Virus record (IMG/VR): IMGVR_UViG_3300038549_000019
Location: 1 to 55,216 of that record
Direction: 5' to 3' (one strand)
DNA length: 55,216 nt
Source: a virus
Lineage: Duplodnaviria > Caudoviricetes
Translations under genes and position numbers: made by a program
In this document: positions 1 through 55,216 of the stretch, piece after piece
How positions within the stretch are numbered: position 1 is the first letter of the stretch
Layout: each line of letters opens with the position of its first letter
Notes under the pieces: generated by a model
What the model was told of the DNA's origin: nothing
Seen by the model: the letters and a program-made list of their open reading frames with translations, nothing else
The model's database searches: none

Positions 1-603
1 GGGGGTCCCGGTTGTGTCAATCCCTCGCACTAGGCCGTATGCCGTCACGTATCCAAACTCGTTATTTTCGATGTCCTGGGTTGCTACACCTAGCATATAA
101 TCCGCTGCCACCGACCCATCAGCAACCGCCGGGCCGATTTTGAGTTTGCCACTAGCGCCAATCGTGCCGGTCGCCATAACAGCCATTCCGTCCGTTATCG
201 TGCTGCCGGATGTATTTTTTGCGTAGTAATGCAGTTCCTGCCCGCATTGCAAAACAACATCGTTCAGGAGCCCTACATCTAGTGTCCCATCATCCTCATT
301 CCACTGGATCCGCCGGGGCAGTGTTACATGTGGCCCTACCGCCGCTAGGTCTATATAATCAGTAGCCACTGAGTTGTGAGCAGTTGAAGGCATTGATATA
401 AGGTGCTGTACGATTTGCTCAAGCCTCGCAAGCCTGCTTAGAGCATCGGCTGCCCTGGCATCGGCAGCTGCGGCCTGTTGTTCCAGTGCGTCACTACCGC
501 CCGCCTCCTCCAAAGTCTGTGTTTGGACGTACAGGCGTTCAAACTCTCTGATTGCCTCCTCATCCGGTAGGAAGGCGGAAAGCTGACGGCGCGTAAACCG
601 CAT
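1..603 (-). CDS. 5' part of tail needle-like virion protein (truncated by window edge)
   Basis: Allele of 34519-35907; ATG at 603. Confidence 0.7.
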   Translation of the reverse strand, partial: MRFTRRQLSAFLPDEEAIREFERLYVQTQTLEEAGGSDALEQQAAAADARAADALSRLARLEQIVQHLISMPSTAHNSVATDYIDLAAVGPHVTLPRRIQWNEDDGTLDVGLLNDVVLQCGQELHYYAKNTSGSTITDGMAVMATGTIGASGKLKIGPAVADGSVAADYMLGVATQDIENNEFGYVTAYGLVRGIDTTGTP

Positions 604-604
604 A

Positions 605-2008
605 TCAGACCCCCAGGGGCTCGAATTGGGCTTCGAGACGTGCAAACGATGCCCTCCCTGTGCTATCGCCTCGGAACCTCTGGATCCGCCAGTTCCTCAT
701 AAACCCTTGGGTTCTCCAAACCAGGCGTTTTTCCCTTTGTCCGCTAGTCCCCAGTCGGATTGGGCGGTCCTGGCTCCATGTTTGCCCGTCCGTTGAGTAT
801 GACGTTGTTATCACAGGATTTGCGCCGTGCGGGATATTCCTGGCGATGGGCACTAGCTCGATTTCGTGGATGACGGCCCCTCGGGAGTCATTGTATAGGA
901 TCCGGGTTGAAAATTCCCACCCGACAACCTGCCCCCAGTGGTGGCCCGTTGTCCCGTCGATGTAACCAAGGGCGGCTCCAGCAGGATCACCAACCTCCCA
1001 TCGACCATGGGCCCAACAGTAGTCCCGAGCCCTAAACTGCCCGCTACCGGCTACACCACTCGTCAGGATCGACCAAACAGGCCCGCCCACTGCTTTTGAG
1101 GCTGTCAGGTCGAGGGCTAGCGTTTTGTCTGGTAGATGAACCAGCAGAATATGATTGAGTTTATCATGTATTGCCTCTAGCTTCGCCTCCGCTAGGGTGG
1201 CCTCACTATATCCCCTCAGTATGGTTTCGATCTCTGGGGTTGAGGCCCTAGTGGCTGTCGCGTTAGCCCCTAGCCAGATAGCAATTGGCTCGTTTCTGCC
1301 CGATCCCATAAAAGCTATCCCATCGTCAAACGCACAGCAGGTGTGAGCGCCGACAGACCCTCGGGTAATTTGTGCCCCTGGAACCCGTTGGAACGGGAAT
1401 GCCGTCCCGCCGATGTTAGTGAAAACCTCGATTGTGTACCTATTGACGGCGTAGGGCTCATTTCTGATTTTAACCAGCGCCATCAACGTATCCGGATCAA
1501 CCTCGCTCGATCCGTATTTCAGCGGGTTAACCTGGGTGGGGTCTGAGAGGTCCGTCACTATTAGATTTGTCCCATCGTGGACCATGTAATACCCGTCTAC
1601 CCAAATCACATCCAACGCGGTGCCTAGGTCAGGGTCCACTACCTGCGTTAGGGCGGTCCCATTCCAGTAATATAGCCTACCGCCGGATGTGACGGCCAAC
1701 CTGCCGAACCCATAGTCCATTGATACGAGGCCACCGGTGCCGACGTCTCCCAGGGTCACATAGGTCCCGTTTGCATTGACCCTAACTAGTTTGCGTCCCA
1801 TTACTCGGTAAACTTCACCCTGCCAGACAATGCCCCCCCGGTTTAGCCCAGGGCCGGTCCCCAACTGAGTAATCCCGTCGAGCGGTCGCAAATATCCACT
1901 GCTAATACCACTCTCCCCAGCCACCGGGACTAAATTAACCGGGTATGCGGTCCTGATGTCCGGGCCGTTGTCGGTAAATACGCCACTCAGGATAGGGATT
2001 TGTGTCAT
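605..2008 (-). CDS. P22 gp10-like tail hub / DNA stabilization protein
   Basis: 467 aa; D-GYY, NEPYA and C-terminal RLVWRTQG..RIQRFR features; position after gp4. Confidence 0.85.
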   Translation of the reverse strand: MTQIPILSGVFTDNGPDIRTAYPVNLVPVAGESGISSGYLRPLDGITQLGTGPGLNRGGIVWQGEVYRVMGRKLVRVNANGTYVTLGDVGTGGLVSMDYGFGRLAVTSGGRLYYWNGTALTQVVDPDLGTALDVIWVDGYYMVHDGTNLIVTDLSDPTQVNPLKYGSSEVDPDTLMALVKIRNEPYAVNRYTIEVFTNIGGTAFPFQRVPGAQITRGSVGAHTCCAFDDGIAFMGSGRNEPIAIWLGANATATRASTPEIETILRGYSEATLAEAKLEAIHDKLNHILLVHLPDKTLALDLTASKAVGGPVWSILTSGVAGSGQFRARDYCWAHGRWEVGDPAGAALGYIDGTTGHHWGQVVGWEFSTRILYNDSRGAVIHEIELVPIARNIPHGANPVITTSYSTDGQTWSQDRPIRLGTSGQREKRLVWRTQGFMRNWRIQRFRGDSTGRASFARLEAQFEPLGV

Positions 2009-2470
2009 TTATTGGACACCCTTGAAAACCTGCACTGTAAATCCGACGGTTAGGTCATCCGCAGCCGCATCAATTGCGGCGCTATCCCAAAACCGCACAG
2101 TCGCACCAGGAGGCAGCCAGCAATCGACCGGGATTGAGACCTGGATGACACTATCAACAAACGAGGTTTCCCTCGCCACCCCTTGCATGAACATGTAGTT
2201 CCGTGCCAGGGATGCCGCCTGGACGGCCCCTGCCGAGTAATACCCCATTAGACCGCCGGAGGCATCAGTCAATGTCAGGCGCATTTGTCGATTACCGGCT
2301 GTTGCGGTTGATGCGAGGCGTGTGCTAGCCATGCATAGTTTCCACGTCTCGCCTGCTGGGACGGTCCACGATTTGTCACTATCGTTTGTGACGTTATCGT
2401 AGTAATGCCTCAAAGGCGCGACACTGGTAACGCAGTCGGTTCTATTGCTCCCACTCAGTTCATATTGCAT
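2009..2470 (-). CDS. Hypothetical virion-module protein
   Basis: ORF conserved in both copies; start MQYELSG chosen to avoid overlap. Confidence 0.6.
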   Translation of the reverse strand: MQYELSGSNRTDCVTSVAPLRHYYDNVTNDSDKSWTVPAGETWKLCMASTRLASTATAGNRQMRLTLTDASGGLMGYYSAGAVQAASLARNYMFMQGVARETSFVDSVIQVSIPVDCWLPPGATVRFWDSAAIDAAADDLTVGFTVQVFKGVQ

Positions 2471-2478
2471 TTCTGCTC

Positions 2479-2835
2479 CTATCCAATACGCCAATTGGTG
2501 CCATCGCAAAACACTGGTACGACATTCGCACCGCCCCCAGCCACAATCGCCCCAATGCCAGCGGTAAAGGCTGCGTTAGAGTCCGTCACGTGAGCCCTTG
2601 CCCCTGCTAGGGTGGCGGATGCCGCTGGGAGGTTAGCGACTAGATACGCGGTTGTCTGCACATACTCACTAACAGTCAGTGTAGAGGCGGTTGCATCGGT
2701 CATGTTTGTTTGAACAAAATCGCGCACGGTCCCGACACTGACCTTCCGTGCGTCCCCGTCATCTACCGAGTAAGCAAGCAGTTTATCCCCGCTAACCACG
2801 GGGCTTTTTGTTGAGAGCTGGTTAATCGTTGTCAT
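2479..2835 (-). CDS. Hypothetical structural protein
   Basis: 118 aa; ends PVFCDGTNWRIG, a tail-protein-like C-terminus. Confidence 0.6.
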   Translation of the reverse strand: MTTINQLSTKSPVVSGDKLLAYSVDDGDARKVSVGTVRDFVQTNMTDATASTLTVSEYVQTTAYLVANLPAASATLAGARAHVTDSNAAFTAGIGAIVAGGGANVVPVFCDGTNWRIG

Positions 2836-2838
2836 ACG

Positions 2839-3321
2839 CTACTCCAGGTCAATAGGGCTATCTGGCCCGACTACGACATTATCAGTAGGGGCAGGCATGA
2901 AATTGGAGCCCGTGTCGTAAGTTGGTTTGTGGCCAGCCCCGGACGGTAGGCCGATTGAGTATTGCATTTGAGGCGGGATCGCTGCCCTGGACAACAACAC
3001 ATTATAGGCCTTGTATGCCGCGACCCTGGAGTCCTGGGCTGGTGTTTTACCGTACCCGGGAGCGAGTTTGAGCGCCAGATTGACGATAATAGCCTCGTTG
3101 GCCGAGTCAGGGACGCCTGTTGCCTCGTCGAGGTCGCTATCGTCGGGATTGGATGGGATCGGGTAGCCTAGTCGGATACCCTTCCCGTTCCATTCGGCCA
3201 ACATACTATCGAGCCGCCGTAGCGCCCTCTGGAGATCCTCCGGGTTGAGGTCAAAAACATAATCCGCCAACCCGAGTTCGGCGAATGCCTCAGAGATAAA
3301 TTGGCGCTTCGTATAGCCCAC
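2839..3321 (-). CDS. P22 gp4-like head-to-tail adaptor
   Basis: 160 aa; LDSMLAEW..GIRLGY, NLALKLAPGYG, LPSGAG motifs. Confidence 0.85.
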   Translation of the reverse strand: MGYTKRQFISEAFAELGLADYVFDLNPEDLQRALRRLDSMLAEWNGKGIRLGYPIPSNPDDSDLDEATGVPDSANEAIIVNLALKLAPGYGKTPAQDSRVAAYKAYNVLLSRAAIPPQMQYSIGLPSGAGHKPTYDTGSNFMPAPTDNVVVGPDSPIDLE

Positions 3322-3323
3322 TT

Positions 3324-3620
3324 TTACACCCCGTTGGCGGTTTTTGCCTCATCGATTTTGTTAATCAGTGTCGCATCGGCTGTCCGCCCATCGAATTTGA
3401 TGCCCAAGGCCTTGGCTGTGGCTTCCAAATCTGCGCGGGTAGGGGCCCGATAGGGCTTTTCAGCATCCAAAACACGCACTGGACGGGGCGCGGGAGCCAT
3501 CTGAGGCTCATGGAACCATCCGGCCTTGATGGCCGCGGCATAGTCGTGGGCATCGACAACCAGCAGATACTGCTGGGACCGCCCGTCAACCGTTTGAAAC
3601 ACGTAACGTGGGAACTCCAT
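3324..3620 (-). CDS. Hypothetical protein with small C-terminal helical domain
   Basis: 98 aa; LEATAKALGIKFDGRTADATL. Confidence 0.6.
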   Translation of the reverse strand: MEFPRYVFQTVDGRSQQYLLVVDAHDYAAAIKAGWFHEPQMAPAPRPVRVLDAEKPYRAPTRADLEATAKALGIKFDGRTADATLINKIDEAKTANGV

Positions 3621-3684
3621 GTAATCCTCCTATGGTTGCAAGATAGGTGGGAGGATTCCGCCCCCCACCTAATCTTACGGCATA

Positions 3685-4329
3685 TTAAGCAATGCGGTAG
3701 GTCACAAACGTGTTCGCCGCTGTCTTCCGCGTCCGGAACATGGCGCTATTCCCGTACACCCCACCGGTCGAGGCATGGGCGGACTGGACGATCGGGTTAC
3801 CGACAATGGTATGATCGGTTCCAGCCGTCACCGTGATGGTATCGGCAGCGGCAGCACTGAGATTAATGAGGCTCCAGTCGAATGCCTCGTTAATCTGGAG
3901 ACCGGCACCGGCATCCGACAAAGTGCCAGTGGGGAGCGTGTAGGCCTGAGTAGCACCCGCTGCATGGGTCCCGGTGACGATTTTGGTCAGCAGTTCCGCG
4001 ATTGTCAGGGTTGCAGCCGTGGTTTCTGCGGTCGGAGCACCCTGCACAAGTGTCCCGGCGGCAACATCAGCCGATGGGACAGTGCCGATGTCATACGTAG
4101 CACCACCGGCACCCGCCTCAACCCGGATCTCAGTCGCGGCGGAGAACGCGGTTGACACGTATTCGGTTCCGGCGGTTGTCTCGGCAACAAAAACCCAGGC
4201 CTCTGGGTAATTAGTGGTCGCGACCTTCTTGTATAGCTTGCACGGGGTCACCGAGAAAATGGCGACTTTGGACGAGGCGGGAACGGTAGCCGTGGCTGTT
4301 CCGTCGCGGAAGATGTATTGCTTGGCCAT
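3685..4329 (-). CDS. Putative capsid decoration / minor structural protein
   Basis: 214 aa, Ala/Thr-rich, immediately downstream of coat gene. Confidence 0.55.
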   Translation of the reverse strand: MAKQYIFRDGTATATVPASSKVAIFSVTPCKLYKKVATTNYPEAWVFVAETTAGTEYVSTAFSAATEIRVEAGAGGATYDIGTVPSADVAAGTLVQGAPTAETTAATLTIAELLTKIVTGTHAAGATQAYTLPTGTLSDAGAGLQINEAFDWSLINLSAAAADTITVTAGTDHTIVGNPIVQSAHASTGGVYGNSAMFRTRKTAANTFVTYRIA

Positions 4330-4359
4330 TGTTATCTCTCCTTTCTATAAACAAGGGAA

Positions 4360-4385
4360 AGGCGGGCCGGGAATCCAGCCCGCCT
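4360..4385 (-). terminator. Hairpin after coat gene, probable intrinsic terminator
   Basis: aggcgggc-N10-gcccgcct followed on the minus strand by ttcccttgttt. Confidence 0.55.
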
Positions 4386-4396
4386 GGGTATCACAA

Positions 4397-5671
4397 TTAG
4401 GTCTGGCTAAACAGAATGATCCCGCTCATTTCGGGCTGTTTGTTCACAACACCAAAGAGTGTGTCCAGACGATACTTGGTCTTCATCGTGTTGATGTCAT
4501 ATTGCTTCTGCATGACCAGCTGGATGCCCTGGTCGGTCGCGCCCTTCATGACAGCGGCACCGGCATCAGACGGGACCGCATAGCGACCGGGCAGGATTTC
4601 CAGCGCGTCACGCTGCCAGAAAACATTGATCGGGGCAGCCGCGGTGTTGAGCCAGACGATGGCGGAGTTGGCAGCCTTGGTGTTGATGACACAATTCTGA
4701 TACATCTTTTCGGCTGCGGTCGCGCCCTGGGCCGTAATCATGGGCGGGGTAATTTTGAGCGTGGTCCCGTCAACAACTTCCACAACTCGGAACGTCTTGA
4801 GCTGCCCAGTATCACCCTTCGTGATGTGGTGCACAGCATTCAGGGCGGCAACCGTGAAACAGTCGCCAGCAACCACGCTAGCCGTCGAGCTGACCGTGAT
4901 GTTCTGGAACCGATTATCAACGTTGCTAACCTCACCGGTGGTAGCGGTCGAGGTCGCCTTGGGGGTGTAGTAATTACCTCCACCGTCCAACGTGGACATC
5001 GTGATAGCACCACCGCCAGCAGCCGCAGTGATGCGCTGGGCATAATCGAGCTTGTAGGTATCGAAGCCAGCGACACGGCCTACGAACGAATCCGAGTAGG
5101 CCTTTTCCGACTTGCCATTGCCGAACGAGCGGCTAGCCTTGGAAAGGTCGCCAGCCATACCGTTATAGTCACGGCTAGAAAGAGCCGCGTAACGATCCCA
5201 GGATGGGACACCCTGCTCGTTCATGAGCGCGTCGCACAGGGCCAAATCAGCATAGCCGGAGGCAGCCGCCGTTACCTTGACAACGAGGGAACCATACAGG
5301 CTAGCGGCGCTCAGCATTGCAAGATTAATATCGGATGCCAGCTTCTGCTTAGCCGCCTCGCCCAACCGGCCCTCCTGGAGGGTGTCCCGCAGCTCGGCAG
5401 CGGTCAAGGTCCAGGGCACAGACTTGCTATACCCGAGCGTGGCCGGGACGGAAAGCTGAGTCTGGTCGCCAAAGTTGGCAGACATATCGGTGCCAGTGAA
5501 GCTCTGCATGATGTAGGGCTGAGGACGCCAAACGATATTGTTGGCTCGTTCCATCATCGCGTCATCAGAGCGGTAGACGCTCACATTCTTGCTCAGGACC
5601 AAGGCATCGTTGAACCCCTCAAGCAGGGTCTCAAACGCCACTCGTTCCTCTTTGCTAAAAGCGTTGCTCAT
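4397..5671 (-). CDS. Major capsid protein, P22 gp5 family
   Basis: 424 aa; MSNAFSKEE, WRPQPY, RLDTLFGV..QPEMSGI; follows scaffold. Confidence 0.9.
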   Translation of the reverse strand: MSNAFSKEERVAFETLLEGFNDALVLSKNVSVYRSDDAMMERANNIVWRPQPYIMQSFTGTDMSANFGDQTQLSVPATLGYSKSVPWTLTAAELRDTLQEGRLGEAAKQKLASDINLAMLSAASLYGSLVVKVTAAASGYADLALCDALMNEQGVPSWDRYAALSSRDYNGMAGDLSKASRSFGNGKSEKAYSDSFVGRVAGFDTYKLDYAQRITAAAGGGAITMSTLDGGGNYYTPKATSTATTGEVSNVDNRFQNITVSSTASVVAGDCFTVAALNAVHHITKGDTGQLKTFRVVEVVDGTTLKITPPMITAQGATAAEKMYQNCVINTKAANSAIVWLNTAAAPINVFWQRDALEILPGRYAVPSDAGAAVMKGATDQGIQLVMQKQYDINTMKTKYRLDTLFGVVNKQPEMSGIILFSQT

Positions 5672-5683
5672 TTCTTTTCTCCT

Positions 5684-6529
5684 TTAGGACTGCTTGTCTC
5701 TGATTTGTCGTTTGTAGGCTGTCACTTTGGTATAGTCTCCAGACCGGGCAGCCTCTTCCCGAAGTCTTTCGAGCGTTGAATCCACCGTGCCGGAAATATT
5801 TCGCCCGGTTGCCTGGGGCACCTTCTCGGGGGGTGGAATGGGGGTGCGTTTTGCCATTTTGATTTGCGCCTCAAGTTTTGCAGCCGCGAATGCAAATTTC
5901 ACAGGGTCAGTAATGCTAGCGAGTTCCTTAGCCTTGGCTGGAGACTTGCCCAGCGCGTAAACCATTTGGGCCGGGTTGGTGCACCCCTGGATGAGGATTC
6001 CCTGCTGGACCTGGCTCAGGGTGGTAAAGACTTCCGATTCAGCCTCTTCAAAGTCATCAACCTCTAAAGATGTCTTAGCCTTGCCGTAGTCTTCAACCCG
6101 GGCCTGCCACGCCCTAGCTTGCTCCTCTTCCTGAGCCTTAGCCTTAGCCTCAGCCTCGTCTTTCTTTCGCTTTGTTTCGTACCAGCGGGTAAGATCCTCC
6201 TCGTACCTTTCGGGGTCCCATTCGCAGCCCTCCAACGTGGGCTTGGGGCCGACGGCCACTTCCGGAGTCTTGGCCTGCTCGTACTCCCGGAGCCTTTCCT
6301 CCAGCTTTCGCTTTTCTTTCAGTGTCTCCCTGTGAGCTTTGCGTAGCTCCCGGACCCACTCAGGGGCTTTGTGCTCCTCTTCATGGGCAGCGGGATCCTC
6401 TCCAAACGTAACAATGACTGATTCCGGTTCCTCGGTTGGGGCAGGGGCTTCCCCACCCTCGGGCGTCTCACCCGTAAGAGGTTCCTGGATCTCGGCTTCT
6501 TGTGGCGTTTGTTCTTCGACTTGGCTCAT
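5684..6529 (-). CDS. Scaffolding protein
   Basis: Acidic coiled-coil protein between portal and coat; C-terminus A..SGDYTKVTAYKRQ resembles P22 gp8 end. Confidence 0.8.
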   Translation of the reverse strand: MSQVEEQTPQEAEIQEPLTGETPEGGEAPAPTEEPESVIVTFGEDPAAHEEEHKAPEWVRELRKAHRETLKEKRKLEERLREYEQAKTPEVAVGPKPTLEGCEWDPERYEEDLTRWYETKRKKDEAEAKAKAQEEEQARAWQARVEDYGKAKTSLEVDDFEEAESEVFTTLSQVQQGILIQGCTNPAQMVYALGKSPAKAKELASITDPVKFAFAAAKLEAQIKMAKRTPIPPPEKVPQATGRNISGTVDSTLERLREEAARSGDYTKVTAYKRQIRDKQS

Positions 6530-6539
6530 GATGCGCCTT

Positions 6540-8654
6540 TCACTCCCCATTAAGGGCCGGGGGATAGCCCATATTGCCTAGCGCGTCCGGTTCATCGGCT
6601 GGACGGGTAGCCGTAGTATTCACCGCCTCCTCCAGGACTCGGGCCATCCTGACCGCAGCTTCACCGGTCTTGATGTCCAGCTGGGATAGTGTTTCTGCTG
6701 TTTTTGCCCTGGTCAGTTCGGTCTCTGCGACCGTTTTAACCGCATCCGTTTGGGCCTTAATTGCCTTGGCTTGTGCTTCGGCAGCCGCTGCCTTGAGGTA
6801 TTCGGCCTGGGGGTCAGGCTGTTGAGCATTCAATGCCGCCTGCATGGCTTCCAGGTCCGCTTCAGTCGGCTTGAGAGCACCGAGTTTGACCAGCTTCTGC
6901 CTGAAGTATTCCCTGACATCCGTGATGCCTTCGCCTTCGATGTTCATCAGGACCATCGCCTGCAAAATCTGCTGTGTCTCTGGGTCCGTCACCACCGGGA
7001 GTAACGCAGTCAGGGATTTGACTGTGGCATCCCGCCTGCTCTGGCTTGTTGGGCCCACTTCCACAGAGACATCCATGTTGGCGGTTGATAAATCGTTCTC
7101 CAGCACAACCTTGCCGGTCTTGTCTAGCACTTTCCGGCCAATTGTTACCGGGAACGCCTTGCCCGATGCATCGAACCCCTTCATCCTGCGCTCTTCATCA
7201 CCAGGGCTATAAATCTCCTGGGCAATCGAGAGCCAAACCTCGCCACATCGCCGGACGGCCTTGGCCATGTTGGACATATAAATGAAGGACTGCATGTCCA
7301 GGCGCGTTTGGATTAGCTCAACAGCCTTGCCGGAGATATTGCTGACTAGATTATCGCCGTTTTGAGCACCACCCAGCAAGTCCTTGAGATCTTGCTCGGT
7401 CAGCTGCAACAAGGCCCCCAGGGCCGGTGGAACCTGTGGGGGCTGAGTTGATCCGACTGGGCCACTGACAACAGACTGGCCACTCGCATCTGTGACCGGG
7501 TTAATCAGCAGGTAGGGGTAATTATTGACGTTATCATCCGCCCACATGACCTGATGCCCTGAAACCTGCTCAGGGGTAAAGATTGGTTTCTGGACAGGGG
7601 ATAAAGCAGAAATCTCACCAAGGCGGGAAATCTGCATGTTTTTCAGCCGCTGACTGTCCTTTGCTGTGCGGACATGCCCCTGCATTCGCTCCACGCCGTC
7701 GATTACCCATCTCTTACCAAATACAGGGATGATGGGGATGTGCTTACCAGCGATAACCCCGCAGTCCTCAAGCACCTTCCCACCTGACATGAGATACTTG
7801 TGGACTCTGCGCATCTTAATCTTTCGGCGCTTGATCTCTTCGGACCCAGTTGAGTCCAGTTCCCTCAGCAATGCACCATCATCGTCCTCAAGATCATCCA
7901 AGGTATGGGATTGCTCCTCCCCTGTAATGAGCCTGTAGGTTACTAGCGTATCGCTCTGCTCCTCAACAACGTAGTATTCGGCAATGTACACCGTGTCCGG
8001 AGTTGACCAGTCAAACATTGACGCATCAATAGGCTTTTCCCAGGAGGTTGGATCATCACCCCACTCTGCGAGGTAATCCTCCCTATCCTGAGGGACCAGT
8101 ACGAAACAATATTTGGCGTCTGCCTTGTCCTGGCGTCTTGCGGTAGGGTCGAAAAACACACATGAATCGGCGTCAAAAATCGGCTCGAACCGCACACGTT
8201 GGCGGTCGTCCTCGGGATCCAGTTCATTTTCATAGCAGGCCCGGACTCGCCACGCCCCAAATCCGCCCCCCACGGCTTCCTCAAATGCATTATCGTAGGC
8301 CTCATCAGCGGCGCTATCCTGCTCATCTGCTCGATACAACGCATCGCATGTATCCGCCAATGAGTCCTTCTCACTGCCGTCCTTGGGGACAAAATCAACA
8401 CTGATACGGTTGTTCCGGTATTCATTGATGATGCGAATGATGTTGAGGTGAACTTTATTAACCTCAAACATTGGGCGGTTCTTGAACTGCTCTCCAAGTG
8501 CACCTTCCCACTGGGCACCCGCGATAGAGTAAAACCGCCTATCCTCAAGGCAAAGCTTGCGCTCATCCTGGCAGGCATCTATGGTCAGGTCAAACCGGCG
8601 CAGAGCCTCAGTGTGGACCCTGCGGAGGCGTTCCTCTGTGCTCATTCGCCCCAT
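6540..8654 (-). CDS. Portal protein, P22 gp1 family
   Basis: 704 aa; GAQWEG, FEVNKV, GGFGAWRV, SGKAV, long helical C-terminal region. Confidence 0.9.
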   Translation of the reverse strand: MGRMSTEERLRRVHTEALRRFDLTIDACQDERKLCLEDRRFYSIAGAQWEGALGEQFKNRPMFEVNKVHLNIIRIINEYRNNRISVDFVPKDGSEKDSLADTCDALYRADEQDSAADEAYDNAFEEAVGGGFGAWRVRACYENELDPEDDRQRVRFEPIFDADSCVFFDPTARRQDKADAKYCFVLVPQDREDYLAEWGDDPTSWEKPIDASMFDWSTPDTVYIAEYYVVEEQSDTLVTYRLITGEEQSHTLDDLEDDDGALLRELDSTGSEEIKRRKIKMRRVHKYLMSGGKVLEDCGVIAGKHIPIIPVFGKRWVIDGVERMQGHVRTAKDSQRLKNMQISRLGEISALSPVQKPIFTPEQVSGHQVMWADDNVNNYPYLLINPVTDASGQSVVSGPVGSTQPPQVPPALGALLQLTEQDLKDLLGGAQNGDNLVSNISGKAVELIQTRLDMQSFIYMSNMAKAVRRCGEVWLSIAQEIYSPGDEERRMKGFDASGKAFPVTIGRKVLDKTGKVVLENDLSTANMDVSVEVGPTSQSRRDATVKSLTALLPVVTDPETQQILQAMVLMNIEGEGITDVREYFRQKLVKLGALKPTEADLEAMQAALNAQQPDPQAEYLKAAAAEAQAKAIKAQTDAVKTVAETELTRAKTAETLSQLDIKTGEAAVRMARVLEEAVNTTATRPADEPDALGNMGYPPALNGE

Positions 8655-8676
8655 AGTACCCCCATATGATTATAGG

Positions 8677-10005
8677 TTATCTCCACCTGCTAGCAACAGG
8701 CAATGGTATAAATTCCTGTTTGGCTGGTTTGGGATTAACGATGCCGCCGAATAGCTCTGTCAATACCCATATCCAGGCGTCGGCCCTATTAGGTGATTGT
8801 GTCCCAGTGTATCCTATGGTTGACATCGCGGTAAGCTCGTCCTCAAGTTCTCGGAACTCTCCAGCGTGGCGTATTTTGCCTTGCTCATACAGCGGGGCAA
8901 ACGGTTCCGCTCGAACGGCCTTCCCGCGTGTTGCGGTAACTGCCCGGTATGGCGTCCTGGGCCTAGCCGTCTGAATGACTTGTTGGACCATGGCCCCGCC
9001 GTAGTTGGTCTCACCAACCACCACATCCGCCCTATGGCGATCATACGCGGTCGCTACAACCCGGCTCCACGTAGAGGGCCCGGCCTTGACTGTGCAGTCC
9101 TCAAGCAGGTATGCGTTTCCGTCCGTCCCTAGGCCGCCAACAACGATACCGATGGCATCGTGCTCCGATCCGTCCCCGTCCCCCGCCCCTGATGGGTCAA
9201 CACCGATCACAACCCGCACTAGGTCAGGAAGTGGTTTATCGAGCCAACGCCACTTATCGATATCCTCATCATGGAATAGCGCGTTGGGGGTCGCATCGGC
9301 AAACTCGCCAGCCAGAAACCGTTTTTGCAGACGCGGGCTCAATCCCTTGAGGGTCTCCAGGTAGGCTCCATCGATGTTATCTCTGTTGTCATCCGGGTTA
9401 ATTTTGAACCATGCATACTCTTCTGGGTCTCGCACCGGGAATTTTGTTTCAGGATCCCGTTTTTCAATGAACATGCGATACGTCCAGTGGTTTTTGGAGG
9501 GCGGGTTCTCGTCATAATACATGCGTGGCTTGAGCGTGGTTGGCTCACATCCCTCCATCCGTTGGTCCACTAGCTGCGCCAGACGCGTTACTGCGATATC
9601 TCGGGACCCCTTGGGTATCTGTGACGCCTCATTGAGATAGATGGTGGCGAATTCCATCCCTAGGATCTTCTCGGTGCGCTCTTTATCATCGAGCCCTCCG
9701 AACCATATTTGTGAACCATTCTCAAAGTCTGCGTGCCAGTCTGTTTTGTCCAACTTGTATTTAACACCTTGGAAGCATAGCCGCATCACCTTCGGGAAGG
9801 TGTCCAACACAACCGATGCCTTCACGGCATTAAACCTGTATCGCAGGATAGCGTGACGGCTGTTCGGGGCTTTGAGCGCCCGCATACATACGGCTCTCAC
9901 CAATAGGAAGGTCTTGCCACTGCGGCTTCCACCCACCAGCATAATATGCGTTGCGGGCCCGGCCAGAACCCGCATTGCCTCCTGCTGTTTTTCGGTGAGC
10001 TTCAC
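8677..10005 (-). CDS. terL: Terminase large subunit
   Basis: Walker A GGSRSGKT, Walker B IYLNEA, nuclease GVDPS and PNRADA. Confidence 0.93.
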   Translation of the reverse strand: MKLTEKQQEAMRVLAGPATHIMLVGGSRSGKTFLLVRAVCMRALKAPNSRHAILRYRFNAVKASVVLDTFPKVMRLCFQGVKYKLDKTDWHADFENGSQIWFGGLDDKERTEKILGMEFATIYLNEASQIPKGSRDIAVTRLAQLVDQRMEGCEPTTLKPRMYYDENPPSKNHWTYRMFIEKRDPETKFPVRDPEEYAWFKINPDDNRDNIDGAYLETLKGLSPRLQKRFLAGEFADATPNALFHDEDIDKWRWLDKPLPDLVRVVIGVDPSGAGDGDGSEHDAIGIVVGGLGTDGNAYLLEDCTVKAGPSTWSRVVATAYDRHRADVVVGETNYGGAMVQQVIQTARPRTPYRAVTATRGKAVRAEPFAPLYEQGKIRHAGEFRELEDELTAMSTIGYTGTQSPNRADAWIWVLTELFGGIVNPKPAKQEFIPLPVASRWR

Positions 10006-10331
10006 AGCTCTTGGTCCTCTTTTGTGGCTTTAATCACAACTGGCCCGCCGCCGTCTCCAACGTGCTCGGTGCGCTGAAGCTTGGGGATGTGGTATTCAAT
10101 GACGTCCATCATGCACCGCCACGCCCTTTCGGCTCCCTGCTCCTCTGCGATTTGGTCCAGCCAATCCTGCAATCGCGGGATGTTCCCTTCAACAAGGGCA
10201 GCTATTGCTTCTCTGGCGTTTTGCGTTACCTTATTAGGTATCCCAGCTCGTGACCCTCCACCGCGTCTTTCTCCTGGCTTAGATCCACGGGACGGCACTT
10301 TTTTACGCTCTCCCTGCCGTTTATCGTCCAT
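10002..10331 (-). CDS. terS: Terminase small subunit
   Basis: 109 aa directly upstream of terL; G.PNK and PKLQRTEHVGDGGGP motifs. Confidence 0.75.
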   Translation of the reverse strand: MDDKRQGERKKVPSRGSKPGERRGGGSRAGIPNKVTQNAREAIAALVEGNIPRLQDWLDQIAEEQGAERAWRCMMDVIEYHIPKLQRTEHVGDGGGPVVIKATKEDQEL

Positions 10332-10373
10332 TTTGGCCCCTCCTTCACCACTAACTCACGTTTTTCTTCATTC

Positions 10374-10517
10374 CTAGCACAACTGGCCACGCGGAGGCCA
10401 GAGATCACGGCTAGGCTCTTTGTCCCTACCGGGCAGTTTCGGTGCCTCGGCAGTCGGTGTTTCCTTCACCTCTTCCGGGATGGGTTGCTGGTCCTTCTTT
10501 TCTTCCTCAGGGTTCAT
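10374..10517 (-). CDS. Small acidic hypothetical protein (47 aa, not in ORF track)
   Basis: Hand translation MNPEEEKKDQQ...; RBS GAGGAG; frame kept in copy 2. Confidence 0.4.
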   Translation of the reverse strand: MNPEEEKKDQQPIPEEVKETPTAEAPKLPGRDKEPSRDLWPPRGQLC

Positions 10518-10519
10518 GT

Positions 10520-10741
10520 CTACTCCTCATGTTTAAACACCTTCGCTTCCAGGTGCTTCACCCTAGTATCGATCGTTTCGACTTTCTGTTCAAGGACGGC
10601 GGAGCGGGTTTGCCCGGCATAGACCGCCGTGCGCATCTCTCTAACCTCATAAGCCGCCCACCCCAGCACGGCCCCCAACAACCCCTTGGCAATCCATTCC
10701 CAAGTCACCGATCCGCCGCGTTGTCTTTGCCCACCAACCAT
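10520..10741 (-). CDS. Small membrane / coiled-coil protein, possibly lysis-related
   Basis: Hydrophobic segment WIAKGLLGAVLGWAAY; TAATG coupling to upstream gene. Confidence 0.5.
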   Translation of the reverse strand: MVGGQRQRGGSVTWEWIAKGLLGAVLGWAAYEVREMRTAVYAGQTRSAVLEQKVETIDTRVKHLEAKVFKHEE

Positions 10742-11301
10742 TAACGCCTCCCTGCGCAAAAACCGAGGGCCAGCCCCCCGGCAACCCCTTGCAATCGCCC
10801 CCTCCAAAGGGCACCGCGATTTGCTGCCTTTTGCGCCTCCAGCGCTAATTCTAGGCTGACAACCTGTCTCCTACGGGCGTCAGCCTCATCCCTGTATGCA
10901 TCTCCCCTGATAGTCAGGGCCTCGATTACCTTGTCGCGGTCCTGAATGGCCACGTCTTGTGCTGCAATTAGCGCATCCTTAGCAACGTCCAGACTGGCCA
11001 GATCTCCAGCGGGTAGAGGCTCGGGACTCGGTAGGGTGACACCAGGTGTAGCGGGGCGTAGTTTGGCCACCACGGCGCGTAGCCGTGCAACCTCCAGGTC
11101 AGCCCTCCCCACAGCGGCCTTTGCCTCCTGTGCAGCCGTCTCCTGTGCCAGTGCCCTGGACCGCTCCGCATCAGCCCTCCTAGCCTCGTTTTTTGCGGTT
11201 TGTTCGTGTTGGGTTGCGACTGCCTGTATTTTTTTGCCGTGATACGCAAATGCCCCTGCCACAATGGCAAGGGCAATTACCGCCACGATGGGCCATCTCA
11301 T
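10741..11301 (-). CDS. Rz-like inner-membrane spanin
   Basis: N-terminal TM helix plus long Ala-rich coiled coil, downstream of endolysin and holin. Confidence 0.6.
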   Translation of the reverse strand: MRWPIVAVIALAIVAGAFAYHGKKIQAVATQHEQTAKNEARRADAERSRALAQETAAQEAKAAVGRADLEVARLRAVVAKLRPATPGVTLPSPEPLPAGDLASLDVAKDALIAAQDVAIQDRDKVIEALTIRGDAYRDEADARRRQVVSLELALEAQKAANRGALWRGRLQGVAGGLALGFCAGRR

Positions 11302-12353
11302 GCTGTCACCTCGAATAGTGCAGGCTGGTAGCCGCTCGTATGGTTCTGACAATGTGGGCTAAACCAAATGCGCTCTCTCCCCGCATTTGTTCGCCCAGCG
11401 CCGGTCCCCTGTGTGCCATACCCGCCTTGCGCTTTCCACGCAACCTTTACCCACCCGTGATCCTCTAATGTGTGGTGCCCTTCGCCTTCGTAGCCACACA
11501 ACGCTATTCGCAGGTTGGTTTTTCCCCCATTTGCCACACACCACTCTGTGACGTCGCTTGCTACAGTAGTTGACTCCTGCCTATAAACCATTTCCCTGTC
11601 ATCGACGCCGTAAGGTGGATCAAGAAAAACAGCTGTCAACCCCATTGATTCTGTTTGGCTACGGCCTAGGACCCTGGACCAGTCCCCACAGCATACCCGG
11701 ACATCCCGCAGCCGTTCTGCCAATTCTTTAAATACATCCAGAATGTCCCCATCCCTATCTGCGTCTTGCTTCTTGTTTATGCCAAGCCCAGGACCGCCCA
11801 AATATGGTATTTTCCGGTTAATACCCATCCCAGAATTGCCGATGTGCGGCATTTGCCGGTTAATACCAGCCTCTACACTCCCTATTTGTTTGGTTAACGC
11901 TAATACACCCTCATCATCTGGGACGGCAACCCACGGCCCCTTGCCACTGGCAAAGCCGGATCCAATCCAGCAGCACATGCCATAGACCCAATACCCTGCC
12001 ATCCGAGCATCGTAGTAGTCAGGGTCAGCCATCATCCGGGATTGATGCCTTTGTAGTCTGGTAACAATCCAAATATGCCTAGCGTGTAAATCAGCCTCGT
12101 TTACAGGGCACGATGCCCATCTAGCTACCTCGTCCGGGGCGTCCCGCGTCGATCGCCAGAAATTGGACACCAGTGCATCCAGATCGTTAATCGTTTCTGT
12201 TTGCGGCGGATGGGGGCGGGCCAATAGTACAGCCCCGGACCCAAAAAAGGGCTCCACATAGTTTTGACAATCGCCTAGCCGATCCCAAACCAGACTAGCG
12301 ACCGGCGATTTCCCGCCGAACCATGGGAATGGTGCCTTGAGACCATCAGTCAT
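11298..12353 (-). CDS. DNA adenine methyltransferase (Dam/D12-like)
   Basis: PFPWFGGKS, YVEPFFGSGAV, INDLD and catalytic DPPY; true start probably MTDGLK. Confidence 0.88.
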   Translation of the reverse strand: MTDGLKAPFPWFGGKSPVASLVWDRLGDCQNYVEPFFGSGAVLLARPHPPQTETINDLDALVSNFWRSTRDAPDEVARWASCPVNEADLHARHIWIVTRLQRHQSRMMADPDYYDARMAGYWVYGMCCWIGSGFASGKGPWVAVPDDEGVLALTKQIGSVEAGINRQMPHIGNSGMGINRKIPYLGGPGLGINKKQDADRDGDILDVFKELAERLRDVRVCCGDWSRVLGRSQTESMGLTAVFLDPPYGVDDREMVYRQESTTVASDVTEWCVANGGKTNLRIALCGYEGEGHHTLEDHGWVKVAWKAQGGYGTQGTGAGRTNAGRERIWFSPHCQNHTSGYQPALFEVTA

Positions 12354-12603
12354 TCTTTGCCCCGCTGTCTGGCTTGCGGTAGGCAACCCCGGCCAACCCG
12401 GCAACAATACCACCAAGACCCAGCAGGGCGGATACTGCCCCAGTGCCAAGATCGCCATGCCGGTAGGCCCACCATGCGCAGGCGATTGCAAGCCCACCGA
12501 ACCCAAGACACAATGCAACCGATGCTAAGGCGACTACGTGGCGCTTGGTTGAGAGCGTCCCCCCGGGCCCGCTCAACACCTCCTTGATCCACTCCTTAAT
12601 CAC
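12346..12603 (-). CDS. Putative holin
   Basis: Two TM segments, adjacent to endolysin. Confidence 0.6.
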   Translation of the reverse strand: MIKEWIKEVLSGPGGTLSTKRHVVALASVALCLGFGGLAIACAWWAYRHGDLGTGAVSALLGLGGIVAGLAGVAYRKPDSGAKND

Positions 12604-12669
12604 TGATGCACCGGCCAATATGGCCAATCGTACGGGTTATCATCGTATGGATCGCCGGGGTCATCTTTC

Positions 12670-13125
12670 CTACCCATGGTGGACCTCTTCGTAATGTGGT
12701 GTCCCTGTTTTGTCGTAGACCGCGATATAGGCCTTATGCCTAGGCTCCTTGCCGATCCGTGGTGCCTGAACGTGGATCCAGATTGTATCGCCTTTGATCT
12801 CAAGAATGAGCTTATCAAAGACGGGCCCACGATTGATAATTTCATTGAATGCACCCAGGCAGTCCATACCCTTGGGCACAAAATCACAGGCGCGGCCCTC
12901 AAGATGGGCGCTTTGTGGGTGCCCCCCCACCTTGCGGTTGACAGCCTTAGACCTGTAGGCAGAGTTGACCACTAGGGGGACACCCAGCAGCCCCCGGATT
13001 GGCTCAAGAATCGAGTCAGCAAGGATGACCAGATTAGTCCCGGCCTCCATATCTGGGTCATTGCCCAATCCAGTGCTGGTCTTGGTCAACTCGTCCAGTG
13101 TGAAATGGGGTGATAGGTGCTGCAT
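12670..13125 (-). CDS. Endolysin, peptidase M15 family
   Basis: LSPHFTLDEL, SAYRS..VN..VGG, SAHLEGRACD, WIHV zinc-peptidase motifs. Confidence 0.88.
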   Translation of the reverse strand: MQHLSPHFTLDELTKTSTGLGNDPDMEAGTNLVILADSILEPIRGLLGVPLVVNSAYRSKAVNRKVGGHPQSAHLEGRACDFVPKGMDCLGAFNEIINRGPVFDKLILEIKGDTIWIHVQAPRIGKEPRHKAYIAVYDKTGTPHYEEVHHG

Positions 13126-13156
13126 TGTGTCCTCACTCTCCAGGATATACTTAGAT

Positions 13157-13561
13157 TTAACATTCGCAAGTGTGGTCTATCCACACGATGCCGAGATTTT
13201 GTGCAGCCCACACTTCAACTTGTGTTACATACTGCTGAAACTCTGATACAGTCAGTGATGACGTGCTTTGTGCGGTTGTTCCGCCGCACGGGAGGTCTAC
13301 AACGCCCAAAAATCGGCGCTTCAGGAACTCGTGCCAGATTTCGGCTGTGTATTGCCGTCCCTCGATCCAGGCATCCTCCTCTAGCTGATGCAGTAATCTC
13401 CAATAATATTTGTTTTGCGCCCTTGACCGTGTGGATTTCTCCGGCTTGATCTCGATTGCAAGTGGATTGCCTTCTAGCGCATATTTTTCCCATGCATCCT
13501 TGCAGTAGGATACCAACGCTTCCAGGTTCCGCTCGGATCGTAGGTAGTATGTCCTCATCAT
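13157..13561 (-). CDS. ninB: NinB/Orf family recombination mediator
   Basis: RSRAQNKYYW and STSSLTVSEFQQYVTQVEVWAA motifs. Confidence 0.8.
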   Translation of the reverse strand: MMRTYYLRSERNLEALVSYCKDAWEKYALEGNPLAIEIKPEKSTRSRAQNKYYWRLLHQLEEDAWIEGRQYTAEIWHEFLKRRFLGVVDLPCGGTTAQSTSSLTVSEFQQYVTQVEVWAAQNLGIVWIDHTCEC

Positions 13562-13761
13562 GGCTCTAGCCCGTTGTCCCGGAATAGCGCGATTAGGGCC
13601 CTAGCCTCGTCCCAGGTAACGTATCCTGTCCCCCGGCAAACCCGCTTGGCACTGCGCTCCGGGATGCCGAGTCGGGCCATCTCTCGATACAGATTGCCAG
13701 CCCCGCGCAAAACACACGCCAAAGCCAGCCACGGCTCAGGCAGATTAGTTGGTCTCCCCAT
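13558..13761 (-). CDS. Small HTH-like protein
   Basis: RBS GGAGG; similar to the 15801-16010 product. Confidence 0.55.
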   Translation of the reverse strand: MGRPTNLPEPWLALACVLRGAGNLYREMARLGIPERSAKRVCRGTGYVTWDEARALIALFRDNGLEP

Positions 13762-13787
13762 GTCCCCTCCTGTCATCATTATAGGCC

Positions 13788-13823
13788 ACTGTCTACCCAA
13801 TGCAACCCCATCCGTAGTTTTTT
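13788..13823 (-). promoter_or_regulatory. Sigma70-like promoter
   Basis: A-tract, TTGCAT-N16-TATAAT upstream of 13761 start. Confidence 0.6.
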
Positions 13824-13901
13824 GGGTGGGTCTATTGCTGATTGCGAACCGCTAGTATTGTTTTCATTGGCGTTGTGGCTGGTCTTAGTACGTGTTCCCC
13901 A

Positions 13902-13953
13902 GAATTGGGCGTACCGTCATCCCATGGACGGTACGTCCAATTCAAAGTTAGGC
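13902..13953 (+). other. Left boundary site of cassette array: hairpin plus GTTAGGC, no R'' box
   Basis: gaattgggcgtaccgtc/gacggtacgtccaattc stem followed by GTTAGGC at 13947-13953. Confidence 0.6.
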
Positions 13954-13955
13954 GC

Positions 13956-14129
13956 TCAACGCAGCACGCACCAAAGCGCCCACCCAAGGCCGAAGCCAAT
14001 TCCCACTCGAAGCAGTTCCTTCCTTGCGAGGTTCTTTCCATCCTGAAACCCCCGCACGTAGGCCTGTTCCTCTGGTGTTTTGGCCAGATGGGCCTGTAAG
14101 CCGTCAAGCAGTCGTTCAAAATCAGGCAT
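13956..14129 (-). CDS. Cassette A gene 2, 57 aa with C-terminal hydrophobic segment (not in ORF track)
   Basis: Hand translation MPDFERLLDG...WALWCVLR; stop 2 bp from GTTAGGC. Confidence 0.6.
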   Translation of the reverse strand: MPDFERLLDGLQAHLAKTPEEQAYVRGFQDGKNLARKELLRVGIGFGLGWALWCVLR

Positions 14130-14289
14130 TCGCCACCTTCTTTCTCGTCACCTCAAAGATTTCGGTTACCCCGTCCTGGGCGTAGACCGCTGCGTAATGC
14201 CGCGCCTCGCGCAGGGCGTCTTCCCTGGGGCCAACGGCGCTGGCAACTGGTTCCCCGTCACACCTCACTTCAAATTCAACTTCTTCCAT
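14122..14289 (-). CDS. Cassette A gene 1, hypothetical
   Basis: MEEVEFEVRC; RBS AGGAG. Confidence 0.6.
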   Translation of the reverse strand: MEEVEFEVRCDGEPVASAVGPREDALREARHYAAVYAQDGVTEIFEVTRKKVANA

Positions 14290-14319
14290 GGTTTCTCCTG
14301 TGGTTCCAACCAACAACGC

Positions 14320-14403
14320 GCCTAACCCTCACATCAACAACGCTCACTTCGTTCGCTCGGACCCAGCCCTTGCGGGCTGGTCCGGTTATGTCGGGCGTTA
14401 GGC
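14320..14403 (+). repeat. attC site 1 (84 bp, branched)
   Basis: GCCTAAC-N5-CATCAAC...GTTATG-N6-GTTAGGC. Confidence 0.88.
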
Positions 14404-14691
14404 AGCTAGACGTGCCTGCACGCAGAACCTGAAAGATGTCGCTCGCCACAGCCGTCGATACCACCCTGGCCACTGCGCTACAGCAGTCCCTAGGGCTGGC
14501 AGAAAGCTCCCGTAAAAACCCATGCGGGCTGGTCCACTGTATTCGGATGGTGCCCAAATACCCCAAGAAGGGCCTTGCCAATTCCCGCCAAGGTGGCCTA
14601 GATGGATGGCCGTGTAGCCCACTTGGATGCGGAGCAGAGTCCCTTTGTTTTGGCCCGAATGGGTGTTCCTGTAGATGGTGCAGATTTTCAC
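14398..14691 (-). CDS. Cassette B hypothetical protein
   Basis: GTG start with AGGAG RBS; TAA lies inside R' of attC1. Confidence 0.5.
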   Translation of the reverse strand: MKICTIYRNTHSGQNKGTLLRIQVGYTAIHLGHLGGNWQGPSWGIWAPSEYSGPARMGFYGSFLPALGTAVAQWPGWYRRLWRATSFRFCVQARLAA

Positions 14692-14720
14692 GCTTTTTCT
14701 CCTTTCGTTTCGTTTACGCG

Positions 14721-14800
14721 GCCTAACCGGTCATTCAACACCGGCCTTCGGCCTCGGACCCACGGCTCTGCCGTGGGCCGGTTAATTCGGTTCGTTAGAC
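14721..14800 (+). repeat. attC site 2 (80 bp, branched)
   Basis: GCCTAAC-N5-ATTCAAC...GTTAAT-N7-GTTAGAC. Confidence 0.88.
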
Positions 14801-15403
14801 CGCCTCGGCCCATGCTTGGGCAGAACGGGCGATCCCCAGCAGCAGATCCCGAAACTCGGGCGGCGTCCGCTGCCTGTGTTTACTGCACATGTTCGCAATC
14901 ACCCCGCAACGTCGGGCGCTTTCGTACCCGCGTTCCGCTAGGCGTTTCTCTGGCAACCGCTGTTCTGCTGGTCCCCAGATCAGTTCCGGGGGCTTCGGAC
15001 CCACCGCCAACAGCCAGGTCTTTTTCCGGGCCTTGTGCCCGTAGTGCCCCTGCTCGACTTCGCAGGTCCATTCGGCGTAGCCGATCCGCAGCCATCCGGC
15101 CTTGGGCGGCTTGGGAATCCCGAAGGCATCCCAGGCTTTCGAGTGCGCGGGGTGCTCCAGCACTCCCCCGAACTGGCGCAGGCTGGCCAGCGCGGCGGCA
15201 AAGCATCCGTCATCATCGCCCGTCTGGTGGACCTTCTTCGTCATGCTGCCTTCCGAGAAACGCCCCCACCTCTGGCAGGGCGGGTGCGCCACAACGGGGT
15301 GCGGACCCTCGTAGCGCCTGGCGTCCCGCCCGATGTCCCACGGGTCCACCTCGGGCAACCCGTAGTAGCAGCCATTTTTCTCGACATACAGCGCCGCGAT
15401 CAC
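14795..15403 (-). CDS. Cassette C: short C5-cytosine methyltransferase-like protein
   Basis: VVAHPPCQ (motif IV-like), VLEHP (VI-like), RKKTWL (VIII-like), RTPPEF. Confidence 0.6.
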   Translation of the reverse strand: MIAALYVEKNGCYYGLPEVDPWDIGRDARRYEGPHPVVAHPPCQRWGRFSEGSMTKKVHQTGDDDGCFAAALASLRQFGGVLEHPAHSKAWDAFGIPKPPKAGWLRIGYAEWTCEVEQGHYGHKARKKTWLLAVGPKPPELIWGPAEQRLPEKRLAERGYESARRCGVIANMCSKHRQRTPPEFRDLLLGIARSAQAWAEAV

Positions 15404-15425
15404 TTTTCCTCCTCTCCGGTCGTCG

Positions 15426-15507
15426 GTCTAACCATTCCATCAACAACGCCCCTTCGGGGCTCGGACCCAGCCCTTGCGGGCTGGTCCGGTTATGTCGGTC
15501 GTTAGGC
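15426..15507 (+). repeat. attC site 3 (82 bp, branched)
   Basis: GTCTAAC-N5-CATCAAC...GTTATG-N6-GTTAGGC; inner stem same as attC1. Confidence 0.88.
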
Positions 15508-15699
15508 GACACCATTCTGTTTCAGCCATCGATACAGTTCGCCCTTGATGTGGTCCGTCAGCTTCGTCCCAAAAGGACAGGTCTTTGCCCACTCATTCAC
15601 CAAGCCTCCGCTGTGGCAAATGAACTCTTCCAGCTTGTTGATTCTGGCTTGTAGATGCGCCTCTCTTACTGTGCATACCTCGTGATTGCGGTCCTTCAT
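15502..15699 (-). CDS. Cassette D hypothetical protein
   Basis: MKDRNHE with GGAGGA RBS; TAA inside R' of attC3. Confidence 0.55.
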   Translation of the reverse strand: MKDRNHEVCTVREAHLQARINKLEEFICHSGGLVNEWAKTCPFGTKLTDHIKGELYRWLKQNGVA

Positions 15700-15747
15700 G
15701 ATTCGATTCCTCCACACTTTTTATTCTGTGTATGATTCGCGCCAGTC

Positions 15748-15806
15748 GCCTAACCGGGCGCTCAACCGGACCCCTGGCGGGGCCGGTTAGCTCGGAAGCG
15801 TTAGGT
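15748..15806 (+). repeat. attC site 4 (59 bp)
   Basis: GCCTAAC-N5-GCTCAACC-GGAC...GGTTAGC-N8-GTTAGGT. Confidence 0.92.
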
Positions 15807-16010
15807 GGCTTCGGGCGGCTCCACGCCAGCCTCCCGGAATACCTGCTCAATCAGGCGCCTGGCCGGGCCTCTGGGCTGGCGCGTCCCGTGAGCCCACTGG
15901 TGGACGGTGCGGGGGGTAGTCCCCAGAGCCTCAGCTACCTGGGCCACACCCCCCAGGATCTCCGCCAGGCGGTCCCAGGGGGCGGGGAGTGTTGTGGGGC
16001 GCGGCATCAA
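15801..16010 (-). CDS. Cassette E gene 2: Cro/XRE-like HTH protein
   Basis: VAQVAEALGTTPRTVHQWAHGTRQP helix-turn-helix. Confidence 0.75.
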   Translation of the reverse strand: MMPRPTTLPAPWDRLAEILGGVAQVAEALGTTPRTVHQWAHGTRQPRGPARRLIEQVFREAGVEPPEAT

Positions 16011-16279
16011 ATCCCCAGCAAAATGCGAGCGGCTCCGAGAGCCTTTTCCTCAGAATCGCCGGGGACAAAACCATCCTCGGCGGAGGGGCAGCACTCGCGC
16101 AGGGCGATCACGAAGTTTTCCGCTGCTTCTGTGTAGGCCCCGAAATCGTCAAGGCTGGAGATAGCTTCGAGGGCCTTCTTGATCTTCCACTCGAAAACTC
16201 GGGTGTCGTCGAATTTCCCAGACAAAACGACGATTCGTGCTCGGATCGCGTTCAGGATTTCAATCTTGACATGGCTCAT
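16007..16279 (-). CDS. Cassette E gene 1, hypothetical
   Basis: MSHVKIEIL with AAGGAG RBS; stop overlaps HTH start. Confidence 0.6.
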   Translation of the reverse strand: MSHVKIEILNAIRARIVVLSGKFDDTRVFEWKIKKALEAISSLDDFGAYTEAAENFVIALRECCPSAEDGFVPGDSEEKALGAARILLGI

Positions 16280-16313
16280 CTCGGCTCCTTGTGTCCTGGG
16301 CTCCTTGCCCGAC
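16274..16313 (-). repeat. 40-bp leader/RBS element, identical inverted copy at 23506-23545
   Basis: gtcgggcaaggagcccaggacacaaggagccgagatgagc. Confidence 0.9.
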
Positions 16314-16377
16314 AACACAATATCGGCTCAATGTTCCGAATGCGCAAGGGGGGGCAAAAGATTTTTTTAGGCCCGCC

Positions 16378-16436
16378 ACCTAACCACTCGCTTAACCGGA
16401 CCCCTGTCGGGGCCGGTTAGCTCGGAACCGTTAGGC
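16378..16436 (+). repeat. attC site 5 (59 bp)
   Basis: ACCTAAC-N5-GCTTAACC-GGAC...GGTTAGC-N8-GTTAGGC. Confidence 0.92.
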
Positions 16437-16682
16437 CTCTGGCTCTTGGTCCCATCCCGAGTCCTCGCGCATCCTCTTCCCGCACCATCGGCAACAGGTC
16501 CAGTGGTGCCCCAGCCCATTCCCCTCCCACAGGCCGTTATCCTCGTGGGGACACTGCTCGATCAGTGCCTTTTCGGCAGGGCGGTAGATCGTGTCGTCGT
16601 ACTCCCGCATTCTGCGGCTCGCCTCGCGGGTGCGCTCCCACAGCAAATTCTTCAGCGCGGCTTTTATCTCGGGTCCGTTCAT
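16431..16682 (-). CDS. Cassette F hypothetical protein with Cys/His motif
   Basis: MNGPEIK, AGGAGG RBS; CPH...CRWCG; TAA inside R' of attC5. Confidence 0.6.
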   Translation of the reverse strand: MNGPEIKAALKNLLWERTREASRRMREYDDTIYRPAEKALIEQCPHEDNGLWEGNGLGHHWTCCRWCGKRMREDSGWDQEPEA

Positions 16683-16714
16683 CTTTCCTCCTATGCCCGC
16701 CCCGTCTCTCATCG

Positions 16715-16773
16715 GCCTAACCCGTCGCTCAACCGGACCCCTGGCGGGGCCGGTTAGCTCGGGAGCGTTAGGC
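16715..16773 (+). repeat. attC site 6 (59 bp)
   Basis: GCCTAAC-N5-GCTCAACC-GGAC...GGTTAGC-N8-GTTAGGC. Confidence 0.92.
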
Positions 16774-16774
16774 G

Positions 16775-17113
16775 CTACTTGAACAGTGCTTCAAAGATTT
16801 TGCCGCGAGAGTAGCTGGATTCCAGGCGCTTCTTCACTTCGTCCGTCATGCCCCTAGCGAGTTCTTCTGTGATCTGGTTTGCGGTGATGATGGCAAGTGA
16901 AACAAGCCCTTCTTTGGATTCGACAAGTTGAGCTTTAATCACCGGCACAATTTCAGTAGCCATGAACGCGGTAACTTCATCCTGGATTAGCTTTGAAACA
17001 ATAGGGCTCATCTCCCAGTGGGCTTGTCGCGTAGCTTCGGCGGTCAATCCAGCAATAATGGAAGGTTTAGCCTCGTCCAAAATTGAAGCAATTTGTTCTT
17101 GCGAAAGCTGCAT
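16775..17113 (-). CDS. Cassette G hypothetical helical protein
   Basis: MQLSQEQ with GGGAG RBS; TAG 1 bp from attC6. Confidence 0.65.
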   Translation of the reverse strand: MQLSQEQIASILDEAKPSIIAGLTAEATRQAHWEMSPIVSKLIQDEVTAFMATEIVPVIKAQLVESKEGLVSLAIITANQITEELARGMTDEVKKRLESSYSRGKIFEALFK

Positions 17114-17127
17114 TGCGTTTCTCCCGC

Positions 17128-17227
17128 GCCTAACTCGGCGCTCAACCGGACCCAACCGCCACGGGCATCCGGCTTTATTCGTGTTTGGACCAATGGCGGT
17201 TGGTCCGGTTAGCTTGGGCCGTTAGGC
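17128..17227 (+). repeat. attC site 7 (100 bp)
   Basis: GCCTAAC-N5-GCTCAACC-GGACCCAACCGCCA...TGGCGGTTGGTCC-GGTTAGC-N7-GTTAGGC. Confidence 0.9.
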
Positions 17228-17228
17228 C

Positions 17229-17492
17229 TCAACGCCAGTTAACATGCATGCCTTCGGTTTCTCTGTGGTCCCACCGGTGCCCACACATCTCACACACCTT
17301 TTCAGACAGAGCAATATACCAAAATGCATCACCTTTGGTCACTAGTCGGTGCTGTGGTCGCAATAAAATGTAAGTGTTGAAACTCTCGCAATCTGGACAA
17401 CGCAATGTGTTTAACAAACCGCCTAACCCATCGTTCAACCCGGACGTTACCTCCATGGACTGCTGTTCTCCTTCGTTATTCGTGATTTCCAT
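17229..17492 (-). CDS. Cassette H zinc-ribbon-like protein, starting inside attC8
   Basis: CPDC...CEMCGH; GGAGGGAG RBS and ATG lie in the attC8 loop. Confidence 0.55.
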   Translation of the reverse strand: MEITNNEGEQQSMEVTSGLNDGLGGLLNTLRCPDCESFNTYILLRPQHRLVTKGDAFWYIALSEKVCEMCGHRWDHRETEGMHVNWR

Positions 17493-17545
17493 ACTCCCTC
17501 CAAAGTTTCGGCGTCGGTAACGCCGGTTAAGTCCAGTCGCTAGGC
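17421..17545 (+). repeat. attC site 8 (125 bp, non-canonical R' GCTAGGC)
   Basis: GCCTAAC-N5-GTTCAACC-CGGACGTTACC...GGTAACGCC-GGTTAAG-N7-GCTAGGC. Confidence 0.8.
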
Positions 17546-17836
17546 GCGATTCAAAGCGTTGCGCGCTATTTCGTGGGCATTTACGATATCCTTCGAATAT
17601 TGCACGGCCACCAATTCTTCCCGGTATCGTTCAGACCTGTCCTGCGTATCGTTCAACTGTTCGATAATTTCTAATAGTTGATCTTCTACTTGCCGTCCCC
17701 TTGTCGCCTCTATTCGGCTGAGCAGCCATTCCACTCTCTCGTCTAGCCCGGCGCGCTTCCACTCCGTGTCATCAAATAGGCCGTCATGCAGCATCCACTT
17801 GATTCGGTTGAGTTGGTCCTCTGTGTTGCCGTCCAT
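17540..17836 (-). CDS. Hypothetical protein
   Basis: MDGNTEDQ downstream of promoter; TAG lies in degenerate R' of attC8. Confidence 0.6.
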   Translation of the reverse strand: MDGNTEDQLNRIKWMLHDGLFDDTEWKRAGLDERVEWLLSRIEATRGRQVEDQLLEIIEQLNDTQDRSERYREELVAVQYSKDIVNAHEIARNALNRA

Positions 17837-17854
17837 CTCTCTCACCTCGATACC

Positions 17855-17909
17855 AGTATGGGCCCTGGGTGGCCCGTGCGCAAGGGGGGGGACGTGCAAA
17901 CTTTTTTTG
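17855..17909 (-). promoter_or_regulatory. Sigma70-like promoter pointing into the cassette array
   Basis: A-tract, C-tract, TTGCGC-N17-CATACT. Confidence 0.6.
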
Positions 17910-17912
17910 TTA

Positions 17913-18449
17913 TTAAGTGTTGTTACCACTGCCATAGTTGTCATCCCACCCGCCCGAATATGTTTCTTTATCCTGGGCGCACTCGATGCATTTATTTTTG
18001 ATTTCGCGCTGCAATCTATTATTAAGACCAACTTCGTACGATAGAGCGCTCATGAGCCCCTCGTTTTGTTTTTCTAGCCAGTCAATATGCCCATTGGCTA
18101 TTTCCAGCTCTTTTTTTAATTTGTTTACAATATTTTGCTGCATACAGCCTCCAATCAGTGTTTGCACCTGTAACCATAGCTCCGCCTCTGTCCCGTGCGC
18201 CGCCTCCCAAGTTTTCGGCCCAGCGTGATAGGCGACTCCCCATCCCCCTTGCCGGTGGTGGGCCGGGCACAGCGGGATCGAGTGGAGGTGGCAGGACCGT
18301 TTGCCCGCTCCAATATGCCGCCCTGTCTCAGGGTGGCGTTTGAGGTGGTGCACCTCCGCAGGCGTCCCAGGATACCCATTATTCAGGCAAACTATGCACC
18401 CAAGCGATACAATAGCGTCAAGGTATTCTTTCTCCTCATTTGTAGCCAC
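17913..18449 (-). CDS. Ref/DUF968-like HNH-type nuclease with in-frame C-terminal extension
   Basis: GCIVC..PAEVHH..IPLCPAHHR..HAG..WEAAHGTEAEL. Confidence 0.7.
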   Translation of the reverse strand: MATNEEKEYLDAIVSLGCIVCLNNGYPGTPAEVHHLKRHPETGRHIGAGKRSCHLHSIPLCPAHHRQGGWGVAYHAGPKTWEAAHGTEAELWLQVQTLIGGCMQQNIVNKLKKELEIANGHIDWLEKQNEGLMSALSYEVGLNNRLQREIKNKCIECAQDKETYSGGWDDNYGSGNNT

Positions 18450-18876
18450 TGTCTCGCCTCGCCTTCATTCGTGCCTTTGCGCGTCTGTTTGCTGCGATAC
18501 ATTTTTTGCATCGTCTATATCCAGGCTCTGGATCATGCGCTCCACAAGTGCTACATTTGCCCTCCTGTCGCCTGCGTTCTCGGTATTTTTTTGTTGCCTC
18601 GTCGTGGTACTCCTGGCAGTACCCACATTTTTGCCGCCCTGGCATGGCCTCCGCTTTACCGCATGATATACAAATTCCCAGCGCTGCCAAGGCCTTCCTG
18701 CGCACTAATACACGGGGCGGGGTCCCCTTCCTGTTGTCTCGGCACTTTTGGCACGATCCGAGCCCTCCGTCCGCAGGCGCACCACAATAATAGCAAAGGC
18801 CAGCCGCTCGTCTTTCCCAATAAATTGTCTTTTTTTGCTTCCTGTTTTTCCGTTGCTCCAGGATTTCCGCCCTCAC
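18436..18876 (-). CDS. Basic protein with three CxxC...CxxC repeats
   Basis: GLCYYCG..CQKC, GICISCG..CGYC, GKCSTCG..CKKC. Confidence 0.65.
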   Translation of the reverse strand: MRAEILEQRKNRKQKKTIYWERRAAGLCYYCGAPADGGLGSCQKCRDNRKGTPPRVLVRRKALAALGICISCGKAEAMPGRQKCGYCQEYHDEATKKYRERRRQEGKCSTCGAHDPEPGYRRCKKCIAANRRAKARMKARRDSGYK

Positions 18877-20225
18877 AATTGCCTCCCCTGCCGTGGAGCT
18901 TGTTGACTGGTATATGACGTTTCCCTAGTAACAACCTCATATCGTTGATATTGTCCGTTGAACGCCATGGGAATTTGCCCCAGGGGCCCCGCACGGTGCT
19001 TTGCGATGAGCAGTTCGGCTGTATTATCAACCTCTCCCGTATCGGGCTTGTTTTGCCGGTGCAAAAACAACACACAATCAGCATCCTGCTCGATACAACC
19101 AGACCCACGCAAATCCGCTAATCTAGGTGCCGTGCTGGATCTTCCTTCAACCTCCCGGTTCAGCTGACTCAGGAGTAATACTGGGACGTTTTTGTCTTTG
19201 GCACAGATTTTGAGAGCCCTGGTGATGTCCCCCAACGCTTGATCTTCCCTGCGTTTTGCGTCCGGTTGTGATATGAGTTGGAGATAATCTACTACCACCA
19301 GCGCAGGCAATTCACCGGCCTGCTGGATAGCCCTGTCAACCTGTGATACAATTTGTGATACATTGATAGCAGCCCTGTCATTTATTAATAGCTGTTTCTT
19401 CCGCAGGTCAGCCACTGCCCTGTGTACAAGCCCACGCTGGTAATCCCTAGCCGTGCCGGTGGTTAGCACGCTCATCGGGACAGACGCTGTATTGGCCACT
19501 AGCCTCGTCATGATCTCCTCGTCTGGCATCTCCAGGGAAAAAACCAGTACTGGCCCTGTGGCACATGCAGCCAATGCCCAGTTCAGAGCTAGGGCCGTCT
19601 TGCCTATCCCGGGCCTAGCGGCCAGCACATACAGCCTACCAGGGCACAACCCCCCCAGCACTGCGTCTACCCGAGCCATACCCGTTGGAGCACCCCCCGT
19701 CCAGGCATGGCCGTCTAACCGGCCTAGGACGCGTTCTAAGGCCTCCGAACACTGTTTCAGGTGGTTACCCTGCCCGCCAACCGCCAGACGCGCCAGAGAG
19801 GCCCCTAGGGCCTCTGCAAGGGCATCCGGTGTATCCTGGGCAAATGCGTCCCGTACGAGCTGGGTCCCCAGCCGGATCAAATCCCGGCGTTTGCGGTCCC
19901 GCTGGAGGATCGCTACCAGCGCCCCAGGCCGCGCCACGTCTAGCCCGGATAGGATCTCGGTCAGCCCGGACCAGTCGCCAACACGCCCGAGATCACCGTG
20001 GCTCCGCAGCTGGTCGGCTAGGGCGGCGAGGCTCAGCTCCTGCCCGGCGGCCTGGAGGGCGGCGGCAGCCCGGTAGACCGCCCGGTGCTGCGGCACCAAA
20101 AAATCCTCCGGGACCAGCACGGGCAGCCATTCCGCCGCATCCGCGTCTGCCCCTGGTGCGCACAGGGTGGTCAGCAGGTCGCGTTCCACGCGGGGGTCAT
20201 GGGGGGGGGCCTGATTTGGGGTCAC
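18873..20225 (-). CDS. dnaB: Replicative DNA helicase
   Basis: AARPGIGKT, FSLEM, VVDYLQL, LSQLNR, DLRGSGCIEQDAD, KHRAGP. Confidence 0.95.
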   Translation of the reverse strand: MTPNQAPPHDPRVERDLLTTLCAPGADADAAEWLPVLVPEDFLVPQHRAVYRAAAALQAAGQELSLAALADQLRSHGDLGRVGDWSGLTEILSGLDVARPGALVAILQRDRKRRDLIRLGTQLVRDAFAQDTPDALAEALGASLARLAVGGQGNHLKQCSEALERVLGRLDGHAWTGGAPTGMARVDAVLGGLCPGRLYVLAARPGIGKTALALNWALAACATGPVLVFSLEMPDEEIMTRLVANTASVPMSVLTTGTARDYQRGLVHRAVADLRKKQLLINDRAAINVSQIVSQVDRAIQQAGELPALVVVDYLQLISQPDAKRREDQALGDITRALKICAKDKNVPVLLLSQLNREVEGRSSTAPRLADLRGSGCIEQDADCVLFLHRQNKPDTGEVDNTAELLIAKHRAGPLGQIPMAFNGQYQRYEVVTRETSYTSQQAPRQGRQL

Positions 20226-21121
20226 ACTGTCACCTCCTCGAGTGGTAGCGGTTGTGGGTTATTGGTGCGCCTGTAAATTTCAGCTTTTACAGCCCGGGCC
20301 CACGGTGGTGTTTTGCCATTTTTCCCAGGCCCGAACCAGAACTGGATTGCATTTGGGTAGTCGCCTGGGTCCTGGAGCCAATCCAGCGCGGCAGCCTCCA
20401 GCAGGTCCAGGGTAACCTCCGGGTGGGCATCGAGCAAATCCTCGACTGCGCCAACGGCGTCGACGAGATCGTGGCGGATTGGCCTGCTGTCCCTGGACGT
20501 GGGCCACTGGGCTAGCAGGCGTTGCACTAGCCCCACCACCTCGGGCCGGTAGCCCTGGATACGCTCTGCCTGCCGTTTGCGCTTGGGTTTTGGCTCCGGC
20601 GCGGCAGCCGTTCCCCCCTGGGGGGTAGGGGGGGGTACTTCTGTTACTGATACTGTTACTGATACTGGTTCCGAAAGGGTTTCAGAAGGGTTCGCCAAGG
20701 GTTCCGAAAGGGTTTCATCTTTGGGCACCTCAGCCCCGAAGTGATGACCGCAGACCCTTAGAAAATCTAGCTTCCACTGGCATAGTTCAGGTATCTGCTC
20801 CACGATCTTCCGGGCGCACTTGCACTGATTGGGATTTTCGAGGGGGTTCCACTCCAGATGCTTGCGAACCCACACCCATTTAGAGGTTCCGCAACGGTTT
20901 GCAAAACCCTTCTGGAACAGTTCCGCAAACCCTTCTGAAACCCTTTCTGAACCCCATCCGAGGTCTTCCGCGACATAGGCATCCGGTAGCCTGAACACGC
21001 CTACAAGGGTCCCGTGTTGGCAGCTCAGGAGATAACACGCCAGGATGCGCCCCGTGTCGCTAAGGGTGGATGTGGTCTCACTGGACCAGAACGAGCTGTA
21101 GACCTTTCCGTAGTCGCGCAT
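20222..21121 (-). CDS. Phage replication initiator (lambda O-analogous)
   Basis: MRDYGKV..FW N-terminus; upstream of and coupled to dnaB; internal repeats. Confidence 0.7.
   Translation of the reverse strand: MRDYGKVYSSFWSSETTSTLSDTGRILACYLLSCQHGTLVGVFRLPDAYVAEDLGWGSERVSEGFAELFQKGFANRCGTSKWVWVRKHLEWNPLENPNQCKCARKIVEQIPELCQWKLDFLRVCGHHFGAEVPKDETLSEPLANPSETLSEPVSVTVSVTEVPPPTPQGGTAAAPEPKPKRKRQAERIQGYRPEVVGLVQRLLAQWPTSRDSRPIRHDLVDAVGAVEDLLDAHPEVTLDLLEAAALDWLQDPGDYPNAIQFWFGPGKNGKTPPWARAVKAEIYRRTNNPQPLPLEEVTV
20641..20953. repeat. Iteron-like repeats, candidate replication origin
   Basis: ggttccgaaagggtttca at 20667 and 20700; inverted copy at 20927-20953; ctgttactgata x2. Confidence 0.65.
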
Positions 21122-21174
21122 CTCACGCCCTCCGCTTCCACGCCTCGTCAATCCAGGAGGTTGTAATTGACAGC

Positions 21175-21501
21175 CTATTTCTCATAGTGCCACTCCTCAA
21201 GGGCCCGCTCGATTTGGCGGACCGCCACTCCGGCCTCGATGCTCTCGCGTGTCGCGTACAGGATCCGCCAACCTGCAAGGGTTGCGAGGTTGTGTTTTTC
21301 TATATCGCGGAGAATCCCGGTACCGGTCGAGTGCCCTCCCTTGATCCAGATAGCGCCCTGGACCTCGACTGCCAATTTGGCGTCAGGCCACGCAAGATCC
21401 CACCTAAATCGGCGGTCCCCCACAATCCGCCACTCCCGTTTAGCGGGAGGCAAGCCACGCGCTCTTATGTGCCATACAAGTAGGTCTTCGAGGTGGCTCA
21501 T
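21175..21501 (-). CDS. PD-(D/E)XK endonuclease (DUF559/Vsr-like)
   Basis: RFRWDLAWPDAKLAVEVQG..H..RDIEKHN..GWRIL. Confidence 0.75.
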   Translation of the reverse strand: MSHLEDLLVWHIRARGLPPAKREWRIVGDRRFRWDLAWPDAKLAVEVQGAIWIKGGHSTGTGILRDIEKHNLATLAGWRILYATRESIEAGVAVRQIERALEEWHYEK

Positions 21502-21560
21502 TAGCCCTCCATTGTGCGTATGTCGGTCGGGCCATCACCCGACGTCTGTTTGGGATGGGG

Positions 21561-21731
21561 TTACTCCGGCGTAGACTCTTGCGTTGACGAGCCACTAATG
21601 AGCACGTCCTTGAGAGCCATTATCGCCCGCCTGTTATACTGCCTCGCCTCTGTGACGTCCTCACGCCACGGGAGGGAGGCGTCTGCGTCCTGGATAGCCA
21701 GGAGCGCTTGGATGATTTTTGCGCGTGACAT
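21561..21731 (-). CDS. Small hypothetical protein (56 aa, not in ORF track)
   Basis: Hand translation MSRAKIIQALL; AAGGAG RBS. Confidence 0.45.
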   Translation of the reverse strand: MSRAKIIQALLAIQDADASLPWREDVTEARQYNRRAIMALKDVLISGSSTQESTPE

Positions 21732-21734
21732 GGA

Positions 21735-21962
21735 TCACTCCTTGTGGTTTATGGGCTGTCGTTTGCCCCGTGGTTTGGCGATAACCAGCTCCGGCCACCT
21801 CCACACGCAGCCAAGCGCTTGCGCGATCTCTTGCGCGGTTGCGGGTGTGCAGGCGCGGCCCTTGATTGCGTCGATTACAGTAGGTCGGCTCAGTCCGGTC
21901 TCCCGGATGATACGCTCCTGGGTGCCTCTGGGGGATTGGAGTATCTCGTCTCGCAGTGCCAT
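21735..21962 (-). CDS. Cro-like HTH regulator
   Basis: TQERIIRETGLSRPTVIDAIKG; first gene of the leftward operon. Confidence 0.7.
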   Translation of the reverse strand: MALRDEILQSPRGTQERIIRETGLSRPTVIDAIKGRACTPATAQEIAQALGCVWRWPELVIAKPRGKRQPINHKE

Positions 21963-21964
21963 GC

Positions 21965-22018
21965 CCCTATGGTAGGATTTTGCTACGGTTGCGCAAGGGG
22001 GGGGCCAAGGTTTTTTTG
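21965..22018 (-). promoter_or_regulatory. Leftward early promoter with 25-bp operator-like box
   Basis: A-tract, C-tract, TTGCGC-N16-TACCAT. Confidence 0.7.
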
Positions 22019-22060
22019 TCCCCACCTCGTCATGTACTATATAGATGCGCATCTCTCCAC

Positions 22061-22114
22061 AAAAAAAACTTTTCGTGGCGCTTGACAGGACCGTAGCAGA
22101 ATCCTACCATAGGG
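22061..22114 (+). promoter_or_regulatory. Rightward early promoter with the same 25-bp box
   Basis: A-tract, TTGACA-N17-TACCAT at 22082-22110. Confidence 0.75.
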
Positions 22115-22164
22115 CAGTCAGCAACACCACCCAGCCCGGTCGGGCTGAAGCAAAGGAGATACAC

Positions 22165-22461
22165 ATGCGATACGTTCCGAAAGCCGGAGAGCAGTGCATT
22201 GTTTTCACCACGTCGGGCCCCTTGATCGCCTTTGTGGCAGCTGTTGACCACGCCACAATCATCCCCGAAGTTACATACTCGTACGAGCGCAACAAGCGGG
22301 AGCGGCTTACCGCGTTTGCGACTGGTGGTCGGTTTTTCCCCTTGACCCCACTAGGGTTTGCGGCAGCCAAACAGCGTATCCAGGCCGATTTGGACCTGTT
22401 GACGTCCTACTCCGCCCGGTTGGCCCAGGGACACGAGGCATCTATCAGTGTGGAGGAGTGA
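22165..22461 (+). CDS. Hypothetical early protein
   Basis: MRYVPKAG with AAGGAG RBS. Confidence 0.6.
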   Translation: MRYVPKAGEQCIVFTTSGPLIAFVAAVDHATIIPEVTYSYERNKRERLTAFATGGRFFPLTPLGFAAAKQRIQADLDLLTSYSARLAQGHEASISVEE

Positions 22462-22612
22462 TGGACCGTTTCTGTTGCGACTGTGGAGAGCCCCTTACGC
22501 TGGAGCTAGAGCGGGATCTCGGTATCTGTGTTGATTGTCACCGGGCCTTATTGCAGCCCGCGTTCAAGGCAGTCAAGTACCCATCAATTACGTTTCAATT
22601 GGAGGACAATCA

Positions 22613-22906
22613 ATGAAGCCGTGGTTGTTGTCCGCTGTCCGCTACCGCCTCGAATACGGCACACCATATCAGGACTACCACTCCCCCGATCTATGGGGCC
22701 AAACATCGCGGCTGACGTGTGACAATTGCGGCCCCATTTTTGATTTGCCATTAGTTGATCTTGGGCACCGTTACTATCCGTCCGATCCGACCGAGGGGTG
22801 TGTGAGGTGCCCCAAGTGTGGATTCGCCGACGTGCTGCGTGATCGGGAGGATATGCCGCGTGTTATGACTGGGACGCGGCGGAAATACACACGGGGGCAG
22901 TCATGA
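22613..22906 (+). CDS. Hypothetical zinc-ribbon protein
   Basis: GGAGG RBS; CDNC...CPKC. Confidence 0.55.
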   Translation: MKPWLLSAVRYRLEYGTPYQDYHSPDLWGQTSRLTCDNCGPIFDLPLVDLGHRYYPSDPTEGCVRCPKCGFADVLRDREDMPRVMTGTRRKYTRGQS

Positions 22907-23106
22907 CACCATTGGCGGCGGCAATTCTAGCAGCATCGCATCTCCGTATCGTACGAGATGCCGCGTTGGCTGCCACGTCCACCGGTGCTAGTCTGGATCC
23001 GGATGCGATTTGGAGCCCGTCAGATAGTAGCGCCCTGGCAGCGGTTGAAACGGCTATCAGGTTGGCTCAGGGGGAGCGGATGTTATTCCCGGATGAGGTG
23101 CGATAG
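22903..23106 (+). CDS. Hypothetical protein
   Basis: ATGA overlap with upstream gene. Confidence 0.5.
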   Translation: MTPLAAAILAASHLRIVRDAALAATSTGASLDPDAIWSPSDSSALAAVETAIRLAQGERMLFPDEVR

Positions 23107-23412
23107 ATGAACACTAGCGACAAAATGGATGAGACAATCCTTGAGCTAGCGCTAGTCCGGTACGGCCATGTCAATCAGATGCTGATGGCCGCTGAAGAGG
23201 CATCCGAGCTGACAACATCCATAATGCACTTCTTGCGCGGTCGCACAACCAGAGAGGACGTGGCTAGCGAGATCGCCGATGTCATGATTACAGCATCACA
23301 ACTGAGGATCCTGATTGGTAGGACTGTTGTAGACCGGGCTATCGCTGACAAAATGGCGAGGCTGGAGGCTAGACTGGCTACCAGTTGTGGGGGCGACCAC
23401 GGTGGGGCTTGA
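23107..23412 (+). CDS. MazG-like NTP pyrophosphohydrolase
   Basis: AAEEASEL...EIADV acidic motifs. Confidence 0.7.
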   Translation: MNTSDKMDETILELALVRYGHVNQMLMAAEEASELTTSIMHFLRGRTTREDVASEIADVMITASQLRILIGRTVVDRAIADKMARLEARLATSCGGDHGGA

Positions 23413-23448
23413 CGTATTGTTGACTATATCACACTGAAGCCCGGCCCC

Positions 23449-23499
23449 AAAAAAAAGTTTTTTCTGCCCCTTGCGTTGGGGCCACCACCGGCCTATTGT
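23449..23499 (+). promoter_or_regulatory. Sigma70-like promoter
   Basis: A/T tract, TTGCGT-N17-TATTGT at 23471-23499. Confidence 0.65.
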
Positions 23500-23505
23500 T
23501 GTGGA

Positions 23506-23545
23506 GTCGGGCAAGGAGCCCAGGACACAAGGAGCCGAGATGAGC
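23506..23545 (+). repeat. 40-bp leader/RBS element (partner 16274-16313)
   Basis: Exact inverted match. Confidence 0.9.
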
Positions 23546-23740
23546 ACCATTAGCACTACACCCAGGGTTGGAATTTTCGCCGGTCAGACCGTGTATACGA
23601 ACAGCGAAGGCGAGGGTATTTTCACCCGGCGCGCCGATGGCACTTACCAACAGCATACTGGGACGTGTCAGACCCCTGTGTTCCGGGATAGCGCTCACCT
23701 TGCTTCCTGGCTCCGGCGTCATTACACCAACAACTATTAG
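23540..23740 (+). CDS. Hypothetical protein
   Basis: MSTISTT after AAGGAG. Confidence 0.6.
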   Translation: MSTISTTPRVGIFAGQTVYTNSEGEGIFTRRADGTYQQHTGTCQTPVFRDSAHLASWLRRHYTNNY

Positions 23741-23752
23741 ATAGGAACTGAG

Positions 23753-23947
23753 ATGAGCCAACCTACCAACCCCCGGAGCGCCGCCGATACAACCTGTGTT
23801 TGGGAGGAAGATGATGAAATGTGTGGTGTTTTTGACACTAAATGCGGAACCAGTTTCGAGTTCACCGAAGGCGGGCCTGAAGAGAATGGGATGAAATATT
23901 GCCCTTACTGCGGAAAGACCCTCGTTGCTCATTATTCTATGCCGTAA
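23753..23947 (+). CDS. Small zinc-ribbon protein
   Basis: TKCG...YCPYCGK. Confidence 0.6.
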   Translation: MSQPTNPRSAADTTCVWEEDDEMCGVFDTKCGTSFEFTEGGPEENGMKYCPYCGKTLVAHYSMP

Positions 23948-23964
23948 CAACACAAGGAGCTGAA

Positions 23965-24162
23965 ATGAATATTGCTGAGTTGAAAAAAATATACTGGGCC
24001 GACGCTAACAAATTCGCCCATGAATTCTGGGACGAGTGCGGCATGGAAGTGATCGCACTGTGGGAGGCCTGCGAGAAGCATCGCAATCAGCTCCCTCTTA
24101 GTGTTTTGTCTAGGCTTGACTTCCTGAGCAAAGCGGCAGCGGATTTTGTAGAGCCGGATTAA
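23965..24162 (+). CDS. Hypothetical protein
   Basis: MNIAELKK after AAGGAG. Confidence 0.55.
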   Translation: MNIAELKKIYWADANKFAHEFWDECGMEVIALWEACEKHRNQLPLSVLSRLDFLSKAAADFVEPD

Positions 24163-24176
24163 CAGTGCGAGGGCAT

Positions 24177-24437
24177 ATGCCAAAACCGTGCTGGTATCAC
24201 ATAACCGACGTTGGCGCGCTCCGCTCTCTACTGGACCAGAGGGATTACTGGTGGCGGGAGGCATCTGACGCCTGTAATAGGGTCGCAGCAGACCGAGACC
24301 GCTACCAAGCGGCGCTTGCATCAAGGGAGGGTCTCATCCTAGCGATGCACCGAGGAGCAATGTTGTCGGCTGAACAGCTCGAATTGCAGGAACGTATTAT
24401 TGGCGAATTGCAGCATCCATCCAAGACACAGGAGTAA
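24177..24437 (+). CDS. Hypothetical coiled-coil protein
   Basis: ORF in rightward operon. Confidence 0.5.
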   Translation: MPKPCWYHITDVGALRSLLDQRDYWWREASDACNRVAADRDRYQAALASREGLILAMHRGAMLSAEQLELQERIIGELQHPSKTQE

Positions 24438-24439
24438 CT

Positions 24440-24670
24440 ATGCCACGCCCCATGCTCGCCAACCCCAACCGCAAACACTGTTCCATTTGTGGACACCCCT
24501 CCGGCCTGAAATCGTGTGCCTCCAGGACACGCCCCGGAGTTTATGCCCTAGACGTTGAGCTGCATAAATTGTTTCCCGAGGAGTGGGCCGAACCACGGCA
24601 AATCGCCGTTACGGTCTCGGGCCTCTGTAGTCGATGCGTTGTTGCCCAGAGGAGGTCGGAAAATGAATGA
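24440..24670 (+). CDS. Hypothetical Cys-containing protein
   Basis: AGGAG RBS; CSIC..CSRC. Confidence 0.5.
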   Translation: MPRPMLANPNRKHCSICGHPSGLKSCASRTRPGVYALDVELHKLFPEEWAEPRQIAVTVSGLCSRCVVAQRRSENE

Positions 24671-25424
24671 CAATATCGAGATTGCCACCACGCAACCATC
24701 ACAGATACCCGTTACCGCCCAGCCGTTTCACGCCGCCACCCCTCCGACACCAATGGAATTGCTGGTTATGGCAGTGTCTCAGGGCGCGCCTATTGACCAG
24801 CTTGAGCGGCTCATGGGCCTCCAAGAGAGGTGGGAAGCCAACGAGGCGCGGAAGGCCTACGTCACAGCCATGACAGCATTCAAAGCCGCTCCGCCCGAAA
24901 TCACGAAAAACAAGCTGGTCAGCTACTCTACCACGAAGTACACCCACGCCACGCTCGACGAAGTGGCTGGGAAGGTCGCCGCCGGACTTGCTGCCCATGG
25001 CCTCTCTCACTCGTGGAAGGTCCAGCAGGAAGGCGAGGTAATCACAGTCTCATGCACTGTAACCCACGCTCTGGGGCACAGTGAATCCGTGAGTATGTCC
25101 GGCGCTCCCGACAAGAGCGGCCAAAAAAACGGTGTGCAGCAGATCGCATCCACCGTCACCTATCTCCAGCGTTACACGCTCCTGGCCATCACGGGCCTCG
25201 CTGCGAAGGACCAGGACAGCGATGGGCGTGGGAATAAGCCCACCCTCGACATGGATGATGAAACATACCTTGCGCACATGGGCCGGATCGCCACGGCTGA
25301 CACGATGGAAGCCCTCCAGAAGGCATGGTCCGCAGCCTACAACGCCACACAGGATCGGGACACCCGCAGGGCCCTGACTGTGGCTAAGGACCAGCGGAAA
25401 GCGGAACTCGGAGGCCAGAAGTGA
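24663..25424 (+). CDS. erf: ERF-family single-strand annealing protein
   Basis: YTHATLD, HALGHSES, QQIASTVTYLQRYTLLAITGLA..DSDG. Confidence 0.85.
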   Translation: MNDNIEIATTQPSQIPVTAQPFHAATPPTPMELLVMAVSQGAPIDQLERLMGLQERWEANEARKAYVTAMTAFKAAPPEITKNKLVSYSTTKYTHATLDEVAGKVAAGLAAHGLSHSWKVQQEGEVITVSCTVTHALGHSESVSMSGAPDKSGQKNGVQQIASTVTYLQRYTLLAITGLAAKDQDSDGRGNKPTLDMDDETYLAHMGRIATADTMEALQKAWSAAYNATQDRDTRRALTVAKDQRKAELGGQK

Positions 25425-26053
25425 AGACCATCGACTGTGAGCAGGGCAGCCCGGAGTGGCTCCAGGCGCGGGCTGGGCGTGTGACCGCCTCCCGTGTGGC
25501 TGACATCCTCGCCAAGGTCAAGACAGGGGAGTCCGCATCGCGCCGGGACTACCGGGCCCAGCTGGTGGCGGAGATCCTAACGGGGCTGCCTCAGGGTGAT
25601 ACTTACACTAGTGATGCGATGCGCTGGGGGACCGAGCAGGAGCCCATGGCCCGCGCTGCCTACGAGATCCGGGCCGGAGTATTTGTGGACACTGTAGGGC
25701 TAGTGCTCCACCCTACGATTGATCGCGGAGCAGCGTCTCCAGACGGCCTCGTGGGGCCTAGCGGGCTGGTCGAGATAAAATGCCCCAAGACCGCTACCCA
25801 CCTGGACTATATCGTGACAGGGGTAGTCCCGGCTAATTACTCCACCCAGATACAGTGGCAGCTAGCGTGTACCCAGCGGGATTGGTGCGATTTTGTTTCG
25901 TACGACCCAAGACTACCAGACTCTTACAGCCTGTTTGTAGCGCGTGTGCTCCGAGATGAGGACAAAATCAAGTTCATGGAGTCAGAAGTCAAGGCGTTTC
26001 TATCAGAGGTTGATAGTCTGGTTTCCAGCTTGAGGAGTAGGTTAGATGGCTGA
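25421..26053 (+). CDS. YqaJ / lambda-exonuclease family protein
   Basis: QGSPEWLQARAGRVTAS, WGTEQEP, ASPDGLV, VEIKCP, QIQWQL, CDFVSYDPR. Confidence 0.9.
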   Translation: MKTIDCEQGSPEWLQARAGRVTASRVADILAKVKTGESASRRDYRAQLVAEILTGLPQGDTYTSDAMRWGTEQEPMARAAYEIRAGVFVDTVGLVLHPTIDRGAASPDGLVGPSGLVEIKCPKTATHLDYIVTGVVPANYSTQIQWQLACTQRDWCDFVSYDPRLPDSYSLFVARVLRDEDKIKFMESEVKAFLSEVDSLVSSLRSRLDG

Positions 26054-26282
26054 TGTCTACAACATCCCTGTAGAGAGATACAGGGACTCCGATGGCCGGA
26101 TGACATGCGCATATAGTAGGGTAAGGGGCTCATTGTGCATTTTGCTGCGTTCCAGGAACCTCGGATATGGCAGGGAGGACCATTGTGGGTTTACCGGGGA
26201 CGTGTTGACCTGTAGGGATGGCGGATATGGCAGCCTCATCCCGTGTGCAGGGTGCCCCCTGTGGCCTGAGGTGGACCCCTAA
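26046..26282 (+). CDS. Hypothetical Cys-rich protein
   Basis: Overlapping start; GAGGAG RBS. Confidence 0.5.
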   Translation: MADVYNIPVERYRDSDGRMTCAYSRVRGSLCILLRSRNLGYGREDHCGFTGDVLTCRDGGYGSLIPCAGCPLWPEVDP

Positions 26283-26854
26283 CTGAGCACCTTGGGGGCA
26301 CCCATCACTAGCGCAAACAATTGTTGAGAGAGGAGTGAGGTATGGATATCTATGTGTTCATCATTCTGGCGGTCTGCGTTGCGGCCCTTTACATCGAAGA
26401 CAGCCTGGAGCTATCACGATTGCACAAAGAGACTGAGAAGGCGGAGGCAGAGCTATCGAGGTATAAATGAACCTAGAGACATGCAGAGCCGAACTAGATA
26501 GCCACACGGATTCCGCGCCCGACTCGGCCTCCGCCGTGAGGGCTGGGGTGGCTGACCCATCCGATCCCCTGTATCGGCAATGGCTGGATTGGGTTGCTCG
26601 TAAGGCGAAATTGGTGGATCAACTGAACAACCTGTCAGCACGATAACGCTGACCCGGAAATAGGGGTAACCATGATTAAAAAGGCGTTCGTAAAATGGTA
26701 CTACAGCACCAAACATTGGGATGGGCTCAAGGGTTGGGAAGCCTTGAGGGCGGAACGCCTAGCGGAAAAGGCATTCCGCAAGGGATGGGAGATGGGCAGA
26801 CGTGAAGCGCTCAAGACAAAAAACCGTAGTTGAGATTTCACAAGGGCTGATAAT

Positions 26855-27286
26855 ATGAGCGTGGAATCGATTAAAGCCGAAATGGCCCAACACCAGGAGC
26901 TGCGCCCGGACCACCTCGCAGCCATCCGGGCTGGGTTGTCAGGCCCAAATAACCCGGTATACCTGGCCTGGGTTGCCTGGGTGGCTCGAAAGACGATGCT
27001 GGAGGCGGAGCTGACACTGGCGGAGCAGGAGGAGCAGTGTCAGTGGGTGGTTACCCCGTCACGCGGGTTATTTGTGGGTGATTACACTCCATCCCGCCAC
27101 ACGCGTCATAAATCAGTCGAGGATATTGTGGCTGGGTTGCAGGACCGCAGGGCCAGAATTGAGGCCATGCCGCAGGGGGCAGAGCGGGCCCGGGAGGCCC
27201 AGGCCTATTACCAATCTGTTGCGGATTACAAAAAGCGCCTCGCTCGACGAGGGGAGGGGCTCCCGGAGCTACCACGTATTTCCTGA
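26855..27286 (+). CDS. Hypothetical protein, last gene of rightward operon
   Basis: 143 aa ORF converging on the tailspike gene. Confidence 0.55.
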   Translation: MSVESIKAEMAQHQELRPDHLAAIRAGLSGPNNPVYLAWVAWVARKTMLEAELTLAEQEEQCQWVVTPSRGLFVGDYTPSRHTRHKSVEDIVAGLQDRRARIEAMPQGAERAREAQAYYQSVADYKKRLARRGEGLPELPRIS

Positions 27287-27352
27287 GCCGCACTGGTGTC
27301 CATCCTGTTTTACGTGCCGGGAATTGGCGTGTTATTTTACCTGCTTACCGAA

Positions 27353-29164
27353 TTACCCTTGCAATATATCCATAGGGATATACGTCATATCTGGAACTGA
27401 ACTATATGTAACCTGCACACTATCAGACGGCATCAACAGCTGGTAGTTGGGGGATGATTCTCCTATCAACCAACTATCACCTCTTCGATACTGGCGGACC
27501 GCGCTCACAGTCCCGTTAATAATCTGCACACCCACCACTCTTCCAGTATTGTTGGTCCAGAAAAACGGTGACACCCCAACCGGTATAGTAGTTTGTTCGC
27601 CGTAAGGATAAATCGGTGCCAATGTCTGTACAGCTCTGCTGCCAAGGGTACCCGGGGATGTAGATAGGTTGTAAGTGCCTGTTCCTCCAGTTCCTGTGCC
27701 AAGGCTTGCGATAGTAGTCCCGTTTGCGACTCCATCAGCAATCACCTTTTGCCCAATTGCCAGGACATCACCAGGACGCACGGCTGTTACAGTCATAACA
27801 TTGGTCGCAAATGATGCTGTAACCGTCGTGCCTATTAAATTTTTCCATCCCGTGGCCGTTCCAGAGTCGAAGAATCCACCGGCTCCACTCCTCCAGTGAT
27901 TCACCTCTATGTTTTCAAACGAGTTTTTAACCGCACCGGCATCAATTTGTACTCGCTCATATGTCCCGGCTGAAACTTTGGATCGTTGGCCTTGCCATAT
28001 AGCCTTTACAGAGGAATAACAGCCATTAAAAACAGTGGAATCACCTGCATCGGCAAAATCCCCGCTTGCCCCTAGATTCTCGAACCCTACACCCAAAAAT
28101 GCGTTGTAGTTACAATCGGTCCCAATCAGTAATCCCCACGTTTTGCATGACTCAGCCGATCCACCTAAAAACACGTTCTGTGATCCACCCGCGATCCTAA
28201 TCCCAATGCTAATAGAATTTGGTGCAGTGCCAGCCCCTTCAAAATATGGATTTACAAATACGTTGTTAGAACTATTCCCGTCGATAGAGGTAGCCTCTAT
28301 TCGCAGCCCTTCATAGGGGGCCGTGGTCATTGCGTTCAAATCCTGGGAGCATACTAGGCTCTCAAACCTGGACAGCATTACCCCTTGGAACAAAACTCCT
28401 GCTCCAGTTGTAGCATCGGCCTCTCTCACGTTTACGTCTCGCCATTGACTGCGGGCCATTTTTTTAGCCCTGATACATGCGTCTGTCGCGGAATTGCCTT
28501 CAACAGTCAATCCCTCTAATTGTGTATTCTGGATAAAAAGACCACCTACGGACCCATCAATATCAATACCATAACCTGTACCGGTATATTTCAGAATTGT
28601 GTTGTGTGACCCATCACCCCTTAGAGATAACCCTGACCTAGATAACCCAGTAAGGCCTGAGTATTTGTATGTCCCGGCGGGGAAATATAATGGTTTATTT
28701 GTATCGATTGCAGCTTGTAGGGCAGTAGTATCGTCAGCCACACCGTCACCAACCGCCCCAAAATCCTTAACACTAATACTCTCTCCCACCTTGGACGAGA
28801 TGGGCAGCGTTACGGCCCCGGTCAGGGGCTGCCGGTAATACAGAGTGTCCGCTGTATAGATCGGATAGTCCAGGTCTACCAGTGGTACGCTGATTATCAG
28901 GGCCCCCCGCTTATCTCGGACCAGGACCGAATAGGCGCTGTCTGCATAGATGACGCCTGGACTGCCCCCTCTGGACGGATACCCGTTAATCGTCGGGATT
29001 GGTTGAGCCGCTGGGATAGTTAATGCTGCGTCCCAGTAAACCGCAATCGGGTTAGTTACCGGATCCAGGTTTGCAACACCGATATAAATGGACCCATTTT
29101 CAAGCGGCTCGCCATTCAAGTCGCGGAAGATTTCATAGGGGAAGTTTACAGAGCGGGTAGTCAT
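27353..29164 (-). CDS. Tailspike: P22-type head-binding domain plus beta-helix
   Basis: NGSIYIG..DP..NPI.VY..QPI N-terminus; SVKDFGAVGDGVADDTTALQAAI pectate-lyase-3-like motif. Confidence 0.85.
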   Translation of the reverse strand: MTTRSVNFPYEIFRDLNGEPLENGSIYIGVANLDPVTNPIAVYWDAALTIPAAQPIPTINGYPSRGGSPGVIYADSAYSVLVRDKRGALIISVPLVDLDYPIYTADTLYYRQPLTGAVTLPISSKVGESISVKDFGAVGDGVADDTTALQAAIDTNKPLYFPAGTYKYSGLTGLSRSGLSLRGDGSHNTILKYTGTGYGIDIDGSVGGLFIQNTQLEGLTVEGNSATDACIRAKKMARSQWRDVNVREADATTGAGVLFQGVMLSRFESLVCSQDLNAMTTAPYEGLRIEATSIDGNSSNNVFVNPYFEGAGTAPNSISIGIRIAGGSQNVFLGGSAESCKTWGLLIGTDCNYNAFLGVGFENLGASGDFADAGDSTVFNGCYSSVKAIWQGQRSKVSAGTYERVQIDAGAVKNSFENIEVNHWRSGAGGFFDSGTATGWKNLIGTTVTASFATNVMTVTAVRPGDVLAIGQKVIADGVANGTTIASLGTGTGGTGTYNLSTSPGTLGSRAVQTLAPIYPYGEQTTIPVGVSPFFWTNNTGRVVGVQIINGTVSAVRQYRRGDSWLIGESSPNYQLLMPSDSVQVTYSSVPDMTYIPMDILQG

Positions 29165-31353
29165 TTGCCGTTCTCCTTTTCGCTCTGTTGAGCTGGTCGC
29201 ACGGTTGTCAGGTTGATAAACCGCTTCATTAATGCCGCCTCTTCTGCGCTCCCTGGTGCAACCTTCGGGAGCCTCAGGAGGAGATCGCGCATAGGCTTCG
29301 ATTCATACGCTCGGGCTGCCAATCCTAACCCACCCGCCGCAAGTGTTGCCCCTTGTGGCCCTCCCAGCGTGGTGGAAAGCACGTCGGCAGCCAGGAATGG
29401 CACGGCCTGTACCCCTGTGGGTGGGACAAGTGCGGATTTTGAGGCCTGCTGGGTAAGTTTGAGCGCCCTCAGAAGTCCATTTAGCTTTTGTTCATCCTGC
29501 CCGGTGAACGCAACACCAATCGGCGAAGCAAGCCGCCTAGCTGCATTGATAAACTTCTCCGGGCTCAGGTTTTCGACGCCTCCAGCATCAGACGCCACCT
29601 TGGCCAAAATGGCCATCCTGGCGTTCGCTTGCCCCTGTGGCGTGAGGCTCTTGATAACAAGCTTTACATCGCTTGGCTTTTGGCTAAACAGCAGCCTTTG
29701 CACCGCCTCAGGCTCAGCCTCTCCAGCCTGCAACACCCTTTTTAGGGCGGTTGTCGTTGTCTCCTTTGCCGACTCGGCAAGTCGTGCGTTAGCGACCTTC
29801 CACTTTGTGTAGTCCTGTGGGCCTGACGCAACCTTGATAAAGTCGCCCATGTCCTCTCTCAGGGGCCCGTATACCGCATCAAGGGCTTTTTCACCCATGC
29901 TCCGGATTGCGCCTTGGTCTGCGCCCTTGAATCCTTCACCAACTTGTTTTCTGATGTCCTCAACAACACTGATGGGTTTATTCTGTATGGCTTGGCGCCA
30001 ATCCTTTAACCTATCAATAACCTGCTGGCTTTCCTTGGTTCCCATCATATTGAGTCGCTGTATCTGTTCATCAATTGCGGCGGTTGCTTTTGGTGTTGGC
30101 ATCGCTCCAGCATCCGCTAGTTTTTCAAACACGCTAGTCTTGAGTTTGACGTATTTTTGGACATCACCGCCACGCTTTGCTAATAGGTCCGTCACTACCT
30201 TATCGGTTGCAGCCGCCACATCCGCCACATCCGCCACCGCGCCTGCCCCGTAGTCGGCCAACACCTCTTTTACTGCCTGCACACGGGCTGCCTGTTGCGC
30301 CCGCCTCGTCCCACCAGTCCCAACAAATGGGATTTTTTCCCCTGCTGACTGCATGAATTTCCCGGCGAACGTGCTAGGAGGCATTACATCAGAGGTCAGG
30401 ACTGGCACCCCGGCCTTTTCCGCCTCAGCAACCGCCGCCCGAGCCGCACTAGGTGCCACCGTGCGAGGGGTTGCGGCAACCCCCCCCACCAGCCCGCCAC
30501 CCAGCCCCGCCACCATTTGACCAGTGGGGCCCAGCCCCGCCTCCGCCGCGCCCTGCGCTGCCAGACCGCCGCCTAGGGCACCGCCCAATTGTTGCTGCGG
30601 ATTGGCAGCCAATACCTCACCAACCCTACCAACGGTCCCACCCTGCCCCGCCAGTGTCCTTCCCAGGCCGATTGTGCCCGCTGTCCCAGCAGCAGCCTCC
30701 GCGCCGGTCTGGACTAGTCGCTCGGTTGGCGTGGATGCCATCGGGATGCCCATCCAGTCAACTGCCCGCTCTAGGATCTCGGTTGGTCGCAAGTAAGGGG
30801 CGGGCTTTACTCCGTATTCATCGCCCTGCACCGCCCTATTCAGCAGATCGATAGCCGGGTCCCCGATCAATTTTGTCAGCCCAACAGCAGCGGTACCAGC
30901 TAGAGCACCTGGGACCGCCCCTACTCCGCCGATGGGAGCCCCAACGAGAGCCCCTCCGGCTGCCCCAGCCGCGTAGGGCCCACCACCCCGCACAACACCA
31001 GAAAGGACGCCTGTTGCCGTAGTCCCAACCGTGTCGGATACCCTGCGCCCCTCAGCATTAAACCACCCGGCTTTGCCAGTGTTTCCTTGCTCTGGGCCGT
31101 AGTAAATGGCCCCATCCTCACGCTGTGAGGTGGGGTAGCCCTCTGGGGTTTTCCAGGGCCGGGCTCGGAAGCCGTAAGGGGTTTGCTCCCATCCATCCGG
31201 GGCAGGTTGGGAAACCTGCTGACCCTCCGGGGCCCCATCTCGCTTGGCCCGCATTTCTGCAACCCTGTTACGGATTACTGGGTCATCAGGAGTGATATCA
31301 TCGGGGACGTTATTGATTACAAGGCCATCCTTTGTTCGGATTGTATAAGGCAT
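29161..31353 (-). CDS. DNA ejection protein, gp16-like
   Basis: 730 aa, Gly/Ala-rich; third of three ejection-position genes. Confidence 0.65.
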   Translation of the reverse strand: MPYTIRTKDGLVINNVPDDITPDDPVIRNRVAEMRAKRDGAPEGQQVSQPAPDGWEQTPYGFRARPWKTPEGYPTSQREDGAIYYGPEQGNTGKAGWFNAEGRRVSDTVGTTATGVLSGVVRGGGPYAAGAAGGALVGAPIGGVGAVPGALAGTAAVGLTKLIGDPAIDLLNRAVQGDEYGVKPAPYLRPTEILERAVDWMGIPMASTPTERLVQTGAEAAAGTAGTIGLGRTLAGQGGTVGRVGEVLAANPQQQLGGALGGGLAAQGAAEAGLGPTGQMVAGLGGGLVGGVAATPRTVAPSAARAAVAEAEKAGVPVLTSDVMPPSTFAGKFMQSAGEKIPFVGTGGTRRAQQAARVQAVKEVLADYGAGAVADVADVAAATDKVVTDLLAKRGGDVQKYVKLKTSVFEKLADAGAMPTPKATAAIDEQIQRLNMMGTKESQQVIDRLKDWRQAIQNKPISVVEDIRKQVGEGFKGADQGAIRSMGEKALDAVYGPLREDMGDFIKVASGPQDYTKWKVANARLAESAKETTTTALKRVLQAGEAEPEAVQRLLFSQKPSDVKLVIKSLTPQGQANARMAILAKVASDAGGVENLSPEKFINAARRLASPIGVAFTGQDEQKLNGLLRALKLTQQASKSALVPPTGVQAVPFLAADVLSTTLGGPQGATLAAGGLGLAARAYESKPMRDLLLRLPKVAPGSAEEAALMKRFINLTTVRPAQQSEKENGK

Positions 31354-32582
31354 CAGAAGTCTACCTCCACAATACGCCCGCTAGCGCCGGACTCCTCTGG
31401 GGTAATCACATTTTCTGGGTCAAGGCCAGCCCGTTCAGCGATTCCTTTGTATCGTTTTTTAAGCTTATTATATTTGACATTTGACTCCGTGAAGATCTTC
31501 CCAGCCACAGTCAGATATTCTTTTCTGACCTCCGCTGTTAACCGTTTCCCTTCAACTATCTTATTATATAGGTTGCGGACCTTCGCGCCCACGCCCCCGG
31601 CGTTTTCGGCTGTCGCAAACTCGCCTTCCCTTACTACTGACCCTGGGTCGAGCATCTTCATATAGGAGTAAATCATTGCAATGTCGCTAGCTCCCGTGGG
31701 GTCCTTTTCGGCAGCCTGAGCAGCTGATTGCATCCGCGAATATGAGGCGATGGCCTCGGAAAAAGGCTTTGATTCAGCGTTGTACTCTTTCCGGAGCGTC
31801 GTAGCGTTCTCGAATCCCTTCTGGCCCTCGCCTAGTGATACCTGCACTTGTGGCTGACTGTAGGGCATATAGCCAGTTGGCTCCAGTTTGCCTTTTTCGG
31901 AGTTCCAGGCCATAACACCTTGTGTGGTTTCGACGAATTTAGGGGCCGGGATACCTTTGGCTTCTCGCTGTTTGATTTGCGCCTCCGCCTCTTCTTTTGT
32001 AGCCTCGGCCCCCTTTCGCCTTAACTCATCACTGGCACCACGAATTTTAATAAAGTTCTCCGAGAACTTATCCGGGCCCTGTGCTGTTGCCAAAAAACCG
32101 CCTAGGCTAATTTTTGCTGCGCCTGGATCGATTTCGACCGTCTTCGCCAATGCCTGCAAACCAGCAGCCGCTTTGTCCATCCCCGCGTTTTTATAGGCCT
32201 CTGCTTGGTTACTCAGCAGTTTTTGGGCTGTTGCGTTATCACCATTCTCTAGCGCTGCGTAGATAGGCATTGCAGCATTAATTGAGGCGCGTTGTTCCTC
32301 TGGAGATAGCACGTCATACGCCCTTTTGTAGTTTTCGGCTAGGCTGGGATATTTAATCATCAGGCGCAGCACGCCTTGCGATGTGGGGGCCTCAGCTAGG
32401 GCTGCCATCTCCGCCTGCATTGCCTCCGCCGCAGCCTGTTTAGCAGCAGCCTCTTGGGCTAGCCGCTCCCGTTCGGCCCGGGCGTCCTGGAGGGCCAACA
32501 GCTGGGCCCCGCTCTGTAGCCCGCCCATAAATGCGGACATTGGACTAGGCGTGTTTATTGTGTAGTCGTATGGGCCTGTCAT
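31353..32582 (-). CDS. DNA ejection protein, gp20-like
   Basis: About 409 aa helical protein; position; KMLDPGSVVREGE motif. Confidence 0.6.
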   Translation of the reverse strand: MTGPYDYTINTPSPMSAFMGGLQSGAQLLALQDARAERERLAQEAAAKQAAAEAMQAEMAALAEAPTSQGVLRLMIKYPSLAENYKRAYDVLSPEEQRASINAAMPIYAALENGDNATAQKLLSNQAEAYKNAGMDKAAAGLQALAKTVEIDPGAAKISLGGFLATAQGPDKFSENFIKIRGASDELRRKGAEATKEEAEAQIKQREAKGIPAPKFVETTQGVMAWNSEKGKLEPTGYMPYSQPQVQVSLGEGQKGFENATTLRKEYNAESKPFSEAIASYSRMQSAAQAAEKDPTGASDIAMIYSYMKMLDPGSVVREGEFATAENAGGVGAKVRNLYNKIVEGKRLTAEVRKEYLTVAGKIFTESNVKYNKLKKRYKGIAERAGLDPENVITPEESGASGRIVEVDF

Positions 32583-32584
32583 TG

Positions 32585-33268
32585 CTACCACCACTTCTTC
32601 ACGTTACCGGAGCCGGAAGACGCAGCGCTACCAGCTCCAGAAAGGCCACCGGAGAAATACATTCCTATCGCGTTAACGATCCCATTTACAGCCTCAGCAT
32701 TGCCAGCACCTCTCGCCAGCAACCCGCCCGCCTCTGCCTGTCCACGTTGGCCCAGTAGAGATGCTATTTGGTCCCCCGTTTTCAACCCAGCCGTGCCCTC
32801 GCCCATCGCTGACGCCTGCCCGAGCTGTGCGATTTGCCCCAGGCGTCCGTATTGCTGTTCAATTAACTGGGCCAACATGTTGGGTCGAAACTGGAGGAGG
32901 GCACCCTGCGTATTCCCGCCCCTGAGCCCACCGGTGGCAGCCGCGTTTTGCAGGATCGCCTCCTCACCCTGCTTGGATAAGGCCTGGAACTGGGACGATT
33001 CCTGCAATTGTTTAATGGCTGCCTTTTGGGCCTCATTACCAGATAGGCCAGCTAGGTCTTTTTGTGCACCAATGGCACTCTCGCCAGCCGAAACGTATGG
33101 TGCCAATAACTCCTGTATAGCAAGGAAACGCCGTTCCTGCTCGGAAATACCGGCCTCCGCAGCCGCTCTTTGTGCTCCAGCAGCCCCCTTCGCTGCCTGC
33201 TTTTTCTGGTTTGCGACAACAGCAGACCCTACCGCTACAACAGCCACAGCCGTGATTACACCGCTCAC
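32585..33268 (-). CDS. DNA ejection protein, gp7-like
   Basis: Hydrophobic N-terminus; LQNAAATGGLRGGNTQ motif. Confidence 0.75.
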   Translation of the reverse strand: MSGVITAVAVVAVGSAVVANQKKQAAKGAAGAQRAAAEAGISEQERRFLAIQELLAPYVSAGESAIGAQKDLAGLSGNEAQKAAIKQLQESSQFQALSKQGEEAILQNAAATGGLRGGNTQGALLQFRPNMLAQLIEQQYGRLGQIAQLGQASAMGEGTAGLKTGDQIASLLGQRGQAEAGGLLARGAGNAEAVNGIVNAIGMYFSGGLSGAGSAASSGSGNVKKWW

Positions 33269-34098
33269 GCTACACCCCCCATTTCGTCTATTGCTAGGTC
33301 CACTGACCTCCGATAATCAATCGTGATCTCTGTCCCCTGGTCCCCACCGTGGCATCCCGCGATTTCCTCCAGTGCTACAACCCACAAATCTCCATTATCG
33401 TCACGCCACAACTGTGCGTTAGGTGTTGCGCTATGATTTGTGTATCGTCCACCGATGTCTTTCTTTCCACCAATGCGGGCAGGTGCCAGCTTGTCCCCAC
33501 GATTAGCCGGGCACGGCATAAATAACCCGTTCCCGTGGATGGGTGAGGGTCTCACGGTTGCTTGCCCATAACCGGTGCGGATTTGCCCATCCCAACCAGA
33601 TGACTGGCGGGAAATAATATCTGGGTCGATCTCATACTCCGCGCAGAACGCGGCATAATCGTCACGATCTACTTGGTGTGCTGCGTGGGCGGATGCGTTC
33701 GCCTTGGCCTTGTGGTCATCCCACAGGGGGCCCTTGTCTAGCCACCTGTCTTCAAGGACATCGATATCGCGCTCATTGTCTGGATTTGGGTAGACATTGA
33801 GCCAAGTCATATCCTCTAGCACTAGACCCATTTTTCGTCCAGGCTGTCCCACGTAGATAGCTGGTGCCTCGATGGTAGAAATCACCCCATCCCGCTCGAT
33901 AGCAACCCGCCCACGCAGCACGATGTTAAGATGCTCATGCCGCTGTAGGTGTCCAATGGCGAACGTACCCGCCAGCAGGGTCACCTCGCGAACATAAACC
34001 CCTGGCCCAAAATAGTGCGCTACAGGAGCAGGAGCCTGCTCGATATCCAGGAGCCCTTGTACCGCTAGATCTAGTGTCTCCGTTACGCCGTGCCCCAC
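33265..34098 (-). CDS. Cupin-like N-domain fused to SET domain
   Basis: HYFGPGVYVRE..HLNIV N-terminus; SPIHGNGLF, RYTNHSATPN, EITIDY SET motifs. Confidence 0.75.
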   Translation of the reverse strand: MGHGVTETLDLAVQGLLDIEQAPAPVAHYFGPGVYVREVTLLAGTFAIGHLQRHEHLNIVLRGRVAIERDGVISTIEAPAIYVGQPGRKMGLVLEDMTWLNVYPNPDNERDIDVLEDRWLDKGPLWDDHKAKANASAHAAHQVDRDDYAAFCAEYEIDPDIISRQSSGWDGQIRTGYGQATVRPSPIHGNGLFMPCPANRGDKLAPARIGGKKDIGGRYTNHSATPNAQLWRDDNGDLWVVALEEIAGCHGGDQGTEITIDYRRSVDLAIDEMGGVA

Positions 34099-34170
34099 GC
34101 TCCCCCCATATCTGCGCTGCCGGATGCGTCTACTCAGCCACCCATAGTTTAACCCTAATATAATTAGATG

Positions 34171-34506
34171 TCAACTAGTGTACTCGGATCCACTGACACG
34201 GATTACCACCGTTGAGGGATTGCTGGCAATCGTGGAAATGGCGTCTCCTGGGTTTAGATATTGCCCGATCATCTCTGGGCAAGTATAGGCCTCGTTGGGT
34301 GCAAGCTGCCTATCCTTGATGATTGCATTGGCGATTGTTGCAGTGCTACCATTAGGCACTAGATTTACACTGACGGTTTGGTTGTTGGCAGACACATTTG
34401 TCAATGTGAATTTATCAATCCTGGTCCTAGTGTTGGCGGCAATGTATTGCGTGGTTTGGGTATTGGCCACGTACCTAGCAGGGACGATTGCGATTGGTGT
34501 GTACAT
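34171..34506 (-). CDS. Hypothetical virion-module protein
   Basis: 111 aa, beta-rich; GGAGAGG RBS. Confidence 0.6.
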   Translation of the reverse strand: MYTPIAIVPARYVANTQTTQYIAANTRTRIDKFTLTNVSANNQTVSVNLVPNGSTATIANAIIKDRQLAPNEAYTCPEMIGQYLNPGDAISTIASNPSTVVIRVSGSEYTS

Positions 34507-34518
34507 AACCTCTCCTGG

Positions 34519-35907
34519 CTACTTCGTTGAGATGGATCGGGACCCTTGGGTATCACATTCGACGTGCAATTGGAGCATCCAACACCATGGGCTGCTCGTT
34601 GGTTCCGAACGGCCCGGTGTTGATACTGCAATGCGCCTTAATCGTGCAAACACATGGCCACCAATTTTCCCACCGGTGAGGGTGGGTTGGGATATGGTTC
34701 CCAAAATCATCGTTTTGTCGGGTGTGCTAGCTGGGATTAGGATTTCCGCCGTGTCCGTTGTTGATGCAGTGATGGCTCCGCCAACATTTACCCTAAACCA
34801 TTCAACTTCCCACTTGACATACCGATCGGTGCCGTCAACGCCGTTTGTCATGAAATGCACATGCCACGATACTTGGGAGCCCTCCTTCCAGGCGTGAATC
34901 AGTTCCTGCCCCTCACAAACGCTGTAATCGTTTACCGCCCATTGTGGAGCAGTGATGTTACCCTGCACTGTTGCCAGGGTTGGGATATTTGCCCCCGTGG
35001 TCCTGATGATGATAGGAAAATCGATATCCTGCCATACCGTAGAGTTTTCCCACCGGCTGTTAGCGGCATTCCATGCCGGGTAGGACAAATCTCTCGGGCT
35101 AGGCATATAGGCATCATCTAGCCCACGCAGGGTGTCAGAGACCTTGGTGCGCACCAGTATTGAGCCGGAGCCACCTGAACCAGCATGGATAACGATTGCC
35201 TGCTTGCCTCGCAGGTTTGGAGCGTCCGGCGCTACATTTGTCAGTGCCCCAGGAGTTGTGGGTGAGAAATAAAGTATGTCCTCATCTGCCCACGTTTCAC
35301 CATAGGGGGTCCCGGTTGTGTCAATCCCTCGCACTAGGCCGTATGCCGTCACGTATCCAAACTCGTTATTTTCGATGTCCTGGGTTGCTACACCTAGCAT
35401 ATAATCCGCTGCCACCGAACCATCAGCAACCGCCGGGCCGATTTTGAGTTTGCCACTAGCGCCAATCGTGCCGGTCGCCATAACAGCCGTTCCGTCCGTT
35501 ATCGTGCTGCCGGATGTATTTTTTGCGTAGTAATGCAGTTCCTGCCCGCATTGCAGAACAACATCGTTCAGTAGCCCTACATCTAGTGTCCCATCACCCT
35601 CATTCCACTGGACACGCCGGGGCAGTGTTACATGTGGCCCCACCGCAGCCAGGTCTATATAATCAGTAGTCACTGAGTTGTGAGCAGTTGAAGGCATTGA
35701 TATAAGGTGCTGTACGATTTGCTCAAGCCTCGCAAGCCTGCTCAGAGCATCGGCTGCCCTGGCATCGGCAGCTGCGGTCTGTTGCTCCAGCGCGTCACTA
35801 CCTCCTGCCTCTTCCAGCGTCTGCGTTTGGACGTACAGGCGTTCAAACTCTCTGATTGACTCCTCATCCGGGAGGAATGCCGACAGCTGACGGCGCGTAA
35901 ACCGCAT
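34519..35907 (-). CDS. Tail needle-like (gp26 position) protein with large C-terminal extension
   Basis: Follows gp10; N-terminal coiled coil then beta-rich domains; 462 aa. Confidence 0.6.
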   Translation of the reverse strand: MRFTRRQLSAFLPDEESIREFERLYVQTQTLEEAGGSDALEQQTAAADARAADALSRLARLEQIVQHLISMPSTAHNSVTTDYIDLAAVGPHVTLPRRVQWNEGDGTLDVGLLNDVVLQCGQELHYYAKNTSGSTITDGTAVMATGTIGASGKLKIGPAVADGSVAADYMLGVATQDIENNEFGYVTAYGLVRGIDTTGTPYGETWADEDILYFSPTTPGALTNVAPDAPNLRGKQAIVIHAGSGGSGSILVRTKVSDTLRGLDDAYMPSPRDLSYPAWNAANSRWENSTVWQDIDFPIIIRTTGANIPTLATVQGNITAPQWAVNDYSVCEGQELIHAWKEGSQVSWHVHFMTNGVDGTDRYVKWEVEWFRVNVGGAITASTTDTAEILIPASTPDKTMILGTISQPTLTGGKIGGHVFARLRRIAVSTPGRSEPTSSPWCWMLQLHVECDTQGSRSISTK

Positions 35908-35908
35908 A

Positions 35909-37312
35909 TCATGCCCCCAAGGACTCGAATTGGGCCTCGAGACGCGCAAACGATGCCCTCCCTGTGCTATCGCCTCGGAATCGCTGGATCCGCCAATTCC
36001 TCATGAACCCTTGGGTTCTCCAAACCAGGCGTTTGTCCCTTTGTCCGCTGGTCCCAAGCCGGATTGGGCGGTCCTGGCTCCATGTTTGCCCGTCCGTTGA
36101 GTATGATGTTGTTATTACAGGATTTGCACCGTGTGGGATATTCCTAGCGATGGATACTAGCTCCATTTCGTGGATGACGGCCCCTCGGGAATCGTTATAT
36201 AGGATACGCGTAGAAAACTCCCACCCAACAACCTGCCCCCAGTGGTGGCCTGTTGTCCCGTCGATGTAACCAAGGGCGGCTCCAGCAGGATCACCAACCT
36301 CCCATCGACCACGGGCCCAACAGTAGTCACGGGCCCTAAATTGCCCGCTACTGGCTACACCACTCGTCATGATCGACCAGACAGGCCCGCTCACTGCTTT
36401 TGAGGCTGTCAGGTCGAGGGCTAGTGTTTTGTCAGGGAGATGAACCAGCAGAATGTGATTGAGCTTATCATGTATTGCTTCTAGCTTCGCCTCCGCTAGG
36501 GTCGCCTCACTATACCCCCTCAGTATGGTTTCGATCTCTGGGGTTGAGGCTCTGGTGGCCGTCGCGTTAGCCCCTAGCCAGATAGCGATGGGCTCGTTTC
36601 TGCCTCCTCCCATAAAAGCGATGCCATCGTCAAACGCGCAGCAGGTATGAGTTCCGACGGATCCTCTGGTAATTTGTGCCCCTGGAACCCGCTGGAACGG
36701 GAATGCCGTCCCGCCGATGTTTGTAAAAACTTCAATCGTGTACCTATTGACGGCGTAGGGCTCGTTTCTGATTTTGACTAGCGCCAATAACGGATCCGGA
36801 TCAACTTCGCTAGATCCGTATTTAAGCGGGTTGACCTGGGTAGGGTCGGATAGATCCGTCACGATTAGATTTGTTCCATCGTGGACCATGTAGTACCCGT
36901 CGACCCAAATCACATCTAACGCGGAGCCTAGGTCAGGGTCAACTACCTGCGTCAGGGCGGTCCCATCCCAGTAATATAGCCTACCGCCGGATGTGACAGC
37001 CAACCTGCCAAACCCATAGTCCATTGATACTAGGCCACCGGTGCCGACGTCTCCCAGGGTCACATAGGTTCCGTTTGCATTGACCCTGACTAACTTGCGC
37101 CCCATTACCCGGTAAACCTCACCCTGCCAGACAATGCCCCCCCGGTTTAGCCCGGGGCCGGTTCCTAACTGTGTAATCCCGTCGAGCGGTCGCAAATACC
37201 CACTACTGATGCCACTCTCCCCAGCCACCGGGACTAGATTAACCGGGTATGCGGTCCTGATGTCCGGGCCGTTGTCGGTGAATACGCCACTCAGGATAGG
37301 GATTTGTGTCAT
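35909..37312 (-). CDS. gp10-like tail hub, copy 2
   Basis: Allele of 605-2008. Confidence 0.85.
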   Translation of the reverse strand: MTQIPILSGVFTDNGPDIRTAYPVNLVPVAGESGISSGYLRPLDGITQLGTGPGLNRGGIVWQGEVYRVMGRKLVRVNANGTYVTLGDVGTGGLVSMDYGFGRLAVTSGGRLYYWDGTALTQVVDPDLGSALDVIWVDGYYMVHDGTNLIVTDLSDPTQVNPLKYGSSEVDPDPLLALVKIRNEPYAVNRYTIEVFTNIGGTAFPFQRVPGAQITRGSVGTHTCCAFDDGIAFMGGGRNEPIAIWLGANATATRASTPEIETILRGYSEATLAEAKLEAIHDKLNHILLVHLPDKTLALDLTASKAVSGPVWSIMTSGVASSGQFRARDYCWARGRWEVGDPAGAALGYIDGTTGHHWGQVVGWEFSTRILYNDSRGAVIHEMELVSIARNIPHGANPVITTSYSTDGQTWSQDRPIRLGTSGQRDKRLVWRTQGFMRNWRIQRFRGDSTGRASFARLEAQFESLGA

Positions 37313-37774
37313 TTATTGGACACCCTTGAAAACCTGCACTGTAAATCCGACGGTTAGGTCATCCGCAGCCGCATCGATTGCGGCGCTATCCCAAAACCGT
37401 ACAGTCGCACCAGGAGGCAGCCAGCAATCGACCGGGATTGAGACCTGGATGACGCTATCAACAAAGGACGTTTCACGTGCAACCCCCTGCATAAACATGT
37501 AGTTCCGGGCCAGAGATGCAGCCTGGACAGCCCCTGCCGAGTAATACCCCATTAGACCGCCGGAGGCATCGGTCAATGTCAGGCGCATTTGTCGATTACC
37601 GGCTGTTGCGGTTGATGCGAGGCGTGTGCTGGCCATGCATAGTTTCCATGTCTCGCCTGCTGGGACGGTCCACGATTTGTCGCTATCGTTGGTGACGTTA
37701 TCGTAGTAGTGCCTCAAAGGCGCGATACTGGTAACACAATCGGTTCTGTTGCTGCCACTCAGTTCATATTGCAT
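37313..37774 (-). CDS. Hypothetical, copy 2
   Basis: Allele of 2009-2470. Confidence 0.6.
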   Translation of the reverse strand: MQYELSGSNRTDCVTSIAPLRHYYDNVTNDSDKSWTVPAGETWKLCMASTRLASTATAGNRQMRLTLTDASGGLMGYYSAGAVQAASLARNYMFMQGVARETSFVDSVIQVSIPVDCWLPPGATVRFWDSAAIDAAADDLTVGFTVQVFKGVQ

Positions 37775-37782
37775 TTCTGCTC

Positions 37783-38139
37783 CTATCCAATACGCCAATT
37801 GGTTCCATCGCAAAATACTGGTACGACATTCGCACCGCCACCAGCCACAACCGCCCCAATGCCCGCGGTAAATGCTGCGTTTGAGTTTGTAACATGAGCC
37901 CTTGCACCTGCTAGGGTGGCGGTTGCCACCGGGAGGTTAGCGACTAGATACGCGGTTGTCTGCAAATACTCACTAACAGTCAGTGTAGAGGCGGTTGCAT
38001 CGGTCATGTTTGTTTGAACAAAATCGCGCACGGTCCCGACACTGACTTTCCGTGCGTCCCCGTCATCTACAGAGTATGCAAGTAGTTTATCACCACTAAC
38101 CACGGGGCTTTTTGTTGAGAGCTGATTAATCGTTGTCAT
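37783..38139 (-). CDS. Hypothetical structural protein, copy 2
   Basis: Allele of 2479-2835. Confidence 0.6.
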   Translation of the reverse strand: MTTINQLSTKSPVVSGDKLLAYSVDDGDARKVSVGTVRDFVQTNMTDATASTLTVSEYLQTTAYLVANLPVATATLAGARAHVTNSNAAFTAGIGAVVAGGGANVVPVFCDGTNWRIG

Positions 38140-38142
38140 ACG

Positions 38143-38625
38143 CTACTCCAGGTCAATAGGGCTATCTGGCCCGACTACGACATTATCAGTAGGGGCAGGC
38201 ATGAAATTGGAGCCCGTGTCGTAGGTTGGTTTGTGGCCAGCCCCGGACGGTAGGCCGATTGAGTATTGCATTTGAGGCGGGATTGCTGCCCGGGACAACA
38301 ACACATTATAGGCCTTGTATGCTGCGACCCTGGAGTCCTGGGCTGGTGTTTTACCGTACCCGGGAGCGAGTTTGAGCGCCAGATTGACGATGATAGCCTC
38401 GTTGGCCGAGTCGGGGACGCCTGTTGCCTCGTCGAGGTCGCTATCGTCGGGATTGGAAGGGATCGGGTAGCCTAGCCGGATACCCTTCCCGTTCCATTCA
38501 GCCAACATACTATCGAGCCGCCGCAGCGCCCTCTGGAGATCCTCCGGGTTGAGGTCAAAAACATATTCCGCCAACCCGAGTTCGGCGAATGCCTCAGAGA
38601 TAAATTGGCGCTTTGTATAGCCCAC
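38143..38625 (-). CDS. gp4-like adaptor, copy 2
   Basis: Allele of 2839-3321. Confidence 0.85.
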   Translation of the reverse strand: MGYTKRQFISEAFAELGLAEYVFDLNPEDLQRALRRLDSMLAEWNGKGIRLGYPIPSNPDDSDLDEATGVPDSANEAIIVNLALKLAPGYGKTPAQDSRVAAYKAYNVLLSRAAIPPQMQYSIGLPSGAGHKPTYDTGSNFMPAPTDNVVVGPDSPIDLE

Positions 38626-38627
38626 TT

Positions 38628-38924
38628 TTACACCCCGTTGGCAGTTTTTGCCTCGTCGATTTTGTTAATCAGAGTCGCATCGGCTGTCCGTCCATCAAAT
38701 TTGATGCCCAGGGCCTTGGCTGTGGCTTCCAAATCCGCCCTGGTAGGGGCCCGATAAGGCTTTTCCGCATCCAAAACACGCACTGGACGAGGCGCGGGAG
38801 CCATCTGAGGCTCATGATACCATCCTGCCTTGATGGCGGCAGCATAGTCGTGGGCATCAACAACCAGCAGATACTGCTGGGACCGACCGTCAACCGTCTG
38901 AAACACGTAACGCGGGAACTCCAT
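38628..38924 (-). CDS. Hypothetical, copy 2
   Basis: Allele of 3324-3620. Confidence 0.6.
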   Translation of the reverse strand: MEFPRYVFQTVDGRSQQYLLVVDAHDYAAAIKAGWYHEPQMAPAPRPVRVLDAEKPYRAPTRADLEATAKALGIKFDGRTADATLINKIDEAKTANGV

Positions 38925-38988
38925 GTAATCCTCCTATGGTTGCAAGATAGGTGGGGGGATTCCGCCCCCCACCTAATCTTACGGCATA

Positions 38989-39633
38989 TTAAGCAATGCG
39001 GTAGGTCACAAACGCGTTCGCCGCTGTCTTCCGCGTCCGGAACATGGCGCTATTCCCGTAAATCCCACCAGTTGAGGCATGGGCAGACTGGACGATCGGG
39101 TTACCGACGATCGTATGGTCGGCTCCGGCTGTCAACGTGATGGTATCGGCAGCGGCAGCACTGAGATTAATGAGGCTCCAGTCGAATGCCTCGTTAATCT
39201 GGAGACCAGCACCGGCGTCTGACAGGGTGCCAGTGGGGAGCGTGTAGGCCTGAGTAGCACCCGCTGCATGGGTCCCGGTGACGATTTTGGTCAGCAGTTC
39301 CGCGATTGTCAGGGTTGCAGCCGTGGTTTCAGCAGTCGGAGCACCCTGCACGAGAGTCCCCGCTGCAACATCCGCCGATGGGACAGTGCCGATGTCATAC
39401 GTAGCACCACCGGCACCCGCCTCAATCCGGATCTCAGTCGCGGCTGAAAACGCGGTTGAGACGTATTCGGTTCCGGCGGTTGTCTCGGCAACAAAAACCC
39501 AGGCTTCCGGGTAATTAGTGGTCGCCACCTTCTTGTATAGCTTGCACGGGGTCACCGAGAAAATAGCGACTTTGGACGAGGCGGGCACGGTAGCCAGGGC
39601 TGTTCCGTCGCGGAAGATGTATTGCTTGGCCAT
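38989..39633 (-). CDS. Putative decoration protein, copy 2
   Basis: Allele of 3685-4329. Confidence 0.55.
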   Translation of the reverse strand: MAKQYIFRDGTALATVPASSKVAIFSVTPCKLYKKVATTNYPEAWVFVAETTAGTEYVSTAFSAATEIRIEAGAGGATYDIGTVPSADVAAGTLVQGAPTAETTAATLTIAELLTKIVTGTHAAGATQAYTLPTGTLSDAGAGLQINEAFDWSLINLSAAAADTITLTAGADHTIVGNPIVQSAHASTGGIYGNSAMFRTRKTAANAFVTYRIA

Positions 39634-39700
39634 TGTTATCTCTCCTTTCTATAAACAAGGGAAAGGCGGGCTGGATTCCCGGCCCGCCTGGGTTTCACAA

Positions 39701-40975
39701 TTAGGTCTGGCTAAACAGAATGATCCCGCTCATTTCGGGCTGTTTGTTCACAACACCAAAGAGTGTGTCCAGACGATACTTGGTCTTCATCGTGTTGATG
39801 TCATATTGCTTCTGCATGACCAACTGAATGCCCTGGTCGGTCGCACCCTTCATAACAGCAGCACCGGCATCAGACGGGACCGCATAGCGACCGGGCAGGA
39901 TTTCCAGTGCGTCACGCTGCCAGAAAACATTGATCGGGGCAGCTGCGGTGTTGAGCCAGACGATGGCGGAGTTGGCAGCCTTGGTGTTGATGACACAATT
40001 CTGATACATCTTTTCGGCTGCGGTCGCACCCTGGGCCGTAATCATGGGCGGGGTAATCTTGAGTGTGGTCCCATCAACAACTTCGACAACGCGGAACGTC
40101 TTAAGCTGCCCGGTGTCACCCTTTGTAACGTGATGAACGGCATTTAGGGCGGCAACTGTGAAACAGTCGCCAGCAACCACGCTAGCCGTTGAGCTGACCG
40201 TGATGGTCTGGAACCGGTTATCAACGTTGCTAACCTCACCGGTGGTAGCGGTCGAGGTCGCCTTGGGGGTGTAGTAATTGCCTCCACCGTCCAACGTGGA
40301 CATCGTGATAGCACCACCACCAGCAGCCGCAGTGATGCGCTGGGCATAATCGAGCTTGTAGGTATCGAAGCCAGCGACACGGCCTACGAACGAATCAGTA
40401 TAGGCCTTTTCAGATTTGCCATTCCCGAACGAGCGGCTGGCCTTGGAAAGATCGGCTGCCATCCCGTTGTAATCGCGGCTGCAAAGGCCCGCATAGCGAT
40501 CCCAGGATGGGACACCCTGCTCGTTCATGAGCGCGTCGCACAGGGCCAAATCAGCATAGCCGGAGGCAGCCGCCGTTACCTTGACAACGAGGGAACCATA
40601 CAGGCTAGCGGCGCTCAGCATTGCAAGATTAATATCGGATGCCAGCTTCTGCTTAGCCGCCTCGCCCAACCGGCCCTCCTGGAGGGTGTCCCGCAGCTCA
40701 GCAGCGGTCAAGGTCCAGGGCACAGACTTGCTATACCCGAGCGTGGCCGGGACGGAAAGCTGAGTCTGGTCGCCAAAGTTGGCGGACATATCGGTGCCAG
40801 TGAAGCTCTGCATGATGTAGGGCTGAGGACGCCAAACGATATTGTTGGCTCGTTCCATCATCGCATCATCAGAGCGATAGACGCTCACATTCTTGCTCAA
40901 CACCAGAGCATCGTTGAACCCCTCCAACAGGGTCTCAAACGCCACTCGTTCCTCTTTGCTAAAAGCGTTGCTCAT
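39701..40975 (-). CDS. Major capsid protein, copy 2
   Basis: Allele of 4397-5671. Confidence 0.9.
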   Translation of the reverse strand: MSNAFSKEERVAFETLLEGFNDALVLSKNVSVYRSDDAMMERANNIVWRPQPYIMQSFTGTDMSANFGDQTQLSVPATLGYSKSVPWTLTAAELRDTLQEGRLGEAAKQKLASDINLAMLSAASLYGSLVVKVTAAASGYADLALCDALMNEQGVPSWDRYAGLCSRDYNGMAADLSKASRSFGNGKSEKAYTDSFVGRVAGFDTYKLDYAQRITAAAGGGAITMSTLDGGGNYYTPKATSTATTGEVSNVDNRFQTITVSSTASVVAGDCFTVAALNAVHHVTKGDTGQLKTFRVVEVVDGTTLKITPPMITAQGATAAEKMYQNCVINTKAANSAIVWLNTAAAPINVFWQRDALEILPGRYAVPSDAGAAVMKGATDQGIQLVMQKQYDINTMKTKYRLDTLFGVVNKQPEMSGIILFSQT

Positions 40976-40987
40976 TTTGTTTCTCCT

Positions 40988-41833
40988 TTAGGACTGCTTG
41001 TCCCTGATTTGCCGTTTGTAGGCTGTCACTTTGGTATAGTCTCCAGACCGGGCAGCCTCTTCCCGAAGTCTTTCAAGCGTCGAATCCACCGTTCCGGAGA
41101 TATTTCGCCCGGTTGCCTGGGGCACCTTCTCGGGGGGTGGAATGGGGTTGCGTTTTGACATTTTGATTTGCGCCTCAAGTTTTGCAGCCGCGAATGCAAA
41201 TTTCACAGGGTCAGTAATGCTAGCGAGTTCCTTGGCTTTGGCAGGAGACTTGCCCAGCGCATAGACCATTTGTGCCGGGTTGGTGCACCCCTGGATGAGG
41301 ATTCCCTGTTGGACTTGGCTCAGGGTGCTAAAGACTTCCGATTCGGCCTCTTCAAAGTCATCAACCTCTAAAGATGTCTTAGCCTTGCCGTAATCCTCAA
41401 CCCGGGCCTGCCACGCCTTGGTTTGTTCCTCTTCCTGGGCCTTAGCCTTAGCCTCAGCCTCGTCTTTCTTTCGCTTTGTTTCGTACCAGCGGGTAAGATC
41501 CTCCTCGTACCTTTCGGGGTCCCATTCGCAGCCCTCCAACGTGGGCTTGGGGCCGATGGTCACTTCCGGCGTCTTGGCCTGCTCGTACTCCCGGAGCTTT
41601 TCCTCCAACTTTCTCTTTTCTTTCACTGTCTCCCTGTGAGTTTTGCGCAGTTCCCGGAGCCATTTGGGATCCTTGCGATCCTCTTCCTTGACAGCGGGTT
41701 CCTCGCCAAACGTAACAATGACTGATTCCGGCTCCTCGGCTGGGGTGGGGGCTTCCTCACCCTCGGGTGTCTCACCCGTAAGAGGCTCCTGGATCTCGGC
41801 TTCTTGTGGCGTTTGTTCTTCGACTTGGCTCAT
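40988..41833 (-). CDS. Scaffolding protein, copy 2
   Basis: Allele of 5684-6529. Confidence 0.8.
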   Translation of the reverse strand: MSQVEEQTPQEAEIQEPLTGETPEGEEAPTPAEEPESVIVTFGEEPAVKEEDRKDPKWLRELRKTHRETVKEKRKLEEKLREYEQAKTPEVTIGPKPTLEGCEWDPERYEEDLTRWYETKRKKDEAEAKAKAQEEEQTKAWQARVEDYGKAKTSLEVDDFEEAESEVFSTLSQVQQGILIQGCTNPAQMVYALGKSPAKAKELASITDPVKFAFAAAKLEAQIKMSKRNPIPPPEKVPQATGRNISGTVDSTLERLREEAARSGDYTKVTAYKRQIRDKQS

Positions 41834-41843
41834 GATGCGCCTT

Positions 41844-43958
41844 TCACTCCCCATTGAGGGCCGGGGGATAGCCCATATTGCCTAGCGCGTCCGGTTCATC
41901 GGCTGGACGGGTAGCCGTAGTTTGCACTGCCTCCTCCAGGACTCGGGCCATCCTGACCGCAGCTTCACCGGTCTTGATGTCTAGCTGGGATAGTGTTTCT
42001 GCCGTTTTTGCCCTAGTCAGTTCGGTCTCTGCAACCGTTTTGACCGCATCCGTTTGGGCCTTAATTGCCTTGGCCTGTGCTTCGGCAGCCGCTGCCTTGA
42101 GGTATTCGGCCTGGGGGTCCGGCTGTTGAGCATTCAATGCCGCCTGCATGGCTTCCAGATCCGCTTCTGTCGGCTTGAGGGCACCAAGTTTGACCAACTT
42201 CTGCCGGAAGTACTCCCTAACATCCGTGATGCCTTCCCCTTCGATGTTCATCAGGACCATCGCCTGCAAAATCTGCTGTGTCTCTGGGTCTGTCACCACC
42301 GGGAGTAACGCTGTCAGGGATTTGACTGTGGCATCCCTTCTGCTTTGGCTTGTCGGCCCCACTTCCACCGAGACATCCATGTTGGCGGTTGATAAATCGT
42401 TCTCTAACACAACCTTGCCGGTCTTGTCTAGCACTTTCCGGCCAATTGTTACCGGGAACGCCTTGCCCGATGCATCGAACCCCTTCATCCTGCGCTCGTC
42501 ATCACCAGGGCTGTAAATCTCCTGGGCAATCGAGAGCCAAACCTCACCGCATCGCCGGACGGCCTTGGCCATGTTGGACATATAAATGAAGGACTGCATA
42601 TCCAGACGCGTTTGGATTAGTTCAACGGCCTTGCCGGAGATATTGCTGACTAGATTATCGCCGTTTTGAGCACCACCCAACAGATCCTTGAGATCCTGCT
42701 CTGTCAGCTGCAACAAGGCCCCCAGGGCCGGGGGAACCTGGGGGGGCTGAGTTGATCCGACTGGACCACTAATAACAGACTGGCCACTTGCATCCATGAC
42801 CGGGTTAATCAGCAGGTAGGGGTAATTATTGACGTTATCATCCGCCCACATGACCTGATGCCCTGAAACCTGCTCTGGTGTAAAGATCGGCTTCTGGACA
42901 GGAGATAAAGCAGAAATCTCACCGAGGCGGGAAATCTGCATGTTTTTCAGCCGCTGGCTATCTTTTGCTGTTCGGACATGCCCCTGCATTCGTTCAACGC
43001 CGTCGATTACCCATCTCTTACCAAATACAGGAATAATGGGGATGTGCTTACCGGCGATAACCCCGCAGTCCTCAAGCACCTTCCCACCTGACATGAGATA
43101 CTTGTGGACTCTGCGGGTCTTAATCTTTCGGCGCTTGATCTCATCGGACCCAGTTGAGGCCAGTTCCCTCAGCAATGCCCCATCATCGTCCTCAAGATCA
43201 TCCAAGGTGTGGGATTGCTCCTCCCCTGTAATGAGCCTGTAGGTTACCAGTGTGTCGCTTTGTTCCTCGACAACGTAGTATTCGGCGATATAAACCGTGT
43301 CCGGGGTTGCCCAGTCAAACATTGACGCATCAATGGGCTTTTCCCAGGATGTTGGATCATCGCCCCATTCTGCGATGTAATCCTCCTTGTCCTGGGGGAC
43401 CAGCACGAAACAATATTTGGCGTCTGCCTTGTCCTGGCGTCTTGCGGTAGGGTCAAAAAACACGCATGAATCGGCGTCAAAAATCGGCTCGAACCGCACA
43501 CGTTGGCGGTCGTCCTCGGGATCCAGTTCATTTTCGTAGCAGGCCCGGACACGCCACGCCCCAAACCCTCCCCCTACGGCCTCCTCAAATGCATTATCGT
43601 AGGCCTCATCAGCTGCGCTATCCTGCTCGTCTGCTCGATACAGCGCATCGCATGTACCCGCCAATGAATCCTTCTCGCTGCCGTCCTTGGGGACAAAATC
43701 AACACTGATACGGTTGTTGCGGTATTCATTGATGATGCGAATGATGTTGAGGTGAACTTTATTAACCTCAAACATTGGCCGGTTCTTAAACTGCTCCCCA
43801 AGTGCCCCTTCCCACTGTGCCCCGGCGATAGAGTAAAACCGCCTATCCTCAAGGCAAAGCTTGCGCTCATCCTGGCAGGCATCTATGGTTAGGTCAAACC
43901 GGCGCAGAGCCTCAGTATGGACCCTGCGGAGGCGTTCCTCTGTGCTCTGTCGCCCCAT
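41844..43958 (-). CDS. Portal protein, copy 2
   Basis: Allele of 6540-8654. Confidence 0.9.
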   Translation of the reverse strand: MGRQSTEERLRRVHTEALRRFDLTIDACQDERKLCLEDRRFYSIAGAQWEGALGEQFKNRPMFEVNKVHLNIIRIINEYRNNRISVDFVPKDGSEKDSLAGTCDALYRADEQDSAADEAYDNAFEEAVGGGFGAWRVRACYENELDPEDDRQRVRFEPIFDADSCVFFDPTARRQDKADAKYCFVLVPQDKEDYIAEWGDDPTSWEKPIDASMFDWATPDTVYIAEYYVVEEQSDTLVTYRLITGEEQSHTLDDLEDDDGALLRELASTGSDEIKRRKIKTRRVHKYLMSGGKVLEDCGVIAGKHIPIIPVFGKRWVIDGVERMQGHVRTAKDSQRLKNMQISRLGEISALSPVQKPIFTPEQVSGHQVMWADDNVNNYPYLLINPVMDASGQSVISGPVGSTQPPQVPPALGALLQLTEQDLKDLLGGAQNGDNLVSNISGKAVELIQTRLDMQSFIYMSNMAKAVRRCGEVWLSIAQEIYSPGDDERRMKGFDASGKAFPVTIGRKVLDKTGKVVLENDLSTANMDVSVEVGPTSQSRRDATVKSLTALLPVVTDPETQQILQAMVLMNIEGEGITDVREYFRQKLVKLGALKPTEADLEAMQAALNAQQPDPQAEYLKAAAAEAQAKAIKAQTDAVKTVAETELTRAKTAETLSQLDIKTGEAAVRMARVLEEAVQTTATRPADEPDALGNMGYPPALNGE

Positions 43959-43980
43959 AGTACCCCCATATGATTATAGG

Positions 43981-45315
43981 TTATCTCCACCTGCTAGCAA
44001 CAGGCAATGGTATAAATTCCTGTTTGGCTGGTTTGGGGTTAACGATGCCGCCAAATAGCTCTGTAAGCACCCATATCCAGGCGTCGGCCCTATTGGGCGA
44101 TTGTGTCCCGGTGTATCCTATGGTTGACATGGCTGTGAGTTCATCCTCAAGCTCCCTGAATTCTCCGGCGTGGCGAATTCTGCCTTGCTCATACAGCGGG
44201 GCGAACGGTTCCGCCCGGACGGCCTTGCCCCGTGTTGCGGTAACAGCGCGATAGGGCGTCCGGGGCCGAGCGGTCTGAATGACTTGTTGGACCATGGCCC
44301 CGCCGTAGTTGGTCTCACCTACAACCACGTCTGCCCTGTGGCGGTCATACGCGGTCGCTACAACTCGGCTCCACGTAGAGGGCCCTGCCTTGACTGTGCA
44401 GTCCTCGAGCAGATACGCATTGCCGTCCGTCCCCAACCCGCCAACAACGATACCGATGGCATCGTGCTCCGATCCGTCCCCGTCCCCCGCCCCTGATGGG
44501 TCAACACCGACCACAACCCTCACCATGTCGGGCAATAGGTGCTTGTCCAGCCACCTCCACTTGTCGATATCCTCTTCGTGAAACAAGGCATTAGGGGTTG
44601 CGTCAGCAAACTCGCCGTGAAGGAACCGCTTCTGGAGGCGAGGGCTAAGCCCTTTGAGTGTTTTTTCTATATAAGAAGGCTCTATGTTATCTTCATTATC
44701 CGTGGGATTAATCCTAAACCATGCATATTCTTCTGGGTCTCGTAGCGGAGTTTTTTTCTCTGGATCCCGTTTTTCGATGAACAGCCGATACGTCCAGTGG
44801 TTTTTGGATGGCGGGTTCTCGTCATAATACATGCGTGGCTTGAGTGTGGTCGGCTCACATCCCTCCATCCGCTGGTCCACTAGCTGTGCCAGACGGGTTA
44901 CAGCGATGTCCCTGCTCCCCTTGGGTATCTGTGACGCCTCATTTAAATAGATGGTGGCGAATTCCATCCCTAGGATCTTCTCGGTTCGCTCTTTGTCATC
45001 TAGCCCGCCGAACCAGATTTGTGAACCGTTCTCGAGGTCGGCATGCCAGTCGGTTTTGTCCAACTTGTATTTAACGCCTGGGTAGCAGAGTCTCATTACC
45101 TTTGGGAAGGTATCAAGCACCACTGATGCCTTGACCGCATTAAACCTGTATCGCAGGATAGCGTGACGGCTGTTCGGGGCTTTGAGCGCCCGCATACATA
45201 CGGCTCTCACCAATAGGAACGTCTTGCCGCTGCGGCTTCCGCCCACCAGCATAATATGCGTAGCGGGCCCAGCTAGGACCCGCATCGCCTCCTGCTGTTT
45301 TTCGGTGAGCTTCAC
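43981..45315 (-). CDS. terL: Terminase large subunit, copy 2 (444 aa)
   Basis: Allele of 8677-10005, two residues longer. Confidence 0.93.
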   Translation of the reverse strand: MKLTEKQQEAMRVLAGPATHIMLVGGSRSGKTFLLVRAVCMRALKAPNSRHAILRYRFNAVKASVVLDTFPKVMRLCYPGVKYKLDKTDWHADLENGSQIWFGGLDDKERTEKILGMEFATIYLNEASQIPKGSRDIAVTRLAQLVDQRMEGCEPTTLKPRMYYDENPPSKNHWTYRLFIEKRDPEKKTPLRDPEEYAWFRINPTDNEDNIEPSYIEKTLKGLSPRLQKRFLHGEFADATPNALFHEEDIDKWRWLDKHLLPDMVRVVVGVDPSGAGDGDGSEHDAIGIVVGGLGTDGNAYLLEDCTVKAGPSTWSRVVATAYDRHRADVVVGETNYGGAMVQQVIQTARPRTPYRAVTATRGKAVRAEPFAPLYEQGRIRHAGEFRELEDELTAMSTIGYTGTQSPNRADAWIWVLTELFGGIVNPKPAKQEFIPLPVASRWR

Positions 45316-45641
45316 AACGCTTGATCCTCTGCTGTGGCTTTGATCACAACTGGCCCCCCACCATCCCCAACGTGCTCGGTGCGCTGGAGCTTGGGGATGT
45401 GGTATTCAATGACGTCCATCATGCACCGCCACGCCCTTTCAGCGCCCTGCTCCTCTGCGATTTGGTCCAGCCAATCCTGCAATCGTGGGATGTTCCCTTC
45501 GACAAGGGCAGCTATTGCTTCTCGGGCATTTTGCGTTACCTTATTAGGTATTCCAGCGCGTGATCCTCCACCTCGTCTTTCTCCGGGCTTAGATCCACGG
45601 GACGGCACTTTTTTACGCTCTCCCTGCCGTTTATCGTCCAT
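45312..45641 (-). CDS. terS: Terminase small subunit, copy 2
   Basis: Allele of 10002-10331. Confidence 0.75.
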   Translation of the reverse strand: MDDKRQGERKKVPSRGSKPGERRGGGSRAGIPNKVTQNAREAIAALVEGNIPRLQDWLDQIAEEQGAERAWRCMMDVIEYHIPKLQRTEHVGDGGGPVVIKATAEDQAL

Positions 45642-45829
45642 TTTGGCCCCTCCTTCGCCCCTAACTCGCGTTTTTCTTCATTCCTAGCACAACTGGCCAC
45701 GTGGAGGCCAGAGATCACGGCTAGGCTCTTTGTCCCTACCGGGCAGTTTGGGTGCCTCGGCAGTCGGGACTTCTTTCACCTCTTCCGGGGTGGGTTGCTG
45801 GTCCTTTTTCTCTTCTTCACCGCTCATAC

Positions 45830-46051
45830 CTACTCCTCATGTTTGAACACCTTCGCTTCCAGGTGCTTAACCCTAGTATCGATCGTTTCGACTTTTTGCT
45901 CAAGGACCGCCGAGCGAGTTTGCCCAGCATAGACCGCCGTGCGCATCTCTCTAACCTCATAAGCCGCCCAACCCAGCACAGCCCCCAACAACCCCTTGGC
46001 AATCCATTCCCAGGTCACCAATCCGCCGCGTTGCCTTTGCCCACCAACCAT
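45830..46051 (-). CDS. Small membrane protein, copy 2
   Basis: Allele of 10520-10741. Confidence 0.5.
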   Translation of the reverse strand: MVGGQRQRGGLVTWEWIAKGLLGAVLGWAAYEVREMRTAVYAGQTRSAVLEQKVETIDTRVKHLEAKVFKHEE

Positions 46052-46611
46052 TAACGCCTCCCTGCGCAAAAACCGAGGGCCAGTCCCCCGGCAACACCTT
46101 GCAATCGCCCCCTCCAAAGGGCACCGCGATTTGCTGCCTTTTGCGCCTCCAGCGCTAATTCTAGGCTGACAACCTGTCTCCTACGGGCGTCAGCCTCGTC
46201 CCTATATGCGTTACCCCTGATAGTCAGGGACTCAATGAGTTTGTCGCGGTCCTGAATGGCCAAGTCCTGCGCGGCAATTAACGCATCCTTAGCAACGTCC
46301 AGACTGGCCAGACCTCCAGAGGGTAGAGGCTCGGGACTCGGTAGGGTGACACCAGGTGTAGCGGGGCGTAGTTTGGCCACCACGGCGCGTAACCGTGCAA
46401 CCTCCAGGTCAGCCCGCCCCACAGCGGCTTTTGCCTCCTGCGCAACCGTCTCCTGTGCCAGTGCCCTGGACCGCTCCGCATCAGCCCTCCTAGCCTCGTT
46501 TTTTGCGGTTTGTTCGTGCTGGGTTGCGACTGCCTGCATTTTTTTGCCGTGATACGCAAATGCCCCTGCCACGATGGCAAGGGCAATTACCGCCACGATG
46601 GGCCATCTCAT
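46051..46611 (-). CDS. Rz-like spanin, copy 2
   Basis: Allele of 10741-11301. Confidence 0.6.
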   Translation of the reverse strand: MRWPIVAVIALAIVAGAFAYHGKKMQAVATQHEQTAKNEARRADAERSRALAQETVAQEAKAAVGRADLEVARLRAVVAKLRPATPGVTLPSPEPLPSGGLASLDVAKDALIAAQDLAIQDRDKLIESLTIRGNAYRDEADARRRQVVSLELALEAQKAANRGALWRGRLQGVAGGLALGFCAGRR

Positions 46612-47663
46612 GCTGTCACCTCGAATAGTGTTGGCTGATAGCCGCTGGCATGGGTCAGGCAGTGTGGGCTAAACCAAATCCGCTCTCTCCCTGCATTTGT
46701 TCGCCCTTTGCCGGTTCCCTGCGTGCCATACCCGCCTTGCGCTTTCCACGCAACCTTTACCCACCCGTGATCCTCCAGCGCATGATGCCCCTCACCCTCG
46801 TAGCCACACAACGCTATTCGCAGGTTGTTTTTTCCCCCATTTGCCACGCACCACTCTGCGACATCGCTTGCTACAGTAGTTGACTCCTGCCTATAAACCA
46901 TTTCCCGGTCATCAACGCCGTACGGTGGATCGAGAAAAACAGCTGTCAACCCCATTGATTCTGTTTGGCTACGGCCTAGGACCCTGGACCAGTCCCCACA
47001 GCATACCCGGACATCCCGCAGCCGTTTCGCCAATTCATTAAATACATCCAGAATGTGCCCATCCCTATCTGCGTCTTGCTTCTTATTTATACCTCGCCCA
47101 GAACCGCCTATGTGTGGTATTTTCCGGTTGATACCTTGCCCAGAATTGCCTATGTGCGGGAATTGGCGTGTTATACCCGCCTCTACACTCCCAATTTGTT
47201 TGGTTAGCGCTAATACACCCTCATCATCTGGGACGGCAACCCACGGCCCCTTGCCACTGGCAAAGCTGGATCCAATCCAGCAGCACATGCCGTAGACCCA
47301 ATACCCTGCCAGCCGAGCATCGTAGTAGTCAGGGTCAGCCATCATCCGGGATTGATGCCTTTGTAGTCTGGTAACAATCCAAATATGCCTAGCGTGTAAA
47401 TCAGCCTCGTTTACAGGGCACGATGCCCATCTAGCTACCTCGTCCGGGGCGTCCCGCGTCGATCGCCAGAAATTGGACACCAGTGCATCCAGATCGTTAA
47501 TCGTTTCTGTTTGCGGCGGATGGGGGCGGGCCAATAGTACAGCCCCGGACCCAAAAAAGGGCTCCACATAGTTTTGACAATCGCCTAGCCGATCCCAAAC
47601 CAGACTAGCGACCGGCGATTTCCCGCCGAACCATGGGAATGGTGCCTTGAGACCATCAGTCAT
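46608..47663 (-). CDS. DNA adenine methyltransferase, copy 2
   Basis: Allele of 11298-12353; DPPY. Confidence 0.88.
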   Translation of the reverse strand: MTDGLKAPFPWFGGKSPVASLVWDRLGDCQNYVEPFFGSGAVLLARPHPPQTETINDLDALVSNFWRSTRDAPDEVARWASCPVNEADLHARHIWIVTRLQRHQSRMMADPDYYDARLAGYWVYGMCCWIGSSFASGKGPWVAVPDDEGVLALTKQIGSVEAGITRQFPHIGNSGQGINRKIPHIGGSGRGINKKQDADRDGHILDVFNELAKRLRDVRVCCGDWSRVLGRSQTESMGLTAVFLDPPYGVDDREMVYRQESTTVASDVAEWCVANGGKNNLRIALCGYEGEGHHALEDHGWVKVAWKAQGGYGTQGTGKGRTNAGRERIWFSPHCLTHASGYQPTLFEVTA

Positions 47664-47913
47664 TCTTTGCCCCGCTGTCTGGCTTGCGGTAGGCAACCCC
47701 GGCCAACCCGGCAACAATACCACCAAGACCCAGCAGGGCGGATACTGCCCCAGTGCCAAGATCGCCATGCCGGTAGGCCCACCATGCGCAGGCGATTGCA
47801 AGCCCACCGAACCCAAGACACAATGCAACCGATGCTAAGGCGACTACGTGGCGCTTGGTTGAGAGCGTCCCCCCGGGCCCGCTCAACACCTCCTTGATCC
47901 ACTCCTTAATCAC
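47656..47913 (-). CDS. Putative holin, copy 2
   Basis: Same as 12346-12603. Confidence 0.6.
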   Translation of the reverse strand: MIKEWIKEVLSGPGGTLSTKRHVVALASVALCLGFGGLAIACAWWAYRHGDLGTGAVSALLGLGGIVAGLAGVAYRKPDSGAKND

Positions 47914-47979
47914 TGATGCACCGGCCAATATGGCCAATCGTACGGGTTATCATCGTATGGATCGCCGGGGTCATCTTTC

Positions 47980-48435
47980 CTACCCATGGTGGACCTCTTC
48001 GTAATGTGGTGTCCCTGTTTTGTCGTAGACCGCGATATAGGCCTTATGCCTAGGCTCCTTGCCGATCCGTGGTGCCTGAACGTGGATCCAGATTGTATCG
48101 CCTTTGATCTCAAGAATGAGCTTATCAAAGACGGGCCCACGATTGATAATTTCATTGAATGCACCCAGGCAGTCCATACCCTTGGGCACAAAATCACAGG
48201 CGCGGCCCTCAAGATGGGCGCTTTGTGGGTGCCCCCCCACCTTGCGGTTGACAGCCTTAGACCTGTAGGCAGAGTTGACCACTAGGGGGACACCCAGCAG
48301 CCCCCGGATTGGCTCAAGAATCGAGTCAGCAAGGATGACCAGATTAGTCCCGGCCTCCATATCTGGGTCATTGCCCAATCCAGTGCTGGTCTTGGTCAAC
48401 TCGTCCAGTGTGAAATGGGGTGATAGGTGCTGCAT
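47980..48435 (-). CDS. M15 endolysin, copy 2
   Basis: Same as 12670-13125. Confidence 0.88.
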   Translation of the reverse strand: MQHLSPHFTLDELTKTSTGLGNDPDMEAGTNLVILADSILEPIRGLLGVPLVVNSAYRSKAVNRKVGGHPQSAHLEGRACDFVPKGMDCLGAFNEIINRGPVFDKLILEIKGDTIWIHVQAPRIGKEPRHKAYIAVYDKTGTPHYEEVHHG

Positions 48436-48466
48436 TGTGTCCTCACTCTCCAGGATATACTTAGAT

Positions 48467-48871
48467 TTAACATTCGCAAGTGTGGTCTATCCACACGATG
48501 CCGAGATTTTGTGCAGCCCACACTTCAACTTGTGTTACATACTGCTGAAACTCTGATACAGTCAGTGATGACGTGCTTTGTGCGGTTGTTCCGCCGCACG
48601 GGAGGTCTACAACGCCCAAAAATCGGCGCTTCAGGAACTCGTGCCAGATTTCGGCTGTGTATTGCCGTCCCTCGATCCAGGCATCCTCCTCTAGCTGATG
48701 CAGTAATCTCCAATAATATTTGTTTTGCGCCCTTGACCGTGTGGATTTCTCCGGCTTGATCTCGATTGCAAGTGGATTGCCTTCTAGCGCATATTTTTCC
48801 CATGCATCCTTGCAGTAGGATACCAACGCTTCCAGGTTCCGCTCGGATCGTAGGTAGTATGTCCTCATCAT
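48467..48871 (-). CDS. ninB: NinB family, copy 2
   Basis: Same as 13157-13561. Confidence 0.8.
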   Translation of the reverse strand: MMRTYYLRSERNLEALVSYCKDAWEKYALEGNPLAIEIKPEKSTRSRAQNKYYWRLLHQLEEDAWIEGRQYTAEIWHEFLKRRFLGVVDLPCGGTTAQSTSSLTVSEFQQYVTQVEVWAAQNLGIVWIDHTCEC

Positions 48872-49071
48872 GGCTCTAGCCCGTTGTCCCGGAATAGCGC
48901 GATTAGGGCCCTAGCCTCGTCCCAGGTAACGTATCCTGTCCCCCGGCAAACCCGCTTGGCACTGCGCTCCGGGATGCCGAGTCGGGCCATCTCTCGATAC
49001 AGATTGCCAGCCCCGCGCAAAACACACGCCAAAGCCAGCCACGGCTCAGGCAGATTAGTTGGTCTCCCCAT
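48868..49071 (-). CDS. Small HTH-like protein, copy 2
   Basis: Same as 13558-13761. Confidence 0.55.
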   Translation of the reverse strand: MGRPTNLPEPWLALACVLRGAGNLYREMARLGIPERSAKRVCRGTGYVTWDEARALIALFRDNGLEP

Positions 49072-50104
49072 GTCCCCTCCTGTCATCATTATAGGCCACT
49101 GTCTACCCAATGCAACCCCATCCGTAGTTTTTTGGGTGGGTCTATTGCTGATTGCGAACCGCTAGTATTGTTTTCATTGGCGTTGTGGCTGGTCTTAGTA
49201 CGTGTTCCCCAGAATTGGGCGTACCGTCATCCCATGGACGGTACGTCCAATTCAAAGTTAGGCGCTCAACGCAGCACGCACCAAAGCGCCCACCCAAGGC
49301 CGAAGCCAATTCCCACTCGAAGCAGTTCCTTCCTTGCGAGGTTCTTTCCATCCTGAAACCCCCGCACGTAGGCCTGTTCCTCTGGTGTTTTGGCCAGATG
49401 GGCCTGTAAGCCGTCAAGCAGTCGTTCAAAATCAGGCATTCGCCACCTTCTTTCTCGTCACCTCAAAGATTTCGGTTACCCCGTCCTGGGCGTAGACCGC
49501 TGCGTAATGCCGCGCCTCGCGCAGGGCGTCTTCCCTGGGGCCAACGGCGCTGGCAACTGGTTCCCCGTCACACCTCACTTCAAATTCAACTTCTTCCATG
49601 GTTTCTCCTGTGGTTCCAACCAACAACGCGCCTAACCCTCACATCAACAACGCTCACTTCGTTCGCTCGGACCCAGCCCTTGCGGGCTGGTCCGGTTATG
49701 TCGGGCGTTAGGCAGCTAGACGTGCCTGCACGCAGAACCTGAAAGATGTCGCTCGCCACAGCCGTCGATACCACCCTGGCCACTGCGCTACAGCAGTCCC
49801 TAGGGCTGGCAGAAAGCTCCCGTAAAAACCCATGCGGGCTGGTCCACTGTATTCGGATGGTGCCCAAATACCCCAAGAAGGGCCTTGCCAATTCCCGCCA
49901 AGGTGGCCTAGATGGATGGCCGTGTAGCCCACTTGGATGCGGAGCAGAGTCCCTTTGTTTTGGCCCGAATGGGTGTTCCTGTAGATGGTGCAGATTTTCA
50001 CGCTTTTTCTCCTTTCGTTTCGTTTACGCGGCCTAACCGGTCATTCAACACCGGCCTTCGGCCTCGGACCCACGGCTCTGCCGTGGGCCGGTTAATTCGG
50101 TTCG

Positions 50105-50713
50105 TTAGACCGCCTCGGCCCATGCTTGGGCAGAACGGGCGATCCCCAGCAGCAGATCCCGAAACTCGGGCGGCGTCCGCTGCCTGTGTTTACTGCACAT
50201 GTTCGCAATCACCCCGCAACGTCGGGCGCTTTCGTACCCGCGTTCCGCTAGGCGTTTCTCTGGCAACCGCTGTTCTGCTGGTCCCCAGATCAGTTCCGGG
50301 GGCTTCGGACCCACCGCCAACAGCCAGGTCTTTTTCCGGGCCTTGTGCCCGTAGTGCCCCTGCTCGACTTCGCAGGTCCATTCGGCGTAGCCGATCCGCA
50401 GCCATCCGGCCTTGGGCGGCTTGGGAATCCCGAAGGCATCCCAGGCTTTCGAGTGCGCGGGGTGCTCCAGCACTCCCCCGAACTGGCGCAGGCTGGCCAG
50501 CGCGGCGGCAAAGCATCCGTCATCATCGCCCGTCTGGTGGACCTTCTTCGTCATGCTGCCTTCCGAGAAACGCCCCCACCTCTGGCAGGGCGGGTGCGCC
50601 ACAACGGGGTGCGGACCCTCGTAGCGCCTGGCGTCCCGCCCGATGTCCCACGGGTCCACCTCGGGCAACCCGTAGTAGCAGCCATTTTTCTCGACATACA
50701 GCGCCGCGATCAC
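50105..50713 (-). CDS. C5-methyltransferase-like cassette gene, copy 2
   Basis: Same as 14795-15403. Confidence 0.6.
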   Translation of the reverse strand: MIAALYVEKNGCYYGLPEVDPWDIGRDARRYEGPHPVVAHPPCQRWGRFSEGSMTKKVHQTGDDDGCFAAALASLRQFGGVLEHPAHSKAWDAFGIPKPPKAGWLRIGYAEWTCEVEQGHYGHKARKKTWLLAVGPKPPELIWGPAEQRLPEKRLAERGYESARRCGVIANMCSKHRQRTPPEFRDLLLGIARSAQAWAEAV

Positions 50714-51110
50714 TTTTCCTCCTCTCCGGTCGTCGGTCTAACCATTCCATCAACAACGCCCCTTCGGGGCTCGGACCCAGCCCTTGCGGGCTGGTCCGGT
50801 TATGTCGGTCGTTAGGCGACACCATTCTGTTTCAGCCATCGATACAGTTCGCCCTTGATGTGGTCCGTCAGCTTCGTCCCAAAAGGACAGGTCTTTGCCC
50901 ACTCATTCACCAAGCCTCCGCTGTGGCAAATGAACTCTTCCAGCTTGTTGATTCTGGCTTGTAGATGCGCCTCTCTTACTGTGCATACCTCGTGATTGCG
51001 GTCCTTCATGATTCGATTCCTCCACACTTTTTATTCTGTGTATGATTCGCGCCAGTCGCCTAACCGGGCGCTCAACCGGACCCCTGGCGGGGCCGGTTAG
51101 CTCGGAAGCG

Positions 51111-51320
51111 TTAGGTGGCTTCGGGCGGCTCCACGCCAGCCTCCCGGAATACCTGCTCAATCAGGCGCCTGGCCGGGCCTCTGGGCTGGCGCGTCCCGTG
51201 AGCCCACTGGTGGACGGTGCGGGGGGTAGTCCCCAGAGCCTCAGCTACCTGGGCCACACCCCCCAGGATCTCCGCCAGGCGGTCCCAGGGGGCGGGGAGT
51301 GTTGTGGGGCGCGGCATCAA
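51111..51320 (-). CDS. HTH cassette gene, copy 2
   Basis: Same as 15801-16010. Confidence 0.75.
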   Translation of the reverse strand: MMPRPTTLPAPWDRLAEILGGVAQVAEALGTTPRTVHQWAHGTRQPRGPARRLIEQVFREAGVEPPEAT

Positions 51321-52084
51321 ATCCCCAGCAAAATGCGAGCGGCTCCGAGAGCCTTTTCCTCAGAATCGCCGGGGACAAAACCATCCTCGGCGGAGGGGCA
51401 GCACTCGCGCAGGGCGATCACGAAGTTTTCCGCTGCTTCTGTGTAGGCCCCGAAATCGTCAAGGCTGGAGATAGCTTCGAGGGCCTTCTTGATCTTCCAC
51501 TCGAAAACTCGGGTGTCGTCGAATTTCCCAGACAAAACGACGATTCGTGCTCGGATCGCGTTCAGGATTTCAATCTTGACATGGCTCATCTCGGCTCCTT
51601 GTGTCCTGGGCTCCTTGCCCGACAACACAATATCGGCTCAATGTTCCGAATGCGCAAGGGGGGGCAAAAGATTTTTTTAGGCCCGCCACCTAACCACTCG
51701 CTTAACCGGACCCCTGTCGGGGCCGGTTAGCTCGGAACCGTTAGGCCTCTGGCTCTTGGTCCCATCCCGAGTCCTCGCGCATCCTCTTCCCGCACCATCG
51801 GCAACAGGTCCAGTGGTGCCCCAGCCCATTCCCCTCCCACAGGCCGTTATCCTCGTGGGGACACTGCTCGATCAGTGCCTTTTCGGCAGGGCGGTAGATC
51901 GTGTCGTCGTACTCCCGCATTCTGCGGCTCGCCTCGCGGGTGCGCTCCCACAGCAAATTCTTCAGCGCGGCTTTTATCTCGGGTCCGTTCATCTTTCCTC
52001 CTATGCCCGCCCCGTCTCTCATCGGCCTAACCCGTCGCTCAACCGGACCCCTGGCGGGGCCGGTTAGCTCGGGAGCGTTAGGCG

Positions 52085-52423
52085 CTACTTGAACAGTGCT
52101 TCAAAGATTTTGCCGCGAGAGTAGCTGGATTCCAGGCGCTTCTTCACTTCGTCCGTCATGCCCCTAGCGAGTTCTTCTGTGATCTGGTTTGCGGTGATGA
52201 TGGCAAGTGAAACAAGCCCTTCTTTGGATTCGACAAGTTGAGCTTTAATCACCGGCACAATTTCAGTAGCCATGAACGCGGTAACTTCATCCTGGATTAG
52301 CTTTGAAACAATAGGGCTCATCTCCCAGTGGGCTTGTCGCGTAGCTTCGGCGGTCAATCCAGCAATAATGGAAGGTTTAGCCTCGTCCAAAATTGAAGCA
52401 ATTTGTTCTTGCGAAAGCTGCAT
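52085..52423 (-). CDS. Cassette G gene, copy 2
   Basis: Same as 16775-17113. Confidence 0.65.
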   Translation of the reverse strand: MQLSQEQIASILDEAKPSIIAGLTAEATRQAHWEMSPIVSKLIQDEVTAFMATEIVPVIKAQLVESKEGLVSLAIITANQITEELARGMTDEVKKRLESSYSRGKIFEALFK

Positions 52424-53222
52424 TGCGTTTCTCCCGCGCCTAACTCGGCGCTCAACCGGACCCAACCGCCACGGGCATCCGGCTTTATTCGTGTTTGGAC
52501 CAATGGCGGTTGGTCCGGTTAGCTTGGGCCGTTAGGCCTCAACGCCAGTTAACATGCATGCCTTCGGTTTCTCTGTGGTCCCACCGGTGCCCACACATCT
52601 CACACACCTTTTCAGACAGAGCAATATACCAAAATGCATCACCTTTGGTCACTAGTCGGTGCTGTGGTCGCAATAAAATGTAAGTGTTGAAACTCTCGCA
52701 ATCTGGACAACGCAATGTGTTTAACAAACCGCCTAACCCATCGTTCAACCCGGACGTTACCTCCATGGACTGCTGTTCTCCTTCGTTATTCGTGATTTCC
52801 ATACTCCCTCCAAAGTTTCGGCGTCGGTAACGCCGGTTAAGTCCAGTCGCTAGGCGCGATTCAAAGCGTTGCGCGCTATTTCGTGGGCATTTACGATATC
52901 CTTCGAATATTGCACGGCCACCAATTCTTCCCGGTATCGTTCAGACCTGTCCTGCGTATCGTTCAACTGTTCGATAATTTCTAATAGTTGATCTTCTACT
53001 TGCCGTCCCCTTGTCGCCTCTATTCGGCTGAGCAGCCATTCCACTCTCTCGTCTAGCCCGGCGCGCTTCCACTCCGTGTCATCAAATAGGCCGTCATGCA
53101 GCATCCACTTGATTCGGTTGAGTTGGTCCTCTGTGTTGCCGTCCATCTCTCTCACCTCGATACCAGTATGGGCCCTGGGTGGCCCGTGCGCAAGGGGGGG
53201 GACGTGCAAACTTTTTTTGTTA

Positions 53223-53759
53223 TTAAGTGTTGTTACCACTGCCATAGTTGTCATCCCACCCGCCCGAATATGTTTCTTTATCCTGGGCGCACTCGATGCA
53301 TTTATTTTTGATTTCGCGCTGCAATCTATTATTAAGACCAACTTCGTACGATAGAGCGCTCATGAGCCCCTCGTTTTGTTTTTCTAGCCAGTCAATATGC
53401 CCATTGGCTATTTCCAGCTCTTTTTTTAATTTGTTTACAATATTTTGCTGCATACAGCCTCCAATCAGTGTTTGCACCTGTAACCATAGCTCCGCCTCTG
53501 TCCCGTGCGCCGCCTCCCAAGTTTTCGGCCCAGCGTGATAGGCGACTCCCCATCCCCCTTGCCGGTGGTGGGCCGGGCACAGCGGGATCGAGTGGAGGTG
53601 GCAGGACCGTTTGCCCGCTCCAATATGCCGCCCTGTCTCAGGGTGGCGTTTGAGGTGGTGCACCTCCGCAGGCGTCCCAGGATACCCATTATTCAGGCAA
53701 ACTATGCACCCAAGCGATACAATAGCGTCAAGGTATTCTTTCTCCTCATTTGTAGCCAC
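53223..53759 (-). CDS. Ref/DUF968-like nuclease, copy 2
   Basis: Same as 17913-18449. Confidence 0.7.
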   Translation of the reverse strand: MATNEEKEYLDAIVSLGCIVCLNNGYPGTPAEVHHLKRHPETGRHIGAGKRSCHLHSIPLCPAHHRQGGWGVAYHAGPKTWEAAHGTEAELWLQVQTLIGGCMQQNIVNKLKKELEIANGHIDWLEKQNEGLMSALSYEVGLNNRLQREIKNKCIECAQDKETYSGGWDDNYGSGNNT

Positions 53760-54186
53760 TGTCTCGCCTCGCCTTCATTCGTGCCTTTGCGCGTCTGTTT
53801 GCTGCGATACATTTTTTGCATCGTCTATATCCAGGCTCTGGATCATGCGCTCCACAAGTGCTACATTTGCCCTCCTGTCGCCTGCGTTCTCGGTATTTTT
53901 TTGTTGCCTCGTCGTGGTACTCCTGGCAGTACCCACATTTTTGCCGCCCTGGCATGGCCTCCGCTTTACCGCATGATATACAAATTCCCAGCGCTGCCAA
54001 GGCCTTCCTGCGCACTAATACACGGGGCGGGGTCCCCTTCCTGTTGTCTCGGCACTTTTGGCACGATCCGAGCCCTCCGTCCGCAGGCGCACCACAATAA
54101 TAGCAAAGGCCAGCCGCTCGTCTTTCCCAATAAATTGTCTTTTTTTGCTTCCTGTTTTTCCGTTGCTCCAGGATTTCCGCCCTCAC
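53746..54186 (-). CDS. CxxC-repeat protein, copy 2
   Basis: Same as 18436-18876. Confidence 0.65.
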   Translation of the reverse strand: MRAEILEQRKNRKQKKTIYWERRAAGLCYYCGAPADGGLGSCQKCRDNRKGTPPRVLVRRKALAALGICISCGKAEAMPGRQKCGYCQEYHDEATKKYRERRRQEGKCSTCGAHDPEPGYRRCKKCIAANRRAKARMKARRDSGYK

Positions 54187-55216
54187 AATTGCCTCCCCTG
54201 CCGTGGAGCTTGTTGACTGGTATATGACGTTTCCCTAGTAACAACCTCATATCGTTGATATTGTCCGTTGAACGCCATGGGAATTTGCCCCAGGGGCCCC
54301 GCACGGTGCTTTGCGATGAGCAGTTCGGCTGTATTATCAACCTCTCCCGTATCGGGCTTGTTTTGCCGGTGCAAAAACAACACACAATCAGCATCCTGCT
54401 CGATACAACCAGACCCACGCAAATCCGCTAATCTAGGTGCCGTGCTGGATCTTCCTTCAACCTCCCGGTTCAGCTGACTCAGGAGTAATACTGGGACGTT
54501 TTTGTCTTTGGCACAGATTTTGAGAGCCCTGGTGATGTCCCCCAACGCTTGATCTTCCCTGCGTTTTGCGTCCGGTTGTGATATGAGTTGGAGATAATCT
54601 ACTACCACCAGCGCAGGCAATTCACCGGCCTGCTGGATAGCCCTGTCAACCTGTGATACAATTTGTGATACATTGATAGCAGCCCTGTCATTTATTAATA
54701 GCTGTTTCTTCCGCAGGTCAGCCACTGCCCTGTGTACAAGCCCACGCTGGTAATCCCTAGCCGTGCCGGTGGTTAGCACGCTCATCGGGACAGACGCTGT
54801 ATTGGCCACTAGCCTCGTCATGATCTCCTCGTCTGGCATCTCCAGGGAAAAAACCAGTACTGGCCCTGTGGCACATGCAGCCAATGCCCAGTTCAGAGCT
54901 AGGGCCGTCTTGCCTATCCCGGGCCTAGCGGCCAGCACATACAGCCTACCAGGGCACAACCCCCCCAGCACTGCGTCTACCCGAGCCATACCCGTTGGAG
55001 CACCCCCCGTCCAGGCATGGCCGTCTAACCGGCCTAGGACGCGTTCTAAGGCCTCCGAACACTGTTTCAGGTGGTTACCCTGCCCGCCAACCGCCAGACG
55101 CGCCAGAGAGGCCCCTAGGGCCTCTGCAAGGGCATCCGGTGTATCCTGGGCAAATGCGTCCCGTACGAGCTGGGTCCCCAGCCGGATCAAATCCCGGCGT
55201 TTGCGGTCCCGCTGGA
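54183..55216 (-). CDS. dnaB: DnaB helicase, copy 2 (5' end cut by window edge)
   Basis: Same as 18873-19906. Confidence 0.93.
   Translation of the reverse strand, partial: QRDRKRRDLIRLGTQLVRDAFAQDTPDALAEALGASLARLAVGGQGNHLKQCSEALERVLGRLDGHAWTGGAPTGMARVDAVLGGLCPGRLYVLAARPGIGKTALALNWALAACATGPVLVFSLEMPDEEIMTRLVANTASVPMSVLTTGTARDYQRGLVHRAVADLRKKQLLINDRAAINVSQIVSQVDRAIQQAGELPALVVVDYLQLISQPDAKRREDQALGDITRALKICAKDKNVPVLLLSQLNREVEGRSSTAPRLADLRGSGCIEQDADCVLFLHRQNKPDTGEVDNTAELLIAKHRAGPLGQIPMAFNGQYQRYEVVTRETSYTSQQAPRQGRQL

Follow-up and report, generated by a model that had tools for sequence, protein, structure and literature searches.

The window analyzed here, which is the whole viral record of 55,216 nucleotides, holds ~1.56 copies of a phage genome of 35.3 kb, and the completeness rating of the record is 100%. 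Terminase, DnaB, a DnaD-like loader, NinB, and endolysin are all encoded, which identifies the record as phage, and the replicon that hosts the array described below is a double-stranded DNA phage genome of ~35 kb. The replication operon runs in the order loader, DnaB, and small genes and has the array at its 3' end, directly ahead of the promoter for the NinB-endolysin-methylase-terminase operon. The neighboring phage genes are all on the minus strand, with phage genes on both flanks of the array and a single direction of transcription. Because the record contains the genome ~1.56 times, a second copy of the whole array is found at an offset of +35310 (49257–52855, plus strand). The two copies are identical and, therefore, no turnover is visible from them. 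Within the DnaD-like loader gene, direct repeats that resemble iterons (20641–20717, strand not assigned) represent a possible replication origin. Contig depth, obtained from one public run that is probably the source sample, with contigs only and weak joints, is ~23–40 over most of 12000–19900, with dips to ~3 at 17280–17807 and to ~10 at 18072–18335. Close relatives of the phage were searched for, and none was found. The profiles TIGR02249 and PF00589 gave no candidate for an integron integrase or tyrosine recombinase in the whole record.

The array contains eight attC sites in 3.6 kb. These were detected with a pattern scanner of our own, not with IntegronFinder, using the pattern R'' (RYYYAAC), 5 nt, and a 7-nt L'' with one extra base, followed after the central region by a 6-nt L', 5–8 nt, and R' (GTTRRRY). 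All sites are on the plus strand, and seven of them fit the pattern without mismatch; when the 35.3 kb genome was shuffled 30 times, the total was 4 hits. The sites attC1 (14320–14403, 84 nt), attC2 (14721–14800, 80 nt), and attC3 (15426–15507, 82 nt), each with a pattern score of 0, are followed by three sites of 59 nt, attC4 (15748–15806), attC5 (16378–16436, in which the extra L'' base is a T), and attC6 (16715–16773), and then by attC7 (17128–17227, 100 nt) and attC8 (17421–17545, 125 nt). The latter is the last site of the array and has one mismatch, in a degenerate R' (GCTAGGC).

The R'' and R' boxes are imperfect inverted repeats, the central spacers measure 5 nt versus 6–8 nt, and the lengths range from 59 to 125 nt, as in attC sites. 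Each site has one extra L'' base, and the minus strand presents G and T bulges six pairs apart, opposite the AAC triplet, which is the arrangement of extrahelical bases of attC and of the aadA1 control. According to the accessible part of Nivina et al. 2016 (PMC5027507), the extrahelical bases of the strand that is recombined sit on the arm facing its AAC triplet. The minus strand also folds more stably in six of the eight sites, with a mean difference of 0.7 kcal/mol, and the AT skew of the plus strand is negative in six sites and zero in two. As judged from these sequence features, the recombined bottom strand is the minus strand in all eight attC sites.

The sites delimit eight cassettes, all with their genes on the minus strand, each composed of one attC and one or two small ORFs. 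Cassette 1 (13948–14397) contains the overlapping ORFs 13956–14129 (57 aa) and 14122–14292 (56 aa) together with the body of attC1, and its 56-aa ORF has a homologue with 60% identity, also a cassette, in the viral locus L029. In cassette 2 (14398–14794), the ORF (14398–14691, 97 aa) has AAGGAG 7 nt ahead of a GTG, and the box forms its TAA stop codon. Cassette 3 (14795–15501) encodes a protein of the phage family phrog_12600 (14795–15403, 202 aa), which is also found as a reversed cassette in L022, L036, L046–L048, L052, and L053. The ORF of cassette 4 (15502–15800; ORF 15502–15717, 71 aa) has a homologue with 79% identity in L038, where our scanner found no attC. Cassette 5 (15801–16430) contains the overlapping ORFs 16007–16282/16318 and 15801–16010, the second coding for a 69-aa HTH protein, and at ~16354 it shows a promoter-like motif that matches the one of the phage backbone. 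Cassette 6 (16431–16767) and cassette 7 (16768–17221) carry ORFs at 16431–16712 (93 aa) and 16775–17113/17155 (112–126 aa), respectively, while the zinc-ribbon-like ORF of cassette 8 (17222–17539; ORF 17229–17492, 87 aa) starts inside the variable loop of attC8. The longest ORF is on the minus strand in six of six scored intervals, ribosome-binding sites are readable, and the TAA formed by the box is the stop codon of five ORFs. The cargo looks phage-type. In L035 and L037–L043, genes of these cassettes are present as conventional phage genes in close packing, and our scanner found no attC there; when the same gene family is present in different arrays, the neighbors and the attC bodies differ.

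The array starts with an R'-type box, GTTAGGCGC (13947–13955, plus strand), with the crossover G|TT between 13947 and 13948. A hairpin abuts this first box (13902–13946, plus strand), with a 17-bp stem formed by 13902–13918 and 13927–13943, an 8-nt loop, and a final AAA. Lacking both an R'' box and an extrahelical base, this hairpin does not qualify as a canonical attC. The arrays of L036 and L285 end in a similar junction (AATT-N-AAAG|TTAG, then a hairpin). The attI1 of plasmid R100 ends in ACAAAG|TT, and the left boundary resembles this end weakly (AAAG|TT). The start at 13947 is that of the initial annotation, while the end, which had been set at 17427, is moved by the full extent of attC8 to 17545.

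Shifted pairing of R boxes is a textbook signature of integron cassettes. The initial annotation had reported that each R' is complementary to the R'' of the next site, and the six pairs that it listed were indeed found, with perfect complementarity over 9, 9, 10, 10, 8, and 9 nt. The adjacent pairs absent from that list (attC1 to attC2 and attC7 to attC8) are complementary only within the 7-nt core. From cassette 1 to cassette 8, the ends pair over 9, 7, 9, 10, 10, 8, 9, and 7 nt, which sums to 69 with at least 7 nt in all eight, whereas each R' pairs less well with the R'' of its own site (7, 5, 5, 6, 6, 7, 7, and 1 nt; sum 44, at least 7 nt in three of the eight). A value of 69 is reached by 20 of the 40,320 possible R'–R'' assignments (p ~5e-4; mean 54, maximum 70). 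This register arises because each cassette holds both halves of its own R box, and it is equally present in the bacterial and the other viral control arrays. When the start of each unit was joined in silico to its own end and the junction folded, six of the eight were more stable than the integrated sites (sums of −193.6 versus −169.5 kcal/mol), with no gain for cassettes 2 and 8, and the true partner ranks first or second of eight in six of the eight junction folds.

By geometry, the pairing by itself cannot assign a gene to either of the attC bodies that flank it, and the extrahelical bases are needed for this. Because these bases identify the minus strand as the recombined bottom strand, the unit boundaries proposed earlier, at G|TT of the plus-strand GTTRRRY boxes, are those that the attC structure predicts. 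The canonical architecture together with the shifted pairing supports the earlier claim that the units are real integron-type cassettes and not mere terminators or REP-like hairpins, which is all that the shifted pairing contributes here. The further claim, that each unit entered this genome as a circle, does not follow, given that the pairing travels with the cassette and would survive transfer of a whole array between phages. The initial annotation was silent on the phage context without an integrase and on the genes being on the opposite strand.

In all eight cassettes of the window, the ORFs are on the attC bottom (minus) strand and not on the top strand as in the definition of an integron cassette. 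In de-duplicated viral loci, which come from IMG/VR contigs that are themselves predictions and perhaps in some cases non-viral, 125 cassettes are reversed versus 48 canonical; of the 76 clusters, reversed cassettes predominate in 54 and canonical ones in 12, with a tie in 10. Among the viral loci with canonical arrays, L284 has the most cassettes (8 canonical versus 1 reversed), and it contains an IntI homologue. Bacterial contigs show the opposite, with 9 reversed versus 54 canonical cassettes among the matches listed from one scan with one attC pattern (Fisher p ~9e-16 versus viral). Polarity in these control sets was assigned by a heuristic, using the longest ORF that spans over 60% of the cassette. 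Reversed polarity is therefore general in the viral loci sampled. A literature search found no paper that describes reversed cassette polarity.

Given that the phage has no integrase, the element is an eight-site CALIN (at least two close attC sites with no nearby integrase) in a phage; the intI, adjacent attI, and Pc of a complete integron are lacking. A CALIN in a phage is a kind of element already published, since the accessible part of Qi et al. 2023 (PMC9892861) describes attC arrays in phage genomes that lack an integron integrase.

The account that we favor builds on what was observed, namely the sites and their strand, the pairing, the strand of the ORFs, the lack of integrase genes, and a reversed polarity that is general in the viral sample. 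In this phage without a recombinase of its own, we infer that the cassettes are moved in trans by the integron integrase of the infected host, which may still be active on them. Judged by the attC type, this host is probably a beta- or gammaproteobacterium. With the ORFs on the attC bottom strand, a cassette reads attC first and crossover point last, so that transcription would pass through the attC, a short leader with the ribosome-binding site, the ORF, the stop codon, and the crossover point. Given that polarity is intrinsic to a cassette, the phage may draw on a cassette pool distinct from that of its host. If a bacterial attI took up a phage cassette, the cassette would point toward the Pc promoter, and if the phage array took up a bacterial cassette, its gene would run antisense to the transcription of the phage. 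Taken as a whole, an eight-cassette CALIN with canonical attC sites, bottom-strand ORFs, a host integrase acting in trans, and a separate pool is a likely explanation of the locus.

With a degenerate R' in attC8 and a left boundary that is no attC, the array could instead be a fossil, assembled elsewhere in a phage or bacterium, brought in en bloc by phage mosaic recombination, and now immobile, with hairpins whose remaining role, if any, would be that of structures in intergenic RNA or DNA. We consider this possibility rather unlikely. It fits a phage without an integrase and two identical array copies, but seven of the eight sites are perfect by a strict pattern that includes the extrahelical bases, which would be expected to decay without selection. 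A block transfer could have left the terminal junction that the window shares with L036 and L285, and the cassette genes found as plain packed phage genes point in the same direction; against this, the extended R-box pairing of 8–10 nt has been retained in six of the eight cassettes, and one gene family recurs across arrays with differing neighbors and attC bodies.

It is improbable that the cassettes are ordinary ones of a mirror-image system and that the acting integrase, from the host, or an unrecognized phage factor recombines the nominal top strand. The bacterial locus L076, where one attC departs from the canonical geometry to intI, speaks for this reading, but sites of the same type found beside intI in bacteria have canonical geometry in 27 of 28 cases (14 loci) among the matches listed. 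In the window itself, the minus strand is marked as the bottom strand by both extrahelical bases, by the 5-nt versus 6–8-nt spacers, by purine skew, and by folding energy, exactly as in aadA1.

Resemblance to attC by chance or convergence, in hairpins that are really terminators, RNase sites, or REP-like repeats, is very improbable. The sites do lie between genes of a single operon, and attC sites are regarded as weak terminators in the accessible part of Qi et al. 2023 (PMC9892861), but none of the eight is followed by a T run, the canonical architecture is free of mismatches in seven against 4 hits in 30 shuffles, the shifted register has p ~5e-4, and the identical site type stands beside intI in bacteria. 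Fusion of a bacterial integron fragment to a phage contig during assembly, which the odd 1.56-copy concatemer and the presence of one part in two diverged versions could suggest, is the least credible explanation, given the depth over the region despite its two dips, the phage genes on both sides in one transcription direction, the backbone's promoter-like motif inside a cassette, the phage-type cargo, and the repetition of the arrangement in many independent viral contigs.

Integrons are usually viewed as bacterial devices, and their cassettes are known to store anti-phage defenses. Beyond the locus itself, we put forward tentatively, at somewhat less than an even chance, that phages keep a mirror-image cassette pool of their own, insulated from that of bacteria, from which host integrases rapidly shuffle accessory genes by a general and so far undescribed route. 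In such a pool, the coding strand would be the attC bottom strand, and the recombinogenic strand would coincide with the non-template strand, and probably with the lagging-strand template as well, of a phage operon whose replication and transcription run co-directionally. The reversed polarity would insulate the two pools at the level of transcription, in that host cassettes, many of them anti-phage defenses, would not be expressed in the phage, nor phage cassettes at a bacterial attI. If large working reversed attC arrays do exist in phages, host integrases would act on phage genomes as well and would constitute a modular exchange system for accessory, possibly anti-defense, genes of phages. 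Surveys that take the same-strand ORF upstream of attC would mis-assign the gene content of such arrays. The rule that strand selectivity places genes behind Pc would need a second case, without Pc, in which replication or transcription may determine the polarity. Polarity would also provide a simple marker that separates phage-derived from bacterial cassettes in metagenomes.

The closest published relatives are 17 CALINs from sequenced phages, all predicted to have two or more sites; in the same study, some phage attC sites recombined with IntI1 in an assay, and the cargo includes methyltransferases (accessible part of PMC9892861). The TJE1 array illustrated there and termed typical has 3 sites, compared with eight high-quality sites in the window, and the only TJE1 site found with our scanner (244–293, plus strand) is on the same strand as the annotated ORFs and thus canonical, whereas the window is reversed. 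The aadA1 attC of plasmid R100 (NC_002134) has the same layout as the window sites base for base, with a 7-nt R'', a 5-nt spacer, L'' with the extra base, L', a 6-nt spacer, and R', and its bottom strand has G and T bulges six pairs apart, as the minus strand of the window does. The R100 gene, however, is coded on the attC top strand and is preceded by intI1, attI1, and Pc, while the window has bottom-strand genes and lacks intI, Pc, and any recognizable attI. Chromosomal integrons of Beta- and Gammaproteobacteria (L058–L177) share the attC sequence type and the shifted register with the window but differ from its fully reversed array in ORF polarity, with the 54 canonical versus 9 reversed cassettes given above for the matches listed. 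Toxin-antitoxin cassettes of sedentary chromosomal integrons are often reverse-oriented. Some cassettes of these integrons have their own promoter and do not need Pc, according to the accessible part of Richard et al. 2024 (PMC13108822), and in this they resemble cassette 5 of the window with its promoter-like motif and HTH protein. In sedentary integrons, reversed cassettes are scattered exceptions in canonical arrays, whereas in the window the whole array is reversed, as are most viral arrays.

The pairing of the R' boxes in this array is displaced by one site. When complementarity is counted as perfect pairing outward from the conserved G/C of the boxes, R' pairs with the R'' of the next site over 9, 7, 9, 10, 10, 8, 9, and 7 nt (sum 69), versus 7, 5, 5, 6, 6, 7, 7, and 1 nt (sum 44) with the R'' of its own site, and the box variants GAC/GTC and GGT/ACC are offset by exactly one site. 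Such shifted pairing is the classical signature of cassettes. The six R'/R'' pairs listed in the initial annotation are all present in the sequence, and among all 40,320 eight-by-eight assignments of R' to R'' a sum of 69 is reached by 20, which upholds the claim that the pairing follows the order of the sites. It had also been proposed that all eight units arrived as circles. Circularising the units in silico improves the fold in six of the eight cassettes (sum -193.6 versus -169.5 kcal/mol), for which the true partner is among the top two of eight; cassettes 2 and 8 gain nothing, and their ends pair only across the 7-nt core. The array itself continues to 17545, beyond the end at 17427 previously assigned to the finding. 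Among the matches listed in other genomes, mean next-site versus own-site pairing is 7.8 versus 5.9 nt for viral loci (53 pairs) and 8.4 versus 5.9 nt for bacterial loci (66 pairs). The pairing pattern alone is compatible with either reading direction, and cannot assign the flanking attC body to a gene.

The reading direction is given by other features of the sites, all of which were detected with an in-house scanner. With a strict pattern (RYYYAAC, 5 nt, a 7-nt L'' with one extra base, a 6-nt complement, 5-8 nt, GTTRRRY), seven of the eight sites are found free of mismatches, all on the + strand, versus four matches in total in thirty shuffles of the genome; the eighth site, attC8, has GCTAGGC as its R'. 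The control was the aadA1 cassette of plasmid R100, adjoining intI1, whose attC has the same layout as the sites in the window, on the coding strand and with the extra base in the 5' arm. Upon DNA folding, the bottom strand of the aadA1 site and the minus strand of the window sites each carry two single-base bulges in the 3' arm, six pairs apart and opposite the AAC triplet, a geometry that is a mark of the recombined bottom strand (Nivina et al. 2016, PMC5027507). Bottom strands are also enriched in purines and form more stable folds (Nivina et al. 2016, PMC5027507). In the window, the minus strand has the more stable fold in six of the eight sites, the AT skew of the + strand is negative in six sites and zero in two, and its GC skew is negative in five, zero in two, and positive in one. 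The strand call was also checked in 14 bacterial loci that have both an IntI homologue and sites, where 27 of 28 sites, among the matches listed, are canonical in position and direction to intI. From the extrahelical bases, the fold of the bottom strand, and this check, the + strand is the attC top strand and the crossover takes place at G/TT of the + strand boxes (the slash marks the crossover point). The unit coordinates of the initial annotation (13948-17539) are therefore correct. The opposite choice, with the minus strand as the top strand, is allowed by the pairing but contradicted by the extrahelical bases, spacers, skews, and folding energies. One bacterial locus among the matches listed, a Pirellulales contig (L076), has an attC that is non-canonical to its intI.

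With the strands assigned in this manner, the orientation of the genes can be read. All cassette ORFs are on the minus strand, which also holds the longest ORF in all six scored intervals, spanning 54-106% of the interval. Ribosome-binding sites are readable, as in cassette 2, where AAGGAG lies 7 nt ahead of GTG. Five ORFs stop at a TAA that is the minus-strand reading of the box TTA, so the crossover point immediately follows the stop codon. The whole neighbourhood is transcribed leftward, and along the transcript each cassette is ordered as attC, short leader, ORF, stop, and crossover. The attC top strand carries the gene in the R100 control, as it does in bacterial integrons at large, whereas in the window the genes are on the bottom strand; the cassettes of the window are therefore reversed. 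A top-strand gene is the arrangement by which recombination of the bottom strand sets the gene behind the Pc promoter in bacterial integrons (Nivina et al. 2016, PMC5027507). The ORF of cassette 8 starts within the loop of attC8. In the window (17421-17545) and in two other viral loci, L036 (4604-4733) and L053 (about 3900-3990), the variable loop of the upstream attC contains the ribosome-binding site and start codon of the gene that follows, which makes the recombination site partly coding; the attC hairpin could affect translation of that gene.

Reversed polarity was found to be common in viral loci. With the attC pattern derived from the window, 33 matching stretches were obtained from viral contigs and at least 120 from bacterial and archaeal genomes, many of the latter, among the matches listed, with record titles naming Beta- or Gammaproteobacteria; a second, different pattern gave at least 119 further viral stretches. 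Polarity was scored from the longest ORF between neighbouring same-strand sites, counted if it covered more than 60% of the interval. In the bacterial loci, where the control consists of one pattern, 54 ORFs are on the top strand and 9 on the bottom strand (among the matches listed). The corresponding viral numbers, for IMG/VR records that are themselves predictions, are 9 and 29 in the first scan, 42 and 95 in the second (among the matches listed), and 1 and 7 in the loci fetched with the 202-aa protein of cassette 3. The 170 viral loci collapse at 90% identity to 159 clusters, 76 of which have scored cassettes; among the matches listed, these hold 125 reversed versus 48 canonical cassettes and comprise 54 mostly reversed, 12 mostly canonical, and 10 tied clusters, while bacterial arrays are mostly canonical in 28 cases versus mostly reversed in 2. 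The de-duplicated viral and bacterial counts differ with a Fisher p of 9e-16 (among the matches listed). An IntI homologue is present in 4 of the 170 viral loci among the matches listed, one being L284, which with 8 canonical versus 1 reversed cassettes is the most cassette-rich canonical viral array in that set; IntI was not found in the five array-bearing viral records that were checked. A 2.3 kb bacterial contig binned to a Minisyncoccia MAG (L142) has four reversed cassettes, and is possibly phage-derived or mis-binned.

The viral nature of the other records is indicated by PHROG matches in L022, L029, L036, and L052. The reversed array lies beside a terminase and a portal in L029, beside a RecT-like protein and a head or DNA-transfer protein in L036, and beside an exonuclease in L052. 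Five other array-bearing viral records gave no match to the terminase of the present phage, a search of viral contigs with its NinB and DnaB confirmed no relatives that could show the locus empty or with another array, and blastn of the array against sequenced phages gave a weak match to the 202-aa gene as its sole result.

The whole window corresponds to one complete IMG/VR virus record (55,216 bases), in which bases 1-19906 are found again at 35305-55216; the record therefore contains a genome of about 35.3 kb some 1.56 times over, head to tail. Between the copies, the first 12 kb (1-12000) diverge by about 5%, including small indels near 9233-9373, whereas bases 12000-19906, array included, are identical. 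The duplication is probably due to two strains joined in assembly rather than to a true concatemer. Judged by its PHROG matches, the record is a phage, with genes for a DnaD-like helicase loader (20222-21151), a DnaB-like helicase (18873-20225), NinB/Orf (13157-13561), an endolysin (12670-13125), a DNA methyltransferase (11298-12518), and a large terminase (8677-10005), all on the minus strand. Searches of the whole record gave no candidate integron integrase (TIGR02249) and no candidate tyrosine recombinase of any kind (PF00589, which matched in 14 of 14 control genomes). One public run, labelled as a wetland metagenome and available as contigs only, covers the region and may be the source sample; its contigs cover the array at similar depth. 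In an alignment at 90% likeness, a lower-depth contig tracks the window as far as the last base of the first box (13955) and continues with 30 letters at 16710 in attC6, and a second contig connects 14743 with 15482 by 39 foreign letters and has a side of 23 letters; in both, the short side falls within repeated attC sequence. A search of the fetched loci, bacterial and viral, for near-identical attC sites that might point to a host gave nothing beyond arm matches of 23-25 nt.

At its left end (13902-13955) the array has a perfect 17-bp hairpin followed by AAA and then G/TTAGGCGC, with neither an R'' nor a bulged base. The same type of junction, AATT-N-AAAG/TTAG beside a hairpin, is found at array ends in L036 (4976-5040) and L285 (8806-8870). 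The attI1 of R100 ends in ...ACAAAG/TT. The junction could be a preferred entry site for the first cassette, or an attI-like site. At the right end, the R' of attC8 reads G/CTAGGC and holds the stop codon of the preceding backbone gene. Ends of this kind would be expected if the first cassette had gone into a site other than an attC.

The genes carried by the cassettes look phage-derived. In cassette 3, the 202-aa protein (14795-15403, minus strand) matches phrog_12600 (E 1e-62) and has viral hypothetical clusters as its Atlas neighbours; it has no Pfam family and no PDB relative, and its nearest Pfam-bearing Atlas cluster, PF00145 (cytosine-5 DNA methylase; score 0.90), is a lead only. Viral contigs contain 23 relatives of it, some of which are reversed cassettes with attC sites on either side and 10-nt end pairing (L048, L052, and L053; also L022, L036, L046, and L047). 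Others are ordinary, tightly packed phage genes in which the scanner finds no attC (L035, L037-L043); one of these, L040, has an apparent half attC (R box, spacer, L box) directly ahead of the ribosome-binding site. A gene family that occurs both as cassette and as ordinary gene, together with this half site, may bear on the origin of cassettes. A homologue of the 56-aa ORF in cassette 1 is a reversed cassette of L029, and the ORF of cassette 4 has a 79% identical homologue in L038, where no attC was found by the scanner. Cassette 5 (15801-16318, minus strand) has two overlapping ORFs, the second coding for an HTH protein with weak matches to YdaS, Cro, and HTH_3, all under Pfam cut-offs. It also has a promoter-like motif (A7, 7-9 nt, C7-8, TTGCGCA, 17 nt, and a -10-like hexamer) at 16354, with two more copies in the phage backbone at 17891 and 22004, all on the minus strand. 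The ORF pair and the motif are reminiscent of a toxin-antitoxin or regulator pair.

Canonical attC sites, cassette-type end pairing, reversed ORFs, a phage without a recombinase, and the same type of site beside bacterial intI together support a model in which a host integrase, during infection, would fold and recombine the minus strand of the attC sites. Some other phage attC sites have been shown to be substrates of IntI1 (Qi et al. 2023, PMC9892861). The action of the host integrase would add, remove, and rearrange cassettes at the 3' end of the replication operon, and they would be transcribed there together with the phage genes. Given that a gene cannot be flipped relative to its own attC by IntI recombination, an array of reversed genes implies that its cassettes come from a pool other than the host's.

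Two non-exclusive reasons for the polarity can be proposed, the first being access to single-stranded DNA. Inside the gene of the DnaD-like loader are iteron-like direct repeats (20641-20717 and 20885-20902), with three to four copies of an 18-mer and two of a 12-mer, which may indicate an origin of replication. Repeats marking the origin have a comparable placement in lambdoid phages. The GC skew changes sign near 21-23 kb, a change that is confounded by transcription. If replication starts at these repeats, the fork would cross the array along the direction of transcription, with the minus strand as the lagging-strand template. Placing the bottom strand on the lagging-strand template is reported to favour the folding of attC sites and the excision of cassettes (Richard et al. 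2024, PMC13108822). For a canonical cassette expressed in this operon, the bottom strand would fall on the leading-strand template. The second reason would be insulation, since host cassettes would be antisense in the phage, and phage cassettes likewise at a bacterial attI.

Shifted pairing and phage CALINs, i.e., attC clusters lacking an integron integrase, are already known. For the reversed polarity of phage-borne cassettes, no published account was found by a full-text literature search, which did not reach the supplementary tables of Qi et al. 2023. In that work, 17 CALINs, all with two or more predicted sites, are reported from sequenced phages (Qi et al. 2023, PMC9892861). In phage TJE1, from the same study, the sole site found by our scanner shares its strand with the annotated genes, whereas the array of the window is reversed.

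Follow-up and report, generated by a model that had tools for sequence, protein, structure and literature searches.

An integrase-free attC cassette array with antisense genes in the nin region of an uncultured podovirus-like phage

The window analysed here is the whole 55,216-base stretch of viral DNA, a metagenome assembly that mixes two haplotypes and amounts to a 1.56-fold wrap of a unit of about 35.3 kb. The array under study lies in the nin region of this podovirus-like phage, within an operon read leftwards from the replication genes, past NinB, to the lysis and packaging genes. An earlier note, made by reading the sequence, had placed eight attC-like palindromes between ninB and the replication genes, three of them 59 bp long and the last ending in GCTAGGC, and had pointed to a copy at 49257-52855. 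All of this is borne out by the features listed below (CM, covariance model score), though the copy is not independent, because it is identical to the first array and the record wraps around.

13160-13561, - strand: NinB/Orf recombination mediator (phrog_72, E 1.8e-24), backbone flank
13902-13943, no strand: 17-nt inverted repeat (hairpin), 94% complementary, seen in the fold
13947-13953, + strand: lone R' box GTTAGGC, left (top-strand 5') array end, seen in the sequence; weak partial CM match at 13935-13953
13956-14316, - strand: cassette 0, ORFs A and B, no family found
13956-14129, - strand: ORF A, 57 aa, cassette 0
14122-14289/14316, - strand: ORF B, 55-64 aa, cassette 0
14320-14403, + strand: attC 1, 84 nt, branched variable loop; CM 29.7 bits, E 1.1e-5; repeat family D4; fold
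14398-14691, - strand: ORF C, 97 aa, GTG start and AAGGAG; the TTA in the attC 1 R' box serves as its TAA stop
14721-14800, + strand: attC 2, 80 nt, R' GTTAGAC; CM 43.1 bits
14795-15403, - strand: ORF D, 202 aa, phrog_12600 (unknown function); stop inside the attC 2 R' box
15426-15507, + strand: attC 3, 82 nt; CM 34.1 bits
15502-15717, - strand: ORF E, 65-71 aa, no family; stop within the attC 3 R' box
15748-15806, + strand: attC 4, 59 nt, R' GTTAGGT; CM 50.3 bits; repeat family D2; fold
15801-16318, - strand: two-gene cassette, G then F
15801-16007/16010, - strand: ORF F, 68-69 aa, Cro/YdaS-like HTH; stop within the attC 4 R' box
16007-16279/16318, - strand: ORF G, 90-103 aa, no family
16378-16436, + strand: attC 5, 59 nt; CM 50.3 bits
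16431-16712, - strand: ORF H, 83-93 aa, no family; stop within the attC 5 R' box
16715-16773, + strand: attC 6, 59 nt; CM 55.6 bits
16775-17155, - strand: ORF I, 112 aa from the ATG at 17113, no family
17128-17227, + strand: attC 7, 100 nt, long variable loop; CM 59.1 bits, E 1.6e-13
17229-17492, - strand: ORF J, 75-87 aa, weak zinc-ribbon match; start within attC 8
17421-17545, + strand: attC 8, 125 nt, degenerate R' GCTAGGC; CM 38.6 bits, E 4.5e-8
17540-18031, - strand: gene K, about 131 aa from the ATG at 17935, nearest gene beyond the array towards the replication genes
18876-20225, - strand: DnaB-like replicative helicase (phrog_19, E 5.4e-88), backbone flank
49257-52855, + strand: second, identical array copy from assembly wrap-around

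A covariance model (R1) of 27 attC sites from bacterial arrays, run over both strands of the 55,216 bases with filters off, finds all eight sites on the + strand with exactly the starts and ends given in the earlier note, which had proposed such a search (29.7-59.1 bits, E 1.6e-13 to 1.1e-5), a result not fully independent of the window, since the bacterial loci were retrieved with a 23-nt pattern from the window's own attC 3' arm, although most of the 27 sequences only neighbour the seeds. The - strands of the same sites score 7-20 bits, and no unrelated place within the 55 kb does better than E 3.6. The plain expression RYYYAAC-N30-140-GTTRRRY gives 35 overlapping matches in the window, 17 in 14274-17532, 17 in the copy (49584-52842) and one elsewhere (34147-34300). 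From start to start, successive sites are 293-705 bp apart. Sequence and fold show the R'' and R' boxes, the 5-nt spacer between R'' and L'', and a bulged C in L'' (G on the bottom strand); the attC 4 fold has a bulged C and A on the + strand. Across the eight sites 91.6% of 154 stem pair cells are standard, compared with 16-46% for slid partners, and compensatory changes occur in 8 of the 22 stem pairs. The 3' arms of attC 1 and attC 3 are 98% identical, while the R' box of attC 8 is damaged (GCT in place of GTT) and its loop contains the Shine-Dalgarno sequence and ATG (17492) of ORF J. Judged from sequence and fold, the eight are confirmed as genuine integron-type attC sites, co-oriented and closely spaced. 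At the left end, the lone R' box (13947-13953) marks the junction between backbone DNA and the first cassette, a putative attI- or attG-like crossover point, and the hairpin at 13902-13943 lies just outside the array, separating this box from the next backbone gene.

A six-frame search of the record yielded no PF00589 or TIGR02249 match and no recognisable tyrosine recombinase, in agreement with what the earlier note had said of the complete 35.3 kb unit. Because covariance model matches at eight sites coincide with the lack of a tyrosine recombinase, the locus can be described as an integrase-free attC cluster (CALIN) in a phage nin region. The same holds more widely: of 70 viral records with such arrays 69 have no IntI, and at E<=1e-5 none of the seven array-bearing phages that are at least 90% complete matches the IntI model. 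In the remaining viral record (G005), an IntI match of 428 bits overlaps the excisionase and integrase ORFs beside virion genes, and attCs with antisense ORFs follow it. Among bacteria, the 23-nt pattern retrieved 11 loci with the same attC build, and IntI scored above the NCBIfam cut-off in two of five of their genomes; around both of these genes intI lies on the - strand, with 23 and 17 attCs on the + strand downstream.

The earlier interpretation holds for attC identity, the missing recombinase and the phage-like cargo, but it missed the antisense polarity of every cassette gene. Every cassette gene in the window is antisense relative to the top strand of attC, the reverse of the canonical orientation, and the starts of these - strand ORFs are preceded by Shine-Dalgarno sequences. 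The TTA of an R' box supplies the stop of five of the nine terminal ORFs and a sixth ends at the degenerate box, that of attC 8, which provides the TAG stop of gene K. By codon usage, five window cassettes are called antisense, none sense and two give no call. In viral arrays (66 IMG/VR contigs, 213 cassettes) the calls are 151 antisense, 2 sense, 3 ambiguous and 57 without a call, compared with 48 sense, 2 antisense, 3 ambiguous and 3 without a call for 56 cassettes of bacterial arrays with the same attC type (151/2 versus 2/48, Fisher's exact test, p = 1e-41). Two complete bacterial integrons (38 cassettes) give 29 sense, 0 antisense, 1 ambiguous and 8 without a call. A PHROG scan matched 140 antisense ORFs to 66 families and 128 sense ORFs to none; within the window, family matches fall only to the - strand ORFs D and F. 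At least 60 other contigs of uncultured phages have arrays of the same antisense design, and no earlier report of inverted cassette polarity was found in the literature searched. This inversion marks the window cassettes as something other than ordinary bacterial cassettes taken over by a phage; the array is part of a separate, polarity-inverted phage cassette population.

The cargo supports the earlier description of it as phage-like and not composed of resistance genes. ORF D is assigned to a viral family, and the named cluster closest to that family is C5 DNA methylase-like, which we take only as a lead, and ORF F is the Cro/YdaS-like HTH protein; other phage arrays carry DNA methyltransferases and other DNA-modification enzymes. 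Homologues of ORF D with about 60% identity occur in cassettes of two other loci (L046 and L048) beside unrelated neighbours, and ORF B shares 57-62% identity with a cassette ORF of a third (L072). Variation at cassette boundaries is seen between two closely related phage contigs, L020 and L076, whose flanks are 94-99% identical. One difference between them is a single whole cassette with attC at its bounds; the other is a replaced first cassette, where heterology begins at a lone box, GTTA(G/T)GC, analogous to that at 13947-13953. Gene-content boundaries in these relatives therefore coincide with attC sites and a lone GTTRRRY box, the comparison that the earlier note had suggested. The single attC of L020 (a2) is not a simple hybrid of the L076 sites b3 and b4, and so homologous recombination between similar attCs explains this indel equally well.

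Overall, we favour, with some reservation, the explanation that this is an integrase-free cassette array (CALIN) of inverted polarity that is recombined by IntI acting in trans, and such action on the phage sites is plausible. The eight attC sites and the lone R' box bound eight cassettes. Each has one or two small genes, for which the attC bottom strand, the strand that IntI folds and recombines, is the coding strand. Read along this strand, a cassette runs from attC to ribosome-binding site, ORF and stop, the last usually being the TAA of the crossover box (GCCTAA|C); it would be transcribed as part of the phage operon rather than from a Pc promoter. IntI may come from a chromosomal integron of the host that shares this attC type, as in betaproteobacterial MAGs, or from a co-resident IntI-encoding phage, and would recombine the folded bottom strands at G|TT. 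Accessory and counter-defence genes could in this way be gained, lost and exchanged between phages as units. What we infer here is the dependence on IntI, the source of that enzyme and the reason for the polarity.

An alternative that we regard as possible but unlikely is that the array is a fossil, in which integron-derived attC sites that no integrase recombines any longer persist as intergenic hairpins and portable homologies. Modules of the nin region would then be swapped via attC homologies by an Erf-like annealing protein, exonuclease or NinB of the phage, or by host RecA. In lambdoid phages boundary sequences have been proposed as homologies for module exchange, and this phage encodes Erf (24555-25421) and an exonuclease (25421-26050) in addition to NinB. 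The attC arms, near-identical over 20-25 nt from site to site, would suit such exchange, but the stems are maintained through compensatory change rather than sequence identity, and the attCs around homologous D cassettes are unrelated in sequence and therefore poor homology substrates. Similarly, a pair of attCs of 57-59 nt, very much alike, flanks the L020/L076 indel, which has not left a clean G|TT hybrid, whereas the heterology at the lone R' box begins without attC homology on its left. The loss of GTT at attC 8 and the 69 viral records without IntI are also consistent with a fossil; set against them, features that matter only to IntI (the bulged base in L'', the asymmetry of unpaired spacers and GTTRRRY) are kept in the eight sites and in 282 CM-scored viral sites.

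We consider it improbable that the array doubles as an attachment site and that host IntI inserts the whole phage, like one giant cassette, in a host integron through attC x attI or attC x attC recombination. The complete unit has no integrase of its own, none of the seven near-complete phages matches the IntI model, and Qi et al. (PMC9892861) describe a Vibrio prophage with excision points in two attC sites. However, eight sites are more than such a role needs, no lysogeny repressor was identified among the phage genes, and portal queries gave no close prophage: none of the 10 attC-matching genomes had a match, and among 401 genomes from one order only 4 did, at 28-31% identity. A misassembled or wrongly called piece of bacterial chromosomal integron on phage DNA is very improbable: the metagenome record does wrap around and mix haplotypes, and depth drops to 7.9 in 17346-17679, but the phage genes on either side of the array share its coding strand and belong to one operon, the array's polarity is opposite to that of bacterial arrays, ORF D is a member of a viral protein family, and Logan contigs run across the left junction (13807-14384) as well as inner sites, with a flank-like depth of 23-41 over 13672-17345. 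Counting against exchange by IntI, these contigs, from the only run with the sequence (probably the source sample), contain no G|TT crossover joints (excision junctions), and one of them diverges at 16320, inside a cassette and outside any attC. Chance resemblance of unrelated terminators or REP-like repeats to attC is scarcely credible, since, even though every site directly follows a stop codon as a terminator would and Rfam (which lacks an attC family) gave no match to the array, there is no T-run 3' of the hairpins, model matches have exact boundaries with E down to 1.6e-13 and the build is that of attCs adjoining IntI genes, which refutes this reading as far as sequence can tell.

Several known systems resemble the array in part. 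Lambdoid nin-region mosaicism shares its position between replication genes and NinB and its small accessory genes; we know of no report of attC sites separating lambdoid nin genes. Finding an integrase-free cassette array in a phage is made less novel by the work of Qi et al. 2023 (Front Microbiol, PMC9892861), who describe 17 phage CALINs, likewise attC clusters without integron integrase and with DNA methyltransferases among the cargo, and report that IntI1 recombined five of six phage attC sites tested. Their figured arrays have 2-3 attC sites, whereas this one has eight of one homogeneous type; their cassettes are described in bacterial-array orientation, inverted polarity going unmentioned in the available part of the text, whereas all cassettes here are antisense, a design found in 66 IMG/VR loci.

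According to Loot et al. (10.1101/2022.09.11.507474), cassettes are also inserted by IntI at GTT "attG" sites. The start of the phage array, a bare GTTAGGC box located in non-integron DNA, is what insertion of a first cassette into a GTT site other than attI would leave. Loot et al. deal with single cassettes (SALINs) in bacterial chromosomes, and the available part of their text describes no phage arrays. Inverting the V. cholerae superintegron (Richard et al. 2024, Sci Adv, PMC13108822) raised excision from <7e-5 to 3e-2, and if a leftward replication fork begins near the loader gene, the phage attC bottom strands would likewise lie on the lagging-strand template, the excision-raising orientation. 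The V. cholerae inversion was engineered and toxic, whereas the phage polarity is natural and its replication direction only inferred. The attC build of the phage recurs in the sedentary chromosomal integrons of Betaproteobacteria-type MAGs (L002, L010, L011, L090, L091), which share with it GCCTAAC, N5, L'' with a bulged C, a variable loop, L', N6-8 and GTTAGGC, as well as co-oriented sites spaced 0.3-1.5 kb apart. In the bacterial integrons intI and attI lie upstream of the arrays, and the top (sense) strand carries the genes, whereas the phage array has no intI and bottom-strand genes transcribed with the phage operon.

The eight palindromes of the array (13947-17545, with an identical copy at 49257-52855) belong to a single family of attC sites that is shared with bacteria. 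Within the window, the pattern RYYYAAC-N30-140-GTTRRRY gives 35 overlapping matches which, save for a stray one at 34147, are confined to 14274-17532 and its copy. A 23-nt pattern taken from the 3' arm of the window attCs and searched in one-genome-per-species contigs led to 11 bacterial loci, mostly from betaproteobacterial MAGs, Casimicrobiaceae and Thermoanaerobaculia, and palindrome rows of the same build are present in 10 of them by regular expression or by R1, the covariance model that we built from 27 bacterial sites at these loci. In the alignment of those 27 sites, 14 of the 22 predicted pairs carry compensatory changes. R1 recovers all eight phage palindromes on the + strand at 29.7-59.1 bits, with exactly the boundaries that the earlier note had given, and scores the same sites at 7-20 bits on the - strand; elsewhere in the window it finds no unrelated place better than E 3.6. 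An Rfam scan of the window returned no match.

All eight sites consist of a 7-nt R'', a 5-nt spacer, an L'' with an extra C, a variable loop, L', a 6-8-nt spacer and R'. Standard pairs fill 91.6% of the pair cells, against 16-46% when partners are slid, and 8 of the 22 pairs covary among the window sites themselves. The inverted pair RYYYAAC/GTTRRRY matches fully in seven sites, while the R' of site 8 reads GCTAGGC, as had been seen from the sequence. The predicted folds have a bulged C (and A) in the 5' arm of the + strand, equivalent to a G (and T) in the 3' arm of the - strand, and these extrahelical bases of the bottom strand are what we take to be G20'' and T12''. The orientation of the sites was fixed by bacterial arrays adjoining IntI. 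This integrase exceeded the NCBIfam cut-off in 2 of 5 bacterial genomes tested, in both cases with intI on the - strand followed by attCs on the + strand (23 and 17); because this geometry is canonical around both genes, the + strand of R1 is the conventional top strand.

The window attCs are all co-oriented (+) and spaced 293-705 bp apart, under the limit of about 4 kb used for CALINs (attC clusters lacking an integrase), and a bare GTTAGGC at 13947-13953 forms the end of the array on the NinB side. The earlier note recognised no tyrosine recombinase, and a six-frame search of the whole record with TIGR02249 and PF00589 agrees. Lacking an intI, the array does not qualify as a complete integron, in which intI would adjoin an attI and a Pc promoter; at this end just the bare box is seen. 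With at least two attCs found by a sequence-structure covariance model (8 of 8 sites with R1), the boxes, co-orientation and no integrase, the array is a CALIN sensu IntegronFinder, the call that had been expected of such a search. Directly outside the lone R' box lies a 17-nt inverted repeat (13902-13943, 94% complementary), with no T-run after it.

The record itself represents 1.56 turns of a unit of about 35.3 kb, with direct repeats 35,304-35,310 apart. The early/nin region, array included, is identical in both turns (12000-19906 and 47310-55216), whereas the structural region diverges by 5-6% (1-12000 and 35305-47300), with 793 mismatches and 17 gaps over the 19.9 kb compared. This indicates that the assembler joined two strain variants around a circular or terminally redundant genome, or that the genome is a recent recombinant. 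Since the record wraps round one unit, the array at 49257-52855 adds no independent evidence. The gene map is lambdoid-like by PHROG matches, and two large ORFs are read as terminase and portal because they are 55-69% identical to viral loci.

Gene map around the array
20225-21151, leftward operon: DnaD-like loader (PHROG)
18876-20225, leftward operon: DnaB (PHROG)
Between DnaB and the array, leftward operon: zinc-finger protein and HNH-like protein (PHROG)
13160-13561, leftward operon, beyond the array: NinB (PHROG)
After NinB, leftward operon: endolysin and DNA methyltransferase (PHROG)
8677-10005 and 6540-8654: large ORFs, read as terminase and portal (identity to viral loci)
Rightward arm: Erf-like protein and exonuclease (PHROG)

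A DnaB query found no close relatives of this phage in viral_contigs or metagenome_contigs. A query with the portal protein found no prophage copy in any of 10 attC-matching genomes; in the order of G051, a genome with an IntI of this attC type, it matched 4 of 401 genomes, at 28-31% identity. Among the isolated phages of INPHARED, blastn detected no such array, the sole match being a homologue of cassette gene D in Pseudomonas phage Persinger (67% nucleotide identity), and we found no attC in the 6.4-kb locus around it. The RefSeq record annotates no separate CDS for this homologue (L089 3001-3377; NC_054149.1 14822-15198), and the match does no more than touch the end of a gene named ParB-like; the GenBank twin has a hypothetical protein there.

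The most distinctive property of the array is the polarity of its genes. All supported ORFs in the window lie on the - strand, the bottom strand of the attCs, so the typical, though not strictly defining, integron arrangement of a promoterless top-strand ORF upstream of its own attC is not found there. The ORF starts are preceded by Shine-Dalgarno sequences and lie 14-30 nt from the R'' of the attC to the right, and five of the ORFs (C, D, E, F and H) have their stop codon in the TTA of the left-hand R' box; the stop of K, the first gene beyond the array on the replication side, falls in the degenerate box of site 8. D (202 aa) matches phrog_12600 (1e-62), and F is an HTH protein of the Cro/YdaS-like type. 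For most cassette proteins, Pfam, NCBIfam and a sequence search of the PDB gave nothing. Cassette 1 additionally has an ORF of 96 aa on the + strand (14436-14726), with its end in the R'' of attC 2, where the ORF of a canonical cassette would end; in length it is close to the - strand ORF C, and the codon-based strand call for this cassette is 'none'.

Polarity was scored by codon log-odds trained on 113-129 long ORFs from the fetched loci. A search of viral_contigs with the 3'-arm pattern gave 0 matches, and a 24-nt 5'-arm pattern led to 70 IMG/VR contigs, in 66 of which R1 finds a total of 282 attCs, arranged in co-oriented rows with as many as 20 sites. With attCs in the same orientation, ORFs of the bacterial arrays are on the + strand and those of the phage arrays on the opposite one.

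Coding strand of cassettes relative to attC, by codon log-odds
Set; cassettes; sense; antisense; ambiguous; no call
Window; 7; 0; 5; 0; 2
Bacterial arrays, 10 loci; 56; 48; 2; 3; 3
Two complete bacterial integrons; 38; 29; 0; 1; 8
IMG/VR phage contigs; 213; 2; 151; 3; 57

The difference between viral (151 antisense, 2 sense) and bacterial arrays (2 antisense, 48 sense) has a Fisher p of about 1e-41. A cruder longest-ORF rule applied to the same 213 phage cassettes gives 110 antisense, 31 sense, 63 ambiguous and 9 without a call. Independently of codon usage, 140 sampled antisense ORFs match 66 PHROG families (E<=1e-5), and no family is matched by the sense ORFs of these cassettes, of which the 128 longest were searched. 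The TTA of the crossover box is the exact stop codon in 77 of the 151 antisense viral cassettes. Genes flanking the arrays on the side from which the cassettes are read are co-directional with the cassette genes in 32 of 32 loci, and in 18 loci the far flank runs antisense, in 14 sense, and in 9 it is mixed. Several of these viral loci share proteins with the window (portal 55-57%, terminase 69%, NinB about 40% identity), and some array-bearing records reach a CheckV completeness of 98-100%. The antisense cargo of the viral loci (L012-L081) includes at least 9 PHROG families of DNA or other methyltransferases, a PAPS reductase (2 members) and a queuine tRNA-ribosyltransferase, which would give it a DNA-modification, anti-restriction flavour.

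Some arrays may also carry expression signals. Within the loop of attC 8 (17421-17545) lie both a Shine-Dalgarno sequence and the ATG start of the antisense gene, and the loops of three other long attCs are built likewise (L082 6927-7029 and 7425-7514, L076 6610-6711); an antisense ORF that starts inside a long attC would read through the L''/R'' arm. Upstream of cassette gene G, a 46-nt element made of a G-run and then an A/T-run (16332-16377, copy at 51642-51687) recurs with 74% identity at 21981-22026 in the divergent early control region, and the two-gene cassette G-F may thus have an operator or promoter to itself.

IntI is rare in these records. A match above the cut-off is present in 1 of the 70 IMG/VR records, and any match at E<=1e-5 occurs in 5 of the 70 and in 0 of the 7 that are at least 90% complete. 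The single clear case, G005 (L082 = G005:C1:12000-30726, 3561-7514), encodes a full-length IntI (428 bits) adjoining virion genes, in the order virion genes, leftward integrase, excisionase and IntI, the last three with ORFs that overlap at their ends. Beyond IntI are four + strand attCs, placed relative to intI as in canonical integrons, yet their ORFs are antisense, reading towards and co-directional with intI. From its sequence, G005 looks like a phage-borne integron in which a phage promoter drives transcription of the cassettes in the direction of intI. Another record, G029, has an N-terminal IntI fragment ahead of a similar array.

Related phages vary by whole cassettes. The contigs L020 and L076 have flanks that are 94-99% identical, and their gene content differs by attC-bounded cassettes, as anticipated for relatives. 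Between two attCs of 57-59 nt, L076 carries a cassette that L020 lacks; in its place L020 has a single attC that combines the left flank of one L076 site with the right flank of the other. The first cassettes of the two contigs also differ, with heterology starting at a lone GTTA(G/T)GC box. Such variation would fit IntI action and homologous recombination between similar sites alike. Genes of the D family occur in cassettes of L046 and L048 among unrelated neighbours and attCs, and when D-cassette DNA from the three phages is aligned, the coding part alone aligns and the flanking attCs do not. Elsewhere, L018 (6805-6922) and L062 (1380-1496) share one attC at 96% identity; their backbones are just 76% identical and other parts of the arrays differ.

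In one run of Logan contigs, probably from the source wetland sample, we found no G|TT junctions, and one contig boundary fell inside a cassette, at 16320. Two joints (13955>16710, and 14743>15482 with 39 other letters) were discounted, as their sides are at most 30 letters long and could derive from other attC-bearing DNA. Depth is 7.9 at 17346-17679, compared with 23-45 elsewhere, and two joints (17456>17609 and 17680>17769, depth 14.4) suggest that the region of attC 8 and the 3' end of K exists in a variant form in the sample. The damaged R' of site 8 counts against active recombination.

IntI recombines folded bottom strands of attCs, and we infer that an IntI acting in trans could move the window cassettes. 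Phage attCs can serve as IntI1 substrates, as described in PMC9892861, and IntI-mediated insertion of cassettes at GTT sites outside integrons is described in 10.1101/2022.09.11.507474. A bottom strand on the lagging-strand template is reported in PMC13108822 to be far more recombinogenic. With an origin near the loader gene, a leftward fork would make the - (bottom) strand the lagging-strand template, and transcription would leave it as the non-template strand; the phage polarity would therefore be the 'hot' one. The opposite strand of a gene that ends in TAA-C presents G|TTA, and such a gene could seed arrays in the phage polarity, after which the phage operon would express only cassettes of that polarity.

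The prevailing view of integrons is that of bacterial devices with cassettes transcribed from a Pc promoter, and where cassettes come from is a standing question. An array of this size and homogeneity, with reversed polarity and in an integrase-less phage, together with the same reversal in 151 of 153 called cassettes from other phage contigs, points to a second cassette population, which would circulate among phages and be expressed from phage operons. Phage CALINs are already described in PMC9892861, and a phage array without an integrase is, as a base claim, known; the size and homogeneity of this array, its reversed polarity and the generality of that polarity appear to be new. We found no mention in PMC9892861, its supplementary list of 17 CALINs apart, of phage cassettes antisense to attC, and the literature searched yielded no further work on phage attC arrays. 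A second population would tie integron recombination to the turnover of phage accessory and counter-defence genes, and a sequence rule (attC strand versus coding strand) would separate phage from bacterial arrays in metagenomes. Some ten unknown small phage proteins are thereby flagged as candidate anti-defence factors, and four sites of 59-100 nt, with the candidate integrases of G051, G054 and G005, would be concrete substrates for a direct test.

A more tentative reading, which we rate somewhat below an even chance, is that phages keep a cassette pool of their own, the mirror image of the bacterial one, as an IntI-driven counter-defence bank. In such a pool the recombinogenic bottom strand would be the coding strand, an orientation that would expose it during replication and transcription; the attC would travel upstream of its gene, with a loop that can even hold the ribosome-binding site and start codon, and the TAA of the crossover box would end the ORF. 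Arrays would occupy the distal part of phage operons as a bank of DNA methyltransferases, deazaguanine and other DNA-modification enzymes and small unknown proteins, shuffled by a host or phage-encoded IntI. The phage pool would then parallel, on the viral side, the banks of defence genes that bacteria keep in chromosomal integrons.

Follow-up and report, generated by a model that had tools for sequence, protein, structure and literature searches.

Cassettes of canonical integrons usually carry their ORF on the attC top strand, with the ORF ending at the R'' box, and the usual explanation for the strand selectivity of IntI is that it keeps the cassette genes aligned with Pc. Arrays of attC sites without IntI have been described in temperate as well as virulent phages, where they carry small ORFs, often for DNA methyltransferases, and IntI1 was reported to recombine the PH101 sites in trans, the bottom strands recombining more often than the top strands (Qi et al. 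2023, PMC9892861). The text of that paper available to us describes the arrays of TJE1 and PH101 as typical, without comparing the strand of the genes with that of the attC sites.

We analysed the whole of the IMG/VR virus record IMGVR_UViG_3300038549_000019 (55,216 nucleotides; here referred to as the window), which contains ~1.56 copies of a 35.3-kb P22-like tailed phage and is rated 100% complete by CheckV. The array is located in the accessory 'nin-like' stretch of this P22-like, lambdoid-type phage, with replication genes on one side and NinB and lysis genes on the other. A regex scan for RYYYAAC...GTTRRRY identified seven sites on the + strand, and an eighth has R' = GCTAGGC. The sites were also scored with R1, a covariance model built from eight class 1 attCs in the top-strand sense. 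The array comprises the following features:

13868..13954, + strand: left array end, a hairpin (fold -16.0 kcal/mol, z -2.7; unscored by R1) and, after it, a solitary R'-type box GTTAGGC (13948-13954) without an R'' partner
14320..14403, + strand: attC of 84 nt, branched, with L'' CAT[C]AAC paired to L' GTTATG (bottom-strand fold z -4.3; R1 8.6 bits on +)
14721..14800, + strand: attC of 80 nt, branched, R' = GTTAGAC (fold z -3.5; R1 7.0 bits on +)
15426..15507, + strand: attC of 82 nt, branched, 89% identical to 14322-14403 (regex scan, repeat comparison and fold)
15748..15806, + strand: attC of 59 nt with classical geometry (R1 36.7 bits on +, 8.6 on -)
16378..16436, + strand: attC of 59 nt (R1 34.3 bits on +, 11.0 on -)
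16715..16773, + strand: attC of 59 nt, the 3' arm of the folded minus strand having a T bulge and a G bulge (R1 40.7 bits on +, 11.3 on -; z -4.6)
17128..17227, + strand: attC of 100 nt, its variable loop being long (fold z -5.4; partial R1 match of 10.4 bits on +)
17421..17545, + strand: degenerate last attC with R' = GCTAGGC and an unstable fold (z +0.26), containing the first ~24 codons of the ORF at 17229-17492
49178..52855, + strand: duplicate of the whole array, 100% identical (offset +35310)

Both core boxes (R'' = RYYYAAC and R' = GTTRRRY) are present in seven of the eight sites, the exception being the site with GCTAGGC. All eight lie within 3.2 kb and on the + strand, and searches of the phage record with TIGR02249 and PF00589 detected neither an integron integrase nor another tyrosine recombinase. 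Thus, the array has what defines a CALIN, i.e. at least two close attC sites of one polarity without an integron integrase nearby, and lacks the adjoining intI, attI and Pc of a complete integron. An Rfam search gave no matches; Rfam contains no fitting family. We conclude that the array is a CALIN, made up of genuine integron attC sites and lacking an integrase.

The original prediction, made from the unpaired bases of the sites, was that + is the attC top strand. In the direction of its gene, the aadA1 attC reads R''-5 nt-GTT[C]AAGCCG[A]CGCCGC...-6 nt-R', and the + strand of the window shares this geometry (GCT[C]AACCGG[A]CCCC, left spacer of 5 nt, right spacer of 6-8 nt). The bulged C is present in the L'' box of all eight sites, and the 59-nt and 100-nt sites also have the bulged A 6 bp further in; the extrahelical bases are on one arm only, and the unpaired central spacer is asymmetric as in aadA1 (5 nt vs 6-8 nt). 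Strand assignment by covariance model, which had been proposed as a check, favoured + for the three 59-nt sites (34.3-40.7 bits on + vs 8.6-11.3 on -; E 1e-8 to 1e-10), while the other five sites gave weak R1 matches on + (6.9-10.4 bits) and their polarity was read from the bulged C directly and from the folds. As controls, sites used for training scored 72-89 bits on the correct strand, compared with 17-25 on the opposite one; among ten extracted class 1 attCs not used for training, three were detected, each solely on the gene strand, and seven were missed, i.e. R1 is specific but insensitive. Moreover, in 10/10 bacterial loci that encode an IntI1 homologue, intI is upstream of, and divergent from, the top strand assigned by R1 or the motif. 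In the bottom-strand folds, the 3' arm carries the T and G bulges, and the minus strand folds better in six of the eight sites, by a mean of 0.7 kcal/mol, a difference in the same direction as that reported by Nivina et al. 2016 (PMC5027507). In total, geometry, model scores and predicted folds bear out the assignment of + as the attC top strand, with minus as the predicted folding, recombinogenic bottom strand.

Coding capacity was assessed by a codon log-odds model, for which the structural genes of this phage served as the training set. The ORFs of the array and the gene flanking it are:

13956-14129 and 14122-14316, minus strand: two small cassette ORFs (codon scores 11.1 and 28.0; no family match)
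14398..14691, minus strand: doubtful ORF with a good Shine-Dalgarno sequence and no coding signal on either strand (score 0.4; + strand alternative -14.2; no family match)
14795..15403, minus strand: cassette gene of the phage family phrog_12600 (E 1e-62), with a weak lead to C5 DNA methylase
15502..15717, minus strand: cassette ORF, stop = TAA of R' (codon score 16.1)
15801..16377, minus strand: two-gene cassette with an HTH protein (15801-16010), an ORF (16007-16318) and a phage-type promoter-like module (16318-16377) (family matches; repeat families D4, D6 and I1)
16431..16712, minus strand: cassette ORF, stop = TAA of R' (codon score 20.2)
16775..17155, minus strand: cassette ORF, stop 2 nt outside R' (codon score 39.7)
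17229..17492, minus strand: cassette ORF starting inside the degenerate last attC (codon score 7.1; weak zinc-ribbon signal from weak Pfam matches)
17540..18031, minus strand: flanking gene, TAG stop within the mutated R' box GCTAGGC at 17539-17545 (codon score 31.0)

The codon model supported the flanking gene and nine of the ten cassette ORFs, all on the minus strand (scores 7.1-39.7). Thus, the claim that ten cassette ORFs are on this strand stands for nine and is doubtful for 14398-14691; among + strand ORFs inside the array, none scores >5. All supported ORFs are, therefore, on the bottom strand, and not on the top strand upstream of their own attC as in a canonical cassette. The stop codons are placed exactly as earlier claimed, including that of the flanking gene in GCTAGGC: five ORFs (14398, 14795, 15502, 15801 and 16431) have as their stop the TTA (+ strand) of R', and three (13956, 16775 and 17229) end 1-2 nt outside R'. 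Stops within R boxes also occur elsewhere, in R' for 23 inverted ORFs of viral loci and in R'' for 24 canonical ORFs of bacterial loci. Thus, a stop within an R box is not peculiar to this array and is the mirror image of the canonical stop in R''.

The gene at 14795-15403 has homologous cassettes in L001 and L010; its atlas clusters are 80-91% viral, and PF00145 first appears at rank 30. The promoter-like module and 47-nt leader of the cassette at 15801-16377 recur at 17854-17890, 21967-22026 and 23499-23545. Most cassettes of this phage have no space for a promoter of their own. Searches of these cassettes with toxin-antitoxin and defence models gave no matches.

The orientation survey covered viral contigs with related attC sites, using one model and one ORF caller for the first viral sample, in which 45 cassettes were inverted, none canonical and 14 gave no call. 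In a second, independent motif sample of viral contigs, 65 were inverted, two canonical and 14 gave no call. Pooled, 110 cassettes were inverted, two canonical and 28 uncallable (110/112 callable, 53 loci), both samples having been chosen via two motifs from a single family of proteobacterial attCs. By contrast, bacterial arrays with the same attC motif had 59 canonical and 15 inverted cassettes and seven without a call (Fisher test for the first viral sample vs bacteria, p = 5e-20, with cassettes of one array and related phages not being independent). Family searches, which are independent of the codon model, agreed with the codon-based counts: for the longest ORF per strand, PHROG matches were obtained for 19/50 inverted-strand vs 0/42 same-strand viral ORFs and, in the second viral set, for 13/70 vs 1/57, while Pfam matches in bacteria were obtained for 29/76 same-strand vs 6/61 inverted-strand ORFs, the latter six being toxin-antitoxin genes, IS transposases and one methylase in a prophage-like stretch. 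Thus, the comparison of phages with bacteria that had been suggested as a check yielded opposite majorities and supports the predicted distinct class of reverse cassettes. The inverted layout is the rule in viral contigs with this attC type and not in bacteria; the literature searched contained no description of it in phage cassettes. The rule is not universal, because Tetrasphaera phage TJE1 has three attCs in the canonical sense, in agreement with their published bottom strands. In phage P12002L, the two published attC sites are in opposite directions.

A cultured isolate links the layout to recombination data. The PH101_attC1 bottom strand (Qi et al. 2023, table S3) corresponds to the minus strand of Pseudoalteromonas phage H101 at 75919-75976. 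The genes of the H101 array there are all on minus, and R1 has four + matches in intergenic gaps. By sequence, H101 has the same reversed layout as the window, and the strand preferred by IntI1, as published, is the sense strand of its genes. By analogy, the recombination of these sites by IntI1 suggests that IntI may also recombine the sites of the window.

In canonical cassettes, the crossover occurs at G|TT of R'. With the genes on minus, a crossover at this point means that the mobile unit consists of attC first and gene second; by sequence, the last codon and the TAA stop of each unit would be built into the cassette's own end. Our best reading, to which we assign a probability of roughly 70%, is that these are 'attC-first' phage cassettes, expressed as part of the phage early operon and mobilised by the IntI of a host. 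The cassette genes run in the same direction as all neighbouring phage genes and would be read within the leftward early/middle operon, one cassette (15801-16377) probably having its own phage-type promoter. Among phage genes flanking the arrays, 81 ORFs are co-directional with the cassette ORFs and 17 opposite, which fits read-through from a phage operon. Because the phage has no tyrosine recombinase, the cassettes would be moved by the integrase of a host integron. The attC type is that of Burkholderiales and Rhodocyclales integrons, and the host is likely a betaproteobacterium having integrons of the same attC type. As for mobility, the phrog_12600 cassette is common to the otherwise unrelated L001 and L010 (86-88% nucleotide identity), in which the attC preceding the gene is 98% identical and the attC behind it 79%. 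Co-travelling of the preceding attC with the gene was observed in 6/8 pairs only, which is not significant, and two variant joints present in contigs from the likely source run are off the canonical G|TT point.

Passive capture of a host integron or CALIN piece, antisense by chance and with a meaningless reversal, could account for an attC type that occurs in Burkholderiales and Rhodocyclales integrons, and inverted cassettes do exist in bacterial arrays (15/74 callable). However, ~80% canonical host arrays cannot by chance yield 110/112 inverted viral cassettes; moreover, the cassette genes belong to phage families (methyltransferases, HNH nucleases, Gam, RNA ligase and phrog_12600), and the promoter module of one window cassette is also present in the phage's own regulatory region. 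We consider passive capture quite improbable. The hairpins might instead be mainly RNA or transcription elements (terminators, processing sites or stabilisers) that are no longer recombination sites, the handedness reflecting this role. In the mRNA sense a hairpin follows each stop, as it does in ordinary arrays, and attC sites are thought to hold weak terminators (PMC9892861). Such a role, which is slightly less improbable than passive capture, leaves unexplained why seven of the eight sites keep features relevant only to IntI and DNA (R''/R', GTT, two bulges at canonical spacing and the spacer asymmetry). An RNA hairpin would not need bulges confined to one arm; such a role is also at odds with cassettes being common to unrelated phage contigs and with the reported recombination by IntI1 of H101 sites of the same layout.

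A different recombinase, possibly Xer-like and of host or phage origin, might have the opposite strand preference, in which case the genes would not be reversed on its terms. In line with this, IntI was not found linked to any phage array examined; however, neither the window record nor two further complete array-bearing phage records contain a tyrosine recombinase of any kind, every polarity feature is that of an IntI-type attC as in bacterial integrons with IntI, and in H101 the sense strand is reported to be preferred by IntI1 itself. We regard this as the least probable of the three.

On the reading as attC-first cassettes that a host IntI mobilises, genes captured at a host attI would end up antisense to Pc, as the original prediction stated and as holds by geometry, and host cassettes entering the phage array would be antisense to phage transcription. 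Antisense placement in both directions would leave the phage and host pools functionally insulated. With regard to the reason for the reversal, a possible hypothesis, against which we would sooner bet, is that, where genes are co-directional with replication and transcription, the reversed layout alone makes the bottom strand both the lagging-strand template and the non-template strand. In that configuration, attC sites would fold and recombine readily. Iteron-like repeats are present inside the initiator gene at 20675-20945, and these repeats point to a putative replication origin there; a leftward fork from this region would place the minus strand on the lagging template. In V. cholerae, inverting the integron, which puts the bottom strands on the lagging template, was reported to increase excision from <7e-5 to 3e-2 (PMC13108822). 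IntI insertion into E. coli genomic sites reportedly has no strand or replication bias (bioRxiv 10.1101/2022.09.11.507474), and so a simple insertion bias does not explain the reversal. Tentatively, phages of integron-bearing proteobacteria may keep a private 'attC-first' pool, the handedness of which aids co-direction, high-frequency shuffling by IntI and mutual silencing. This pool would contain methyltransferases, nucleases and many genes of no assigned function. Host IntI, induced by the SOS signal of induction or infection, would shuffle the array at high frequency, and the reversal would silence phage cassettes once inside a host integron and, conversely, host cassettes (many being anti-phage) once inside a phage.

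These observations indicate that a large natural set of arrays apparently uses the same attC sites the other way round as a rule. They point to a second, phage-carried cassette pool, which annotation that assumes the top strand would misread or miss, and suggest that phage accessory and anti-restriction genes travel as integron cassettes. If the reading as a private pool is correct, integron recombination serves both sides of the phage-host conflict. The arrays also offer a natural test of how the recombination rate depends on the direction of an attC with respect to replication and transcription. As a gene cannot be turned around with respect to its own attC by recombination, the reversed layout is of possible relevance to the origin of cassettes.

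Compared with known systems, the phage array shares with canonical arrays, i.e. class 1 and sedentary chromosomal integrons, sites of the R''-L''...L'-R' type, bottom-strand bulges, one polarity per array, one or two ORFs per cassette and a stop codon inside an R box. Unlike these arrays, it lacks intI, attI and Pc, so that expression would use phage promoters, and its genes are on the bottom strand in the order attC then gene, with the stop in R' rather than R''. The inverted promoter-bearing toxin-antitoxin cassettes of chromosomal integrons likewise have their ORF opposite to the attC top strand; however, inverted cassettes are a minority in bacteria (15/74 in our control), whereas every supported cassette ORF of this phage is inverted. 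Among published phage arrays, the PH101 sites share the bottom-strand genes of the window while TJE1 does not (PMC9892861). In the generation of SALINs by attG insertion, as described by Loot et al. (bioRxiv 10.1101/2022.09.11.507474), IntI inserts cassettes at GWT sites outside integrons, where resident promoters can express them. The lone GTTAGGC junction at 13948 resembles such an entry point, but the work of Loot et al. differs from the phage array in that it concerns canonical cassettes in bacterial chromosomes and shows no orientation bias.

Eight RYYYAAC...GTTRRRY sites lie on the + strand of the window between 14320 and 17545, the last one degenerate, and the array includes the following elements.

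Elements of the cassette array
13948-13954: lone GTTAGGC box at the left end of the array, preceded by a hairpin
14320-14403, 14721-14800 and 15426-15507, + strand: branched attC sites of 80-84 nt with an extra small hairpin
three sites, + strand: attC sites of 59 nt
one site, + strand: attC site of 100 nt
17421-17545, + strand: degenerate last attC site, in which R' is GCTAGGC (GTT mutated to GCT)
14795-15403, - strand: ORF matching phrog_12600 (E 1e-62)
15801-16010, - strand: ORF for a Cro/YdaS-like HTH protein

In the branched sites, the extra hairpin of 15-19 nt lies between L'' and the conserved CTCGGACCC stem, and a third version of this design is carried by a variant contig from the run that is probably the source. 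The fold of the site at 17421-17545 is not stable (z +0.26), and its loop contains the start and the ribosome-binding site of ORF 17229-17492; this site looks like a fossil. At the other end, the hairpin with the lone GTTAGGC box is what would be expected where the first cassette had entered a site other than an attC.

The + strand had been predicted to be the attC top strand. The reference aadA1 attC on plasmid R100, read in the gene direction away from intI1, is TAA-TGTCTAAC-AATTC-GTT[C]AAGCCG[A]CGCCGC-TTCG-...GCTTAAC-TCAAGC-GTTAGAT; the left spacer is also 5 nt in 17 further extracted class 1 attCs, and in those of the 17 with L boxes paired by eye the gene strand carries the extra base in its 5' arm. 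The + strand of the window, GCCTAAC-CGGGC-GCT[C]AACCGG[A]CCCC-TGGC-GGGGCCGGTTAGC-TCGGAAGC-GTTAGGT, matches the aadA1 site in the bulges, in the 6-bp distance between the bulges and in the spacer asymmetry.

Because a MAFFT alignment of 14 class 1 attCs of mixed length misaligned the right arms, we built a covariance model (R1) in top-strand sense from 8 sites of equal length. For the trained sites, R1 scores were 72-89 bits with the correct strand and 17-25 bits with the opposite one; among ten untrained class 1 sites, it found three (cmlA1, aadA5 and blaSIM-1), on the gene strand only, and missed seven. R1 is, thus, specific but not sensitive. The three 59-nt sites of the window were assigned to the + strand (34.3-40.7 bits on +, 8.6-11.3 on -), and the other five gave only weak matches on +. 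In DNA folds of the minus strands, the R box is paired, the spacer is unpaired, and a T and a G bulge from the 3' arm, and the minus-strand fold is slightly better in 6 of 8 sites; in the available text of Nivina et al. 2016 (PMC5027507), bulges on the 3' arm and better folding both describe bottom strands. Moreover, an IntI1 homologue (37-69% identity) is present in 10 bacterial loci with the attC motif of the window, and in all 10, relative to the top strand that R1 or the motif assigns, intI is located upstream in divergent orientation, bearing out the polarity of the model. In total, site geometry, R1 scores and folds agree that the + strand is the attC top strand.

The original prediction placed 10 cassette ORFs on the minus strand, with stops in or near R'. 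We trained a codon log-odds model on 12 large genes from outside the array, with structural or replication functions, and it supported minus-strand ORFs in all cassettes but one. ORF 14398-14691, which has a Shine-Dalgarno sequence, scored 0.4 and is without relatives; the strand assignment stands except for this ORF, which lacks support. No + strand ORF inside the array scored above 5. A PADLOC defence search gave no match among 11 window proteins, and an NCBIfam search added nothing useful for the window proteins. The stops are located exactly as predicted and mirror the well-known arrangement with the stop in R''. Among edge-ending ORFs, the TAA of R' is used in 23 inverted ORFs of viral loci and the TAA of R'' in 24 canonical ORFs of bacterial loci.

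A promoter-like module, which in gene sense has TTGCGC, a 17-nt spacer, and GATATT or CATACT, with runs of C and of A ahead of it, is present at 16318-16377, 17854-17890 and 21967-22026, and a 47-nt leader occurs twice (16274-16320 and 23499-23545, 96% identical). Cassette 15801-16377 holds one copy of each. The other copies are found within regulatory regions of the phage itself; the cassette is therefore adapted to the phage in its content.

As a complete IMG/VR virus record, the window spans a 35.3-kb genome ~1.56 times: the segment 1-19906 recurs at 35305-55216, the two copies being 96% identical in the first 12 kb, where the structural genes lie, and 100% identical beyond it, from 12001. 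Such a record could have arisen by assembly of two strains as a single concatemer, or two variants could truly be joined in tandem. PHROG matches describe a P22-like podovirus (portal, scaffold, major head protein, head closure, ejection proteins and tail spike) with lambdoid early genes (DnaD-like loader, DnaB, Erf, exonuclease, NinB, Ref-like nuclease, M15 endolysin and Dam-type methylase). The array is embedded in a long run of minus-strand genes and flanked by those for the Ref-like nuclease (17913-18449) and NinB (13157-13561). Neither an integron integrase (TIGR02249) nor any tyrosine recombinase (PF00589) was found in the record, and Rfam at gathering thresholds gave no match in the window. 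With the Ref-like nuclease as query, a search for close relatives at the same locus gave 18 pattern matches, none confirmed; in blastn of the array against isolated phages, the only matches were one of 56 nt and a homologue of phrog_12600 from Pseudomonas phage Persinger. Two variant joints occur in contigs from what is probably the source sequencing run, 13955>16710 and 14743>15482 (39 other letters between); they are weak and non-canonical, with sides of 30 and 23 letters and neither at G|TT.

We surveyed ORF orientation in two viral samples and a bacterial control with the same R1 model and the same simple ORF caller, an ORF opposite to the attC top strand being scored as inverted.

ORF orientation, and PHROGs or Pfam matches of the longest ORF per strand per interval
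Viral, motif of the window's L'' box (28 loci found, three exact duplicates dropped, intervals scored in 17): 45 inverted, 0 canonical, 14 no call; PHROGs matches 19/50 inverted-strand, 0/42 same-strand
Viral, different L'' motif (77 loci searched, 150/155 matches used, duplicate intervals removed, 36 scored): 65 inverted, 2 canonical, 14 no call; PHROGs matches 13/70 inverted-strand, 1/57 same-strand
Bacterial genome contigs, motif of the window (73 loci searched): 15 inverted, 59 canonical, 7 no call; Pfam matches 6/61 inverted-strand, 29/76 same-strand

In line with the predicted reversed class, inverted ORFs prevail in the viral samples, both of which come from one proteobacterial attC family and include arrays and related phages that are non-independent data points, and canonical ORFs prevail in bacteria; the protein-family check, made without the codon model, agrees. 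We conclude that the reversal is not peculiar to the phage of the window. The flanks of the viral loci carry phage early, recombination and replication genes, 81 of 98 co-oriented with the cassette ORFs, and the phage cassette products are often DNA methyltransferases but also include HNH nucleases, Gam, RNA ligase, RNase H and a Holliday-junction resolvase. The six bacterial inverted-strand matches are two toxin-antitoxin genes, three IS transposases and one DNA methylase, the latter in a prophage-like stretch of a Sulfuritalea MAG contig (L075:4200-6910). There, inverted cassettes encode a phage-type DNA methylase (phrog_67) and a phrog_5086 protein; this is probably a prophage array inside the MAG. 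In Acidovorax lacteus (L106:8878-14159), nine aadA-like attCs of 60 nt enclose three 185-nt intervals without an ORF, which could be empty or non-coding cassettes.

If crossover takes place at the canonical point, G|TT in R', the mobile unit would consist of TTRRRY, the antisense gene and its own attC; read in gene sense, the same unit would begin with attC, followed by the ribosome-binding site and the gene, whose TAA would close the cassette. A phrog_12600 cassette shared by two otherwise unrelated viral contigs (L001 and L010; 86-88% identity) supports such an attC-first unit in one clear case, as the two contigs agree at 98% in the attC that precedes the gene and at 79% in the one that follows it. 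Over 8 shared-cassette pairs, the trend towards the attC in front is 6 to 2 and not significant. Because the phage is without a recombinase, a host IntI would have to act on the cassettes in trans.

Neither recombination of top strands nor an insertion bias accounts for the reversal. Top-strand events flip the whole cassette together with its attC, as described in the available text of PMC5027507, and recombination therefore leaves a gene and its attC in an unchanged relative orientation; insertion at genomic sites occurs without strand or replication bias, according to the accessible part of Loot et al. (bioRxiv 10.1101/2022.09.11.507474). Two opposed clusters of GAAACCCTT-like repeats (20675-20716 and 20903-20945) inside the DnaD-like initiator gene resemble the iterons of a lambda-type origin. 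We favour the hypothesis, resting on these iteron-like repeats, that the reversal relates to replication strand. A fork leaving leftwards from the putative origin at 20675-20945 would run with transcription and would place the minus strand, i.e. the attC bottom strand, on the lagging template. In V. cholerae, this placement raised excision from below 7e-5 to 3e-2, as reported in the available text of PMC13108822. Only reversed cassettes would combine a lagging-template bottom strand with co-directional genes.

Among phages with published attC sites, the annotations in Supplementary File S1 of Qi et al. (PMC9892861) might show a reversed layout; the literature searched gave no description of one in phages, and the accessible supplement text has no orientation table. 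The two published sites of P12002L, placed by motif, are oriented oppositely, and R1 gave no significant match there (best relevant 9.5 bits, E 4.3). In Pseudoalteromonas phage H101, the published attC1 bottom strand matches the minus strand (75919-75976), the local genes are all on the minus strand, and R1 has four matches on +, in intergenic gaps (L302:2420-4488, record 75919-77987); therefore, the layout is reversed. In their available text, Qi et al. call this array (PH101) typical without remarking on gene versus attC strand, and report that IntI1 recombines the PH101 sites, bottom strands more often than top. By analogy from this other phage, there is experimental support that the gene-sense strand would be the recombinogenic one. 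By contrast, in Tetrasphaera phage TJE1, R1 finds three sites on the gene strand, in agreement with the published bottom strands; the layout of TJE1 is canonical.
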